DNA of 64,000 nucleotides from an uncultured Acidobacteriota bacterium (GTDB lineage: Bacteria; Acidobacteriota; Vicinamibacteria; Vicinamibacterales; CAVVIG01): NCBI GenBank assembly GCA_963729215.1, contig CAVSND010000011.1:2836-66835 (forward strand), written 5' to 3'. Each line of letters starts with the position of its first letter. The first letter of the stretch is position 1. The notes beneath the pieces are model-generated. The model did not search any database, was not told the DNA's origin, and saw nothing but the letters and a program-made list of their open reading frames with translations. A program made the translations under genes and the position numbers. Below, piece by piece: positions 1 through 64,000 of the stretch.

Positions 1-141
1 CGCAGCCAGCGGATCTCTCGCCAGGAGCTCGGACACCGTTTCGTGTGCGTTGACCACTTCGGACATGCCAGACCATCACTTTGGCACCATCGTGGATCAG
101 GCGAGGAGCGGTGTCTTTGCGCTCGCGCAAACGTTGCCGCT

Positions 142-856
142 TCAGCGCTCTGGCAGGTCTTCGGCGAGGGCGACTAGCGCATGAGGCGTCGTCAAAACGA
201 TGCGCTGACGGCCGCTGCGGACGATGCCGCGCTCCTCCCAGGAACTGAGGAGCCGGCTCACGGTGTACAGCGTGGTACCCGTCATCTCGGCGATGTCCTG
301 GCGTGACACGGGGAAGTCGATCTGGACGCCGGCGTCCACGCGCCGTCCTGCTTCCTGCACGAGACGCAGCAATGCGCGCGCGACGCGCCGCTCGACCCGC
401 TCGGTCATGAGTTGGCGGTGTCGGCGCTGCAGGTCGTGCAGTCGGCCGGCGACGAATTGCACGGCGTTGAGGGCCACTCTGGGCTCGATCTCCAGCAACT
501 GTCGCATGGTGCCGGATGTCCACACGAGCGCGACCGCCGGTTCGACCGCTTCCGCGCCAACCGGATACGTGAGATCGCCAAAGGCCCCCGCGCCGCCGAA
601 GGCGTCGCCGGCACAGATGATGCGGAGGACCACCTGGTGCTCTCCGGCGTGAGCTGTGTCAGCTTCACCCGGCCGCTCGTGAGGACGAAAAACGCCTGGG
701 CGTCGTCTCCTTCGTTGAAAAAGAGCTCACCATACCGACCGCTTTCGAGTGCGCCTGATCCCTGATGCGTGCCAGGGCGTCGGCAGCCAATCCTTGAAAC
801 AGGGGCACGTTGTCGAGCTGCCGGGCGATCTCTGCGATGCGTTGGGGAAGGGCCAT
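142..856 (-). CDS. Crp/Fnr-family transcriptional regulator (cNMP-binding domain plus C-terminal HTH); reading frame broken twice (about 730-760 and about 600-640)
   Basis: Three overlapping minus-strand ORFs (665-856, 405-1070, 142-633) together give a contiguous Crp-like protein: 'VPLFQGLAADALARIRDQAHSKA', then 'GELFFNEGDDAQAFFVLTSGRVKLTQL', then 'VVLRIICAGDAFG...RQDIAEMTGTTLYTVSRLLSSWEERGIV'. There is no N-terminal Cys cluster, so it is Dnr/NnrR-like rather than Fnr-like. Confidence 0.6.
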
Positions 857-2073
857 TGGAATCTACGCACCATCCTGCCATAGGGGCCAAATGGACGAGC
901 GTGGCTCGCGATCGGTGTCCGACGAAGTATGTCGTTTGCAACGGTGCCGAGGGTGAACCAGGCACATTCAAGGACCGGTATCTGCTGCGCAAGAACCCGT
1001 ACCAGCTCCTCGAGGGCCTGGCGATTGCCGCCCATGCGATCGGCGCACAGCGAGCGTTTGTCTGTCTCAAGAAGAGCTTCGCGCCCGAGATCGCCGCGGT
1101 TCGACGGGCACTGGCGGAGATGACTGCGGCGAACTCTCTGGGTCCTGTAACCGTCGACGTGGTGCTGGGCCCGGAGGACTACCTGTTCGGCGAGGAAAGA
1201 GCGATGCTCGAGGTGATCGAAGGAGGCGAGGCGATGCCGCGCGAAGCCGATCGCCCGCCGTAGGGTGCACACGGACTCTTCGTCACTGGTCTCGATCGTC
1301 CGAACCCAACGGTCGTCAACAATGTCGAGACGTTGTCGAACGTACCGCACATTCTGGGCCGTGGTGCCGGGTGGTTTCGCTCCATGGGCACGTCGGACAC
1401 ACCCTGAACCATGGTGTTCACGATCTCAGGCGATGTCGAGACACCAGGCGTCTACGAGCTGCCCATGGGCACAACCCTAGACGAGCTCGTCTTGAAGCAC
1501 GGTGGTGGACCTCGGCCAGGTAGGCGCCTGAAGGCCGTGTTCTCCGGTGTCTCGAATGCGGTAATCCTGCCCCCGGCCCTGAACGCCCGGATGGATTTTG
1601 GCTCGATGCAAGCGATCGGCTCGGGCCTCGGGTCCGGAGGCTTCATCGTCTATGACGACACCACCTGTATGGTTCGCTTGGCCCATGCGTTCTCCGAGTT
1701 TCTTCACGCCGAGTCGTGCGGGCAGTGTACCCCGTGCACGTTCGGCACGAATCAAGCAACACGGCACCTACGGAAACTCGTGGAGGGATCAGGCGATTCG
1801 TCCGATCTGGCATTCGTGCTCGAGGGCGCGGCGATGGCTCCGCAAGCCAACCGCTGCTACTTGCCCGTCGAACATTCGCTGGTGGTACCTTCCATCGTTC
1901 GTGCGTTCGGGGAGGAGTTCGAGCAACACTTCAACCGCGGCTGCCGCGGCTGCCGAGACGTCAGGGTGCCGAAGCTCACCGATTTCGATGAGGTGGCGCG
2001 CGCATTTGCGTATGTTCGACGGGCGGGTTCTGCGGGGACGACATCCGAGCATCGCCTCTCGATGTCACGATGA
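780..2073 (+). pseudogene. NuoF/HoxF/FdsB-like NAD(H)-binding FeS flavoprotein remnant: N-terminally truncated, with in-frame TAG (1261-1263) and TGA (1396-1398)
   Basis: Frame-1 translation reads 'KYVVCNGAEGEPGTFKDRYLL...LFGEERAMLEVIEG', then a stop, then '[43 protein letters not shown]', then a stop, then 'TMVFTISGDV...ESCGQCTPCTFGT...'. This matches the NuoF core and its 4Fe-4S motif. The NADH-binding glycine-rich motif upstream is degenerate. The 5' end overlaps the Crp gene on the opposite strand. Confidence 0.55.
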
Positions 2074-2341
2074 CCGTCGGTAACACGAATTGAGCGGTGG
2101 CGCATGCGGACAGTCGACTCGAAGGCGCGGAGGGCTGACGAGGCAAACAAGATGCTCGCCGGACCTCCATCCGTCGGCGTAAACGACAAATATCGTTCAC
2201 CTGTAGACTTGAGCTCGGGTGACGTCGAGCGACGGGAGAACGAAGGCGGTGCGCCGCGGATGCGGTCGAGGGGAGACGCGAGTTCGTCTATCCGTTTCAG
2301 TCGACGGCGGACTCAGCGACTGAGTGCTTATGGAGGTTCCG

Positions 2342-2776
2342 ATGTCTGATGCCCCGCCACAAGAGTCCGCCCATAGACGCCCGCACACAGCGCCGATGGC
2401 CGGTCCGTTTCTCGAATGTGATCTGACGGTAGAGGTCGATCGGCTCCACCGTGAGACGACGTGGGACACGGGTCAGAACGCCAGAACGCTCATAAAGTAC
2501 GACGACTTCCGCGTGGTCCTAACCGTGCTGAAGGCCAATGCTCACGTGCCCGAACACCAGACGACTGGACGAATCTCCGTCCACGTACTGTCAGGACACA
2601 TTCGGCTGAACGCGTCTGGACGCACATTCGATCTTCGATCGGGGAGTTTACTCGCCCTGGATCAGGGAGTCCCTCATGCCGTCGAAGCCCTTCAGGAGAG
2701 CGCGTTCCTACTCACGATCGCCTGGCCTGGCAGGGCGCCGGACTCAATCGGGGAAGCGGAACGACAAGCCGGGTGA
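2342..2776 (+). CDS. cupin-domain protein
   Basis: ATG at 2342 preceded by GGAGG (2333-2337). The translation has a two-His cupin motif ('VPEHQTTGRISVHVLSGHIRL') and lies in a clean single frame. Confidence 0.55.
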   Translation: MSDAPPQESAHRRPHTAPMAGPFLECDLTVEVDRLHRETTWDTGQNARTLIKYDDFRVVLTVLKANAHVPEHQTTGRISVHVLSGHIRLNASGRTFDLRSGSLLALDQGVPHAVEALQESAFLLTIAWPGRAPDSIGEAERQAG

Positions 2777-3329
2777 TGAGACGCCCCTGACGATCTTCAC
2801 GATCGGGCACTCCACGCGCCCGATCGACGAATTCATCCGCCTCCTCAAGGCACACGGCGTGGAGCGCGTCGTCGACGTGCGGACGATTCCACGCTCACGA
2901 CACAATCCGCAATTCAATCGCGACCAGCTGTCTCCGGCTCTGCACCGACGGAAGATTCACTATCGACACATGCCTGGGCTGGGCGGCTTGCGCCGTGCGC
3001 GGCCCGACTCCGTGAACGCCGGGTGGCGCAATGCCAGCTTTCGTGGCTATGCCGATTACATGCAGACCCCGGAGTTCGAAGACAGCCTGGAGAGTTGCAT
3101 TGACCTGGCGAAACGGGAACGCGTCGTCCTGATGTGCGCGGAGGCGGTGCCGTGGCGTTGCCACCGATCGCTGATTGCGGACGCGTTGCTGGCGAGAGGT
3201 ATCAATGCGAGTGAGATTACCAGCCGCATTCGCACGCGGCTTCATTCACTGACGCCGTTCGCACGGGTCAAAGGAACGCACGTCACATATCCTGCAATCA
3301 GAGTGACGTCATCATCGGCGAGCGTGTAA
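2776..3329 (+). CDS. DUF488-family protein; probable start is ATG 2776 overlapping the cupin TGA (TGATG), with a 1-nt frame error in the C-run at 2784-2787
   Basis: The downstream frame gives 'LTIFTIGHSTRPIDEFIRLLKAHGVERVVDVRT...', the canonical DUF488 N-terminus. The only in-frame ATG (2676) would overlap the cupin gene by 100 nt. ATGAGACGCCCCTGA would read MRRP-LTIFTIGHS if one C were restored. Confidence 0.55.
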
Positions 3330-3602
3330 CCAACGTGACGGTGCGCGATATGTTGGAGAGAAGGCCAACACGATGGAGTCTCGTCTCGACTGCAAGCGCT
3401 CCTGGCGATGGAGAAATACATCGCCGCACGTGCCGGACCACATGTAGAAAGAGGCAAGACGCACTTCCCCAGGCAGGTGATCGTCGAAGTGACCTACCTG
3501 GCCGCGACCATCAATGCGTGGAATCGCCCCGCGATCGCGTGGCGGGCACTACCCGGCCATTACCGGGCGACAACGACGATTGCGTAGCCCGGTCGCGCGG
3601 CC

Positions 3603-4904
3603 TTAGAGCCGAGCCGAAGACGGCGTCAGGAACGCGTAGCGCAGGATCCGGATCACATTCACCGTGTCGACGAGGGACGCGGCAAACAAGGACCATGCGG
3701 CGGCGCTGACGAACGGAATGGCATCGAAGGCAAGGCCGCCCGCCAGCGCGGGCACGCCGAACAGCCACAGCACGAACGCGAGTTCCTGCCCTGTGCGCCA
3801 GGGCATCTCGTGCTGCGACGGGACGGGACCCTTGTATCCGGTGTTGGCGTACGCCCAATACCACGCAAAAATCGGCAGCAATCGCCCTTCCATGCCGACG
3901 ACCATCTGCGCCAGGAATCCGACGAGGCCGAAGACACCGTACGCCATCGCGACGCGCAGCGTGTTCGGCGATGGCTCGGCGACTGTGAGCCAGACGCCAA
4001 GCAGGGAGGCGACGGCGAGCCAGACGAACGATGCGCCCGCGTGCAGGACCGCGGGGTCTGGCGTGCGCACCTTGGGCGGACGCGGACGCGGACGGCGCAA
4101 CATCCACACGACCTGCGAGAAAAACGCGGCCAGCGCTCCGACGATGGTGAGCGCAAAGATCCACGCGAACGGACCGCGCCACAACAGTGTGACGAACAGG
4201 CCGGTCACGCCCGTTTGAAGAAGCACCGCGCTGAGCCACAGACGCGGTCCGCTGGGCATGGCTGCGGGCAGAATCATCGGCAGCAGTCGATACGCCACGC
4301 CGACCACCATCATCGTGGCCCAGCCGAGCGCGGCGAGGTGCGCGTGCGCGAAGACGTTGGCGAGCACGAACCCCGGCAGAAAGTGATAGACCTTGTCGAA
4401 TCCGATGAGCACGCCGAGGGTGGCGGCGGCGAGGATGTTGAGAAACGCGAGCATGATGTGCGCGCTGATGGCGCGCGGCAGCGACGCCTGACGCAGGCGC
4501 CGGGCGACGTGAACGCCGACCAGGATAATGCCCGTGCCGACCGTGATGGCCGACCACGCCATGCCGCCGTACTCCTGGAGCCAGAAGTGCGCCACCATGC
4601 CGACGATGCCGATGAGGACGAGGGCAAACGCGGTGTAGTCGAGCCACGTGGCCGGGATCCAGACGCGCAAGGCGACCGGTCCGACGACGTAGAGCGACCC
4701 GAGGATGGAGGCGGTAATCCAGCCGAGCGTCACCAGGTGCACAATCGCCAGCATCCGCGAGTGGTAGAAGAAACCGGACACGCCGCGCGGATCGAGCGCC
4801 ACCGCCAGGCACGCCAGCGCAAACGCGACGTGCGCGACCCCGAAGTAGAGGACCGGCAGCAGGCGCGGCGGCAGTTGGCTGCGGGGTGCCGGTGAGGCGG
4901 TCAC
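3603..4904 (-). CDS. polytopic (about 12 TM) membrane protein with multiple conserved His; possibly NnrS-like heme-copper membrane protein
   Basis: 433-aa ORF in a single frame, highly hydrophobic with repeated His-containing segments ('HLVTLGW', 'HAHLAALGW'). The family assignment is a guess from architecture and context. Confidence 0.5.
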   Translation of the reverse strand: MTASPAPRSQLPPRLLPVLYFGVAHVAFALACLAVALDPRGVSGFFYHSRMLAIVHLVTLGWITASILGSLYVVGPVALRVWIPATWLDYTAFALVLIGIVGMVAHFWLQEYGGMAWSAITVGTGIILVGVHVARRLRQASLPRAISAHIMLAFLNILAAATLGVLIGFDKVYHFLPGFVLANVFAHAHLAALGWATMMVVGVAYRLLPMILPAAMPSGPRLWLSAVLLQTGVTGLFVTLLWRGPFAWIFALTIVGALAAFFSQVVWMLRRPRPRPPKVRTPDPAVLHAGASFVWLAVASLLGVWLTVAEPSPNTLRVAMAYGVFGLVGFLAQMVVGMEGRLLPIFAWYWAYANTGYKGPVPSQHEMPWRTGQELAFVLWLFGVPALAGGLAFDAIPFVSAAAWSLFAASLVDTVNVIRILRYAFLTPSSARL

Positions 4905-4905
4905 G

Positions 4906-5584
4906 TCAGCGGGGAGCGTCTCTCAGCGCCCAGAGCGGGTAGTCGATGCCGGCGAGCCGATTGATGACGATCGCCTGCAGCGTCAGGATGGCCACGGCGA
5001 TCTCGATCACGAGCAGGTGGAACGGTCGTGTCACGATCCCGAGCGAGATGATGAGGGTCGTCGCGCCGGCGGGCGGGTGCGCCGCTTTCGCCAGAATCAT
5101 CAACGCGCCCGTCGACGCCAGCGACAGCGCCGCGGCGCCGACGCGCGCGAGCGACACGCCGGTGGCCATCGCCGGCGGCGCGTCCTGCAGGCCGAACAGC
5201 CACAGCGCACCGTATCCGCAGACGATGCCGATCGCGTGCCCGTAGATCGTGTGCCGAGGGCTGGCGGCCGGCGCGCGCGGGCGTGAAGAAGAACAGAAAC
5301 GCGGTCGGGCCCAGCGAGGGAAACACGAACGGCGTGCGGGACACCATCGCGACCGCCGCCAGGAGCGCGATCGTGATGAAGCCGTTCAGAAACATGAACA
5401 GGGCCCAGATGGGGCGCTCCGAATAACGCGTCAGCAGGTGGGTGATCTGGAGTCGTGCGGCAAGGCTCCGCGCCACCTCCGGGGCGTGGACGACGAGCGG
5501 CGGTCGGGGCGGGCGCTCAGCCACGCGGACCCCACTGGCGGAGGCGCGCGTCGAACGACACCACGTACCAGAGCAGTCCGCCAC
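4906..5584 (-). CDS. HPP-family integral membrane protein; 1-nt frameshift about 5262
   Basis: The N-terminal frame gives '...PSLGPTAFLFFFTPARAGRQP'. The C-terminal frame gives 'RHTIYGHAIGIVCGYGALWLFGL...HPPAGATTLIISLGIV' (HPP motif). Removing one T at about 5262 joins 'QP' to 'RHTIYGH'. The start codon is uncertain. Confidence 0.55.
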
Positions 5585-5756
5585 TCAACACGAACAGCAC
5601 GCCCGACGCGATGGCGGTCGGCACGAGGACGACGAACTGTCGCGCAAACAGCGCGTCGAGCGCCGCGGCGACGAGCCACAACTGGATCACCACGAGCAAG
5701 GCGATGAGGACCAGCACGGCGGAGAAGAGAATCGAGCCCTGCTGCCGGGTTTCCAC
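5517..5756 (-). CDS. small two-TM membrane protein, GTG start 2 nt after the Rieske stop
   Basis: 79-aa hydrophobic ORF ('ILFSAVLVLIALLVVIQLWLVAAALDALF...IASGVLFVLSGGLLWYVV') tightly coupled to the upstream gene. Confidence 0.3.
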   Translation of the reverse strand: METRQQGSILFSAVLVLIALLVVIQLWLVAAALDALFARQFVVLVPTAIASGVLFVLSGGLLWYVVSFDARLRQWGPRG

Positions 5757-5757
5757 A

Positions 5758-6246
5758 CTACACCTCGACGCCCGTCGCCACGAGATCGGCGCCGCGCTGC
5801 TCGATCACAATGCGCGGCAGGCGCCGCGTCGGCGGCCCCGCCAGCGGGAGCCCTTCGCGCGCGGAGAACGATCCCTTGTGGCAGGGGCAGGCCAGCACGT
5901 CGTCGCCGGGCCGGTGGACGACCGCGCACGACAGGTGGGTGCAGACCTGCGAGAACGCGTCGATACGTCCCGCCGCGTCACGCACCAGAATGCACGGGTC
6001 ATCGTCGGTCGGGTAGCGGAACAACAACGAGCCTCCTGGCGCAACCTCGTCGGCGGCAGCGATTCGCCTCGCAGGCGGGGCGGGCGCGCGGCCCGTCAGG
6101 CCGATGAACGCGATCAGGACGTTGACGCTCGCCAGCAGGCCCGAACCGAGCGTGAGAAACTTCGCCAGTTCCCGCCGCGTCATGTAGTTGTCTTCGTCCC
6201 ACCGGACGGGGAAGTCCTCGCGCCAGCGCGGACGTTCGTCAGCCAT
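5758..6246 (-). CDS. membrane-anchored Rieske [2Fe-2S] protein with Tat-like RR motif in its anchor
   Basis: 'CTHLSC...CPCHKGSF' Rieske boxes. The N-terminus '[28 protein letters not shown]' resembles an uncleaved twin-arginine signal anchor. Its ATG overlaps the upstream stop as TGATG. Confidence 0.8.
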
Positions 6247-6872
6247 CAATGGGCCTCCAGCAGTGCCGCGACATCGTACGGATCGGCCGGCGGCTGTGAT
6301 CGCCTGAGCGAGCTGAGGGGAATCACCGCCACGTTCACGCGGGTCACCTCGGTGGGCACCAGGACGAAGACCTTGGTGCGCACCTGCTGATCGCCGAACT
6401 GCCAGTCGTTGACCGCCCGTCCCTGTCGCGTCCGCATGATCTCTTCGATCGTCGTGAACGCCAGCGCGCCCGAGGGACACACGGTGGCGCACATCGGACG
6501 CCGGCCCGTGCTCGTGCGGTCGTAGCACATGTCGCACTTCATCATCTGATCGGCGTCGCCGTCGTACTTGGGCACGCCGAACGGGCACGCGAGCACGCAG
6601 TTCGAGCAGCCGATGCAGCGCGGCTTGAGCGAGCTCTGGACGACGCCCTCGGCGGTCTGCTTGATGGCGTCGGCGGGACAGACCTGCGCGCAGATCGGGT
6701 CTTCGCAGTGCATGCACACCTGCGGCGCCGTCTGCACACTGTCGCGCCGCTCGATCGTTTCGAGGTGGATGAGCGATCGCCCGCGGTGCGTGTCGCATTC
6801 CTCGCACGCCTGCACACAGGCCTGGCACCCGATGCAGCGCGAGTAGTCGATGAAGAACGCGAGCTCGCTCAC
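6246..6872 (-). CDS. 4x[4Fe-4S] ferredoxin-type electron-transfer subunit (DmsB/PsrB/FdhB-like)
   Basis: GTG start overlapping the Mo-subunit TGA (GTGA). Four Cys clusters: '[11 protein letters not shown]', '[14 protein letters not shown]', '[12 protein letters not shown]', 'CDMC...CATVCP'. Confidence 0.8.
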
Positions 6873-9093
6873 CGGATGCCTCCGGCCGCCGGCTCGAGCG
6901 CGGCGATGTCGCCGGACGGCTCCGGCGCCTTCGAGACGCGGACGGCGCAGATCTTGAACTCGGGAATCTTGGAGATCGGGATCGATTGCGCGGATCGTGC
7001 AGTTGTTCGCCGATCGGTCGAGCGGCCAGTGATACGGGACGAACACGGTGTCGGGCCGAATGGTTTTCACGACCTGCGCGCGGACGACGATGGCGCCGCG
7101 GCGGCTCTCGACGCGGACGAAATCGCCATCCACGATCCCGAGCGACCCGGCCAGGCGCGGATGGATCTCGCACTGCGGCTGCGGGTACTGGTCGACGAGC
7201 GCGCCGATGCGACGCGTCTGTGTGCCCGACAGATACTGCGACACCACGCGTCCCGTCGTCAGCACGATCGGGTAGTCGGCGTCCGGCTCTTCGGCGGCGG
7301 GCCGCCAGTCGGCCGGCTGAAAATGCGCCTTGCCGTCGGGATGGCCGAACTGCCAGCCTTCGTACAGGCGCGGCGTGCCGGGATGATCGAGCGACGGGCA
7401 CGGCCAGAACACGCCCATCTCGCGATCGATGCGCTCCCACGTGATACCGGCGTAGTCGGCGACGCCGCCTTTCGAGGCGATGCGCAGCTCTTCGAAGATG
7501 TCGCGCGTCGACTCGTACGCGAACTTGTCGCCCGCGCCGAGCCGTTTCGCGAGGTCGCAGATGATCCGCCAGTCCTGCCGCGCGCCCGTCCGGCGGCTGG
7601 ACGACCTGGCGATGATGGATCACGCGCCCCTCGACGTTGGTCGTCGTCCCTTCGTCTTCTTCCATCAGCGAGCCGGGGAGCACGAGGTCGGCGTAGCGCG
7701 CCGTCTCCGACATGAAGAAGTCGATGACCGTGAAGAACTCGAGGCGGCTCAGGGCTTCGCGGATGAAGTCGCCGTCGGGCAGCGACACGGCCGGGTTGAA
7801 GCAGAGCAGCAGCAGGCCCTTGATGCGGCCGTCGTGGATCGCTTCGAGCAGCGGCACGGCCGACAATCCGGTATGCGGGATGGTGGATTCCTCGACGCCC
7901 CACACGCCGGCGATGTATTCCCGGTGCGCCGGGTTCTCGAGGTCGCGCGCACCCGGCAGCTGATCGCATTTCTGTCCCTGTTCGCGCGCGCCCTGGCCGT
8001 TGCCCTGGCCGGTGATCATCGCGTAGCCGCAGCCTTCGCGCCCGATGCGGCCCGTGGCCACCACCAGGTTGATGGCGGCCATGCAGTTCTCGACGCCCTT
8101 CGAGTGGTGCTCGATGCCGCGGGCGTGCAGCAGGAAGCTGGTCTCGGCCGGCCCCCACATTTCGGCCGCGCGCACGATCATCGAGGCGGGCACGCTGGCG
8201 ACCGTCGCCGCGTAGTCCGGGGTGTAGCGCTCGACGATGGCCTCGACGGCGTCCCAGCCGGTGGTATGCGCCGCGATGAACTCGCGGTTGATCCAGCCGC
8301 GCTGCACCATGACGTGGAGCATGCCGTAGAAGACGCCGATGTCGCCGCCCGAGCGCACGGGGATGAAGAGGTCGGCGGTGCGGGCAATCGGCGTCATGCG
8401 CGGATCGAGCACGATGAGCTTCGCGCCGTTCTCCCGCGCCTGCCAGAGATAGTCGGTGGTGATCGGGGCGCACTCGGCGATGTTCGCGCCCGCGACGAGA
8501 ATCACCTTCGCCTTCGGGATGTCGCTCCAGGGGTTGGCGCTGCGATCGATGCCGAGAATCTTCTTCGACGCGGCCGCCGCCGACACCATGCAGAGCCGGC
8601 CGTTGTAGTCGATGTTCGCGGTGCGCACGGCCACCCGCGCGAACTTGCCCATCAGGTACGCCTTCTCGTTGGTCAGCGAGGCGCCGGTCAGCACGGCGAA
8701 GGCGTCCCGTCCGTAGGCGGACTGGATGCGCTGGATCTCGCGCGCGGTACGGTCGAGCGCGGTGTCCCAGTCGATCGGTTGGAAGCCGCGCGCCTCGTCG
8801 CGAACGAGCGGCGTCAGCAGCCGATCCGGATGCTCGTCCTGCATGTAGCGCTTCACGCCCTTGGGGCAGAGCTTTCCCTTGTTGAAGGGGAATTCCTCCC
8901 AGGGCTCGAAGCCGACGATCTTCTCGTCCTTCACCTTGAGCTGGATGCCGCACTGCTGGCCGCAGAAGCAGCAGTGGGTCGGCACGATCCGGTCGGGCTC
9001 GCCGCGCGTGGTCCAGCCGCCGGCCGGTTCCCGGTGGAGATGCGGGCCGAATTGCGCCACGAGATCCGGGATCGACGCCGGCAGTCTGGCCAT
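6869..9093 (-). CDS. molybdopterin (bis-PGD) oxidoreductase catalytic subunit of the Nas/Nap/NarB type; no signal peptide; two 1-nt frameshifts (about 7557 and about 6940)
   Basis: N-terminal 4Fe-4S motif '[12 protein letters not shown]'. Mo-ligand region '[18 protein letters not shown]' matches the Nap/Nas 'RxCMxS' signature. After frame correction the sequence continues '...VVQPPDGR | [31 protein letters not shown]...' and ends '...AIDP | [35 protein letters not shown]'. The ORF-track 1111-aa product is a cross-frame artefact. Confidence 0.75.
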
Positions 9094-10119
9094 TACGCGC
9101 CGCGCCTCCAGAGCGCGTCTTGCGTCAACGCGAGGTTCTTGCGGCGGCAGGCCGGACAGATGTCCTGATAGTGCGCGGTCGTCTCTGTCCGGTGCGCTCG
9201 ACTGTCACCGGCCGCCTCGTATCTGATTCCCAGCTCGCGCTCGACCTGCTTGAGATCGTCGATGTGCATCCGCGACGCGAACGGTTCGCCGCATCGCGCG
9301 CAGCGGGCCGCCTCGCCCTTCGCGCCGGTTTCGCGATAGAAGGCGACGCCGAGCTGCGCGGGCCGCTGGAAGATGTGGAAGAACTTGCCGAACGGCAGGT
9401 ACAGCAGGGTGAAGATCACCGTGACCGCGTGCAGCTGCGACAGGAACACGAAATGCAGCCCGCGCATCAGGTGGGTCGAGACGGTCAGGAAGACGCCGGT
9501 GATCGACACCGCGAAGAGCATCACCAGCGGCAGCAGATCAGCCCCGAACTGCTGGACCGCAAGGGCGCCGCGGTCGCTGGCGCGCCGCCACATCGCCAGG
9601 GACACGCCGATGGCCGACCATCACGAGCACGGCCGAGATGTCCAGCACGTTGAACACGAGCGGCGCAAGCGGACTCGCCAGATCGAACGTAAACACGCGC
9701 AGGCCAAAGACGAACGCCTGGTAGCGCTCCTGCGCGGCCCCCGCCGTCTCGAAATGAATCCACCCGAAGGACAGGGGGAACGTCACCGCCGCGGCGAGAA
9801 TGCAGCCCCAGAAGATGAACCAGTGTGCCGCCCACCGCAACGGCGATCGTTTCTCGATGAACCGCTGCGCGACGATGTTCACGGCGAAGAGTGCGGCGAG
9901 GCGGGAGAGGTTCTGCGCCACGCGCGAGGGCGCGAAGAACAACCGCCAGCCGCGTCGCCAGAAGAGACGCGTGGGCGGTTTCGTCAGCCACATCGAGTAG
10001 CGGTACCCGAGACCGAAGGCCGAAAACACACTGGCGCCGGCGTACGGGACAAGGGCCGCGTCGAAATCCCTGAGCCGCCGGCTGCCGAAGTAGATGCCGG
10101 CGAGGACCAGTGACGCCAT
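9093..10119 (-). CDS. NarI/HdrE/DsrM-like di-heme cytochrome b membrane subunit with C-terminal Cys4 zinc-ribbon-like tail; frameshift about 9540-9605
   Basis: '[12 protein letters not shown]...' has about 4 TM segments, then '[28 protein letters not shown]' (NarI-like His-containing helix), then 'CARCGEPF...CPACRRK'. The stop TAA overlaps the Mo-subunit ATG as TAATG. Confidence 0.55.
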
Positions 10120-10187
10120 GAACAGGCCCCATCCGGTGGCGCGAGCGACGTCAGCGCGGGGAGAAGCCGTCACGGACGGAGTATAGG

Positions 10188-11627
10188 CTACTCGGGCGAG
10201 TCCGGGCTGAGATGCACGTGGCCCATCAGGCCGCCGTCCGCGTGGTCCAGGATATGGCAGTGGAACATCCACATGCCCGGCCGCTCGTCGAAGACGACGA
10301 CGAAGCGGATCGTGCCTTCCATCGGCACGTCGAGCGTGTCCTTCCACGCCATCGGACGGATCGGTTGAAGCTGTTCGTCCAGCGGCAGGAAAAAGAAGCC
10401 GTGGAGATGGATCGGATGCGCCCACTTCGTCTCGTTCTTCACGGTCCAGATCTGCGTCTCGCCGACCCTGGCGAGAAATGGCCGGGCCTTCCAGAACGGC
10501 GCGCCATTCACCTGGAACTCGGACTTCCCGTTCGCGCCCGCGGGCGGCAGCGTCAGGACCATGTCCACGTGCGTCGCTCCCGCGAGGCTCGGCGGCACGA
10601 TGTCCCGATGCAATGCGGGCATCTGCGGTTTCGGCAGCGCAGGCTCGTCGCTGAACGCAATCGTCAGGACGTCCTCGGGAATGCGATTTTCGACGCTGCC
10701 GTACCCCCGGTTGTACAACGCCGCTTGCAACGTGAGCGTCCCGCCTCGTGGTCCGGTCGGCGCCACAATCACGTCCATCCGTTCGCCCGGCGTGATGAGC
10801 AGCGTATCCTTCGTCTCCGGGCGTTCCTGCAGGCCGCCGTCGCCGCCGATGACGGTGAATGTCTGCCCGTCGAGATCGAGGAAAAAGAAACGGCTCCTGG
10901 CCGCGTTGACGATCCGCCAGCGCTGCGGCGCGCCGGAGCGTGCGCGGATGGTCGGCAGGATCCTGCCGTTCGCCAGGACGTAGAGGCCTTCGCGGCCGAA
11001 CACCGTGCCCACCGGCCCGCCGGTGTCCGGCGAGTCGAGAACGCCGTGGCTGTCAAAGCCGATGTCGCTCAGGACGAGCGTCAGCTGGTCGGCGACACCC
11101 ACGCCGTCGTCCGGATCGTCGACCAGCAGCGCGCCGTAGAGGCCGAACCCCACCTGCGCCGCGGACATGACGTGCGGGTGATACCAGTAGAGCCCCGCAT
11201 CGCGCACCGTGAAGTCGTACGTGAACGTCTCGCCGCGTTTGACCTCCGGCTGCGACACCTCGGGCACGCCGTCCATTTCGATCGGCACCCGCACGCCGTG
11301 CCAATGGACGGTGGTCGGCTGAGGAAGATCGTTGGTGAAGTGCACGATGACGCGGTCGCCGACGTGTGCGCGGATGAGCGGCCCGGGGATGCCGCCGTTG
11401 TACGTCCAGGCCTGGACCGTGTGCTTGTTGCCCACGTCGACGTCGGCCACGCGGGCGGTCAGGTCGATTTCGACGATTTTCGGGTCGGGGTTGCGGTCGC
11501 GGGCTTCGGCCAGCTTGATCCCCTGATCCCAGTTGGCAGGCGCGAGCGACTGCGAATCCGCCGCCGCGCCTGCGCGCGCGACCAGCAGAAGGGCGACACA
11601 GGCCGAGGCGCGCCACCGCGTGCTCAT
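10188..11627 (-). CDS. three-domain multicopper oxidase (laccase/CueO-like), Sec signal peptide
   Basis: 'HWHGVRVP', 'WYHPH', 'HPIHLHGFFF' and 'HCHILDHADGGLMGHV' copper-binding motifs. Signal peptide 'MSTRWRASACVALLLVARAGAAA'. Confidence 0.85.
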   Translation of the reverse strand: MSTRWRASACVALLLVARAGAAADSQSLAPANWDQGIKLAEARDRNPDPKIVEIDLTARVADVDVGNKHTVQAWTYNGGIPGPLIRAHVGDRVIVHFTNDLPQPTTVHWHGVRVPIEMDGVPEVSQPEVKRGETFTYDFTVRDAGLYWYHPHVMSAAQVGFGLYGALLVDDPDDGVGVADQLTLVLSDIGFDSHGVLDSPDTGGPVGTVFGREGLYVLANGRILPTIRARSGAPQRWRIVNAARSRFFFLDLDGQTFTVIGGDGGLQERPETKDTLLITPGERMDVIVAPTGPRGGTLTLQAALYNRGYGSVENRIPEDVLTIAFSDEPALPKPQMPALHRDIVPPSLAGATHVDMVLTLPPAGANGKSEFQVNGAPFWKARPFLARVGETQIWTVKNETKWAHPIHLHGFFFLPLDEQLQPIRPMAWKDTLDVPMEGTIRFVVVFDERPGMWMFHCHILDHADGGLMGHVHLSPDSPE

Positions 11628-11633
11628 GTAAAT

Positions 11634-11650
11634 ATGTATTCAGGATACAT
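11634..11650. promoter_or_regulatory. AT-rich perfect inverted repeat ATGTAT-tcagg-ATACAT in the divergent promoter region between the multicopper-oxidase operon and the Rrf2 gene; candidate Rrf2/NsrR operator
   Basis: 6-5-6 palindrome in an otherwise GC-rich genome, 36 nt upstream of the Rrf2 start and 7 nt upstream of the multicopper-oxidase ATG. It resembles the ATRTAT-N5-ATAYAT Bacillus-type NsrR half-site arrangement. Confidence 0.45.
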
Positions 11651-11685
11651 GTTTAAGGTAGAATTTGCCAACGGCAGGAGACACC

Positions 11686-12135
11686 GTGACCCTCACAAAA
11701 TTCTCGGACTATTCCCTCCGCCTGCTGATCTACCTGGGGTTGCATGAAGGCCGGCTCGTGCCGGTCGGCGAGATCAGCCGCGCCTACCGGGTCTCGCCGC
11801 ACATCATGGTCAAAGTCGTGCAGCGGCTGACCGAGCAGGAACTGGTGGCCAGCGTCCGCGGGCGGAACGGCGGCCTGCGCCTGAACAAGCCGCCCGCCGA
11901 GATCAATGTGGGCCGCCTGATTCGGCGTACCGAGCCCGGCTGGGATCTGGTCGAGTGCTTCGACGCGGCGACGAATACGTGCCCGATCGACGGCGCCTGC
12001 GGGCTCAAGGGGGTCCTGAAGCGCGCGCAGCGCGCGTTCTTCGACGTCCTCGACGATCACACCCTTGCCGATTTTCTTCCCCGTGCGCCGGCGCTGATCC
12101 GGCTGCTGAACCAGTCCCTCGAAGCCAATCCATAG
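11686..12135 (+). CDS. Rrf2-family transcriptional regulator (NsrR/IscR-like)
   Basis: '(V)TLTKFSDYSLRLLIYLG...ISRAYRVSPHIMVKVVQRL' Rrf2 HTH, with three Cys ('CFDAATNTCPIDGAC') for the FeS cluster. GTG at 11686 with AGGAG upstream. The ORF track used TTG 11665. Confidence 0.8.
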   Translation: MTLTKFSDYSLRLLIYLGLHEGRLVPVGEISRAYRVSPHIMVKVVQRLTEQELVASVRGRNGGLRLNKPPAEINVGRLIRRTEPGWDLVECFDAATNTCPIDGACGLKGVLKRAQRAFFDVLDDHTLADFLPRAPALIRLLNQSLEANP

Positions 12136-12187
12136 CGCGCGACCGCCTATACAATAGGCGTCCTCGCGCGTTCGATGAGGTGACGAG

Positions 12188-13345
12188 ATGAACAGAAAGC
12201 GACTCGCACCGGTGGCCGTCGCGTTGCTGCTCGCCGGTGGAGCAGCAGCGACGATGACCGCGCAGCCAGCGAATCCCGAACCCCTGTCGATCGCGAGACA
12301 GGGATACCTGTTCGCCGGCGGGAAGTATTCGACCGTCGGCGGCCGGCAGGTGATGAGCGGCCAGCTCTACGCCGAGTTCCAGATCCCGGCCCGGCAGACG
12401 CATCCGTGGCCGATCGTCATGATTCACGGCGGCGCGCAATCGGGAACGAACTTCACCGGCACGCCGGATGGCCGCGAGGGCTGGGCGCAGTTCTTCCTGC
12501 GGCGGGGGTACGCGGTGTACGTCGTCGATCAGCCGGGTCGAGGACGCGCGGCGTACCAGGCGGACGTCTATGGGCCGGCCACTCCTCTCGTGCTCGAGAC
12601 CACCCAGAGACAATTCGCGGCGCCGGAGCGCTACAAACCCTGGCCGCAGGCGCATCTGCACACGCAGTGGCCCGGGCCGGCCGTTCCCGGCGACATGGTC
12701 TTCGACCAGTTTTACGCCTCGCAGATGCCGTCGATCCAGGATTTCACGCTGCAGCAGCAACTCAACCGCGAGGCCATCGTCGCGCTGCTCGAAAAAATCG
12801 GTCCGTCGATACTCCTGACGCACTCGCAATCAGGAGCGTTCGGCTGGCCCGTGGCGGACTCGCGGCCCAGCCTGGTCAAGGCCATCCTCGCGGTCGAGCC
12901 GAACGGCCCGCCGTTTTTCAACGTCGAAAATGTGCCCGCGCCCGAATGGTTTCGCATGGCAGCCGTGCAGGCGCGGCCCTGGGGCGTCACGGCCGTTCCG
13001 CTTGCGTACTCGCCGTCTGCGGCGCAGGCGTCGGAGCTGGCGATCGTCCAGCAGGACAAGCCCGATGGTCCCGATCTCGTCCGCTGCTGGCTTCAAAAGG
13101 CGCCGGCCCGGCAGCTTCCGAATCTCAAGACCGTGCCGATCCTCATCCTGACGGCCGAAGCGTCGTATCACGCGCCGTACGACCACTGCACCGCCAGGTA
13201 TCTCGAACAGGCCGGCCTCCGTCCCGAATGGATCAAGCTCGCCGACGCCGGCATCCGCGGCAACGGCCACATGATGATGCTCGAGAAAAACAACGCGGAC
13301 ATCGCGGCCGTGATGTCCACGTGGCTCGACAAGGCCCTGCGCTAG
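12188..13345 (+). CDS. secreted alpha/beta-fold hydrolase
   Basis: Signal peptide, then 'PIVMIHGGAQSG', 'LLTHSQSGAFGW' (GXSXG-like nucleophile elbow) and 'GNGHMMMLE'. Confidence 0.7.
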   Translation: MNRKRLAPVAVALLLAGGAAATMTAQPANPEPLSIARQGYLFAGGKYSTVGGRQVMSGQLYAEFQIPARQTHPWPIVMIHGGAQSGTNFTGTPDGREGWAQFFLRRGYAVYVVDQPGRGRAAYQADVYGPATPLVLETTQRQFAAPERYKPWPQAHLHTQWPGPAVPGDMVFDQFYASQMPSIQDFTLQQQLNREAIVALLEKIGPSILLTHSQSGAFGWPVADSRPSLVKAILAVEPNGPPFFNVENVPAPEWFRMAAVQARPWGVTAVPLAYSPSAAQASELAIVQQDKPDGPDLVRCWLQKAPARQLPNLKTVPILILTAEASYHAPYDHCTARYLEQAGLRPEWIKLADAGIRGNGHMMMLEKNNADIAAVMSTWLDKALR

Positions 13346-13353
13346 ACGGCACG

Positions 13354-14314
13354 ATGTCCGATCGACGCACGATTCTGATCACGGGCGCCGCGGGGAACCT
13401 GGGCAGCCGGCTTGCGCGCCATCTCGTGCCGGCCGGCCACGAGCTCCGCTTGATGTACCACCGCAGGCCGCTGCCGGAGGATTTACTCGAAGCAGCGAAT
13501 GTTCATCCGATCAGGGCGGATCTGGCTGTTCCCGCGACGCTGCCGCCCGCGGTCGCCGGCGCCGACGTCATCGTCCACTTTGCCGGCCGGCTCTTCGCCC
13601 CTCGCGCGGCGAGCTTTCTCCCCGAAACCAACATCCGCTGGTTTTCGAATCTGCTGGCGGCTGGTCTTGCGGCGAAGGTGGGCAGAATCATTCTGACGTC
13701 GTTTCCGCACGTCGAGGGCCCGACGTCAGTGGAGCAGCCGGCGACGGGACGGCTCGATCGCGATCCGATTTCCGTCCACGCCCGCACGCGCCTTGAAGAA
13801 GAGCGGATGCTGATCGAGCGTACTGAGGGAACGGCGACGGTCCCGGTGATCCTCCGGCTGGGCGTGATCTACGGTCGCGGCATCCTGATGGTCGAAGCCG
13901 CGCGGTGGCTCGCACGGCGGCGGCTTCTCTGTATCTGGCCGGAACCGACGCTCTGCCAGTTTCTTGTCGACCGAGGATTATCTCCGCGCGGCCGAAGCGG
14001 CGATCGTGAATCCAGGGGTTCGCGGGATCTATCACGTCGGGGACGACCAGCCTGTCACGGTCCAGCAGTTTCTTGACGATGCCTGCCGCGTGTGGGGCTA
14101 TCCGCGGCCCATCCGGGTCCCATACCCGGCGATTTACGCGGCGGCGTCCCTGTGCGAAGGTTTCGCAATGGTCGCGGGGACGCCGTCGCCGCTCACACGT
14201 GATTTCGTCCGACTCGGGCGTGTTCCCCATTGGGGTGACACGAGCCGTGCCCGCAGGGAACTGATTCCCCTGCTTTCCTATCCCACGCTCGAAACAGGGT
14301 TGTCGACGCTCTGA
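13354..14314 (+). CDS. NAD-dependent epimerase/dehydratase (SDR family); 1-nt frameshift about 13968
   Basis: 'ILITGAAGNLGSRLARHL' Rossmann motif. The C-terminus continues in another frame: '(QFL)..EDYLRAAEAAIVNPGVRGIYHVGDDQPVTVQQFLD'. Confidence 0.65.
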
Positions 14315-14335
14315 GTCCAATCCCCCGGCGTTTTG

Positions 14336-14899
14336 CTATTGGTGATCGTCGTCGCTCGACTTGATCGGGACCCGGACGAGGAGCGCGCCAACCCATTGCC
14401 CCGGGTTGTGTGTGTTGTTGAAAAAGTCCGCGGTGAAATTGGCGTGGCAGAGAACGCAGGCCTGGTGGAATGTGTTGCTCAGCGGGACCGAGCGCCGGTA
14501 GAACCAGGTGTCGTTCACTTTCTGCACGGCGGTGTACGCCTGACCGGTGAGCGCGCGGCCGAGCGCCGTCCTCTCGAAATTGTCGCCGGGACGGTCGTTG
14601 CTCCCTCCGAGAAGCGGTGAGAAGGTGCCAATCAGCCGCATGTCCCTGTTCAGGTCGTTGAAGATGAGCGAGATGGCTTTCTTGCCGTGCTCGACGTTAT
14701 CCGGCGTGGTCTCGTCGAACTCCTGGAAGAGCGCCGCGACGATCTCGTTGACCATGAGGTCGCTGACTTCCTGGCTGAAGGCGACCTGCGCGCTCGACGG
14801 CGGCGCGTCGTCATTCCCGTGGGCGATGGCCGCGGCTCCCAGGCCTGCAACCAGTCCGGCGACGGCGATTCCGAAGAGCAGTTGCGTGTGCTTCCGCAT
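14336..14899 (-). CDS. DUF3365-like secreted c-type heme protein (sensor-associated)
   Basis: Signal peptide, single 'CVLCHANF' CxxCH site, located immediately downstream of a hybrid sensor kinase. Confidence 0.55.
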   Translation of the reverse strand: MRKHTQLLFGIAVAGLVAGLGAAAIAHGNDDAPPSSAQVAFSQEVSDLMVNEIVAALFQEFDETTPDNVEHGKKAISLIFNDLNRDMRLIGTFSPLLGGSNDRPGDNFERTALGRALTGQAYTAVQKVNDTWFYRRSVPLSNTFHQACVLCHANFTADFFNNTHNPGQWVGALLVRVPIKSSDDDHQ

Positions 14900-14993
14900 A
14901 ACGATGCCTCCTTTGATTCGGCAGCGTTATACACCCGCCTCTAAGTGCTTGAGCGCAGTCAGGATTTCACAAAGAGTGAAAAACGGTTCAGTA

Positions 14994-17001
<2,008 letters not shown>

Positions 17002-17081
17002 AGAACGGCGCTGGACCGGCCGGGTTGAAGGCGCGGCGCGCAGTCACCGATACCACGGCGGGGACAATCACGCAGTCACCG

Positions 17082-19013
17082 ATGCGCAAGCCACTCCGGG
17101 CGCTGATCGTCGAAGACTCCGACGCGGGGGCCGAACTCCTCGTCAACGAGCTGAGGCGCGAGGAGTACGACCTCGTCTCGGAGCGCGTGCAGACGGCCGG
17201 CGAGATGACGGCGGCGCTCGAACGGGCGCCGTGGGACATCGTCATGGCGAGCGGCAGCACGTCGAGCACGGCAGGGTTCAGTCCGGTCGCGGCGCTCCAT
17301 GTCCTGAAGGACGGCGGCCACGATCTGCCGTTCATCCTGGTGTCGGGAACGATCGGGCAGGACGCCGCCGTGACCGCGCTCCGGTCCTCGAACGACTTCC
17401 TTATTAAAGGACGCGAGGCCCAGCTGGCCCCCGCCATCGAACGCGAGCTGCGCGTCGCTCAACACTGCCAGGAACAGCGCCGCGCCGAAGAAGCCCTGCG
17501 CCGGTCCGAAGCGCAATATCGATCGCTCGTCGAGCACGCGGCCTTCGGGATCTACCGCGCCACCGTGGACGGGCGTTTTCTCACCGTCAACCCGGCGCTC
17601 GTGGCGATGCTCGGGTACGGGTCGGCCGACGAGTTGCTGAGCGTTCATCTCCCAAGCCTGTACGCGACAGCCGACGTTGACGGCCATGAGCGGGGCGCGG
17701 CAGGGACCACCCTGGACGGCGGGGAAACGATCTGGAAGCGGAAGTCGGGCGAGTTGATCCGCGTCAGGCTGAACGGACATCTCACGGAGCAGGGGATCAC
17801 CGGCCGCCCGCAGTTCGAGGTCATCGTCCAGGACGTCACCGAGGAATTCGAACTGCAGCAGCAGCTGCGCGTCACCCAGAAAATGGAGGCGCTCGGCAGG
17901 CTGGCGGGAGGTGTCGCGCACGATTTCAACAACGTGCTCACGGCGATTCTGGGATACACCGAAATCCTGTCCGACCAGATCGGCCCCGACAAGCCGATTG
18001 GCGCGGACTTGCGGCAGATCAAGGCCGCCGCGGACCGGGCCGCGGCGCTGACGAAACAACTCCTGGCATTCAGCCGCAAACAGGTGCTGGCCGTGACGCC
18101 CGTCGACCTGTCGGCCGTCGTCCGCTCGCTCGATACCATGGTCGGCCGGCTGCTGGGCGCGCCCGTGACGATCAAGACGGATCTCTCCGATCGGCTCCCA
18201 AAGGTCATGGCGGATGCGGCCCAGCTCGAACACCTGTTGATCAGCCTGGCCGTGAACGCACGCGATGCGATGCCGCAGGGCGGTGTCATCACGATCAGCA
18301 CGAGCGCGATCGAAATCGACTCGTCCAACGCGCTCGTCCCGCAGGATTTGAAAGCGGGCTCGTACGCCGCGCTGAGCGTGGCGGACGAAGGCATCGGCAT
18401 GAGCCGCGAGGTGCAGGAGAGGATTTTCGATCCGTTCTTCACCACCAAGGAGCGCGGACACGGGACGGGGCTTGGCCTTGCGGCCGTCTATGGCGCGGTG
18501 AAACAGCTGGGCGGGCACATCAGCGTCGCGAGTCAGCCGGGGCGGGGCAGCACGTTCACGATCTACCTGCCGGCCACGGAACGCGAGCCGGCTGTTCGCG
18601 AGGGTTCACACGTCACGCCACCAGCCGGCCAGGAGACCGTCATGGTGGTCGATGACGAGCCCGGCGTGAGGGCTCTGGCGAAGACCGTGCTCGAGCGGGC
18701 GGGTTATCGCGTCATCGAAGCAGGAAGCGGAGAAGCGGCCCTGCGGTGGTTCGACGAGCACGACGAGCCGGTTCATCTGCTCCTCACCGACGTCGTGCTG
18801 CCGGGCCTGAACGGACACGAACTGGCCGTCCGGATTGCGCGGCGCCAGCCGAACATCCGGCGCCTGTTCACGTCGGGCTATTCCGCCCAGCTCGGGCCCT
18901 TTGCACGTCTGTTCGGCCCCGACGCGCACATCCTCGAGAAACCGTTCACCGGCCGGGTCCTGCTTGCGAAGGCGCGACAAGTGCTCGCGTCCGGCGCCGC
19001 GCCCGCCGCTTAG
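17082..19013 (+). CDS. hybrid sensor histidine kinase (REC-PAS-HisKA-HATPase_c-REC), intact
   Basis: Single 644-aa frame: 'LRALIVEDSDAG' (REC), PAS, 'VAHDFNNVLTAILGY' (H-box), 'GTGLGLAAVYGAV', C-terminal REC 'VMVVDDEPGV...LLLTDVVLPG'. Confidence 0.85.
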   Translation: MRKPLRALIVEDSDAGAELLVNELRREEYDLVSERVQTAGEMTAALERAPWDIVMASGSTSSTAGFSPVAALHVLKDGGHDLPFILVSGTIGQDAAVTALRSSNDFLIKGREAQLAPAIERELRVAQHCQEQRRAEEALRRSEAQYRSLVEHAAFGIYRATVDGRFLTVNPALVAMLGYGSADELLSVHLPSLYATADVDGHERGAAGTTLDGGETIWKRKSGELIRVRLNGHLTEQGITGRPQFEVIVQDVTEEFELQQQLRVTQKMEALGRLAGGVAHDFNNVLTAILGYTEILSDQIGPDKPIGADLRQIKAAADRAAALTKQLLAFSRKQVLAVTPVDLSAVVRSLDTMVGRLLGAPVTIKTDLSDRLPKVMADAAQLEHLLISLAVNARDAMPQGGVITISTSAIEIDSSNALVPQDLKAGSYAALSVADEGIGMSREVQERIFDPFFTTKERGHGTGLGLAAVYGAVKQLGGHISVASQPGRGSTFTIYLPATEREPAVREGSHVTPPAGQETVMVVDDEPGVRALAKTVLERAGYRVIEAGSGEAALRWFDEHDEPVHLLLTDVVLPGLNGHELAVRIARRQPNIRRLFTSGYSAQLGPFARLFGPDAHILEKPFTGRVLLAKARQVLASGAAPAA

Positions 19014-19035
19014 CAGGCTGCTGAAGAACGCAGCC

Positions 19036-19110
19036 TGAACGCAAAACGCAAAACGTAGAACGTAGAATGTTGGCGTATTTCTTCGTTTAATTCTGCGTTC
19101 TACATTCAGG
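19036..19110. repeat. imperfect palindromic element built from AAAACGY / GTAGAAC units (family shared with 34795-34878)
   Basis: 'tgaacgcaaaacgcaaaacgtagaacgtagaatg...cttcgtttaattctgcgttctacattcagg'. Lies between convergent genes; relatively AT-rich. Confidence 0.5.
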
Positions 19111-19132
19111 GCGATGTTTTGTCAGCGCCCTG

Positions 19133-19636
19133 TCAGTTCGACAGCCGGCCGGCATGGCCGAGGTAGTCGAACGGCTCCGCGCTCAGCCGCGTGTCGATGT
19201 GGTGGCTCCAGAGCAGCGAGACCGCTTCGAGCAGCGCTTTCAGGCTGCACGGCTTCTCGACGAACGCTTCGTTCTCCCACATCATCACCTTCTCTTCGAA
19301 CAGGCGATCGCTGTAGCCGGTGACGTAGAGCACCTTGATGTCCGGATTGTTCATCCGCAGACGGCGGGCCAGCTCGCATCCCGACATCTCCGGCATCATC
19401 ACGTCGGTCACCACCATGTCGAGCGTCTCCAGGCTCGCCGCCAGGCGCAGCGCTTCGGGGCCATTTCCCGCGATGACGGTCGTGTAGCCGGCGCCCTGAA
19501 GCACGCGCTCGACAAAATTCCGAATCCCTTCCTCGTCGTCCACCACGAGAACCGTCCTCGGCGGCCGCGGCGTGTGCTCCATCGGGAAGAGCCGCTCCGC
19601 CATCGACGTCACGCGTTTCTGTATCCGGTTCGCCAT
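19133..19636 (-). CDS. single-domain response regulator (REC only)
   Basis: 'TVLVVDDEEGIRNF...LDMVVTDVMMPEMSG...VLYVTGY'. Start codon uncertain (Met at 19636, 19603 or 19582). Confidence 0.7.
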   Translation of the reverse strand: MANRIQKRVTSMAERLFPMEHTPRPPRTVLVVDDEEGIRNFVERVLQGAGYTTVIAGNGPEALRLAASLETLDMVVTDVMMPEMSGCELARRLRMNNPDIKVLYVTGYSDRLFEEKVMMWENEAFVEKPCSLKALLEAVSLLWSHHIDTRLSAEPFDYLGHAGRLSN

Positions 19637-19854
19637 GACTTTCTCCCTCTTCGTCCGAGGTAATCCGCCGGCCTGCCAGACGGTATTTCCAAGCCGATGC
19701 CAGTTCGAGCGCATTTGGAAGTCCTTGCCTTTGAGAGACTTGGGCGGACAGTGGCTGACAGGCACGTGTGCGCCGTGTCAACTGCCGCACAGAAAGCGTG
19801 CGCCGGCGACACAGTGGGCGCGAGCGTTCGTTATGTGGTGTGCGAGAAATGCAC

Positions 19855-21249
<1,395 letters not shown>

Positions 21250-21460
21250 CGGCGCGTCGATGATAACGCAGCGATTTCGCGTTTCACCGGCGCGCGCGAA
21301 AACCTTTTCGGGTAGTGGACAACTCTTTGGCCGATTCGGGTAAGAAAACCGTATTCAGCTAGAAAACTGGCTGGCTAGATCTTTACATGGACGAAACGTG
21401 TCTGTGAACTCGGCGATCCATCACGCCCATAAAGTGAGCGCACCAATTGGAGGCGTGAGC

Positions 21461-22898
21461 ATGAACCTACGGCACGTGACGGCGGTAGCCCTGACGATTC
21501 TGTGTGTGTCCCGGACGAGTTTCGCGGCGGAACCCGTTCTGATCGCCATCGGCAGTATCAACGGACAGTACGAAGATTTCGCGGCGGAGACGGCTGGCCG
21601 GCTGCCGAACAACGTTCCGGGCAACCGGCTTGGCGGGATTGGCTCCGGCCTCGCGCACCTCGGCGGCGACTGGTTCGTCGCGATCCCCGATCGGGGACCG
21701 AATGCCGTTCCGTACAACGCGTGCATGGACGACACCGTGTCGTACATCAACCGCTTCCACACGATGCACCTGAGCCTCTCGCCGAGCGACCCGGGTTCGG
21801 CGCTGCCGTTCACGCTGACGCCCATGCTGGCCGCGACGACGCTGCTGTCGAGCCGGGCTCCGCTCGTCTACGGCGCCGGCTGCGGCACCCAGGGGAGCGG
21901 CGTGCCCGCCCTGAACGCCATCGATCACACGCACTACTTCACGGGGCGCTCCGACAACTTCGACGCGTCGAAGCTGTCCACGAACCCGCGCGATGCCCGG
22001 CTGGATGCGGAAGGCATCCGCGTGTCGAACGACCGGCGCAGCGTCTACATCTCCGACGAGTACGGCCCGTACGTCTACGAGTTCAACCGCTTCACCGGTG
22101 AACGTGTCCGCGTGTTCGCGCTGCCGGATAAATTCGCGATCAGCAACCTGAGCGCCGCGAGCAACGACGAGATTACGGGGAACACCTCCGGCCGCGTGAC
22201 CAACAAGGGCATGGAGGGTCTCGCGATCACGCCGGATGGCCGGACGCTGGTCGGCGCGATGCAGAGCCCGCTGATTCAGGACGGCGGCGACGTGAAGGGC
22301 GGCATCACGCGCATCGTCACGATCGACATCAGGACGGGGAAGACCCACGAGTACCACGTACCAGCTCGATACGGGCACCAAGACCACCATCAGCGAGATC
22401 CTGGCCATCAACGACCACCAGTTCCTGGTGGACGAACGCGACAGCAAGGGGCGCGCGGACGCGGTCGGGTCGAAGGCGGCGTTCAAGAAGCTCTTCATCG
22501 TGGACATTGAGTTCGCCCACGACGTCAGCGGCCTGACAGGCGCCGCGGCGCTCGCGCCCAACACCCTGCCCAAGACGCTGTTCCTGGACATCGTAAACGG
22601 CCTGAAAATCGCCCCCGCCAGCCTCGACCCGACGCAGATTCCGGCCAAGCTCGAGGGGATCGCGTTCGGAGAGGATATTACCTACACGGATCCGGCGACG
22701 AAACAGGCCGTGACCAGACACACGTTGTTCGTGTCCAACGACAACGACTTCCTCGCGACATTTGAAGGCCAGGACAACCCGAACCAGTTTTTCGTGTTCG
22801 CGTTCGACGATGCGGACCTGCCCGACTTCGTGCCGCAGCGGTTCCACCAGGATCGTGAGGACGACGATCACGACGGCCACGATCACGACGGCCGGTAG
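21461..22898 (+). CDS. secreted 'esterase-like activity of phytase' family protein with C-terminal His/Asp-rich tail; 1-nt frameshift about 22348
   Basis: Signal peptide 'MNLRHVTAVALTILCVSRTSFA'. '...DIRTGKTHEY | TYQLDTGTKTTISEILAINDHQFLVDERDSKG...' joins the ORFs 21398-22510 and 22428-22898. Confidence 0.5.
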
Positions 22899-22930
22899 GC
22901 GCGTGTCCGCCGATCCGCTACGATGGGGCG

Positions 22931-23749
22931 GTGAAACTGAAGGACCTGCCTCGCGCGTTGGGCTTCGGCTCGGCCCCGCGCGAGTACGGTCACGAAATCC
23001 TCGCGTTCCCGTTGCCTGGATTCGGCGACGTGCGGTTCGCGCGCTGGCTGCATCCGGGTGAAACGCCGAAGACCATCACGGGGGCCAGCGTGGACGCGCT
23101 GCGATCGTTCCTGCGTGAGGGCGACGTGGCCATCGACATCGGCGCGCATACAGGAGATTCGACGCTACCCATCGCGCTGGCGGTTGGCGCCGCCGGCGCG
23201 GTGTTCGCTCTCGAACCGAACCCGTACGTCTTCAAAGTGCTCGCCGTCAACGCGGCCCTGAACCCCTCGGTGTCACGGATCGTGCCGCTGATGTTCGCGG
23301 CGATGCCCGCGGACGGCGAGTTCGACTTCGAGTACTCGGATTCTGGCTACTGCAACGGCGGGTTTCACGAGGGCCTCAGCCGCTGGCGGCACGGTCATTT
23401 TTCCGTGCTCCGCGTGTCGGGGCGGAATCTCGCGGAGTACCTTGGCCGGACCGCGGCCGCCGAGCTCGCGCGGCTGCGGTACATCAAGATCGACACCGAG
23501 GGATTCGACAGGGCCGTCGTGCGGACGCTCGCGGACATCGTGCGGGCGCGGCGGCCTTATCTCAAGGCCGAGATCTACAAACACCTGCCGGAGCACGAGC
23601 GCGAAGGATTCCACGCGGATCTCCGCGCGCTCGGTTATCGCGTGTTCAAGTGCGGGGAGACCGAGTATCGAGGCGAGGAGCTCGGCCAGCGCGACATGAT
23701 GCGCTGGAAGCATTTCGATATCTTCGCTGTCCCCGAAGAACTGACGTAG
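22931..23749 (+). CDS. FkbM-family methyltransferase
   Basis: 'VAIDIGAHTGDSTLPIAL...YIKIDTEGFDRAVV' motif. Confidence 0.7.
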   Translation: MKLKDLPRALGFGSAPREYGHEILAFPLPGFGDVRFARWLHPGETPKTITGASVDALRSFLREGDVAIDIGAHTGDSTLPIALAVGAAGAVFALEPNPYVFKVLAVNAALNPSVSRIVPLMFAAMPADGEFDFEYSDSGYCNGGFHEGLSRWRHGHFSVLRVSGRNLAEYLGRTAAAELARLRYIKIDTEGFDRAVVRTLADIVRARRPYLKAEIYKHLPEHEREGFHADLRALGYRVFKCGETEYRGEELGQRDMMRWKHFDIFAVPEELT

Positions 23750-23835
23750 CGGCCGGCTTCAGCCGGCCGTTTGACTGACGTAGCGGCCGGCCTCAGCCGG
23801 CCGTTGACGTCCGCCTGAAGGCGGACGCTACGCCT
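23743..23835. terminator. cluster of three GC-rich hairpins (two direct copies of TGACGTAGCGGCCGGCYTCAGCCGGCCGTT plus GTCCGCCTGAAGGCGGAC) between convergent genes
   Basis: Stems GGCCGGC/GCCGGCC and GTCCGCC/GGCGGAC. The unit is directly repeated at 23743-23773 and 23776-23806. Plausible bidirectional terminator or REP-like element. Confidence 0.5.
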
Positions 23836-23860
23836 GACAAATGCTAGAGCCCAGCGATCT

Positions 23861-25768
23861 TCAGGGCTTCCGCTGCGGCTGGGACATCGCGAGCGCGCGC
23901 GCCAGGTTGGTGCCGGCCGACTTGTGCTCAGGGCTGATCCGCAGTGCTTCCTGGAATTCCTGAATGGCGGCCGCCAGCTCGCCCCGTGAAGCCAGCGTCG
24001 CGCCCAGGATGTTGTGGGCTTCGGCATCGCCGGGGTTGCGGCGGAGCGCCTCGCGCGCCTCGACCTCGGCCGGCGCGACCTTGCCCTGCTCGAGGAAGCG
24101 GGCCGCCTGAATCCGCGCGACGATCCCCATGCCCTGGTTCGCCGAGCGGCTCGACGGATCGAGGTCGAGGATCGCCTTGAACTGGCTCGCCGCCGCCTCG
24201 ATCTGGCCCTGCGTGAGCAGCGCCTGGCCCAGCAGAAGCCGCGCCGGGATGCGATTCGGCTGCGACGGCTTGTCGTCGATGAAGACATTCAGGACGCCGA
24301 TGGCTTCCGCCGGGCGGCCCTGCATGACCAGCTCGGCGCCGAGGCCCGCGCGCGCGTCCGGATAGTCGTTGATGGCTTCGCGAAGCTGTGCGATCGCTTC
24401 GTCGTGCCGCCCCGCGCTGATGTATTCCGTCGCGAGGGAAAAGCGCGCCCGGCCGTTCGGCCAGCGCGCGACCGAGCTCTCCCAGAGCGAGACAGGTGCC
24501 GCATACTCGCGGTTGCGGAGCATCGTCCGGACGCCCAGCGCCGCCACGACGGCCAGTGACGCGGCGGCGGCGGCAGCCGTCAGCGCGCGCGAGCGCGCGG
24601 GCCACCGCGCACGAAGCCGTTCGAGCAGGAGCGATCCGAGCGTGACGGCAAAGACCGACACGGCCGCCAGCGGGAGATACATCCGCCGCTCCGCTCCGAC
24701 TTCGCTGGCGATGGGGACGATGCTCGACGTCGGCGCCAGCGTCAGGAAGAACATCGCGCCGAGGAATCCGATGGCCGGCCAGCGCGCGAGCGCGACGATC
24801 GTGCCGGCGAGCATCGCGACCAGCAGCAGCGCCTGCGGCAGCACGTCGCCGACGCCGATGCCGCGCGGCAGGCCGTAGTCGAGGACGAGCGCGTGCGGCC
24901 AGACGGACAGCCCCAGATACCGCACGATCATCTGAGCCTGGTTCAGCAGGTACGTCCACGGCGACACCTTCGCCGCGCCTACGGTCGAACGCGGCCAGCG
25001 CCACATCAGGAGGCCCAGCTCCACCCACGTTACTGCGAGGGCGGCGTAGAATCCGCCGCGGGCGCGGAGTGCGTCGCGCATCGACGTGAATTCGAAGACG
25101 CGGTCGTAAAGCAGGACGGCCAGCGGGGCCACGGCCATCGACTCCTTCGTGGCCATCCCGGCCGCGCACGCCAGCACGGAAACCACCAGCCAGCCCGCCG
25201 ATTCACGCCCGCGGATCGCCGCATACATCGTCAGCAGCAGGAACAGGCCCATCATCGATTCGGTGCGCTGCGTCGTGTAATCCACCGTTTCGCTGAGCAG
25301 CGGATGGACGGCCCATACCAACGCCGACACCAGGGCGATCGCTCCGGCATTTTGAGGGCGTCCGAGCCTGATGACGGTCAGGCGGACGATGGCAAACAGC
25401 AGGAGCGCGGATGCGATCAGGATGGCGAGATTCCCGGCGTGGTACGCCGTCTCGTCCAGTCCGGCCATCGCGTAGGTCAGCGCCAACGACAGGTTGACGA
25501 TCGGCCGGCCGGCCACCGCCGTTTCGAGCGGCGGCGACAGCGACGCCGACAACGGCAGCACGCTGCGGATCGTGGTGTTGGAGATGATGGCGGGATCGTC
25601 GTCCCAGATGAACGGCGCGCGGAGGCCGTTCCAATAGGCGGCGATGCCGGCAGCGGCGATCAGGAAAACGTACAGCAGGATCTGCGGAATGCGGCTTGGC
25701 CGGGGCGGCGCCATCAGGCGGTCTCGGCCAAGCCTAACACTTGTCGACGGTCCCGTGAGGACCGTCAA
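23861..25768 (-). CDS. membrane protein with N-terminal polytopic (PMT/ArnT-like) domain and C-terminal TPR repeats
   Basis: About 10 predicted TM segments followed by TPR-like repeats ('AEAHNILGATLASRGELAAAIQEFQEALRISP'). Confidence 0.7.
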   Translation of the reverse strand: MTVLTGPSTSVRLGRDRLMAPPRPSRIPQILLYVFLIAAAGIAAYWNGLRAPFIWDDDPAIISNTTIRSVLPLSASLSPPLETAVAGRPIVNLSLALTYAMAGLDETAYHAGNLAILIASALLLFAIVRLTVIRLGRPQNAGAIALVSALVWAVHPLLSETVDYTTQRTESMMGLFLLLTMYAAIRGRESAGWLVVSVLACAAGMATKESMAVAPLAVLLYDRVFEFTSMRDALRARGGFYAALAVTWVELGLLMWRWPRSTVGAAKVSPWTYLLNQAQMIVRYLGLSVWPHALVLDYGLPRGIGVGDVLPQALLLVAMLAGTIVALARWPAIGFLGAMFFLTLAPTSSIVPIASEVGAERRMYLPLAAVSVFAVTLGSLLLERLRARWPARSRALTAAAAAASLAVVAALGVRTMLRNREYAAPVSLWESSVARWPNGRARFSLATEYISAGRHDEAIAQLREAINDYPDARAGLGAELVMQGRPAEAIGVLNVFIDDKPSQPNRIPARLLLGQALLTQGQIEAAASQFKAILDLDPSSRSANQGMGIVARIQAARFLEQGKVAPAEVEAREALRRNPGDAEAHNILGATLASRGELAAAIQEFQEALRISPEHKSAGTNLARALAMSQPQRKP

Positions 25769-26368
25769 TTACCGGCCGACGATCCCGGCGACGATGCGCT
25801 CCGCCTCGGCCCTGGTGAAATGACCGCTGATCAGCGCGGAAGCGCCGATGGCCGACCGGATCACCGGGGCCATCACCACCTCGCCGTCGATCAGGATCGC
25901 GAGAGGCCTCCCGACGTGGCTGCCGCTCGCCCGGGCCATCCTGGCCGCGCCGTCGCCGGTGAACGTGACGGCCACGCCGAACGTCGAAGCGGTGCTGCCG
26001 GCCACGAGTTGCGCGGTGGCGATGTCGCTGTTCGTGAGCACCGTCTCCTCGTGGAGATAGATGGTCCGGTCTGAAACCCTCGCGGCCCGGAGACCGCTGC
26101 CCGGGTTCTCTTCGGCCAGGCGCACTTCGAAACGCACCGCCGCCACGACGTCGACGGCGGCACGCGACCAGTAGCCTGCCGCAGCGATCACGACGCCGGC
26201 CGCCATCGCGATCGCGAACGCGCGTCTCGGCATCGCCCTGACGGCCTGAGGCGGCAGCGGCGCATCGAGGACGCGCTGGCGGCTCAGGCGGCGCTCGCGC
26301 TCGCCCCGTTCGGGTTCATAGGAGAGCGGGTCGGCATCCCGCAACACGTCGGCCATTGTCTTCATCGT
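25769..26368 (-). CDS. putative membrane-anchored anti-sigma factor
   Basis: ATG overlaps the ECF sigma stop (ATGA). Cytoplasmic N-terminus, one TM ('AFAIAMAAGVVIAAAGYW'), extracytoplasmic domain. Confidence 0.45.
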   Translation of the reverse strand, partial: TMKTMADVLRDADPLSYEPERGERERRLSRQRVLDAPLPPQAVRAMPRRAFAIAMAAGVVIAAAGYWSRAAVDVVAAVRFEVRLAEENPGSGLRAARVSDRTIYLHEETVLTNSDIATAQLVAGSTASTFGVAVTFTGDGAARMARASGSHVGRPLAILIDGEVVMAPVIRSAIGASALISGHFTRAEAERIVAGIVGR

Positions 26369-26930
26369 ATGTCTCCCAACTGGGCCCGGAGGACGGTCTT
26401 CAGCTCGCGCCGCGCCATCGACAGGTGCCAGCGCACGGTCATCGTGGCGATTCCCAGGCAGGCGGCAATGGCCGGGCACGTCATGCCTTCGAGCTCGTGC
26501 ATGACGACGATGGCGCGCCGGCGGGGATGCAGGAGATCAGCGCCGCCCAGACCGCGCGTTTGGCGATCAGGGTCGACTCGAGCGACGGCGGATAGACGGG
26601 CGGCTCGGCGCGGAGCACGCTGGCCGCGCGGTTCCTGACAGCCGTCCGGCGCCACTCGTCGCGGCGGATGTTGACGAGCACCCGGACGAGCCACGCCTCC
26701 TCGCTGGCGAGGCCCGCGGGCACCGATCGCCACGATTTGGCGGCTTTGAAGAAGGTGTCCTGGACGAGGTCGTGCGCCTGGTCGGCGCTGCTGGTGAGCC
26801 GCCGGGCGAGGCGGTAAAGGCGCAGCTCGTGGGCGTCGAACAGGGCGGACAGCCGGTTCCGGCGGTCGTCGCCGGCGTGGTCCAGGTCTACGTCGTCTAA
26901 AGGGGCGGCGAGGGCCGATTCCGCGCTCAT
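26362..26930 (-). CDS. ECF sigma-70 family sigma factor; frameshift about 26500-26560
   Basis: Region 2 'LYRLARRLTSSADQAHDLVQDTFFKA' in one frame; region 4 'LPPRRRAIVVMHELEGMTCPAIAACLGIATMTVRWHLSMARREL' in another. Confidence 0.7.
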
Positions 26931-26945
26931 GCCCCTATAGACGTT

Positions 26946-27944
26946 TCAGGCGCCGATTATTTTGCGCCGTGCTCTTCGGCGCGCGCCGCGCTGAGGATGT
27001 TGCGCAGGCCGTAGTTCCCCTCGTGACACTCGGTACTGCATGATCGGCTCGTTGTCGCTCATCGTCAGGGGCATCGAGAAGGTCCACGGCTTCGTCCACG
27101 TGTGCGGATCCTCGACGGTGACCGACCAGCGCAGCTTGTCGGGGGCCGTGCGCGTGAAGCGTTCGGTGAAGCGCAGCGTATCGGGATCGGCGTTGCGGTA
27201 CACGCTCCGCGTCCTGAAGTTGGTCGTCTCCACGACCAGCGTGTCGCCGACCCAGTGTCCGCGCGAGTCGCCCATGTCGAGCGCGATCGCCTTGCCGGGA
27301 TGCGGCCGCGGGTCGCGATCGATGGGAATAATCCGCGTCTCGTGAATCATCTCGTACTGGATCGCCACGTAGCCCGGCCCCTGGACGATTCGCGAGGAGT
27401 TGCCGTAAATCGTCGGCATGCCGGAGCTGGGAAATCCGCGCGTGATGCACCGATCGTACAGGCTGCGATCTTCGTAGGAATCGGAGCCGCCGTTGTAGAT
27501 CGTCTGCCGTGCCGAGGCCTCGCGCTGACGGCCCTCCGGGGTGAGCGGCGGAATCCTGCCGTCCTCGGGATCGGTGATGAGCCACGCCTGGGCGCCGTCT
27601 TCCAGCCGGAAGGCCACCTGCCACCAGTTGCTCGGCGCGTCGAACGGCGTCTCGAACCGCTGGATGGTGTTGTCCTGGATCGCCTTTTTCATCGCCCTGA
27701 GCTCGGCGGGCGTGATGTCGGAGAGTTTCCGGCCGTCGAATTCGGCAGGCCGCTCGAGCGGCGTGCCCGCTTCGTACAGGTTGGTGTAGTTGCCCTGGAA
27801 ATCGGGGTCGCCCCACGGCGTCCGCGGGGCTTTATACGCGGCCGACTTGGCGCTCTGGCCCGCGCCGAGGGCGGGCGACAGGCAGACGACGAAAACCGCG
27901 CCAGACAGCAGCGCGTAAAGGTAACGGGAATGCTTAGCCACCAT
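26946..27944 (-). CDS. secreted hypothetical protein (distant paralog of 29727-30803 and 37070-37885); frameshift about 27033
   Basis: Signal peptide. 'GDTLVVETTNFR...DTLRFTERFTR' parallels the 'GDTLVVTTAGF...ESLRITERIRR' segments of the paralogs. The C-terminus switches frame to 'ECHEGNYGLRNILSAARAEEHGAK*'. Confidence 0.55.
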   Translation of the reverse strand: MVAKHSRYLYALLSGAVFVVCLSPALGAGQSAKSAAYKAPRTPWGDPDFQGNYTNLYEAGTPLERPAEFDGRKLSDITPAELRAMKKAIQDNTIQRFETPFDAPSNWWQVAFRLEDGAQAWLITDPEDGRIPPLTPEGRQREASARQTIYNGGSDSYEDRSLYDRCITRGFPSSGMPTIYGNSSRIVQGPGYVAIQYEMIHETRIIPIDRDPRPHPGKAIALDMGDSRGHWVGDTLVVETTNFRTRSVYRNADPDTLRFTERFTRTAPDKLRWSVTVEDPHTWTKPWTFSMPLTMSDNEPIMQYRVSRGELRPAQHPQRGARRRARRKIIGA

Positions 27945-29642
27945 GCTCTGAATTATAGCGGCCGGCCACTCGAGCGATGGGTCTTCCTCCCCCGATTTGG
28001 GGAGCAGGCGCAGTGGCGTCTTTCGCGACCTGACCAGCCGTACTCCGCCTGCAGTAGGATACGGGCCATCCGTACAGACTTCGATTGGACCGCATTTTCA
28101 ATCCGCGGCGCCGGTATCTCGGCCATTGTCCTTTTCCTCTGGATGCTCGGTCAGTTCTGGCACCCGGTATTTGGATTCACGTCGTTCATCGAGCTCGACT
28201 CCACCAACGAAGATAGAAAGATCGATGCGTTCAAGTCGCTGCCGGTGTATGTCTACGAAGGAGGTGGCTACGACGGCCTGTCCTACGCACAGATCGCCTA
28301 CCACCCGACGCTGACATCGCCTGAGCTGGCGCGCGCCCTGGGGAGTCCGGCCTATCGCGCCAGGCGCATTCTCGCGCCGGCCCTTGCCTACGTGATTGCT
28401 CTGGGCAGCCCCACATGGATTGTCCACGTCTACTCGCTCCTCAACCCGGCTTTCTGGCTCCTGCTCGCGGCATTGCTCTGGCGTCTGCTGCCCGTTCGGG
28501 ACTGGCGAAGCTGGCTCGCCTGGGCGGGCGTGTTGTTCTCGAGCGGCGCCATGAGCAGCGTGCGCCTGGCGTTGACCGACCTCGTCGCGCTCACGATCCT
28601 CGCCGGCGCCCTCGCGTACGCGGAGCGGGCTCGCCAGGCTGGCGACACCTTCCCAGCCGGCATCGTGGCAGCAGCCGCCCTCGCGCGCGAGACTTCATTG
28701 CTGGCGATCGCGGCTATCGTTCAGCCGCCCTGGGTTTCGTGGAGAAATGCGTGGCGCGTGGCGTTGGCGGCCGCGCCGCTCGCGATCTGGTCGGCCTACG
28801 TCAGCTGGGTGTTGGGAAACGACGAAACAGGATTCGCCCAGTTCACACTGCCGTTCGCAGGGCTTGTCGGCAAGATCGGCGCCGACTTCGCGGCGGTGCG
28901 CGAGCATACCGGCTCCTCGTTCGCCTGGACCACGATGTTCACGACCGTGGGTCTCATCGTGCAGGCGACATTTTTTGCGACGCGGTGGCGATTCCGTGAT
29001 GCGTGGTGGCGGGCCGGCGCCGTCTACGCCCTGATGATGATGGTGCTCGCCATGCCCGTCTGGGAGGGCTTCCCCGGCGCGGCGGCGCGCGTGCTGTTGC
29101 CGATGGGCCTCGCGTTCAACGTCGTCGCCACTCGCAGCGGCGCCCGATTGATCTGGCTTCTCGCGGGCAATCTGGCCGTGTTGAACGGTCTTCAGGTGAT
29201 CCGTGACGTGCCCGACAATCCGCACGAGCTCGGAGCAGGCCACGCCGGCGGCGCCGCCATCGTCGCGCGATCAGGCGGCGATTGGTATGGGGTGGACCGG
29301 GAATCGCGTCACCGGCGCGCCTGGAGCCCGTGGCGCGGCGAAATCGATCTGGAGACCTGGCCGCACGATACGCGCACGGTCAACCTGGTCGCCTCAGTAC
29401 GAAGCCTCGCGCCGATCGTGCTCACCGTGCGGCAGGACGATGCCGTCGTGTGGCGGAACACGATCCTCCCCTCCTTCCCGCGACCGATGAAGCTCGAGGT
29501 GTCCTGTTCCGTGCGCGGCGGACACGGACACTTGGAGTTGCTGGCCAGCCCGTCCGGGCAGCTGGAACCGCCCATTGTCCAGGATCGTCCACCAGTATAT
29601 GCAGTCGAGGATGTGCGGTTCGTCGGGGCGCCGGGAGAATAG
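27943..29642 (+). CDS. integral membrane protein (about 10 TM) with C-terminal soluble domain; function unknown
   Basis: Long hydrophobic ORF ('ISAIVLFLWMLGQFW...'). Start uncertain (ATG 27943 or about 28142). Confidence 0.45.
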
Positions 29643-29726
29643 GTACGATCGCACGACAGAATACTGCTCCCGCAGCGACGTGTGGACCCGTCGCGGATAT
29701 AATCCCCGGTCGTAAGGAAGGTCCCT

Positions 29727-30803
29727 ATGAAAATCCGCGCCGTTTCCGTCACGGTTGTGGCCGTGCTCGCGGCAACTGCCGCGTTTCTCCCGCCGCCGGC
29801 GGCCGCGCAGTGGATCAACTATCCGACGCCGGGAACGCCCCGCCTGCCGGACGGCAAGCCGAACCTGGCCGCTCCCGCGCCCCGTTTGGCCGACGGCAAG
29901 CCTGATTTGTCGGGCGTCTGGCGAGGCGCCGGTCCCATCTACCGCTTCAACATCGCGCAGGATCTCAAGCCCGGGGACATCCAGCCGTGGGCCGAGGCGC
30001 TCTTCCTGAAGCGCGTGCGCGACTCGCGGAAGGACAGCCCGCTGGCCAAGTGCCAGCCGGTGAGCGTGCCGTTCCACAATTTCTTCAACCTGACGCGGTT
30101 CGTCCAGACGCCGGCGCTCATCGTGATGCTGTACGAGTCGCCGAACAGCCCGCATCGCACGATATTCACCGACGGCCGCGACCTGCCGAAGGATCCCAAC
30201 CCCGCGAGGCTGGGTTATTCGGTTGGACGATGGGAAGGCGACACGCTGGTGGTGACGACGGCGGGGTTCAGCGACCAGGGGTGGCTCGACAGCGCCGGGC
30301 ATCCGCAGACCGAATCGCTGCGCATCACGGAACGAATTCGCCGGCGCGATTTCGGCCACATGGATTTCGAGATCACGCTCGACGATCCGAAAGCGTTCAC
30401 GCGGCCGTTCACGATCAAGACCGAGCGGCTGCTGGCGGCGGACACGGATCTCCTCGAGGACGTCTGCGAGAACGAGACCGACGGCAAGCATCTGTCCGGC
30501 GATACCGGGATCAGGCTCAGCCCGGCGGTGGCCGCGAGCTATGCCGGGGTGTACGAGCTCGCGCCGGGACGGGACGTCGTCGTCACGGCCACTGACGACC
30601 TGCTGTTCGTGCAGGGCCTGAACGAACCCAGGCTGCCGCTGTTCGTGCAATCGGACACGACGTTCATGTCCACGGCGACGCCGACCGGTTTCGAGTTCGT
30701 CAAGGACGGCCAGGGCAGGGTCACGCACCTGCTGGTGCGCGGCGACGGCGGCGAGAGGAAAGCCGTGCGGAAGCCCGGTCCGCCTCCGGCCCAGGGCAGA
30801 TAA
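29727..30803 (+). CDS. secreted hypothetical protein (paralog family)
   Basis: Signal peptide 'MKIRAVSVTVVAVLAATAAFLPPPAAAQ'. 'GWLDSAGHPQTESLRITERIRRRDFGHMDFEITLDDPKAFTRPFT' matches 'SWLDARGHGHSEEMRVEERFRRRDFGHLDLTITIEDPKIFTRPFT' in the gene at 37070. Confidence 0.6.
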   Translation: MKIRAVSVTVVAVLAATAAFLPPPAAAQWINYPTPGTPRLPDGKPNLAAPAPRLADGKPDLSGVWRGAGPIYRFNIAQDLKPGDIQPWAEALFLKRVRDSRKDSPLAKCQPVSVPFHNFFNLTRFVQTPALIVMLYESPNSPHRTIFTDGRDLPKDPNPARLGYSVGRWEGDTLVVTTAGFSDQGWLDSAGHPQTESLRITERIRRRDFGHMDFEITLDDPKAFTRPFTIKTERLLAADTDLLEDVCENETDGKHLSGDTGIRLSPAVAASYAGVYELAPGRDVVVTATDDLLFVQGLNEPRLPLFVQSDTTFMSTATPTGFEFVKDGQGRVTHLLVRGDGGERKAVRKPGPPPAQGR

Positions 30804-30844
30804 TCGCAGGTCTCGACTAATCGCAGGTCACGACAGGAGCATTC

Positions 30845-32654
30845 ATGGACCCGGTCGCGCTGATGCTGAGGTATTGGTGGGTCATCCTGATTCTCGCGCT
30901 CATTCTCGGGCGTGAGCTGGTATTGCGGATCTTCGGCGTCGTGATCATTCCTGAAGACTCGATCGGCATCGTCAACAAGAAGTTCGTGGTGGTGGGCAAG
31001 AACCGGACGCTGCCGGATGGCGCCATCCTGGCGCTGCACGGCGAAGCCGGCCTCCAGGCGGACGCGCTCGCGCCGGGCCTGCATTTCTGGCTCTGGCCGT
31101 GGCAGTTCGTCGTCACGCGGCAGAAGTTCATCACGATTGCCGAAGGGACGATCGGCGTCGTGGAGGCGAGAGACGGACAGCCCCTCAAGGACGGGCGCGT
31201 GCTCGCGCGGCGAGTGGAGTGCAACTCCTTCCAGAGCGCGCGGGCGTTTCTCGAGCAACGGCGGCGAGCGCGGGCCGCAGATTACGGTGATCCCGCCCGG
31301 CACCTACCGCATCAACACGGCGCTGTTCTCCGTGGTCGCCGAGGACGTGCTCGAAATCGCCGACAACATGGTCGGCATCGTCACGACGAAGGAAGGGCGG
31401 GCCCTTAGCACCGGCGACATCGCCGGCCTCGAGGTGAGCGGGCACAACCTGTTTCAGGACGGCCAGGCGTTCGTGGACGCCGGCGGGTTCAAGGGCCTCC
31501 AGGAACAGGTCATGCTGGCGGGCCGGTATTTCATCAACCCGCGCTTCGCGACCGTGGAAATCAAGCAGATGACCATGGTGCCGATCGCGAACGTCGGCGT
31601 CGTCATCGCCTACGTGGGCGACACCGGTGTCGACGTGACGGGCGACACCTTCAAGCACGGCAACCTGGTGCGGAAGGGCCAGAAGGGCGTCTGGGTGGAG
31701 CCGCTCGATCCGGGCAAGTATCCGATCAATCCGTACACCCACAACGTGGAGAACGTCCCGACGGCCAACGTCGTGCTGAACTGGGCGACGGGCAAGAGCG
31801 AGGCGCACAACCTCGACAAGAACCTGTCCACGATTACCGTGCGATCGTCCGACGGCTTCACGTTCAACCTGGACGTCAGCCAGATCATCCACATTCCACG
31901 CGCCGACGCGCCGAAGGTCATCGCGCGGTTCGGCAGCGTCGCCAACCTGGTGACGCAGGTGCTCGAGCCGACGATCGGCAACTACTTCCGCAACGCGGCG
32001 CAGGGATCGGACGTCATCGACTTCCTGAAGGGCCGCCAGCAGCGGCAGCTCGATGCCAAGACCCGCATCGGCGCGGCGCTCGAGGAGTACAACGTCGGCG
32101 CCGTGGACACGCTGATCGGCGACATCACCCCGCCGAACGAGCTGATGAAGACGCTGACGGACCGGAAGCTCGCCGAGCAGGAGAAGGTGACGTACGACAC
32201 GCAGCGGCTGGCCGAAGACACGCGCAAGGAACTGCAGCAGGCGAAGGCGCTCGCCGACACGCAGGCCCGGGTGGTCGACGCCGAACGCGGCGTGCAGATT
32301 GCGGAGTTCAACGCCAAGTCGGCCGTGAAAACGGCCGAAGGGCAGGCGCAGTCGAAGACGGTCAACGCGACCGCCGACGCGAACGTGCTCACGACGGTCG
32401 GCAACGCGGAGGCCGGCAAGACGAAAGCCATCGGCACGGCCGAGGCCGACGTCATCAAGCTGAAGATCGCCTCGATGGAGTCCGGGAACTACGCCGGCAT
32501 CGAGATCGCCAAGGCCCTGTCCGCGAGCGGCTTCAAGCTCGTGCCCGACGTGATGGTGGCCGGCGGCGCCGCCGAAGGCGGAAACAGCCTCGTCAGCGTC
32601 CTGCTGGCCAACCTGATTCGCGACGGACTGAAAAGGCCCGATACCGCGCCCTGA
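30845..32654 (+). CDS. flotillin / SPFH (band-7) family protein; 1-nt frameshift about 31258
   Basis: N-terminal TM and 'GIVNKKFVVVGK...' in one frame, then 'GGERGPQITVIPPGTYRINTALF...IAEFNAKSAVKTAEGQAQSK...' (flotillin coiled-coil/EA-rich C-terminus). Confidence 0.75.
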
Positions 32655-32680
32655 CGGGGCCATTTGAGGAGAAGAACCTG

Positions 32681-33355
32681 ATGACGATTTACCGACCGCT
32701 GTACTATGTGCTAGTGTCCTGGGCGCCGCCAGCCCTGCTGCTGGCGTCGGGCGCGCTGCTGGCCTCCGCGCAATCGGCCGCGAAGCTCCCCGCGGATCTC
32801 GACCCCGATTCCCGGGCGCGGCTCCCGTATCTGCAGCGCAAGGACATGGACGAGAGCAGTCAGAAGATCTTCGACACGCTGCCCGGACGCAGCCCCGAGG
32901 GTGTGCTGCGCGGACCGCTCGCGTTCGCGGCCTACAACCCCGGCGTCGCGAAGGCCCTGTTCGATCTCCACAATGCGGCCGTGGCCGGCACGCTCAACCC
33001 GCACGTCCGCGAACTGGCCATCATGGTCGCCTGCCGCGAAACCAACTACAACCTCGAATGGAACGGGCACGAGGCGACGGCGTTGAAGGCGGGCGTGGAT
33101 CCCAAGGTGCTCGACATCGTGCGCAACAATCGCGCGCTGACGGGCGTCGATGAGAAGGACGCGGCGGTCATTCGCTTCGGCCGCCAGATGTTCCACGACA
33201 AGAAGATGGATTCGGCCACGTTCGCGAAAGTGGTGGAGCTGTTCGGCCGGCGCGGCGCGATGGACATGGTGGCGGTCATGAACACGTACGCCGTCAGCGG
33301 ATTCTTCGCGATCGCAGTCGACGAGCACAGCGCGCCCGGCCGGCCCGAATTTTGA
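32681..33355 (+). CDS. carboxymuconolactone decarboxylase (AhpD-like) family protein
   Basis: 'RELAIMVACRETNYNLEWNGHEA' CMD motif; signal-like N-terminus. Confidence 0.7.
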   Translation: MTIYRPLYYVLVSWAPPALLLASGALLASAQSAAKLPADLDPDSRARLPYLQRKDMDESSQKIFDTLPGRSPEGVLRGPLAFAAYNPGVAKALFDLHNAAVAGTLNPHVRELAIMVACRETNYNLEWNGHEATALKAGVDPKVLDIVRNNRALTGVDEKDAAVIRFGRQMFHDKKMDSATFAKVVELFGRRGAMDMVAVMNTYAVSGFFAIAVDEHSAPGRPEF

Positions 33356-33470
33356 ATCTGGTCATCTGGTCATCTAGTCATTTGGTCATCGTTTGGAAAT
33401 TTGGCAATTTCTCAATTGAACAACGATGACCAGATGACTAAATGACTAGATGACCAGATGATTGGGGTTC
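33356..33470. repeat. octamer-built palindromic element, copy 1 (arms of 4x ATYTRGTC + ATCGTT around a TTGGCAATTTCTCAATTGA core)
   Basis: 'atctggtcatctggtcatctagtcatttggtcatcgtt tggaaatttggcaatttctcaattgaac aacgatgaccagatgactaaatgactagatgaccagat'. Starts 1 nt after the AhpD-like TGA; the AmpG stop lies inside the right arm. Confidence 0.7.
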
Positions 33471-34706
33471 GCCCCGCCACGGCGCGACCTTGAAGAGCAG
33501 CAGCATGCCGGGAACCGCCAGCGCCGCGCACAGGAAGAAAAATCCCATCCATCCCAGCGTGTCCACCAGCCAGCCGGTGGCGGCATTGGCGAACGTGCGC
33601 GGCACGACCGCGAGGCTGGTGAACAGGGCGTACTGGGTGGCCGTGTAGCCGGGGTGGGTGGCGCGCGCGATGAACGCGCCCGAGGCGGCCGCGCCCAGGC
33701 CGACACCCAGCGCCTCGAGGCCAATCACGATGGCGAGCCGGGTGAGGTCCACGCTGGTGATCTCGGTGTGGGGCCCGGCGGCGGCCAGCCACGCGAAGCC
33801 GAAGATGGAGAACACCTGGACGAAGCCGAACAGCCACAGGGCCTTGTTCACGCCGATCTTCACCATCCACAGGCCGCCGAGCAGGCCGCCGACGACCGAC
33901 GGCCACAGGCCGGCGTTCTTGGCGACGAGCCCGATCTGGGTTTTGGAAAAGCCCATGTCGAGATAGAACGGCGTCGCAAGCGCCGTGCACATGCTGTCGC
34001 CGAGCTTGTAGAACAGCAGAAACGTCAGGATCAGCAGCGCATTGCTCCATCCCTTCCGGTTGATGAATTCATGGAACGGCTCGACCACCGCCTCGCGCAG
34101 CGTCCGGGGCGGCGCGGCGCGGTGCGGCTCCCGGACCAGCAGGGTCATGACCATGCCGGGCACCATGAACAACGCGGTCACCGCGAACACCACGCTCCAC
34201 GGCAGGATGTCGGCGAGCACCAGCGAGAGCGACGCCGGCACGAGCCCCGCGATGCGATAGGCGTTGATGTGGACGGCCGTGCCCAGGCCGAGCTCGTTAT
34301 CCGCCAGCAACTCCCGGCGATAGGCGTCGAGCGCGATGTCCTGGGTGGCGGAGAGAAACGCCAGCAGCGTCGCGACCAGCACGATGGCGCGCAACTCGGT
34401 CTGCGGCGAGAGCCCTCCGAGCGCGGCGATCGTCACGAGCAGCCCCACCTGAGTCAGCAGCATCCAGCCGCGCCGCCGCCCCAGCACGGGCAGGGCATAC
34501 CGGTCCACCAGCGGCGCCCAGAGAAATTTCCAGGTGTACGGGAACTGGATCAGCGTCAACAGGCCGATCACCCTCAGGTCGATGTGTTCGGTGCGCAGCC
34601 ACGCGGGAACGAGCGTGAGCAGCAGGTACAGCGGCAGGCCGGAGGCAAAGCCGGTGAACACGCAGATCAGCATGCGGCGGGTGAAGAGTTGCCGCCAGAC
34701 GGTCAC
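33438..34706 (-). CDS. AmpG-family MFS transporter (muropeptide permease-like)
   Basis: 422-aa single frame, 12+ TM, 'DAYRRE' and 'YKLGD' AmpG-type motifs. The last residues ('...SSGHLVI') are encoded by the repeat element. Confidence 0.65.
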   Translation of the reverse strand: MTVWRQLFTRRMLICVFTGFASGLPLYLLLTLVPAWLRTEHIDLRVIGLLTLIQFPYTWKFLWAPLVDRYALPVLGRRRGWMLLTQVGLLVTIAALGGLSPQTELRAIVLVATLLAFLSATQDIALDAYRRELLADNELGLGTAVHINAYRIAGLVPASLSLVLADILPWSVVFAVTALFMVPGMVMTLLVREPHRAAPPRTLREAVVEPFHEFINRKGWSNALLILTFLLFYKLGDSMCTALATPFYLDMGFSKTQIGLVAKNAGLWPSVVGGLLGGLWMVKIGVNKALWLFGFVQVFSIFGFAWLAAAGPHTEITSVDLTRLAIVIGLEALGVGLGAAASGAFIARATHPGYTATQYALFTSLAVVPRTFANAATGWLVDTLGWMGFFFLCAALAVPGMLLLFKVAPWRGEPQSSGHLVI

Positions 34707-34794
34707 AGTCGTTGCTCCAGATGGGCACCCGGGATGCGCGTCACGCGCCTCGCAGTTCCGGGGGATTCTATCAGGCCGCGGAAGAGTGCGGCTT

Positions 34795-34878
34795 GAAACG
34801 TAGAACTGTAAAACGGAAAACGCAAAACGTAGAACTTCCTGAGTCCTTCTTCGTTTTACGTTCTACGTTTTACGTTCC
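34795..34878. repeat. hairpin element of tandem AAAACGN heptamers (arms 'cgtaaaacggaaaacgcaaaacgtagaac' / 'cgttttacgttctacgttttacg')
   Basis: Shares the 19-mer AAAACGCAAAACGTAGAAC with the element at 19036-19110. Lies between the VWA gene stop and the AmpG promoter. Confidence 0.5.
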
Positions 34879-34905
34879 AGGCGTGTTGTTTGTGGAGACG
34901 CCTGG

Positions 34906-35917
34906 CTATGAGCCCGGCGGCTTCGCCGCGAGATAGCGCTTGCGGGCGCGCGCCATCAGCTCCGGCTGCGACAGACGCACCGTGAGGTCGTGCATCTTGC
35001 CGTCGAGTTTTTCCGGTGTGAAGCCGAGGGCGTACTGATGATGGAGCTCGTTGGCGACGCGCGCGAACGTGGTGGGGAGCTCCCTGGCAGACGTCAGTTC
35101 GAAGTAGCCGCCGCCTGTCGCGGCCGCGATCTTCGGCAGCCCCTCGTCCGGCTTCTCCATCTGCGGTCCGCCGCCGCCCGAACTGCCGCGCGCCGCGCCC
35201 GCCGAAGCCGCCGCCTCCGCTGCGTCCGAGCGGATCGGGGATGCCGCGAAGGGCGGCAGGCGCGCCGTTCTGGCCGGCCAGTCCGATGGCGTACACCATC
35301 ACGTTCTGTTCTTCGGCGCGCTTCATCACGTCCTTCAGCGACTTGTTGTGGTTGCTGAAATTCAGCGGCATGTCGACGCCGTCGGTGAACACCAGGACCA
35401 CCCGCCGGCCCTGCTCGACGAGGAGCTTGTCGATGCCGATGTCCACGGCATTCCAGAGCGGCGTCGGGCCGTCCTCCTGAAGGTCGCCCCTGAGGATCTT
35501 CAGGAGCGTGCCGTGGTCCGAGGTGAACTCGTCAGGGTCCACCTGAATCCGGGTCGCGAAACTGCCAATCCGCGCCTTGTCGGCCGGACCCATCGCCCCG
35601 ACGAACGCTTCCGCGGCCCGCTCCTCGAGATCGAAATTCGGCTTCATGCTGCCGCTGCGGTCCAGCAGCATGACCACGGTGATCGGCTGGACGTCGTTGG
35701 AGAAGAGGGTGAGTTCCTGGCGCTTCCCGTCATCGTCTATTTTGAAATCGTCGCGCGACAGGTCGGTTTCGAGCCGGCCTCGCGCGTTGGTGACGGTGGC
35801 GTACACCGCGACCGTGCGGGTGCCGGCCGTGAACGAGGGAGGCTGCGTCTGCGGCGCCGCGGACGGCGCGCCGAGGGACGCGAGAAACAGGACGACGAGC
35901 GCGGTTGGGCGTCTCAT
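34906..35917 (-). CDS. secreted von Willebrand factor A domain protein; at least 1-2 frameshifts (about 35160-35240)
   Basis: Signal peptide. 'VVMLLDRSGSM' MIDAS motif and 'VVLVFTDGVD'. The C-terminus 'KIAAATGGGYFELTSARELPTTFARVANELHHQYALGF' is in a different frame. Confidence 0.6.
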
Positions 35918-36034
35918 GCTGGTCCGCCGGGAACGGATCGCTTCATCTTAGCCGCCGGACCGGCCGGCGGATATGACAAATCCATGACGGTACATGCGCC
36001 GCGCGGGCGTGTCAGACGGGTCCCTTCAGTTCCT

Positions 36035-36952
36035 TTACGGCAGGTGTCCGTCCGCGCTCGTCTCGATCACCGCGCCTCTGACGGCCACCTCGACCCCGAC
36101 GGTCTTCGGATCCTTCGCCCCTTTGGGCGCCTCGTAGGTCAGCCGGTATTGGTATTGCTGCCTGGCCGCGCTGGCCGCGATCTGTCTGCCGATCTCGGGC
36201 AGCAGCGTGTCGAGCCGTGTCGCTGTGATGATGTTCTCGTAGCGGCCGCCGGTCATGCTCGCGACCTGGTTGCCGATGTTGGTCTGAAAGGCGCCGGTGA
36301 CCTCCGAACCGCTCTTCGACGACACCGACAGCAGCACATAGTGCACGGTCACGGCGCGGGCGATCAGCTCCTTCTGCAGCCGCTGGTACTCGTTCTCGAG
36401 CGGCGGGTTGCTGTTGCCGAAGGTGCTGATGACGGCCACAAAGACCGGAAAGGAGCCGGCCTTGTCTTTTGCGGCGCGGTCGGCGGCCTCCAGGAGCCCG
36501 TCGAAGAATTTTCCGGCGCCCGCGTCGGGCGTGATCAGGTTGACGCCCTTGTAGAGCGGCTCGCCGCCCTTGATCGGCCGCACCAGCCACCGCGGCTGCG
36601 GCGCCAGCGTGAGCAGCGACGTCTCGGTGTCCCCTGGCACTTCCCTGAACAGTCCGCGCAGGCCGTTGCGCATGTTCAACAGGTAGTCGGACGACTTCCC
36701 GCCGTTGTCCACCATGACGGTGAGCTTGATCGGCCATTCGATCGGCTCGGCCTTGAGCGTCCGGCATTTCACGCCGTCTTCGACGATGGTGAACGCGTCG
36801 GCGGAGAGGCCGGTGATGGGCGCACCGGTCAGGTCGGCCACCCTGACCCAGGCCTGCCGCGGCTGCTGCGCCCTGAGGCTGACGCCGGCAAGGCCGGGAC
36901 CGACAACCAGGACGACGCCGAGGACGACACCGGCGATTCGGGCACGGCGCAT
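36035..36952 (-). CDS. secreted VWA-like protein (paralogous architecture to 34906-35917)
   Basis: Real start at 'MRRARIAGVVLGVVLVVG' (signal peptide). The upstream 290 aa of the ORF-track product are antisense to the gene at 37070-37885. 'KLTVMVDNGGKSS...VFVAVISTFGNSN'. Confidence 0.5.
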   Translation of the reverse strand: MRRARIAGVVLGVVLVVGPGLAGVSLRAQQPRQAWVRVADLTGAPITGLSADAFTIVEDGVKCRTLKAEPIEWPIKLTVMVDNGGKSSDYLLNMRNGLRGLFREVPGDTETSLLTLAPQPRWLVRPIKGGEPLYKGVNLITPDAGAGKFFDGLLEAADRAAKDKAGSFPVFVAVISTFGNSNPPLENEYQRLQKELIARAVTVHYVLLSVSSKSGSEVTGAFQTNIGNQVASMTGGRYENIITATRLDTLLPEIGRQIAASAARQQYQYRLTYEAPKGAKDPKTVGVEVAVRGAVIETSADGHLP

Positions 36953-37069
36953 GCGCACCTCACGCGAAAGCGAAGACTGCGGATTGTACAGCCGATGTCG
37001 CGGCGCAACGGCCGGCGCCGCGGACGCCGGCTGACCCGGTCCATCGGTTTCGGGTTTACACTGCTCGGC

Positions 37070-37885
37070 ATGCGTTGCCATTTCCTGATCGGCGCGTTGA
37101 TTCTTGGAGCCTGCGTGTCCGCGCACGCCCAGTGGCTGAACCAGCCGATGGCCGGGGCTCCCCGCACGCCCGACGGCAAGGTGAACATGACGGGGCCGGT
37201 TCCCCGCGTCAACGGCAAGCCGGACCTCTCGGGACTCTGGCAGGTGGAGGCCGAGCCCCGCGGCCCGGGTCTCTTCGGATTGGGCGAGTCTCCCAACTCG
37301 AAATACTTCAGGGACATCCTTTCGGACTTCAAGCCCGGCGAGGAGCCCCTGACGGAAGCGGGCCGCGAACTCTTCAACAGGCACGTCCAGGCGGGCGCAT
37401 TCGCGAATCCCAGCCTGAACTGCCTGCCGGACGGCGTGCCCCACGCGGATCTGCTGCCGGAGCCGTTCAAGATCATTCAGACGCCCGGCGTCATCGTGAT
37501 GCTGTACGAAGTGGAGACGATTTTCCGCCAGGTGTTCACCGACGGACGGAAACAGCTCGTGGATCCGGCGCCCACGTGGCTCGGTTACTCCGTCGGGAAG
37601 TGGGACGGCGACACGCTGGTGGTCGACACGCGCGGATTCAACGACCGCAGCTGGCTGGATGCGCGGGGCCACGGCCACAGCGAGGAGATGCGCGTCGAGG
37701 AGCGCTTCCGCCGGCGCGATTTCGGCCACCTGGACCTCACCATCACGATCGAGGACCCGAAGATCTTCACCCGGCCGTTCACCTTCAGCGTCACCGAACG
37801 GCTGCTTCCGGACACGGACGTGTTCGAGCACATCTGCGCCGAGGCGGAAAAGGACGCCGCGCGAATCGCCAACGCGCCGAAGTGA
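37070..37885 (+). CDS. secreted hypothetical protein (paralog of 29727-30803)
   Basis: Signal peptide 'MRCHFLIGALILGACVSAHA' and the conserved block described above. Confidence 0.6.
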   Translation: MRCHFLIGALILGACVSAHAQWLNQPMAGAPRTPDGKVNMTGPVPRVNGKPDLSGLWQVEAEPRGPGLFGLGESPNSKYFRDILSDFKPGEEPLTEAGRELFNRHVQAGAFANPSLNCLPDGVPHADLLPEPFKIIQTPGVIVMLYEVETIFRQVFTDGRKQLVDPAPTWLGYSVGKWDGDTLVVDTRGFNDRSWLDARGHGHSEEMRVEERFRRRDFGHLDLTITIEDPKIFTRPFTFSVTERLLPDTDVFEHICAEAEKDAARIANAPK

Positions 37886-37937
37886 TCCGCGCGCGCGGTC
37901 AGCGGCGATCCCGGGCGTCGCGGGAGTTGTTGCGAGG

Positions 37938-38735
37938 TCAGGAGGCGGTTTTCAATCGTCCGGCCAGCAACCCCGTCGCCTCACTGAGATCGAGATCGGC
38001 GACGAGCAATCCCTCCTCGCCGTAAGGCTGGTAGGAGAGGAGCGTGCCGTCCGGCCTGGCGATCGCCGACGTGGTACCGGAGCCGGCGATGGCGTAGTTG
38101 ACGGTGGCGAAATAGCAGGTGTTTTCCGCCGCGCGGCACAGGGCCGCCTTCTCGTGAAAGGTGTTCGCGGGATCGCCGAAGGTCGTGGGCCGGAACGCGC
38201 CTGGCTCCGGTGGAGTGAAGTGCGGGTGAAACACGATCTGCGCCCCGCGGCGGGCGGCAAATCGAACGGTCTCCGGATACCGCCAGCCTTCGTGACAGAT
38301 CACGACGCCGAACGTCAGCGCCCCTGCTGTGAAGACCCGGCGATCCTTCCCCGGCGTATACGTCCCGTCCTCGCTGGGGTCGACCTGGACCTTGTCCTGA
38401 AAGCCCGCGATCGAGCCATCGTCGTTGACGACCATGACGGTCGCGGCGAGCGTGTCGTTGACGATCCGCTCCGTGCCGAGCACGACGGCGATCCGCGCTC
38501 GCGCGGCTGCCGCGCCCACACGGGACCACGCGCGCTCGAGAAAGACGGCGTCGGGCGGCGGCGGCGTCCAGCCGAGTCCGCGGTAGCCAGGGACGTAGCA
38601 CTCCGGGAAGCAGATGATCTTCGCCTGCCGCGCGCCGGCCTGCTCGATGGCCTGTTCGGCACGCGCGATCGATTCATCCGGTGTGGCGGCGTAGGGGATG
38701 TTCGCGAGCGCAATTCGAATCGAGCTCATACTCAA
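37938..38735 (-). CDS. carbon-nitrogen hydrolase (nitrilase superfamily)
   Basis: 'IICFPECYVPGY' (catalytic Glu), 'FQDKV' (Lys), 'GVVICHEGWRYPE' (Cys) triad. Confidence 0.8.
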   Translation of the reverse strand: MSMSSIRIALANIPYAATPDESIARAEQAIEQAGARQAKIICFPECYVPGYRGLGWTPPPPDAVFLERAWSRVGAAAARARIAVVLGTERIVNDTLAATVMVVNDDGSIAGFQDKVQVDPSEDGTYTPGKDRRVFTAGALTFGVVICHEGWRYPETVRFAARRGAQIVFHPHFTPPEPGAFRPTTFGDPANTFHEKAALCRAAENTCYFATVNYAIAGSGTTSAIARPDGTLLSYQPYGEEGLLVADLDLSEATGLLAGRLKTAS

Positions 38736-38831
38736 ACATAGCAGACGCGGTTGCCGCGCATAAAGCCGGTCGACTCACGTCAACCACGTGAGTCGACTGC
38801 GGTCAACAAAGACGGAAGGCGTCGAAGATGG

Positions 38832-39437
38832 CTACGGAAGCGGTGCGTTCGGCAGGAAGTTCTTCGAGGACAACACGGTCGCTCCAGCTTCGCCGTCTCC
38901 ATCGAAAGGCGTGACTGGTCCGCCTCCCGTTCCGAAACACACGTCATCGTCCTTTGGGTCGGCGAACCACACCACGACGTGGTTCAGATCCTTGCGAACC
39001 TTGGTGGTCCCATCAAATGCGAACGCCTCCTGGATCACGGTGTCCACGCGCACAGACCCTCTGCCTGCCGCATTCGTCGTGAACTCGGCGATATATTGGG
39101 ACGCGCCAAAAGGGATTTCGGCGAGTTCAGTCAGGAAGACGGTAAAGCTCGTATAGGGCGGCAGCCCCCTGGCCTTCAAATGCAGGGTATCCACTCCCCG
39201 GTCTTCCTCCGTCGGCAAAACGGTCACCGTGGCCGACGCGTTCGGGAAGCATGTCCCTGACGTCGCCACGAGGCTGAACTTGAAGGGTTCGGCATTCTCA
39301 GCGTGAGCAGCGAGCGGGAACAGCAATCCAGTGAGGATCACGAATATCGGCACCGTAAGCGTGTATCTCCTGGTGCGATTCGATGTCTCTCGTCCGATGT
39401 TCGTTGCGCCTGACAGAAGCCTCTCAAACCTGTTCAT
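38832..39437 (-). CDS. secreted hypothetical protein
   Basis: Clean 201-aa frame with TM/signal 'YTLTVPIFVILTGLLFPLAAHA'. No recognisable domain. Confidence 0.4.
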   Translation of the reverse strand: MNRFERLLSGATNIGRETSNRTRRYTLTVPIFVILTGLLFPLAAHAENAEPFKFSLVATSGTCFPNASATVTVLPTEEDRGVDTLHLKARGLPPYTSFTVFLTELAEIPFGASQYIAEFTTNAAGRGSVRVDTVIQEAFAFDGTTKVRKDLNHVVVWFADPKDDDVCFGTGGGPVTPFDGDGEAGATVLSSKNFLPNAPLP

Positions 39438-39863
39438 CGTGCCGTCCTTTCCTGACCATCTATGGCCTTCTCTCTACGAAACCTTCACGACCGTGCTGCG
39501 GGAATCGCAGGCACTCTGATTTCGTAGGACGGAGCCCCGCGATTTCTTTCAGGCGTTCGAGCGGGCAGGTTCCGACAGGGTCAGGTTTCGGGGATTGTGT
39601 TGCGGGCTCTCAGAACAGCCAGGCGCCGCGCGCCATGATTGCCGCGACGAACACGATCGCGATGACCGCCACGCGTTGTCGGCGGCGAGCAATCGTCTCC
39701 AGCCGGCGTCGTCCAGCGGCGATGCGAGCGCGCGGCCGCGTGCGACGATGCCGCCGAGTCCGAGCGCCAGCGTCAGCATGTGAATCGCAGAGAGAAGCGC
39801 GGCAGCGATCATGGGGGAAGTGTACGGCGGAATCCCTTTTGCTACTGAACCGCCCGAAACGAC

Positions 39864-40532
39864 GTGACAGGACGATTTCCGGCCGAAACGGTCCAGGGGC
39901 TGACCCGGTTCGTGTTCGCGCTGACGGTTTTGGTGTGTCTGCTGGGACACCCGACGGCAGCGTCGGCGCAGAACTTTGAAGTCACGCCGTTCATCGGATA
40001 TCGCTTCGGCGGGGACTTCTTCGAACTGCTGACCCGCCGGCCGCTGGACATCGATGGCGCGTCAACGGTCGGCGTCGCCGTCAACGTGCCGACCTCGGAA
40101 GACTTCCAGGTCGAGGCGCTGTACACGCACCAGCACGCCCACGCGCTCGTCCCGACCCTTGCCCCCGGCCCGCCGCCCAACTTCGAGTTCGACGTCGACC
40201 ACTATCAGGCAGGCGGCCTTCGGGATTACGACATCGGGCGGCCGGCGCTGCGGCCTTTCCTGACCGGCACGCTGGGCCTGACGCGCTACGCCACGCAGGG
40301 GCAGAACGAGCTGCGATTCACGCTCGGGGCCGGAGGCGGCATCAAGATGTTCCCCTCACGTCACGTCGGCCTGCGGCTGGACGGCCGTGCGTTCATGACC
40401 TTCGTTGACGCGAACGTGAGCCTCTTCGCGTGCTCGACGCTGGGCTTCAATCAGGGCTGCGTCATCGGGTTTCAGGCCAACATCGTCTGGCAGGCCGAGT
40501 TCACGGCGGGGCTGGTCATCAAGTTCGATTGA
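39864..40532 (+). CDS. outer-membrane beta-barrel protein (OmpA/OmpW-like barrel)
   Basis: Signal peptide, alternating hydrophobic beta-strand pattern, C-terminal 'AEFTAGLVIKFD' ending in aromatic-X-F/D. Confidence 0.6.
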   Translation: MTGRFPAETVQGLTRFVFALTVLVCLLGHPTAASAQNFEVTPFIGYRFGGDFFELLTRRPLDIDGASTVGVAVNVPTSEDFQVEALYTHQHAHALVPTLAPGPPPNFEFDVDHYQAGGLRDYDIGRPALRPFLTGTLGLTRYATQGQNELRFTLGAGGGIKMFPSRHVGLRLDGRAFMTFVDANVSLFACSTLGFNQGCVIGFQANIVWQAEFTAGLVIKFD

Positions 40533-40541
40533 CGCCGCGAG

Positions 40542-41159
40542 GTGATGCGGCCGGCTGTTGTACAGTCGGACGCGCAGCGCATGCGTGAGTACGATCTGAT
40601 CGCCGACTGGTACTTGACCGATCGCGGCCGGACCGTCGGGGTCGCCGAAGCGCTCGCGGTCGCCGCCACCCTTCCCGCCGGCTCGCGCATTCTGGATGTC
40701 GGCTGCGGCAACGGCGTGCCGATCACAGAGGCCCTCGTAAACGCCGGCTATCGCGTCGCCGGTCTCGACAGCTCCACCGGAATGCTTGCGCGCTTCCTGG
40801 TCAACCTGCCCGGCACGCCCGCCGTACGCGGCGACGCGCGTCGGTGTCCGTTCGCGGACGGTGTCTTCGACGCGGCGATTTCGTGGGGAATGATCTTCCA
40901 CCTCCCGCGAGGCGATCAGGCCATGGTGTTCGCGAGCGTGTCACGGGTGCTCAAACCCGGCGCGCCGTTTCTGTTCACCGCGGCCGAACGGGAAGGAGAC
41001 GACGCGGCCGGCATCACGGGCGAGATGAACGGCGTGACATTTCACTACTACGCCGTCCCCAGCTATCGGGCGCTGGCCGCCGAGCATGGCCTCGAGCTCG
41101 TCGGCGTTCACGACGATCCCGGTGTGAGCACGTACTATCTCACCCGCAAGCTGGCGTGA
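40542..41159 (+). CDS. class I SAM-dependent methyltransferase
   Basis: 'ILDVGCGNGVPI' motif I; 'LKPGAPFLF'. Confidence 0.75.
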   Translation: MMRPAVVQSDAQRMREYDLIADWYLTDRGRTVGVAEALAVAATLPAGSRILDVGCGNGVPITEALVNAGYRVAGLDSSTGMLARFLVNLPGTPAVRGDARRCPFADGVFDAAISWGMIFHLPRGDQAMVFASVSRVLKPGAPFLFTAAEREGDDAAGITGEMNGVTFHYYAVPSYRALAAEHGLELVGVHDDPGVSTYYLTRKLA

Positions 41160-41181
41160 AGCGGGCCCGCGGCGGGGCAGG

Positions 41182-41517
41182 TTAACCGAGAATCTCGTTC
41201 AGCCCGTCCAGGACGCGCGCCAGTTCTTCCTCGGAAGCACGCGCCACCCTGGCGCCGACCCGATCGACAGAGAGCGTCCGGATTTGACTAATCTTGATCC
41301 ATGAGCGCTTCCTCAGACCAAGGGCTCGACTCTCCAGCGTCAGAGGAAATCCAGCGCGGGGTTCCTGGCTCGTCAGCGCGACGGCGATCACCGTGCCTGA
41401 GCGTTCGTTGAACACATCATGGCTGAGGACCAGTACGGGACGCCGACCGGATTGCTCGTGGCCGCGAACCGGTTTCAACTCTGCCCAGCGAACCTCGCCT
41501 CTCAGTATTCTGGCCAT
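41182..41517 (-). CDS. MazF/PemK-family type II toxin (mRNA interferase)
   Basis: 'RGEVRWAELKPVRGHEQSGRRPVLVLSHDVFNERSGTVIAVALTS' PemK fold. Overlaps the upstream antitoxin by 16 nt. Confidence 0.8.
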   Translation of the reverse strand: MARILRGEVRWAELKPVRGHEQSGRRPVLVLSHDVFNERSGTVIAVALTSQEPRAGFPLTLESRALGLRKRSWIKISQIRTLSVDRVGARVARASEEELARVLDGLNEILG

Positions 41518-41744
41518 GACGCGAAGTCGTCAGCCAGACCTTCATCGGCGAGCCGTTTTTCCTCGCGCGGATTCAGGTTGGCGGATTCGCGGGCAAGCCG
41601 GGTCCGGGCGAGCCGTTGAAGCTTGTCAGCGAGCGCGGCTTCGATGGCCTGGCTTCGATTCCTGAACCGTTGACGGTCCACGAGTTCATCGAGGCGTTGC
41701 AGAAGGGCGCTGTCCAATGTCAGAGCGACTTTTGTCTTGGGCAT
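41502..41744 (-). CDS. ribbon-helix-helix (CopG/MazE-like) antitoxin
   Basis: 'KTKVALTLDSALLQRLDELVDRQRFRNRSQAIEAAL' RHH motif. Confidence 0.7.
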   Translation of the reverse strand: MPKTKVALTLDSALLQRLDELVDRQRFRNRSQAIEAALADKLQRLARTRLARESANLNPREEKRLADEGLADDFASWPEY

Positions 41745-41858
41745 CGTCGGTATGATGAATCATCATACCAAGGGCGTGCACTGCCCCGGCAGGCTCACTC
41801 GGCGTTATGTTGCCCCTGGGTGTCGCATCGCATCCGGCAACGAGAGTGACAGGCTGGC

Positions 41859-44800
41859 TTACTTGGTCGCCTCGGCCGGCTCCAGCGCCGCCGCCTGCTG
41901 ACGGCTCTTCAGCCACGCCTGCACCTGCGCCATGTAGGTGTAGAACACCGGCGTCAGATACAGCGTCACGAGCTGTGAAAACAGCAGCCCGCCGACCACG
42001 ACCAGGCCGAGCGGCTGCCTGGCCTCGCCGCCCGCGCCGTACCCGAGCGCGATCGGCACGGCGCCGAGCAGCGCCGCCATCGTCGTCATCATGATCGGCC
42101 GGAAGCGGATCAGGCAGCCCTGGTAGATGGCCTGCTCGGGCGTGCTGCCCTGGCGCTCGGCGTCGAGCGCGAAGTCGATCTGCATGATCGCGTTCTTCTC
42201 GACGATGCCGATCAGCATGATCATGCCGACGAAGGCGTAGATGTTGAGATCCATCCCGAACAGGACGAGCGTCAGCAGCGCGCCGAAGCCGGCCGAGGGC
42301 AGGCCGGAGAGAATCGTCAGCGGGTGGATGTAGCTCTCGTAGAGGATGCCCAGCACGATGTAGACGACCATGATGGCGATCACGAGGAGCACGGCGAGGT
42401 TCGACAGCGAGTTCTGGAACGCCTTGGCCGCGCCCTGGAACTGGCCGCTGACGCCTTCGGGGAGCGTGGCCGTGGCCACGGTGCGCACGCGGCTCAGCAC
42501 GTCGCCGAGCGACGCGCCGGGCGCGAGACCGAACGAGATGGTGACCGCCGGCAGCTGGCCGTAGTGGTTCACGGTCTGCGGGCCGATGACCTGCGTGGCG
42601 CGGGCCAGCGTGTCGAGCGGCACGACGATGCCGGCCGATCCGCTCGGGCCGTTGGCGCCCGTGCCGCCGTTGCCGGCAGCAGCGGCCGCATTGATGGCCG
42701 CCGCCGTCCCGGGGGCCGGCGTGGCCTTGAAGTAGAGGAGCGAGAGCGCCGCCGGGTCGGACTGGTACTGCTCGGCGAGCTCGAGCAGGACCTTGTACTC
42801 GTTGACCGGCGCGTAGATCGTGGACACCCAGCGCGGACCGTACGCGTCGTAGAACGCGTTCTCGATGGCGTTCGCCGTGATGCCGAGCGCCGCCGCCTTG
42901 TCGCGATCGATCTCGACGTTCACCTGCGGGCTCGTGACCTGGAGGTCGCTCGTCAGATCGGCGAGGCCTTCCACGTCCGCCAGCGCCTTCATCAGCGTGC
43001 GCGACGCCGCGTAGAGCGCCTCGCGGTCCGGCGACTGCATCGAGGACCTGATACAGGCTCTTGCTCACCTGGCCGCCGATGCGGATGGTCGGCGGGTTCT
43101 GCACGAACGTGTGCATGCCGACGACCGTCGCCAGCTGCGGCCGCAGCTTCTCGATGATCTGGTTGGCCAGCTCCTTCCGCTCGCTGCGCGGCTTGAGGTG
43201 GACGACGATCTGGCCGAGGTTGGGACCGCCAAGCGTGTTCGATGCGCTGCCGCCAATCGTCGAGACGAGCGCCTCGACGTTCGGATCGTTGCGGATGATG
43301 TTCGCCACCTCGCCCTGGTATTCGACGAGCTTGTCGTAGGACGTGCCCTGCGCGGCCTCCGTCGTCACCGCCAGCTGGTCCGTGTCCTGATCGGGAATGA
43401 ACCCCTTCGGGACGTAGACGAACAGCGCGCCCGTGAGGACCAGGAGGACGATGGACGCCGCCATCGTGGCGCCGCGATGCCTCAGCACGATCTGAAGTGT
43501 CCGGTCGTAGCTGGCCAGCAGGCTCGCGAACGCGCGTTCGGTCGCCACCGCGAACCGCGAACCGCCCTCGTGCCCGGGTGCCGCGTGTCCGCCTTTTTCA
43601 TCCGCGTTGTGCGCATGCTTGGGCTTCTTGAGGAAGCGGCTGCAGAGCATGGGCGTGAGCGTCACCGAGACGACGCCAGAAATCAGGATGGCGACGCAGA
43701 TCGTGACCGAGAACTCACGGAACAGCCGGCCGAGCACGCCGCCCATGAAGAGGACGGGGATGAACACGGCCGCCAGCGACAGCGTCATCGACACGATCGT
43801 GAACCCGATTTCGCGCGACCCGACGAGCGACGCGGTGAGCGGGTCTTCACCCATTTCGACGTGCCGGTAGATGTTCTCGAGCATCACGATCGCGTCGTCC
43901 ACGACGAAGCCGACCGAGAGAATGAGCGCCATCATCGACAGGTTGTCGAGGCTGTACCCGAGCATGTACATGACCGCGAACGTGCCGATGATCGAGAAGG
44001 GCAGCGCGAGGCTGGGAATGACGGTCGCCCACACGTTCCGCAGGAACACGAAGATGACCATGATCACGAGCGCGAGCGTGAGCGCCATGGTGATCTGCAC
44101 GTCCGATGACGATTCGCGGATCGTGTCCGACCGATCGTAGAGGACGTCCATGTGCACGCTGGTCGGCAGCTCCATCTGGAACTGGGGCAGCAGGGCCTTG
44201 ACGGCGTCGGCCACGGCGATGGTGTTGGTCCCGGGCTGCCGCTGGATGCCGAGCGTGATGCCGCGCCGTTCGTCGTCCCGCGTGTAGTACCACGACGCCG
44301 TCCGCTGATCCTCGACGCCGTCGATGACGGCGCCGAGCTCGCGCAGCCGCACCGGCGCGCCATTGCGGTACGAGACGATCATGTCCTTGTACTGCTCGGC
44401 GTTCATCAGCTGGCCGGTCGCCTGCAGCGTGAAGGACTTGTGCGGCCCGACCAGCGTGCCGCTGGGCACGTTGCTGTTCCAGTTCCGCAGCTGCGTCTCG
44501 ACTTCGTTGATGCCGATCTGGCGTGACGCCAGCGCGTGCGGGTCGAGCTGCACGTGCACGGCGTATTTCTGGCTGCCGAGCACCTGGACCTGCGCCACGC
44601 CGTTGACCATCGAGATGCGCTGCGCGATGCGCGTCTGCGCGTACTCGTCGAGCGTCCACGGCGGCAGCGTCGTCGAGGTGATGACGAGGTAGAGGACGGG
44701 CTGATCCGCCGGGTTGACCTTGGTGAAGGTCGGCGGCGTCGGCATGCCCTGCGGCAGCAGGCGCGAGGCCTGCGTGATCGCCGACTGCACGTCGATGGAG

Positions 44801-45111
44801 GCGCCGTCGAGGCTCCGGTTCAGGTCGAACTCGAGCGTGACGAGCGTCGAGCCGAGCGAGTTCACCGACGTCATCGACTCGAGGCCGGCGATCATCGAAA
44901 ACTGGTTCTCGAGCGGCGTCGCGACGGACGCGCCCATCGTCTCGGGGCTGGCGCCGGGCAGCTGCGCCGTGACGAGGAGCGTCGGGAAATCGACGTTGGG
45001 GAGGTCGCTGACCGGGAGCGATCGATACGCCACCAGGCCGAAAAGCGCGATCGCCGCCATGAGGAGGCTGGTGGCGATCGGCCGCTTGATAAATCCTTCG
45101 GAAATGTTCAT
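41859..45111 (-). CDS. RND efflux permease (AcrB/MdtB/MdtC-like), paralog 1; frameshift about 43045
   Basis: 'MNISEGFIKRPIATSLLMAAIALFG...' about 690 aa, then the C-terminal half in ORF 41859-43040 ('...FALDAERQGSTPEQAIYQGCLIRFRPIMMTTMAALLG'). Its ATG overlaps the paralog-2 stop (ATGA). Confidence 0.85.
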
Positions 45112-48100
45112 ACGGTAACCGGGTCAGACGCCGACCTTGCGGCGATTTTGCTCGTGCGGAAAACTTGCGCCATGTACGTGTAGACGACGGGCGTGAGATA
45201 GAGCGTCAGCATCTGCGAGACGATGAGGCCGCCGACGACGGCGAGCCCCAGCGGCCGCCGCGCTTCGCCGCCCGCGCCGAAGCCGAGCGCAATCGGCACG
45301 GCGCCGAGCAGCGCGGCCATCGTCGTCATCATGATGGGCCGGAAGCGGACGAGGCAGCCTTCGTAGATCGCCTCGGTGGGCGTCATCGCCTGCTTGCGTT
45401 CGGCCTCGAGGGCGAAGTCGATCTGCATGATCGCGTTCTTCTTGACGATCCCGATCAGCATGATGAGGCCGACAAAGGAGTAGATGTTCAGCTCGTTGCC
45501 GAACAGCCAGAGCGTGACGAGGGCGCCGAGGCCGGCCGATGGCAGGCCCGAAAGAATCGTGATCGGGTGGATGTAGCTCTCGTACAGCGCGCCGAGCACG
45601 ATGTACACCACGCCGATGGCCACGAAGAGCAGCAGGCTGAGGTTCTTCGTGGATTCCTGGAAGACCTTGGCCGACCCTTCGAAATTGATCGTCACCGTCG
45701 CGGGCAGCACCTGGCCCGCCACGTCCTTGATGCGGTCGACGGCGGCGCCGAGCGACACGCCGGGCCGCAGCCCGAACGAGACGGACACCGACGGCAGCTG
45801 CCCCGAGTGGTTGATGCTCTGGGGACCGACCGTCTCCTGCCGGGACGCCACGGTCTCGAGCGGCACCAGCGTCCCGCGCGGCGTCTTGAACGAGATCTTC
45901 TCGAGCGAGTCGGCGTACTGCTGGTACTTCGGATCCAGCTCGACGAGCACGCGGTACTGCGTGGCGTCGCCGTAAATCGTGGACGACCACTTCGGGCCGA
46001 ACCCGATCGAGAGCACGTTCGTGATTTGCGTCGCGTTGAGCCCGACGGCGGCGGCCTTGTCGCGATCGATGATCAGGTTGACCTTCGGGCTCCGGATCTC
46101 CAGGTCGTTCGACACGTCCTGGATTTCCGCGATGCCCTGCATGGCCGTGCTCAGGCGGCGCGCCTGGGCATAGAGCTCGTCGGTGTCCGGGCTCCGCACC
46201 GTGACGTTGTACGAGCTGTTGCCCACACGCGCGCCGATGTTGAGAGACGAAGGCAGGTTCACGAACACGTTGTAGTTCGGAAAGCTCAGGAGCTGGCGCC
46301 GCAGCTGCTGCGAGATCTGCTGCGCGGACTGGGGACGCGTCGCGCGCGGCGTCAGGTTCACCTGGAGCTGCGCGGTGTTCTGGGACCCGCCGTACCCGCT
46401 GCCGCCGCCGCCGGTCCGGACCATGAAGCTGTCGATGTACGGATTCTTGCGGACGATCTCGGCCACCTTCTGCGCCGCCGCGGACATCTCGTAGAACGAC
46501 GTGCCCTGCGCCGCCCGGATGTTGATGTTCATCGAGTCGTTGTCCTGGTCGGGGATGAACCCCTTCGGGACCACGCCGTACATGTGGACCGTGGCGGCCA
46601 GGACGACGACGAACACGCCCAGCATCACCACCCGGTGGCGGAGGACGGCGCCGAGGCTCCACTTGTAGCCGTCGAACACCGCGTCGAACGCGCGATCGAG
46701 CAGCCCGGCCAGGCCGCGCTTGGTGTGCACGACGCGCAGGAAGCGGCTGCACAGCATCGGCGTCAGCGTGATCGACACGACGCCGGAAATGAGAATCGCC
46801 GCCGTGATCGTGACGGCGAACTCGCGGAACAGCCGGCCCAGGATGCCGGCCATGAACAGGATCGGGATGAACACGGCCGCGAGCGACGTGGTCATCGTGA
46901 GGATCGTGAAGCCGATTTCCTTCGATCCGTTGAGCGACGCCGTCAGCCGATCCTCGCCGGCCTCGATGTGGCGCACGATGTTCTCGAGCATCACGATCGC
47001 ATCGTCCACGACGAAGCCGATGCACAGGATGAGCGCCATCATCGACAGGTTGTTGAGGCTGAAGCCGAGCAGCTGCATGACGGCGAACGTGCCGAAGATC
47101 GAAAACGGCAGGGCCAGCGCGGGGATGATGGTGGCCGACCCGTTGTGGAGGAACAGGAAGATCACGGCCACGACCAGCACCAGCGTGATCATCATCGTCC
47201 ACTGGATGTCCTTGAACGCCGCCCGGATGGTCTTCGACCGGTCGCCGCGCACGAGCATGTGAATCGACGGCGGCAGCTGCGCGTTGAGCGCCGGGAGCAG
47301 CCTGAGGGCGGCGTCGGTCACCTCGATCGTGTTCACGCCCGGCTGCCGCTTGAGCGCCAGGTTGATGGCGCGCTGCCCGCCTTCGCGCGTGTAGAACCAC
47401 GTCGCGTTCATCGTGTCTTCGATGCTGTCGACCACGTTGGCGACCTGTTCGAGCCGCACGGGCTTGCCCTGCCGGTACGTCACGATGATCGGCTTGAACT
47501 GGGCCGCGTTGTTCAGCTGGCCGCCGGCCTTGATGTTGAACGTCTGGTGCGCGCCGAACAGCTGCCCGGTGGGCAGGTTGACGTTCCAGTTCTGCAGCGC
47601 CTGATCGACCTCGTTGATGCCGATCTGCTGCGTGCGCAGCCGGTCCGGATCGACCTGCACGCGCACCGCGTACTTCGCCTGGCCCCAGACCTCCACCTTC
47701 GCCACGCCGTTCACCATCGACAGGCGCGGCGCGACCACCGTTTCGGCGAAGTCGTCGAGCACCGACATCGGCACGGTGTTCGAGATCAGCGCGAGCTGCA
47801 GGATGTCCTGATCGGCGGGGTTCTGTTTGCGGAAGGTCGGCGGCGACGGCATGCCCGCCGGCAGCAGCGGCATGGCTTCGGCAATGGCGGTCTGGACGTC
47901 GACCGCGGCGCTGTCCATCGATCGCGCGAGGTCGAACTGCAGCGTGACCTGGCTGCTGCCCGTGCCGCTCTGCGAGATCATCGAGTCCACGCCCGCGATG
48001 CTGGTGAACTGCCGCTCCAGCGGGCTCGCGACAGACGACGCCATCGTGCCGGGATCGGCGCCGGGCAGGCCCGCCTGCACCTGGATGGTGGGGAAGTCCA

Positions 48101-48218
48101 CCGTCGGCAGGTCGCTCACCGGCAGCGCCCGGTACGCGACGATGCCGAACATGGCGATGGCCGCCATGAGGAGGCTCGTGGCGATCGGCCGCCTGATGAA
48201 TCCTTCGGAAATGTTCAC
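45108..48218 (-). CDS. RND efflux permease, paralog 2 (intact)
   Basis: Single 1036-aa frame. Likely GTG start at 'VNISEGFIRRP' (48218), by comparison with paralogs 1 and 3, rather than the MMM codons at 48242. Confidence 0.9.
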   Translation of the reverse strand: MNISEGFIRRPIATSLLMAAIAMFGIVAYRALPVSDLPTVDFPTIQVQAGLPGADPGTMASSVASPLERQFTSIAGVDSMISQSGTGSSQVTLQFDLARSMDSAAVDVQTAIAEAMPLLPAGMPSPPTFRKQNPADQDILQLALISNTVPMSVLDDFAETVVAPRLSMVNGVAKVEVWGQAKYAVRVQVDPDRLRTQQIGINEVDQALQNWNVNLPTGQLFGAHQTFNIKAGGQLNNAAQFKPIIVTYRQGKPVRLEQVANVVDSIEDTMNATWFYTREGGQRAINLALKRQPGVNTIEVTDAALRLLPALNAQLPPSIHMLVRGDRSKTIRAAFKDIQWTMMITLVLVVAVIFLFLHNGSATIIPALALPFSIFGTFAVMQLLGFSLNNLSMMALILCIGFVVDDAIVMLENIVRHIEAGEDRLTASLNGSKEIGFTILTMTTSLAAVFIPILFMAGILGRLFREFAVTITAAILISGVVSITLTPMLCSRFLRVVHTKRGLAGLLDRAFDAVFDGYKWSLGAVLRHRVVMLGVFVVVLAATVHMYGVVPKGFIPDQDNDSMNINIRAAQGTSFYEMSAAAQKVAEIVRKNPYIDSFMVRTGGGGSGYGGSQNTAQLQVNLTPRATRPQSAQQISQQLRRQLLSFPNYNVFVNLPSSLNIGARVGNSSYNVTVRSPDTDELYAQARRLSTAMQGIAEIQDVSNDLEIRSPKVNLIIDRDKAAAVGLNATQITNVLSIGFGPKWSSTIYGDATQYRVLVELDPKYQQYADSLEKISFKTPRGTLVPLETVASRQETVGPQSINHSGQLPSVSVSFGLRPGVSLGAAVDRIKDVAGQVLPATVTINFEGSAKVFQESTKNLSLLLFVAIGVVYIVLGALYESYIHPITILSGLPSAGLGALVTLWLFGNELNIYSFVGLIMLIGIVKKNAIMQIDFALEAERKQAMTPTEAIYEGCLVRFRPIMMTTMAALLGAVPIALGFGAGGEARRPLGLAVVGGLIVSQMLTLYLTPVVYTYMAQVFRTSKIAARSASDPVTV

Positions 48219-48236
48219 GAGCCCGAGTTCCTTCAT

Positions 48237-48345
48237 CATCATCTGGTCGTCTGGTCATCTGGTCATCTGGTCATCGTCGATCGATTGCTGAATTGTTCAA
48301 TTGAACAGCGATGACCAGATGACCAGATGACTAAATGACCAGATA
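48237..48345. repeat. octamer-built palindromic element, copy 2, intercistronic within the RND operon
   Basis: 'atctggtcgtctggtcatctggtcatctggtcatcgtcg atcgattgctgaattgttcaattgaaca gcgatgaccagatgaccagatgactaaatgaccagat'. Lies between the paralog-3 TAA and the paralog-2 start. The loop contains the 14-nt perfect palindrome TGTTCAATTGAACA. Confidence 0.7.
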
Positions 48346-51300
48346 TTAAGCCGTGACCGGTTTTGCGGCCGCCGTCCCGCGAATCTTGCTCGTCCGGAAC
48401 ATCTGCGCCATGTAGGTGTAGACGACCGGCGTCAGGTAGAGCGTCAGTAACTGGGAGAAGATGAGGCCGCCCACGACCGCCAGGCCCAGCGGCCGCCGCG
48501 CTTCGCCGCCCGCCCCGAACCCGGCCGCGATCGGCAGCCCGCCGAGCAGCGCGGCCATCGTCGTCATCATGATGGGCCGGAAGCGGACGAGGCAGCCCTC
48601 GTAGATCGCCTCGGCCGGCGTCATCCCGAGCTTGCGCTCGGCGTCGAGCGCGAAGTCGATCTGCATGATCGCGTTCTTCTTGACGATCCCGATCAGCATG
48701 ACAAGACCCACGAACGAGTAGATGTTCAGCTCGTTGCCGAACAGCCACAGCGTGACGAGGGCGCCGAGGCCGGCCGACGGCAGGCCCGAGAGAATGGTGA
48801 TCGGGTGAATGTAGCTCTGGTACAGCGCGCCCAGGACGATGTAGACGACGCCGATCGCGACAAACAGCAGCATGCCGAGGTTCTTGGTGGACTCCTGGAA
48901 GACCTTGGCCGAACCTTCGAAGCCGACGTTGACGGTCGCCGGCAGCAGTCCCGCTGCGAGCTGGCGGATGCGATCGACGGCGGCGCCGAGCGACACGCCG
49001 GGCCGCAGCCCGAACGAGATGTTCACCGACGGCAGCTGCCCGAAGTGGTTGACGCTTTGCGGGCCGACGGTTTCCTTCGTCGACACGACGGACGGCAGCG
49101 GAATGAGCGCGCCGCGCGGCGTCTTGAAGGTGAGCTTGTCGAGCGAATCGGCGTACTCCTGGTACTTGGGATCGAGCTCGAGCAGCACGCGGTACTGCGT
49201 CGTGTCGCCGTAGATCGTGGACGACCACTTCGGGCCGAAGCCCGCGGAGAGCGCGTTCTCGATTTGGGTGGCGTTGAGGCCGACGGCGGCCGCCTTGTCG
49301 CGATCGATGACCAGGCTCACCTTCGGGCTCTTGATCTCGAGGTTGTTCGAGACGTCCTGGATCTCCGGGATCCGCGTCTCCATCGCCGCGCTCAGCCGGT
49401 CCGCCCAGGTGTAGAGCTGATCCGTGTCGGCGCTTTGCACCGTCACGTTGTAGCTGCTGTTGCCCTGGCCGAAGCCGATCTGCAGCGCCGGCGGGATCCG
49501 GACGAACGCGCGGAAGTTCGGGAACCGCAGCAGCTGCGGCCGGAGCTGCTGCGCGATCTGCTGCGCCGAGACCGGACGCTGCGCCCGCGGCACGAGCTGG
49601 ATCGGCATCTGAAAGTTCGAGCTCCCGCCGCCGTTGTAGTTGTTGCCGCCGAGGTTCATCACGAAGCTGTCCACGTATGGGTTCTTCCGGATGATCTCGG
49701 CCGCGCGCAGCCCGCCGGCGGCCATGTCGTAGAACGAGGTGCCCTGCGCCGCGCTCATGTTGACGAAGAGCATGTCGTTGTCCTGGTCCGGGATGAAGCC
49801 CTTGGGCACGATGCCGTACATGCGGACCGTGCCCGCCAGCACCCCCACGAACACGAAGACCATCGCGATGCGGTGGCGCAGCACGATGCCCGAGGCTCCA
49901 CTTGTAGCCGTCGAACACCGCGTCGAACGCGCGATCGAGCAGCCCGGCCAGGCCGCGCTTGGTATGCACGACGCGCAGGAAGCGGCTGCACAGCATCGGC
50001 GTCAGCGTGATCGACACGACGCCGGAAATGAGAATCGCCGCCGTGATCGTGACGGCGAACTCGCGGAACAGCCGGCCCAGGATGCCCGCCATGAACAGGA
50101 TCGGGATGAACACGGCGGCGAGCGACGTGGTCATCGTCAGGATCGTGAAGCCGATCTCCTTCGATCCGTTGAGCGACGCCGTCAGCCGATCCTCGCCGGC
50201 CTCGATGTGGCGCACGATGTTCTCGAGCATCACGATCGCATCGTCTACGACGAAGCCGATCGAGAGGATGAGCGCCATCATCGAAAGGTTGTTCAGGCTG
50301 AAGCCGAGCAGCTGCATGACGGCGAACGTGCCGAGGATGGAGAACGGCAGCGCCAGCGCCGGGATGAGCGTCGCCGACCCGTTGTGGAGGAATGCGTAGA
50401 TCACGCCGACCACGAGCACCAGCGTGATGAGCATCGTCCACTGGATATCGGCGAACGCCTTGCGGATGGTGCGCGAACGATCCTGGCGAATCAACAAGTG
50501 CGCAGACGGGGGCAGCTGCGCTTCGAGCGCCGGCAGCACGGCGCGCACCGCGTCGGTCACCTGGATGATGTTGATGCCGGGCTGCCGCTGGACGCCCATG
50601 TTGATGGCGCGGCGGCCGCCCTCGCGCGTGTAGAACCACGCGGCCGACCGCGTGTTCTCGACGCTGTCGAGCACCGTCGCCACCTGGTCGAGCCGGACCG
50701 GCCGCCCCTGGCGGTACGCGACGACGATCGACCGGAACTGCGCGGCGTTGTTCAGCTGGCCGCCCGCCTTGAGGTTGAACGTCTGGTGCGCGCCGAACAG
50801 CTGCCCGGTGGGCAGGTTGACGTTCCAGTTCTGCAGCGCCTGATCGACTTCGTTGATGCCGATCTGCTGCGCGCGCAGCTTGTCGGGATCCACCTGCACG
50901 CGTACCGCGTACTTCTGCGCGCCGTTCACCTGCACCTGCGACACGCCGCTCACCATCGAGATGCGCGGGGCCAGGACCGTCTCCGCGTAGTCGTCGAGCA
51001 GCGACATCGACAGGCTGTTCGACGTCAGGCTCAGCTGCATGATGTCCTGATCGGCGGGGTTCTGCTTGCGGAACGTCGGCGGATTCGGCATGCCCGCCGG
51101 CAGCAGCGGCATCACTTCGGAGAGCGCCGTCTGGACGTCGACGACCGCGCTGTCGATCGAGCGCCCGAGGTCGAACTGCAGCGTGACGTTGCTGCTGCCG
51201 GTGCTGCTCTGCGAGGTCATCGAGTCGATGCCCGCGATCGTCGTGAGCTGCCGCTCGATCGGGCTGGCGACCGCCGCGGCCATCGTGCCGGGATCGCCGC

Positions 51301-51457
51301 CCGGGAGTCCCGCCTGGATCTGAATCGTCGGGGAATCCACCGCCGGCAGGTCGCTCACCGGCAGCGCGCGGTAGGCGACGATGCCGAACATGGCGATGGC
51401 CGCCATCAGGAGGCTGGTGGCGATCGGGCGCCGGATGAAGAGTTCGGAGACGTTCAT
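48346..51457 (-). CDS. RND efflux permease, paralog 3; frameshift about 49885
   Basis: 'MNVSELFIRRPIATSLLMAAIAMFG...DGYKWSLG' then the C-terminal half in ORF 48346-49884. A stretch of several hundred nt around 49890-50390 is nearly identical to 46650-47150 of paralog 2. Confidence 0.85.
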
Positions 51458-51472
51458 GGACGTCTGCCTCGC

Positions 51473-52813
51473 CTACTCGCCGCGGCGTCCGCGTGCGGCC
51501 TGTCCCTGCGCGTCGCCGTTTTGCCCGCTCTGTCCGGTCTGCCCGTTCTGCTGTCCCTGTCCCTGTCCGCGTCCGCCGCCGCGGCGCCCGCCGCCGCCCC
51601 GTCCGTCGCCGGTCTGGATCTTCGTGCCCGCCTCGAGCCGCAGCTGGCCCTCGGTGACAACCGTCTGCCCCGACTGCAGGCCCTTTTCCACCACCACGTC
51701 GTCGCCCATGCGCTGGCCGATCGTGACGGGCTGCTGGGCCACCGTGTTGTCCGGCTTGACGAGGAAGACGAACTGGCCTTCCTGCCCGGTCTGGACCGCC
51801 TGGCTCGGAAGCACCATCGCGTTGGAAATCGTGGACACGCGCAGGCTCACGCGCGCGAACTGGCCCGGCCACAGCCGGCGATCGTGGTTCTCGAAGCGCG
51901 CCTTCAGCTTGATCGTGTCCGTCGAGGCGTCGATGACGTTGTCGATGAAATTCAGATCGCCTTCGACGACGTTCGCCGTCGAATCCTGCGACGTCGCGGT
52001 GACCGGAATCTTCGTCTTGCCGAGATTGTTCTTGATGGACGCGAGGTTCGCCGCCGGGATCGAGAACGTGACGAAGATGGGCTCGACCTGCGCGATCGTC
52101 GTCAGCTCGGTCTGGTTGGCCGTCACGAGACCGCCGACCTTGACCGCGATGTTGCTGCTGTGTCCGTCGATCGGCGACGTGATGCTCGTGTACCCGAGCT
52201 GCAGGCGCGCGTTGTCCACCATCGCCTGCTGCGCGACGAGCTGCGCTTTCGCGCTTTCGACCGCGGCGCGGTCCGCCTTGATGGTGCCGGCGCTGGTGTC
52301 CGCGGCCGCGCGCGCCTGTTCGGCGACGTCCTTGGAGACGATCCCTTTTTCGGCGAGCTGCGCCTGCCGCTGCGCCGTGAGCGTCGCGTATTCGGACTGC
52401 GAGCCATCACGCCCAAGCTGGGCTTCGGCCTGGCTGAGCAGCGCCTGGTCGCGCACCAGGTTGGCTTCGGCCTGCCTGAGGGCGGCCTCGAACGGCCGCT
52501 TGTCGATGGTGAAGAGCAGCTGATCTTTCTTGACGAAGTCGCCCTCGTGAAACGTCGCCGACTCGATGGTGCCGGTCACCTGCGACCGGACCGAAATCAT
52601 GGTGTACGCTTCGACGTTGCCGATGGCGGCGATGTCGACGGGGACGTCGCGCTGCACGACCTTGGTGGTGACGACCGGCACGGCGCCGCCTTCACCGCCG
52701 CGGCCACGGCCCCGGCCGCCGCCCCCGCCGGAGGTAGCCGCCGAGTCCGAGCAGGCGGCCGTGACGGCGAGCACGCCGAGACCGAAAAGAACGATGAACG
52801 AACGTGTCTGCAC
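51473..52813 (-). CDS. RND efflux membrane fusion (periplasmic adaptor, HlyD-family) protein
   Basis: Lipoprotein-like signal ('LAVTAACSDS'), coiled-coil, beta-barrel and MP domains. Gly/Gln-rich low-complexity C-terminus. Confidence 0.85.
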   Translation of the reverse strand: MQTRSFIVLFGLGVLAVTAACSDSAATSGGGGGRGRGRGGEGGAVPVVTTKVVQRDVPVDIAAIGNVEAYTMISVRSQVTGTIESATFHEGDFVKKDQLLFTIDKRPFEAALRQAEANLVRDQALLSQAEAQLGRDGSQSEYATLTAQRQAQLAEKGIVSKDVAEQARAAADTSAGTIKADRAAVESAKAQLVAQQAMVDNARLQLGYTSITSPIDGHSSNIAVKVGGLVTANQTELTTIAQVEPIFVTFSIPAANLASIKNNLGKTKIPVTATSQDSTANVVEGDLNFIDNVIDASTDTIKLKARFENHDRRLWPGQFARVSLRVSTISNAMVLPSQAVQTGQEGQFVFLVKPDNTVAQQPVTIGQRMGDDVVVEKGLQSGQTVVTEGQLRLEAGTKIQTGDGRGGGGRRGGGRGQGQGQQNGQTGQSGQNGDAQGQAARGRRGE

Positions 52814-52969
52814 CGATGAACTCCAGGCGGAAGTCGGGTCGGGATGGATCCGGCTGAGAACGCAGTCTCCTGCCCGCGCTTTATCGCTATCTACAATACG
52901 TGCCCGGCGCGCATACCATTTACGAGGGGTTTTCCTATCGTTTCCTCAGGAATCAGGGTCGCTTTCGCC

Positions 52970-53819
52970 ATGACTTCGCAGGTCCGCCCGCTCGAGGCGG
53001 AAACGGACGCCACGCAGGCCCTTGAAGCCGGCCACGTGCTCTGGTCGCAGGCCCCCTTGTTCGCGCTGACGGTGCCGGAGCGCCCGCTATTGTCGTCCTC
53101 TGTGCTGGCAAGAGGCAAGAACGTCAGCTTCGATCCGGCCACCGGGGCGGTGGGCGGGAGCGCCCTGACCGGCGAGGCCGCCGGAAGCCTCAAAAGCATG
53201 CTGGCGCGGTTCAGCGACGAGGCGCTGGCGCTGGTGGGACGGGTCTTTCCGGGGTATCGCCAGCGGGTCGAGCGCAGGCGGACGAGCTTCCGCCCGATCG
53301 AGGTCGCGGGACGCGCTTCGTCCTGGCGGCAGGACGACACGCGCCTGCACCTCGACAGCTTTCCGGCGTCGCCCGTGCGGGGAGCAGCGCATCCTGCGCG
53401 TCTTCGCCAACGTGAACCCGGAAGGCCGCCCGCGATCGTGGCGGATTGGGGAGGACTTCGAGGCCGTGGGCCGGCGGTTCGCGCCGAGGCTCCGGATGCC
53501 CGCGCCCGGAAGCGCGCTGCTGCTCCGGGCGTTCGGGATCACGAAGTCGCGCCGCTCGGCCTACGACTCGATGATGCTGCAGCTGCACGATCTGATGAAG
53601 GCCGACAACGCGTATCAGCAGGACGCGCCGCAGACCGCGTTCGACTTCCCGGCGGGATCGACGTGGATGGCGTTCACCGACCAGGTGAGCCACGCCGCGA
53701 TGGCCGGCCAGTACCAGCTCGAACAGACTTTTCTGCTGCCCGTCGACGCAATGCGCGAGCCCGGGCGATCGCCGCTGCAGAATTCTCGAACGCTTGCTGG
53801 AACGGGCCCACTCCTGTAG
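52970..53819 (+). CDS. Kdo hydroxylase (KdoO)-like Fe(II)/2-oxoglutarate dioxygenase; frameshift about 53378
   Basis: 'TRLHLDSFPASPVRG | EQRILRVFANVNPEGRPRSWRIGEDFEAV' matches the KdoO 'RLHVDAFP...RILRVFTNVNP' signature. Confidence 0.5.
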
Positions 53820-53820
53820 A

Positions 53821-53925
53821 TCTGGTCATCTGGTCATTTAGTCATCTGGTCATCGTTGGTCAATTGAGAAATTGCCAGATTGACAAACGATGACCAGATG
53901 ACCAGATGACCAAATGACCAGATTC
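53821..53925. repeat. octamer-built palindromic element, copy 3 (core in opposite orientation to copy 1)
   Basis: 'atctggtcatctggtcatttagtcatctggtcatcgtt ggtcaattgagaaattgccagattgaca aacgatgaccagatgaccagatgaccaaatgaccagat'. Lies between convergent stop codons (53819 and 53933). Confidence 0.7.
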
Positions 53926-53932
53926 GCTATTT

Positions 53933-54528
53933 CAGTATGGTGGCCGTCACCTCGACGGTGACCTTCCGGTCGCTGACCGGATCGGTCGCCTGCGTGGCGA
54001 CGAGCGGCTTGCCGCTGTCGAGGATCAGGACGAAGTTCTGCTTGATGTCGGTGACTGGATCGGTTGCCGGCTTCGCGGCTCTGCGCCGACTGGTACTGGA
54101 TGGTGCACTGCAGCCGGATCTTGCCGTTCGCCAGGATGGTGGGGTAGGCGTCGAAGTTCAACGGGATCAAGTTGGGTGGAACCGTCGCGACCTCGCGCAC
54201 CGAGCCGTTGAAACCGTCGCCGGCGACGGCCGAGACGCTTTTCCTGATCGGCGGGCCGCCGCCGCCGTCCTCGGTGATGTTCAGGTCCACTTTTACGTTG
54301 ATCGACTGCCGCGCCGCAGGCGGCGCAGGCGGTGCGGGAGGAGCCGGCGGCGGCGGGGGCGGCGCCTGGGCGGCTGGCGCGGCCGGGGCCGGCGGCGCCG
54401 CGCGGTGCCGGTTGGGGCGCACGCGGTGCCGTCTGGGCAAACACATGACCGGCGGCGAACACGAACGCCGCCAACAGCACGACTCTGGTTCTCATCATCG
54501 GTTCTCTCCGTGAACTTCCAACTTCCAA
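53933..54528 (-). CDS. small secreted Pro/Ala-rich protein with conserved C-terminal domain; two frameshifts (about 54420 and about 54098)
   Basis: Signal peptide 'MMRTRVVLLAAFVFAAGHVFAQ'. 'APPPPPPAPPAPPAPP...INVKVDLNITEDGGGGPPIRKSV...ILANGKIRLQCTIQYQ' then '...DPVTDIKQNFVLILDSGKPLVATQATDPVSDRKVTVEVTATILK*'. Confidence 0.4.
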
Positions 54529-54529
54529 C

Positions 54530-54600
54530 TTCTGACTTTCTCAACTTCTACGTTTTAACTTTGCACTTCAAACTTCCGACTTTCTTCTAGGGCATCGCCG
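54530..54600. repeat. tandem heptamer repeat (AACTTCY)n, about 10 units
   Basis: 'aacttccaacttccaacttctgactttctcaacttctacgttttaactttgcacttcaaacttccgactttc', immediately upstream of the Pro-rich gene start. Confidence 0.5.
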
Positions 54601-55152
54601 CTAACTCGATCCGATCGATCGCGATAGTCGAGATCTCGATCGGCATCACGACCACGAGCGGCGAAACGTTGACCGGTTCCAGGACGATGGGCGCCAGCGG
54701 CCCGAGGTCCGGGCTCGCTGGCCGCGCGGCCGCGGGAGGTTTCCCCAGCGCAGCGGACGCGGTCCGCGGTGCCGTGCCGGGTGCCGCCCCCTTGAGGCCC
54801 GTAATGGACGTAACGGCACGTAACGGCAGCAGCGCCTTCGTCTGCGGGGCCGCCGCGATTTCGCGGCCCGCCTCCGGATTCGTTTGGACCGTCTGCGCCG
54901 GCGTCGGCGCCGGATTCTCCCGTGCGACGAACACGGCCAGCGCCAGCAGCACGCGGCCGCCGCCGGCGCCAGCAGCCACACCCACGGCCACGTGCGCCTC
55001 TCGCCGTCTGCGTCGATGCGCGCCGACACCCGCCGCGCGAGCCCGGCGTCCACGGGCGCGCTCGTCATCTCGCGAGCGATGTCGTTTATCACCGGGTCGA
55101 TCGCCGGGTCTGTCGCCGCGTCGATATCGAATTCTTTACTCATCGTGTCCAT
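54587..55152 (-). CDS. membrane-anchored anti-sigma factor; frameshift about 54960
   Basis: Start overlaps the ECF sigma 3' end by 17 nt. 'ERRTWPWVWLLAPAAAA' TM segment, then Pro/Ala-rich periplasmic region in the second frame (54587-54991). Confidence 0.5.
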
Positions 55153-55711
55153 GCGTGCGCAGCGACGCGCGGACGGCCCGCCGCGCCTCCGACACGCGCC
55201 ATTTGATCGTCCCGGCCGGCGCGTCGAGCATCGCCCCCATCTCGTCGTAGCTGTACTCGCCGCTCTGCGCGAGCAGCAGCGCGTCGCGCAGTTTTGGCGG
55301 CAGCGCCGCGATGGCCTGCCGGATGCCGCTCCGCAGCTGGCCGCCGGCGGCGAGTTCCTCCGGCGTCGCGGGCGGCGGCGGGCTGAAGCCGGACGCGCTC
55401 ACGGCGCGCGTGTCCGCGTCCCCAACCGGCACGATCCGCTGCCACCAGCGCGCGGCCGCGCGCCTGCGATTGATAGCCTGGTTCCACGCGATCGTCAGCA
55501 GCCATGTCTTGAAGCTCGCCGCGCCCCGGAAGCTCTTGAGCCGCCGGTACGCCAGCAGGAACGCCTCCTGCGCCACATCGTCGGCATCGGCTGTCGAGCC
55601 GGTGGCCGCGAGGGCGGCCCTGTAAACGGCGGCCTGATGCCTGACGACCAGCTCGCCGAATGCGGCGGTGTCGCCTTCGCGGGCTCGGGCGACCAGGTCG
55701 TCGTCGGTCAC
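55136..55711 (-). CDS. ECF (RpoE-like) sigma-70 family sigma factor, intact
   Basis: Region 2 'AFLLAYRRLKSFRGAASFKTWLLTIAWNQAINRRR'; region 4 'LPPKLRDALLLAQSGEYSYDEMGAMLDAPAGTIKWRVSEAR'. Confidence 0.85.
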   Translation of the reverse strand: MTDDDLVARAREGDTAAFGELVVRHQAAVYRAALAATGSTADADDVAQEAFLLAYRRLKSFRGAASFKTWLLTIAWNQAINRRRAAARWWQRIVPVGDADTRAVSASGFSPPPPATPEELAAGGQLRSGIRQAIAALPPKLRDALLLAQSGEYSYDEMGAMLDAPAGTIKWRVSEARRAVRASLRTHGHDE

Positions 55712-55739
55712 TCAGTCAGTAGACACCCGGGGCCGGGGA

Positions 55740-55812
55740 ATGGTTGGGGGGTAGAGGTTGGAGGTTGGAGGTTGGAGGTTAGAGGTTAGAGGTTAGAGGT
55801 TGGGGGTTGGAG
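55740..55812. repeat. tandem heptamer repeat (GAGGTTR)n, about 10 units, upstream of the ECF sigma gene
   Basis: 'ggttggggggtagaggttggaggttggaggttggaggttagaggttagaggttagaggttgggggttggagg'. Confidence 0.55.
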
Positions 55813-55814
55813 GC

Positions 55815-55912
55815 ACCCGGTCATCTGGTCATCTGGTCATCTGGTCAATTTGAAATTGCCAAATCGACAAACGATGACCAGACGACCGGATGACCAAACG
55901 ACCGGATTCGCG
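55815..55912. repeat. octamer-built palindromic element, copy 4 (more degenerate arms)
   Basis: 'ccggtcatctggtcatctggtcatctggtcaa tttgaaattgccaaatcgac aaacgatgaccagacgaccggatgaccaaacgaccgg'. Immediately after the cytochrome c peroxidase stop. Confidence 0.6.
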
Positions 55913-55918
55913 AGATTC

Positions 55919-57070
55919 CTAGTCGAGGAGTTTCATGAACGCGACCATGTCGGCCTCGTCCTGCGGCGTGAGCTGGATGAACCCCTGCGCGGGACCCGCC
56001 GGACCGTCTGGATCGGTGACGAAGGCGAAGAACCTGGTGTAGTGCGCGGCGACTTCCTCGAGCGTCTTCGCGGAGTTGTCGTGGAAGTAGGGCCCCGTCT
56101 TCCGGATGCCGCGCAGCGGCGAGATCTTGAACGCGTCCAGGTCGTCGATGTTGCCCGTGATGAGCGCCCGTCCCGGATCGGTGCTCGACACCGGCACGTC
56201 GCCTGCAGGCGTGCTGAAGATGAAATCCTGCACGGGCTGATTCGCCGTGTTGAACAACCCCACCAGGATGTTGAAGAACCGCGTCGCCGTCGGGATGGGC
56301 ACCTGGATGAACAGCGGCGCGAACTCGTTGGTCTGGTTCATCAGCGTCCCGCTGTGGCAGTGCGCGCACAGGCCCGGCTTGAAGCCGGCGGACGGATCCG
56401 GCGGCACGTCTTCGAAGAAGCGCCGCCCGCGGCGCTCGGACGCGGTGTTGCCGCGCGGCAGGTGCGGAGCCGGACCGCCGAGCGCGCGGATCTTCAGCTC
56501 GAACGAGCTGAAAAACGAGAGGTCGGTCTGCTGGAAAAATCTGAGCGATTCGAGGTCGCCCAGCTCCGGGAAGGCCGGGGCCTGCGCGTGATCGAGAATC
56601 GCGCCCTGGGCCTGCAGTTCGAGCGACGGCTGGCGGCCGTCGAGCATCAGGGTCGGGTCGAGGGCCGGCGTGTTGAGCGTCGACGGAATGCCGCGCCGGA
56701 CGGTCACGAACCGATCCTCGGAATGCGCCAGGCGCACGTTCGGCGGAAGTGCAATCTTCATCAGGATGGTGGCATCGGTCAGCATCCGCGTGACGCCGTG
56801 GCCCAGGCCATCGTCGCTGCCGTCGTGCAGGAACAGCGGATCGTGGGGATTGGCCAGGAAGCGCGCCTTCGCGTCGGCGGGGGAGACGGTCCCCGTCTTG
56901 CGGCTGTGACAGGTGAGGCACGTCCGGCCGTTGCCGCCGAACGTCTCACGCTCGAAAAGCTGCCGGCCGTCGCGATCGCTCTCGCCTCGCACCGGGACAG
57001 ACAGCGAGCCGACCATGAGGCTGGCAAAAACTAACACAGTGACTGCACCGAACAGACGTTGCACTCTCAT
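55919..57070 (-). CDS. di-heme cytochrome c peroxidase (CCP/MauG family)
   Basis: Signal peptide; two CxxCH sites ('CLTCHS', 'CAHCHS'); 'GPYFHDNSAKTLEEV'. Confidence 0.85.
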   Translation of the reverse strand: MRVQRLFGAVTVLVFASLMVGSLSVPVRGESDRDGRQLFERETFGGNGRTCLTCHSRKTGTVSPADAKARFLANPHDPLFLHDGSDDGLGHGVTRMLTDATILMKIALPPNVRLAHSEDRFVTVRRGIPSTLNTPALDPTLMLDGRQPSLELQAQGAILDHAQAPAFPELGDLESLRFFQQTDLSFFSSFELKIRALGGPAPHLPRGNTASERRGRRFFEDVPPDPSAGFKPGLCAHCHSGTLMNQTNEFAPLFIQVPIPTATRFFNILVGLFNTANQPVQDFIFSTPAGDVPVSSTDPGRALITGNIDDLDAFKISPLRGIRKTGPYFHDNSAKTLEEVAAHYTRFFAFVTDPDGPAGPAQGFIQLTPQDEADMVAFMKLLD

Positions 57071-57522
57071 TCATCCTCCTGACGGGACTCAGCGATTACA
57101 CCCGTACACGCGCGTAATGCCGGGATAACGGCTCAGATTTGTGGCTGGAGTTTACGCGTTGGGCAGGGCAGAAGGTTGGCCATCGCGACCGGGCTGGCGA
57201 GTCCTACCTCTTCCGCAGTCAGAGCGGTGAACGCTCCGATCAAGCTCGATCCGGCCTCGCCTCGCGGCTATTTCCTCGATCGCTACGCCTTGATCGAAGT
57301 GCAAGCGCGCGCCGCGGCGAACGCGGGCACGCCCTACGATCCCGCCAGGCCGCCGAAGGAGTTCGGCCTTTGGTTCGGCGGTGATCGCGTATCCGACGAG
57401 CTGCGGCGATCGAACGATCCCCGGCGACAAACGTGGAGTTGATCTGCTGCGCAAGGATCCATTGCGCGTGAGGCGCCCGGCGGCATCTGCAGGGCGATGA
57501 TCTCGCAACGGCGTTCCCTGGC

Positions 57523-57897
57523 GTGCCGGCACCCGATGGAAGCATCGGAATCCGATTCCGCAACGCCCAGCCCACGCAGGCAAGAATCGTCTACGCCCAG
57601 GGGTGCAACGGTTCGCCGGCTGAAATCACGCTGCCGTTTCGTGTGGAACAGGCGCGGCTCCTCGAGCTCGTGCCGGGCGTGATACCCGCCGGGGTCGCCG
57701 ACGCCGAACCGGTGGTGTACATCCAGGTCCTCATCGATCCCGAGGGCCACATCGCGCGTCCGCAGTACCTCGGCGGACCGCGCTCACTCTACCCGGCCGC
57801 CGTCGACGCGCTCGCGAAGTGGCGCGTGCAGCCGATCCGCGTGAACGGGTCCGGCGTGGTGACCCCGAACGTCGTGCAGGTCCCGTTCCGTCCGTAA
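57523..57897 (+). CDS. TonB C-terminal-domain protein (possibly a truncated fragment)
   Basis: 'PQYLGGPRSLYPAAVDALAKWRVQPIRVNGSGVVTPNVVQVPF' matches the TonB_C consensus (YP..A....W.F.P...G.pv). No N-terminal TM or Pro-rich region. Confidence 0.35.
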   Translation: MPAPDGSIGIRFRNAQPTQARIVYAQGCNGSPAEITLPFRVEQARLLELVPGVIPAGVADAEPVVYIQVLIDPEGHIARPQYLGGPRSLYPAAVDALAKWRVQPIRVNGSGVVTPNVVQVPFRP

Positions 57898-57937
57898 CGT
57901 CGGGCGCCAGGAGGAGGAGCGTCGAGCCTCTTGGCCG

Positions 57938-58342
57938 TCAGTCTCGAACGGCTTTGATCAGCGCCTCCATGTGCGCGAGATATTTCTCCAGCGCGCGTTT
58001 GCCCGCGGCCGTGAGGCGGTATTCGGTGCGCGGCATCCGCCCCTCGAACGACTTGTCCACGGAGATGTACTCCGCGTCCTCGAGCTTCCGCGCGTGCACG
58101 CTCAGGTTGCCGTCCGTCGTCTCGAGCAGGGCCTTGAGCTCGTTGAACGTGAGGCGATCGTTGACCGCCAGCGCGCTGATGATGCCGAGCCGGAGGCGCT
58201 CGTGGATCAGCCGATCGAGGCCCTGAACCCGCGGCTCGTGGCTCGCGGCTCGTGACCCGTGGCTCGTGGCTCGTGACTCGTGGCTCGTGGTTCGCGGCTC
58301 GCGTTTGCCGGCTGCCGACCGCTGACTGCTCGCTTTACCCAC
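57938..58342 (-). CDS. winged-helix transcriptional regulator (PadR-like) with N-terminal tandem-repeat tail
   Basis: 'IHERLRLGIISALAVNDRLTFNELKALLETTDGNLSVHARKLEDAEYISVDKSFEGRMPRTEYRLTAAGKRALEKYL' wHTH. The N-terminus 'TTSHESRATSHGSRAASHEPR' is encoded by a 9-nt tandem repeat. Confidence 0.55.
   Translation of the reverse strand: MGKASSQRSAAGKREPRTTSHESRATSHGSRAASHEPRVQGLDRLIHERLRLGIISALAVNDRLTFNELKALLETTDGNLSVHARKLEDAEYISVDKSFEGRMPRTEYRLTAAGKRALEKYLAHMEALIKAVRD
58228..58312. repeat. tandem 9-nt repeat (GGCTCGTGR)n, about 8 units, inside the 5' coding region of the regulator gene
   Basis: 'ggctcgtggctcgcggctcgtgacccgtggctcgtggctcgtgactcgtggctcgtggttcgcggctcgcg'. Confidence 0.5.
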
Positions 58343-58928
58343 CGTATCTCCTCGCGATGATCACGCCAAACACAATGTGAAGGCCGCCGAACCCGACGGC
58401 CATGAACGCGTTGCCCCACGCGGGCGGCGACGCGAACGCCGCGGCGCCGAGCAGCATGAACGCGAGCCCCATGACGGGCACGACGCGCACCGACAGCGCG
58501 CCGCCGGCGGCGACCGCCGCGCCGTACAGCAGCAGCCAGCAGCCGGGGAGCCGCGGCGTGAGGCCGCTTTCGAGCGCCGCCGCCGTCAGCACGGCGCCGG
58601 CCGCGAGCGGCGGCAGATAGGCGAGCGCGAAGCGCCGGAACGCCTGCGAGGCGAGCGGCATGTCCGACGCGCGCGCTTTCCGCGCCATGGTCCCGACGCC
58701 AATCCCCGTCGCCACGGCCGCCGCCCCGAGCCAGACCGGGAGCCAGCGCGCGCCGCCGAGCGGACCCGCGACGGCCGCGGCCGCCAGGCCGACGATGCCG
58801 ATGCCGACGCCGCCCCAGCCCGGCACCGCCGTAAACGGCGCCGCCCGCTCCATCGTCCGGCGGATGAAGCGGAGGTTGTCCATCGCGTGCGCGTGGAGCG
58901 CGGGGACCGGCTCCTGGGCCTCAGGCAT
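58335..58928 (-). CDS. hypothetical integral membrane protein (about 5 TM) co-transcribed with the PadR-like regulator
   Basis: Hydrophobic Ala/Gly-rich ORF overlapping the regulator start by 8 nt. Confidence 0.4.
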   Translation of the reverse strand: MPEAQEPVPALHAHAMDNLRFIRRTMERAAPFTAVPGWGGVGIGIVGLAAAAVAGPLGGARWLPVWLGAAAVATGIGVGTMARKARASDMPLASQAFRRFALAYLPPLAAGAVLTAAALESGLTPRLPGCWLLLYGAAVAAGGALSVRVVPVMGLAFMLLGAAAFASPPAWGNAFMAVGFGGLHIVFGVIIARRYGG

Positions 58929-59019
58929 TAAGGACTTTATAGCACAGAGCGTTGCGGCCGTCGAAACGTCCACGGTTTACTGCGCCACGGACGCGGTGCA
59001 CCGTACGGCGCGACAACTG

Positions 59020-59589
59020 TCACAAGTGATCGGGCACGGCGCGATTGGACTGCGCGCGCCAGCGCTCGCCGTACACAGAGGAGTACTCGACCTCGATGAC
59101 GCCGTGTTTCAGTTCGGCTGGCGTGAAGCGCGCGTACCACCCGCTCGGGACGTCGGCAAAATCGAACAGCTTGAGCATCACGGGGAGCATCGTCTGCTGG
59201 CCGTTCGCGCCGGGGGTGAACTGCAGCATCTGCACGGTCGTGCCGGCCGGAATGAGACGTCCCTTCTGCACCTTGTCCACACCCGCGCCGCCTTTTCTGT
59301 TCTCCTCGCTCAGCCCCATGTAGAAATCGTACGGGTCGGCCGCGATGTCGCGGCCCTCGTAACGAATATGGACGCCGTCTATAATCGCGGGGCCGATGCC
59401 GGAGTTGGCGAGCAGAATCTCGACGCCTTGCTGGTCGTTCGAGAGCAACGAAAAGTACAGGTACGGCAGCCTGGACGCGCGCTCCGCGTCGCGCATGAGC
59501 AGCGCCTGATAGGACAGGGCGGCGAGTGTCCCGACGCTGACGACCATCGCACTGATCGCGATCCACTTGTCGGCATCGAATTTGGCCAT
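59020..59589 (-). CDS. hypothetical membrane-anchored protein
   Basis: 'MAKFDADKWIAISAMVVSVGTLAALSY' N-terminal TM; no recognisable domain. Confidence 0.35.
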   Translation of the reverse strand: MAKFDADKWIAISAMVVSVGTLAALSYQALLMRDAERASRLPYLYFSLLSNDQQGVEILLANSGIGPAIIDGVHIRYEGRDIAADPYDFYMGLSEENRKGGAGVDKVQKGRLIPAGTTVQMLQFTPGANGQQTMLPVMLKLFDFADVPSGWYARFTPAELKHGVIEVEYSSVYGERWRAQSNRAVPDHL

Positions 59590-59665
59590 GGGCGCGCATT
59601 TTACACCTCGGTGGACGGGATAGACCGGTCCGCCTCCCACTGGTTAGACGGCAGAAGAGGCAGTT

Positions 59666-60184
59666 GTGCCGGCATCCGAAGCAGTCAGCCTGCAGCGAGC
59701 AACGCCGGACTTGGCTCCGGTGCTGCGCCATCTCCTGGAGCTGTACGTTCACGATCTGAGCGAGATCTTTCCAATCGAGCTCGGGTCTGATGGTCTCTTC
59801 GGGTACGACAAGCTGCCCCTTTATTGGGCAGAGCCGGACCTGCACCATGCGTTTCTGATTAAAGAAGGAAGGCATGTCGCCGGCTTTGCCCTCGCAACGC
59901 GGGGGTCGCCGGCGAGCGAGAATCCGGAAGACCTCGACGTTGCGGAGTTCTTCGTCCTTCGCGGGCATCGGCGCTCGGGCGTCGGCCGTCTGGCGGCCGC
60001 CGCGCTGTGGGATGCCCTACCGGGAAACTGGATCGTGCGCGTCTCGGAAGCGAACCTGGCCGGGCTCCCGTTCTGGAGCGACGTCGTTCGGTCGTACACG
60101 TCTGGCGATTTCGTAGAGAGCGCGCGGCCGGAGGGCTGGCGCGTCTTCAGGTTTGCCAGTACAGCCTGGCGCACCCCTTATTGA
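59666..60184 (+). CDS. GNAT-family N-acetyltransferase
   Basis: 'FFVLRGHRRSGVGRLAAAALWD' acetyl-CoA binding motif (Q/RxxGxG/A). Confidence 0.55.
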   Translation: MPASEAVSLQRATPDLAPVLRHLLELYVHDLSEIFPIELGSDGLFGYDKLPLYWAEPDLHHAFLIKEGRHVAGFALATRGSPASENPEDLDVAEFFVLRGHRRSGVGRLAAAALWDALPGNWIVRVSEANLAGLPFWSDVVRSYTSGDFVESARPEGWRVFRFASTAWRTPY

Positions 60185-60200
60185 CACAGGGTAATCGACG

Positions 60201-60660
60201 CTACAGCCATCGCCGAGCCCGCGCCTGGTAGGCCACGTACGTCTCTCCAAACAAGGACGCCAGGACGCGCTCCTCTGGCCCGATTTGGAATCGGTTGATG
60301 TACAGGACGTACGCGGGAAGAAACACGAAGGCGAGCCCGCTCTGCAGGAAGACAGCCCAACCGAGCAGCATGATGAGGCCGCCCAGGTACATCGGGTTGC
60401 GAGACACCCCGTAGACACCCCGCGTGACCAACGTCGACGCGTGAGGCTTCAACGGGTTAATCGTCGTCCTGGCCTTCCGGAAGGTCAGGACACCCGATGT
60501 GCCTGTCACAAATCCCGCGAGGATAACAACGGCGGCGAGCCAGTTGTGCCCTGGCAGGTCAAAGTGAAGTGATGGTACGGCCCGTGACAGCAGCCACATG
60601 AACACCGCCATGACCAATACAACCGCTGGCGGTGGGATTTTCGAATCAAGTGCAGGCATG
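60201..60660 (-). CDS. isoprenylcysteine carboxyl methyltransferase (ICMT/PEMT) family membrane protein
   Basis: 'TRGVYGVSRNPMYLGGLIMLLGWAVF' with the RNPMY motif. Confidence 0.65.
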
Positions 60661-60661
60661 C

Positions 60662-62104
60662 TCACTTCCCGCCCGCGTACATCTTGGTGAGCCGGTACAG
60701 AAACTCGCGGCCTTCCATCAACGACCGCACGCGGATGCATTCGTTGAGCCCGTGGGCATTCGTCTTCGCGCGATCAAGAAACATCCCAGAGACCCCGTAC
60801 GTCGGCACGCCTGCGGCGGTGAGGAAACGCCCGTCGTTCGTGCCGGATGTTGCGCGGGCACGACCGGGACGCCGGGGAACAGCTCGCTGGTCAGCTTTTC
60901 GATCGGTCCCATGATGTCGGCCGTCAGCGTCGGCGGCGGTCCGGCTTTCTCCGGCTCGGCCTGGAACGCCACTTTCACACCCGCATCACTGATCGTCCTG
61001 ATGAGCGTCTGACGAATCTCCTCGGGCGCATGGCCGGGGAAGATGCGGCAGTTGACGTTGGCCGTGACGTGTTGCGGCAGGGCGTTCTGGGCATGGCCGC
61101 CGTTGATCATCGTGGCGACGCATGTCGTGTGCAGCATCCCGTTGAGATTCGGGTCCTTCTTGAGCCGCGTCGACGGCGGCCGCATCGCCGCTGGCGGCGA
61201 CGGCCTTCATGTCGGCGCCCTGGGCTCCGCCGACGATCTCGCCGAACTTGGCGAAGTAGCCGCGAGTCGCGTCGTTGAACTCGACGGGGAACTCGAACGC
61301 CTGGATTTTCGCGAGCGCCTGGGCCATCTGGTAGATGGCATTGTCCGGCGTCGGTCGTGACGAGTGGCCGCCCTGGTTCACCGTTTCCAGCGTAAAGTCC
61401 TGATAGAGCTTCTCACCGGCCTGAATGCCGTTGTACTGGTACGCGCCGGTCTTGCCGTCCAGCCGGCCGCCGCCGCCCTCGTTGAGCGCGAAGGCCGCGT
61501 CCATCAGCGCTCGGTGATGTTCGAGGAGGTAGCGGACGCCGTTGAACGTTCGGGGGTCTCCTCGCCGCATGTGAGCGCGAGCTTGATGCCGCGCGTCGGT
61601 TTGTAGCCGTCCTGTTTGAAGCGGACCATCGAATCCGCGAAGATCGACGCCATGGACTTGTCATCGGCCGCACCGCGCGCGTAAAAGTAGCCGCCCTCTT
61701 CGACCAGCTTGAAGGATCGCGGCTCCAGTCCTCGCGCTTGGCTTCGACCACGTCGAGATGAGCCAGCAGCATCAAGGGCTTCAGACTCGCATCCGTCCCC
61801 GGCAGCAGAGCGATCAGGTTGCCATTCTTCGGCTGATTGGGCGGCGCGATGAGATGGAGGTCGTTCTCGGAATAGCCGGCCTGCACGAGGTGCGCCTTCA
61901 TGGCGTTTGCCGCCGCGGTGCAGGAGCCGACGGAGAGCGTCGTGTTGATCTCGATCAGTTCCTTGTAGAGCGCCCGGAACGCCTGCTCGCCGGCGCGAGC
62001 CGGGTTGGCACTGCTGCCTGGCCGGCACGCAGGTCTGCGCGTTGCCCCGCGCAGACGGCGGCGATCACAAGCAGGCTGATCGCGGGCGAATGGCTTTTGC
62101 GCAT
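60662..62104 (-). pseudogene. M20-family metallopeptidase (dipeptidase/ArgE-DapE-like) with signal peptide; at least 4 frameshifts
   Basis: The pieces 'MRKSHSPAISLLVIAAVCAG', 'FRALYKELIEINTT', 'LLAHLDVVEAKREDWSRDP', 'FKLVEEGGYFYARGAADDKSMAS', 'LALTCGEETPERS', 'GKTGAYQYNGIQAGEKLYQDFTLETVNQGGHSSRP' and '...TKMYAGGK*' are distributed over four overlapping minus-strand ORFs in all three frames. Confidence 0.55.
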
Positions 62105-62355
62105 TGGTCACGGGTCCTCTCGGTTTCGAGCCGGAGAATAGTCGGCCGCCTGGGATGAGCGTGCGAACGTCGTGCAACGCCGGGAGGGTGCCGGGGAACG
62201 TGTCGAAGAGTGACTTGAGTATACGCGCGGAAGCGAGTGTGCACGGGATTAGTCTCTGGTGACGTCGATGCGGCGAGTTTGGCACCAGTGAGGACTAGGG
62301 CCGCGCAAGTGCGAGCGTGGGAGATCGTTGTAAGTTTGCCTGGGTGCTTCAGGAA

Positions 62356-63009
62356 ATGAACAGTCACCTCACGCGAGCGGCGCTCGCCGCGGCTGTGCTT
62401 TTCAGCGCGTGCCGGGGACCCGAGGCACCGGCTTCGCCGCCGACGGTTCCGTCGGCGCCGGTCCAGCCGGCGTTCGTCGCGGTCTACGGTCGCGTCCTCG
62501 ACTTCAAGACGAACGCGGGCGTCGCGAACGAAACGATCAAGTTTACACCCCGCCGTTCGATGCCACCGGAGGCACGGTGACGACCGACGCCGCCGGCAAC
62601 TACTCGCTGTTGCTCCCGCCCGGCAACTACAACCCGAGAATCGGCGGCGATACACCACACTACAATCGCGGAACGATCCGGCCGGTGGGGGCGGCGTACC
62701 TCGCCGACTACTTCATCAACGGTGACAACTGCGTGATGTTTTACGGCACCGTCCGGAGTGCCACACGACTGTCCTTATCGCGGGCGCGACCGTCTCGTTC
62801 CTGGGGAGGACGCAGATATCCGGGAGCGACGGATCCTTTCGACTCGATCTCGGCTGCCCGACGGGGACCTTGCCTTTCGGAACCGGCACGACGTTCATGA
62901 CCGTCAGCAGCCCCGGCTACGTCACGCAATCCGCATACGGTAATCGGGCGGAGTTCGTCCCCGCCGATGGCTTACAGCGGGTTGACGTCAACCTTCAACC
63001 GGTGCCCTG
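62356..63009 (+). pseudogene. lipoprotein with carboxypeptidase-regulatory-like domain; several frameshifts
   Basis: 'MNSHLTRAALAAAVLFSAC' lipobox; 'TDAAGNYSLLLPPGNY' typical of CarbopepD_reg. The continuation requires at least 3 frame changes to reach '...GYVTQSAYGNRAEFVPADGLQRVDVNLQPVP*'. Confidence 0.4.
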
Positions 63010-63105
63010 ACGTTTCCAGCGACAATCGGGTTGCGGGAACGGTGACCGTCTGAGGATCGCCGGCACGATCTGATCGCGACGCAAACGAACCCGGTCATCC
63101 CGATC

Positions 63106-64000
63106 AGTGTTCAACCTCGTTGAAAGGTGTCGGAACCCATGGCCTGAACAACGATTTCCGCCATGCGAATCAACGTATCCGCCTGGCGCGTCTGTCATGG
63201 CTTTGCCGCGCTTCGCGTTGACCTCGTGGATGAACGCCCCGATCTCATTCACGGCGGCATTACTTCTGCTGCGCGTCCAGCTCGCGAGGGCTGCGTCGAG
63301 CTTCACCGTCAGCGCGTGCAGTCAGTCCGTTCGGCAGCCCATACGCGGTGACCTGAGCGATCAGCTGGTCAAGCGCCGACGGGACCGACACGGGCAGGAC
63401 CCACATCGTGGCGTGCCCGGCGCTCGACCCGACCACCTGACCGTGGTTGTTGACATCTCCGGCGGCGCCGGAGCCGCCGACCGCGAGCTCCGGGAGACCC
63501 ACCATTCCGCCAGCCGCCGTCCATGAGAAGGCGTGGGTCACCGCGTCTCCGGCGGTGGTGCTCCACCCGACGACCTGGCCGGTGTTGTTCACCGCGGAGG
63601 CCGTGCTTTGCGTTCCTCCGAGCGTGCCGAGGTCGACCATCCCACGGCCCGCCGTCCATGAAAACGCGTGGAGTTCGACGTTCCCGGTGTAGCTGTGACC
63701 GACCACCTGGCCGGTCTCGTTCACGGCTGTGGGGGAGGCGCTGCTTCCGAGGTTGCCAGCGTCCACCGTCCCGCCGCTCGGGGTCCACGAGAACACCCTG
63801 GATTAGCTCACACCGTTGAGAAAGTGTCGCCGACCACGTGGCGGCTATCGCTTACGCCTCGGGCGAAGCTGAGGCCGTCGAGGCGCGTGCCGAGATTGAC
63901 CATCCCGCCGGAAGACCTCCATGAGAACGCGTGGGTTATCCTGTATTCTTCGGGTCCGACTTGGCGTAGCCGACCACTTGATCGCTCGCGCTCGCGTCGG
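63106..64000 (-). CDS. HAF-repeat extracellular protein (partial, runs off the window end); frameshifted
   Basis: Repeated 'HAFSWTAxGGMVDLGTLGGxxSxAxAVNxxGQVVGxS' units, which are the HAF-family repeat. Confidence 0.5.

Follow-up and report, generated by a model that had tools for sequence, protein, structure and literature searches.

Why does an RND efflux operon of a soil acidobacterium carry three permease genes behind a single adaptor gene, and is the third one real? No description of three permease genes behind one adaptor was found in the literature on three, tandem or heterotrimeric RND permeases. A paper on the phylogeny of MdtABC does not mention Acidobacteria, and the one third permease gene that it records, an MdtC-like gene of a single species, is unlinked. 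The operon was analyzed within a stretch of 64,000 nucleotides, referred to here as the window, and was compared with homologous loci of other genomes and metagenome contigs (numbered L001 onward).

Operon Layout and Pump Family

On the minus strand a lipoprotein membrane-fusion gene (MFP) is followed by P3, P2, and P1, three ACR_tran RND permease genes after one adaptor. P3 and P2 share a near-identical tract.

51473 to 52813, minus strand: MFP, RND adaptor gene (TIGR01730 and Pfam matches)
48346 to 51457, minus strand: P3, RND permease paralog 3 (PF00873 on the corrected protein; frame broken)
45108 to 48218, minus strand: P2, RND permease paralog 2 (PF00873 and NF033617; intact)
41859 to 45111, minus strand: P1, RND permease paralog 1 (PF00873 on the corrected protein; frame broken)
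49892 to 50334, minus strand: conversion tract, P3 copy (443 nt, 11 mismatches to P2)
46653 to 47095, minus strand: conversion tract, P2 copy (partner of the P3 copy)

Profile matches, gene order and coordinates agreed with the preliminary description, which had reported one fusion protein and three tandem permease paralogs. The ATGA coupling of P2 and P1 claimed there was read directly at 45111-45108, where the TGA of P2 overlaps the ATG of P1. It had also stated that no outer-membrane factor (OMF) gene is adjacent, and this was borne out: genes for an RHH antitoxin and a MazF toxin lie downstream of the operon and a divergent Kdo hydroxylase gene lies upstream. No OMF gene adjoined the operon in the window or in L002-L005. 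A sigma-70 promoter scan of 41400-54200 called no promoter. The genome has a GC content of 66%.

MFP has a GTG start, a signal peptide with a lipobox Cys at its end, and Gly/Arg-rich tails at both ends. It scored 249 bits against TIGR01730 RND_mfp, above the cutoff of 94.9, and 243 bits against the MdtA/MuxA equivalog NF008589, below the cutoff of 391. Pfam HlyD_D23 and HlyD_3 were matched and the identity with E. coli MdtA was 34%.

The PF00873 scores (cutoff 28) were 997 bits for P2, 980 for P3, and 993 for P1, with a coverage of 2-1019/1021 in all three; P3 and P1 were scored as corrected proteins, with one inserted base taken out of each. P2 scored 1135 bits against NF033617 and stayed below the equivalog cutoffs of MdtB/MuxB (NF007798, 1007 vs. 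1584) and MdtC (NF007905, 1011 vs. 1774). The best solved relative of P2 was MdtB (9lyq_B, E = 1e-253), and the permeases were 43-45% identical to MdtB/MdtC. The equivalents of the AcrB residues D407, D408, K940, N941, R971, and T978 are kept in P1, P2, and P3, and those of the proton-relay residues D407, D408, K940, R971, and T978 are kept in the orthologues as well. In the porter domain the equivalents of the pocket residues F178, F610, and F617 of AcrB are unlike between paralogs and constant among orthologues. The likely start of P2 is GTG 48218 (MNISEGFI, as in orthologues), with AAGGA ahead of it. This start was overlooked in the preliminary description. ATG 48242 was rejected as the start; it lies inside the palindrome described below and the orthologue starts favor GTG 48218.

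In a neighbor-joining tree with small taxon sampling, the acidobacterial first-permease (X) and P1 clades were sisters (98%), apart from E. coli MdtB and MdtC (91%). The pair grouped with neither MdtB nor MdtC individually, and one-to-one orthology with either was not established on this small sampling. The acidobacterial permease pair may have arisen independently of MdtB/MdtC.

The arrangement resembles MdtABC of E. coli and MuxABC(-OpmB) of P. aeruginosa. In each, one MdtA-like adaptor is followed by tandem paralogous HAE1-type permeases, and the operon shows the gene pattern of an MdtABC-type heteromeric pump, one adaptor followed by at least two paralogous permeases. Further points of likeness are the conserved proton relay, MdtB as the best solved relative and, for E. 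coli MdtABC, the lack of an OMF gene in the operon. Those operons have two permease genes and this one has three. In addition, the NCBIfam equivalog cutoffs for MdtA, MdtB, and MdtC are not reached here. In our reading this is probably an MdtABC/MuxABC-like tripartite pump of Vicinamibacterales, in which the outer-membrane channel is encoded elsewhere, the first permease has been duplicated and the frameshifts are artefactual.

Palindromic Repeat Between P3 and P2

The preliminary description had placed a palindrome between the P3 stop and the P2 start. It was found at exactly that position, filling the spacer, and is one of four copies in the window (no strand assigned).

33356 to 33461: copy 1, overlapping the 3' end of the minus-strand ORF 33438..34862
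48239 to 48344: copy 2, in the P3-P2 spacer (inverted repeat I2, RNA fold)
53820 to 53923: copy 3, between the Kdo hydroxylase gene and a hypothetical gene, whose ends converge
55814 to 55907: copy 4, about 12 nt past the stop of a cytochrome-c-peroxidase-like gene

The element is extragenic, and all four copies lie within 12 nt of a stop codon. Copy 2 is about 105 nt in all. It begins 1 nt past the P3 TAA (48348-48346) and ends about 20 nt ahead of the P2 GTG. Its arms (48241-48287 and 48298-48344) are 47 nt each and 85% complementary; each consists of four tandem non-palindromic ATCTGGTC-like octamers, and the loop is AT-rich. The ends of the element read ATCTGGTC...GACCAGAT. The predicted RNA fold of copy 2 has an energy of -74 kcal/mol (z = -8). 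In the window the arm motif was counted 19 times, in shuffled sequences 0 times.

No Rfam family was matched at gathering score, the only sub-threshold hits being microRNA-hairpin look-alikes. The terminator scan did not call the palindrome; the hairpin is followed by GAUGAUGAUGAAGG with no U-tract, so it does not qualify as an intrinsic terminator. Classical REP elements are imperfect palindromes of 20-40 nt with a conserved 5' GTAG or CGTC, high in copy number and extragenic (PMC3733652). The element shares with REP/BIME, REPIN (Enterobacteria, Pseudomonas), and MITE-like repeats a dispersed, extragenic and hairpin-forming character, a position past stop codons or between cistrons, and a presence that varies between related genomes. 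It differs in its length of about 105 nt, its four-octamer arms, the lack of a GTAG/CGTC tag and the lack of an obvious target-site duplication, and was not classed as a classical REP on account of the first three. Among the ORFs of the 64 kb that were examined, non-systematically, none was noticed to encode a RAYT (IS200/IS605-like Y1) or a transposase. The octamer-array palindromes appear to be an undescribed family.

Orthologues of copy 3 are present in L003 and L001. The P3-P2 junction itself has an ATGA overlap in L003, one arm only in L004, and unrelated spacers in L001, L081, and L088. Because L003 has the overlap and L004 a single arm, the palindrome is dispensable at this junction and is evidently not required for the operon. 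Where a relative has translational coupling, the window has a highly stable hairpin in the mRNA beside the P3 stop, and this element probably alters the expression of the MFP-P3 part relative to the P2-P1 part.

That the palindrome is a selected regulatory element for this balance and not a neutral insertion is possible, although it is not the reading we would favor. It could act as a REP-like mRNA stabilizer, as a stop-codon-proximal translation brake or as an attenuator. The preliminary description had likened its place to that at which REP elements modulate segmental mRNA stability in E. coli operons, and the position is compatible with such an action. E. coli genes with a REP at less than 16 nt from their stop codon are translated less (PMC12306157), and the very stable hairpin lies within that distance of the P3 stop. 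All four window copies abut stop codons, copy 3 is kept at its orthologous site in two relatives, and related octamer arrays are found past the first permease gene in L014, L134, and L004. Selection is harder to reconcile with the junctions just listed, where the element is absent, half deleted or replaced by unrelated spacers, and with the missing U-tract and the negative terminator scan.

Reading Frames of P3 and P1

Only P2 has an uninterrupted frame; in P3 and in P1 the frame is restored by taking out a single base. Both frameshifts were overlooked in the preliminary description. The frame of P3 switches at 49889/49890 (tblastn), with an extra G near 49891. The window reads CTCGGGC where eight homologues have CTC-GGC, and the insertion is unique among the 9 sequences. 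In P1 the break is one extra base at about 43044-43048 (tblastn), with CAGGTCC in the window compared to CA-GTTC in four orthologues, and is again unique to the window. The program-made ORFs 48263..51457 and 41686..45111 each join a stretch of the true frame to a stretch of a shadow frame. At 66% GC such shadow ORFs can be kilobases long and make a frameshift easy to miss when a sequence is read by its ORFs.

Assembly or sequencing errors are the likeliest source of the insertions in P3 and P1, because at least three further window genes carry frame-breaking insertions. The same kind of split was seen in the Kdo hydroxylase, phytase-like and molybdopterin oxidoreductase genes, and the window holds at least five single-base insertions. 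A 14-kb syntenic block of L003 and L004 contained no such indels. Metagenome contigs contained no exact match to the P3 junction, whether the extra G was included in the pattern or left out. The relatives recovered in a second metagenome scan had at most 86% identity and hence were not the same strain, and look-ups of the exact protein sequences of P2, the peroxidase-like protein and the MazF toxin returned no public contig. These searches yielded neither reads nor an independent assembly of the strain. Programmed frameshifting was rejected; the two sites have no common slippery motif and the same defect occurs in other genes.

The alternative is a decaying operon, in which both +1 insertions are real and only P2, with MFP, is still functional in this strain. 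Both insertions are indeed present in the given sequence, and that of P3 lies where the conversion tract ends, a place at which synthesis during recombination could introduce errors. Decay is nevertheless unlikely. Past the shifts dN/dS was 0.13-0.23 (0.21-0.23 for P3 vs. orthologues), as it was upstream, and a GC3 of 0.93-0.95 showed a codon bias without sign of decay. Unrelated neighbor genes carry the same type of insertion, relatives are free of these insertions, and a slippery or programmed-frameshift motif common to both sites is absent. The P3 insertion falls within the roughly 40-nt uncertainty of the 3' boundary of the tract. It could be a real mutation arising from the conversion, which would make P3 a newly formed pseudogene.

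Origin of the Third Permease

Approximately 45 of 78 genome loci had a two-permease form, with the first permease X followed by P1. The three-permease form, with genes in a single frame, was found in the Vicinamibacterales genomes L001, L003, and L004, and the same order was found in at least four short-read soil metagenome contigs (L081, L088, L089, and L091). The P3 and P2 clades each had 100% bootstrap and were sisters, with the first permease of L002 (L002_X) outside both. Two lineages have secondarily lost P2, and three permeases are therefore not obligatory. L083 and L084 have a single permease of P3 type; the idea that it is a chimera was rejected, both genes being P3-type over their whole length.

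A collapsed repeat or an assembly duplication had been considered in the preliminary description. It is very improbable that repeat duplication, repeat collapse or mis-polishing produced the third permease or the tract. The single-base insertions do make this assembly imperfect, and one of them lies at the tract edge. The MFP-P3-P2-P1 order with orthologous P3 and P2 nevertheless recurs in at least seven independent assemblies, long- and short-read, including the three genomes and four contigs named above. P3 and P2 also differ by 19% outside the tract, and its 11 internal differences and shared mosaic of P2-type and P3-type sites are unlike a simple collapse.

The usual acidobacterial state is X followed by P1, and in an ancestor of this clade a tandem duplication of the first permease would have given P3 and P2. 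This duplication probably occurred through unequal recombination at the near-identical 5' ends of neighboring permease genes.

Gene Conversion Between P3 and P2

P3 and P2 are 83% identical overall, 97.5% in the tract and 81% outside it. The near-identical tract with diverged flanks had been described beforehand with essentially correct coordinates, 46650-47150 and 49890-50390. The longest perfect run in it is 122 nt. Its codons (~375-522) specify TM4-TM6 with the DD motif of the proton relay. The dS between P3 and P2 was 0.106 inside the tract compared to 0.446 outside; for the P3/P2 pair of L003 it was 0.466 in the tract region compared to 0.529 outside. Within the tract the window paralogs were 98-99% identical to each other compared to 88-93% to their orthologues, and outside it the reverse was found. 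The best P3/P2 segments in other genomes reached 93-94% over about 250 nt at most.

The tract is a recent, lineage-specific gene conversion between P3 and P2, supported by a four-fold synonymous drop limited to the window genome and by the orthologue comparison. The preliminary description had proposed recent conversion between these paralogs, and the proposal gained support. The two copies of the tract share a mosaic in which some diagnostic sites are of P2 type and others of P3 type, and on account of this mosaic no donor or direction was assigned. Purifying selection on a conserved TM4-TM6 core is barely credible as a substitute for conversion: the region encodes the proton-relay motif, and in L003 and L004, too, P3 and P2 resemble each other most there (93-94% over 254 nt), but the dS drop is confined to the window (0.106 vs. 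0.466 in L003), the perfect run is long, and inside the tract the window paralogs are nearer to each other than to orthologues.

With copies 3.2 kb apart and similar transmembrane cores, non-allelic gene conversion would continue, and in the window lineage it recently homogenized the 443 nt encoding TM4-TM6. Nothing in this is unusual for ectopic gene conversion and concerted evolution, as in the tuf genes. There too a short tract of near-identity lies inside diverged tandem paralogs, with a lowered dS and with paralogs closer than orthologues in the tract.

Implications for Heteromeric RND Pumps

In evolutionary terms, the three-permease layout is an ordinary elaboration of the two-permease design known from MdtABC. 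To our knowledge, the only well-studied RND transporters with non-identical protomers are MdtB2C-type pumps. The stoichiometry of the MdtBC heterotrimer is B2C (PMC7015380). By analogy, P3 and P2 would likeliest be alternative or additional partners of P1 in heteromeric trimers, and their partnering with P1 may widen the substrate range. A heterotrimer of three different protomers, P3·P2·P1, each specialized for one position of the RND rotary cycle, is distinctly less probable. If it did exist, the porter domains would diverge while conversion kept the proton-translocating TM cores alike, and the intercistronic hairpin would tune the subunit ratios.

The indel errors of the window may pass for pseudogenes. 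The octamer-array palindromes recur beside stop codons, efflux operons included. The operon shows permease copy number shifting over time, through duplication, conversion and two secondary losses. A conserved natural three-paralog operon is a system for asking how heteromeric RND trimers assemble, whether subunit swaps can change specificity, and whether concerted evolution of the TM core constrains such swaps.

General features of the operon

The window has a GC content of 66%. The operon consists of four co-oriented genes on the minus strand, an RND membrane fusion protein (MFP, adaptor) gene and then three AcrB-family permease genes, named P3, P2 and P1 in operon order. P2 is the one intact permease gene. 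In tblastn with P2 as the query, P3 and P1 were each split across two frames.

Split permease genes and adaptor gene of the operon
52813..51473, minus strand, MFP (TIGR01730, 249 bits against a cutoff of 94.9)
51457..49889, then 49890..48352 in a second frame, minus strand, P3
45111..43045, then 43043..41922 in a second frame, minus strand, P1

With one base removed from each, P3 and P1 matched PF00873 end to end at 980 and 993 bits, indistinguishable from intact P2 (997 bits). The P3 start lies 15 nt from the MFP stop, and P2 and P1 share an ATGA overlap. The P2 start is most likely GTG 48218 (MNISEGFI...), the equivalent of which begins the orthologues; ATG 48242, which sits within a palindrome, is the less likely start. 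No outer membrane factor gene was found beside the operon, either in the window or in the relatives L002-L005. The adaptor protein begins with a signal peptide of the lipoprotein type, and its tails are Gly/Arg-rich. One of these low-complexity stretches follows the lipobox (GGGGGRGRGRGGEGG) and the other forms the C-terminal tail (GRGGGGRRGGGRGQGQGQQNGQ...), where alignment with relatives ends at about residue 401.

The permease GC3 (window 41859-51457) was 0.93-0.95 compared to 0.81-0.89 in neighbouring genes. It was also raised in the related loci L003, L004 and L005 and not in L002. Strong codon bias or GC-biased gene conversion are possible causes. Several reading frames are open over kilobases in this genome, and as a by-product of the high GC3 shadow ORFs of more than 1000 aa lie over the permease genes in alternative and antisense frames.

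Shadow ORFs over the permease genes
45124-48258, minus strand
45165-48314, plus strand
49739-52819, plus strand

Such ORFs can hide frameshifts from an ORF-based reading. Since P3 and P1 are each split, the listed ORFs of 1064 and 1141 aa are the true frame in part and a shadow frame in part.

Three-permease loci in relatives

The nearest loci in a species-level genome collection were from Vicinamibacterales/Acidobacteriota MAGs. The order MFP-P3-P2-P1, with every permease in a single frame, was found in L003 and L004 (long-read assemblies) and in L001 (MEGAHIT). Further three-permease loci were present on the JGI soil metagenome contigs L081, L088, L089 and L091. Misassembly had been raised in the preliminary description; for gene number it is refuted by this recurrence, and the three tandem permeases after one MFP are real. 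About 45 other loci, L002 among them, encode an MFP and two permeases, an arrangement like that of MdtABC and MuxABC.

In neighbor-joining trees P3 and P2 each formed a clade with 100% bootstrap and were sisters, with the first permease of L002 outside both. This points to one tandem duplication that would predate the divergence of the three-permease species. Two metagenome contigs carry only an MFP, a P3-type permease and P1 (L083 5872-13499; L084 273-7787). Their permeases nest within the P3 clade (100 and 99%, respectively) and are P3-type over the full length, so P2 has been lost secondarily at least twice.

Near-identical tract in P3 and P2

P3 and P2 are 83% identical overall. The maximal near-identical segment spans 443 nt, 50334..49892 in P3 and 47095..46653 in P2, and contains 11 mismatches and a longest perfect run of 122 nt; elsewhere identity is 81%. 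The segment codes for TM4-TM6 with the DD motif. Synonymous divergence between the window paralogs was 0.106 in the tract and 0.446 outside, while the L003 pair gave 0.466 for the same codons and 0.529 outside. Within the tract the window paralogs were 98-99% identical to each other and only 88-93% to their own orthologues; outside it they were closer to the orthologues. The best P3/P2 segments of other genomes, in the same region, reached 93-94% at most over about 250 nt. Both window copies had an identical mosaic of states at the sites diagnostic for P3 or P2.

The drop in synonymous divergence bears out the suggestion of gene conversion between the two paralogs, and the sequence comparisons identify the tract as a product of ectopic conversion. 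There was probably more than one exchange, and conversion probably started where the gene is most conserved. Simple assembly collapse is disfavoured by the residual differences in the tract and by separate support for each gene. Purifying selection alone cannot account for the lost synonymous differences.

Frameshifts

The P3 insertion reads CTCGGGC in the window and CTC-GGC in eight homologues, and that in P1 reads CAGGTCC compared to CA-GTTC in four orthologues. Both are +1 and unique to the window. Three more window genes are split by a defect of this kind.

Split genes outside the operon
52844-53819, plus strand, Kdo hydroxylase gene next to and divergent from the operon, Pfam 4-134 and 125-272 in different frames
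21344-22898, plus strand, phytase-like gene, apparently frameshifted, Pfam 2-179 in one frame and 172-284 in another
6246-9204, minus strand, molybdopterin oxidoreductase/4Fe-4S gene, apparently frameshifted near 7600, Molybdopterin domain in one frame and Molydop_binding and Fer4_11 in the other

A +1 insertion found only in the window interrupts the Kdo hydroxylase gene at ~53383, and there may be a second near 53777; in both L003 and L004 the orthologue is uninterrupted (287 aa, Pfam 4-275/275). A 14-kb three-way alignment contained three +1 insertions in the window and none in L003 or L004. The split phytase-like and molybdopterin oxidoreductase genes point to an indel-prone assembly. Downstream of each shift in P3 and P1, dN/dS (0.13-0.23) and codon bias were those of a functional gene. 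Because the insertions are window-unique, other genes are split and these regions look functional, the P3 and P1 insertions are most likely assembly errors, a reading we hold with fairly high confidence. The P3 insertion lies inside the roughly 40-nt interval where the conversion tract ends, and it may instead be a real mutation associated with recombination.

Upstream ORFs at 54646-55711 (minus strand) resemble an anti-sigma factor and, at 55711..55136, an ECF sigma factor. Size- and order-matched ORFs are present in both L003 and L004. Further indels may explain why the anti-sigma ORF, over its second half, and ORF 53850-54446, in its 3' part, seem to be out of frame and Arg-rich.

Palindrome in the P3-P2 spacer

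Palindrome copy 2 is an inverted repeat that starts 1 nt past the P3 TAA and ends just ahead of AAGGA and the P2 GTG. Each arm is made of four tandem ATCTGGTC-like octamers, and the predicted RNA fold is -74 kcal/mol (z = -8).

Copies of the palindrome family
48239-48344, copy 2, 47-nt arms
33356-33461, window
53820-53923, window
55814-55907, window
L003 4507-4610
L001 4458-4536
L014 13130-13265
L134 3389-3428
L004 9953-9992

All window copies lie 0-12 nt from a stop codon. Both L003 and L001 retain the copy at 53820-53923 in the orthologous position, so that three species share it. The P3-P2 junction is an ATGA overlap lacking the element in L003, has one arm only in L004, an unrelated spacer in L001, L081 and L088, and degenerate TGGTCA repeats in L089 and L091. 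Related copies occur between the permease genes of other operons, and L014 (full palindrome) and L134 have related arrays 3' of the first permease gene. The element is patchy among relatives and therefore not essential to the operon.

Rfam contained no matching family, and neither a U-tract after the hairpin nor a promoter-like site was found. The palindrome belongs to an apparently undescribed dispersed repeat family, analogous to REP, REPIN and MITE elements but not a classical REP. A REP-style regulatory role is a hypothesis by analogy. From E. coli REPs, loss of translational coupling and a hairpin inside the ribosome footprint of the P3 stop codon are plausible effects, and a barrier to 3' exonucleases is possible (PMC12306157).

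Downstream genes

Genes 3' of P1
41744..41502, minus strand, RHH (CopG-like) antitoxin, directly 3' of P1
41517..41182, minus strand, MazF/PemK toxin, 16-nt overlap with the antitoxin gene

The pair looks like a lineage-specific insertion because a Ser/Thr protein kinase gene takes this position in L004.

Relationship to MdtBC

MdtB and MdtC of E. coli share 43-45% identity with the permeases, neither being clearly preferred, and MdtB 9lyq is the best solved relative (E = 1e-253). NCBIfam equivalog cutoffs were not reached. The acidobacterial first and last permeases clustered together (98%), separate from MdtB and MdtC (91%). On these grounds the system is MdtABC-like in architecture, but one-to-one orthology of the subunits is not established. 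For MdtBC itself, a functional B2C heterotrimer has been reported (PMC7015380).

The proton-relay residues are kept in P3, P2 and P1. Pocket positions aligned to AcrB F178, F610 and F617 differ among the three and are conserved inside each orthologue group, which suggests specialised porter domains. The dN/dS against orthologues was 0.19-0.20 for P3, 0.11-0.15 for P2 and 0.11-0.13 for P1.

The preliminary description of operon, tract and palindrome was accurate as a whole. The locus is a lineage-specific three-permease variant of the known two-permease pump design, in which concerted evolution of an ordinary kind has taken place and a mobile hairpin has inserted. It is of moderate interest for RND specialists, mainly through the possible, unproven trimer of three different subunits.
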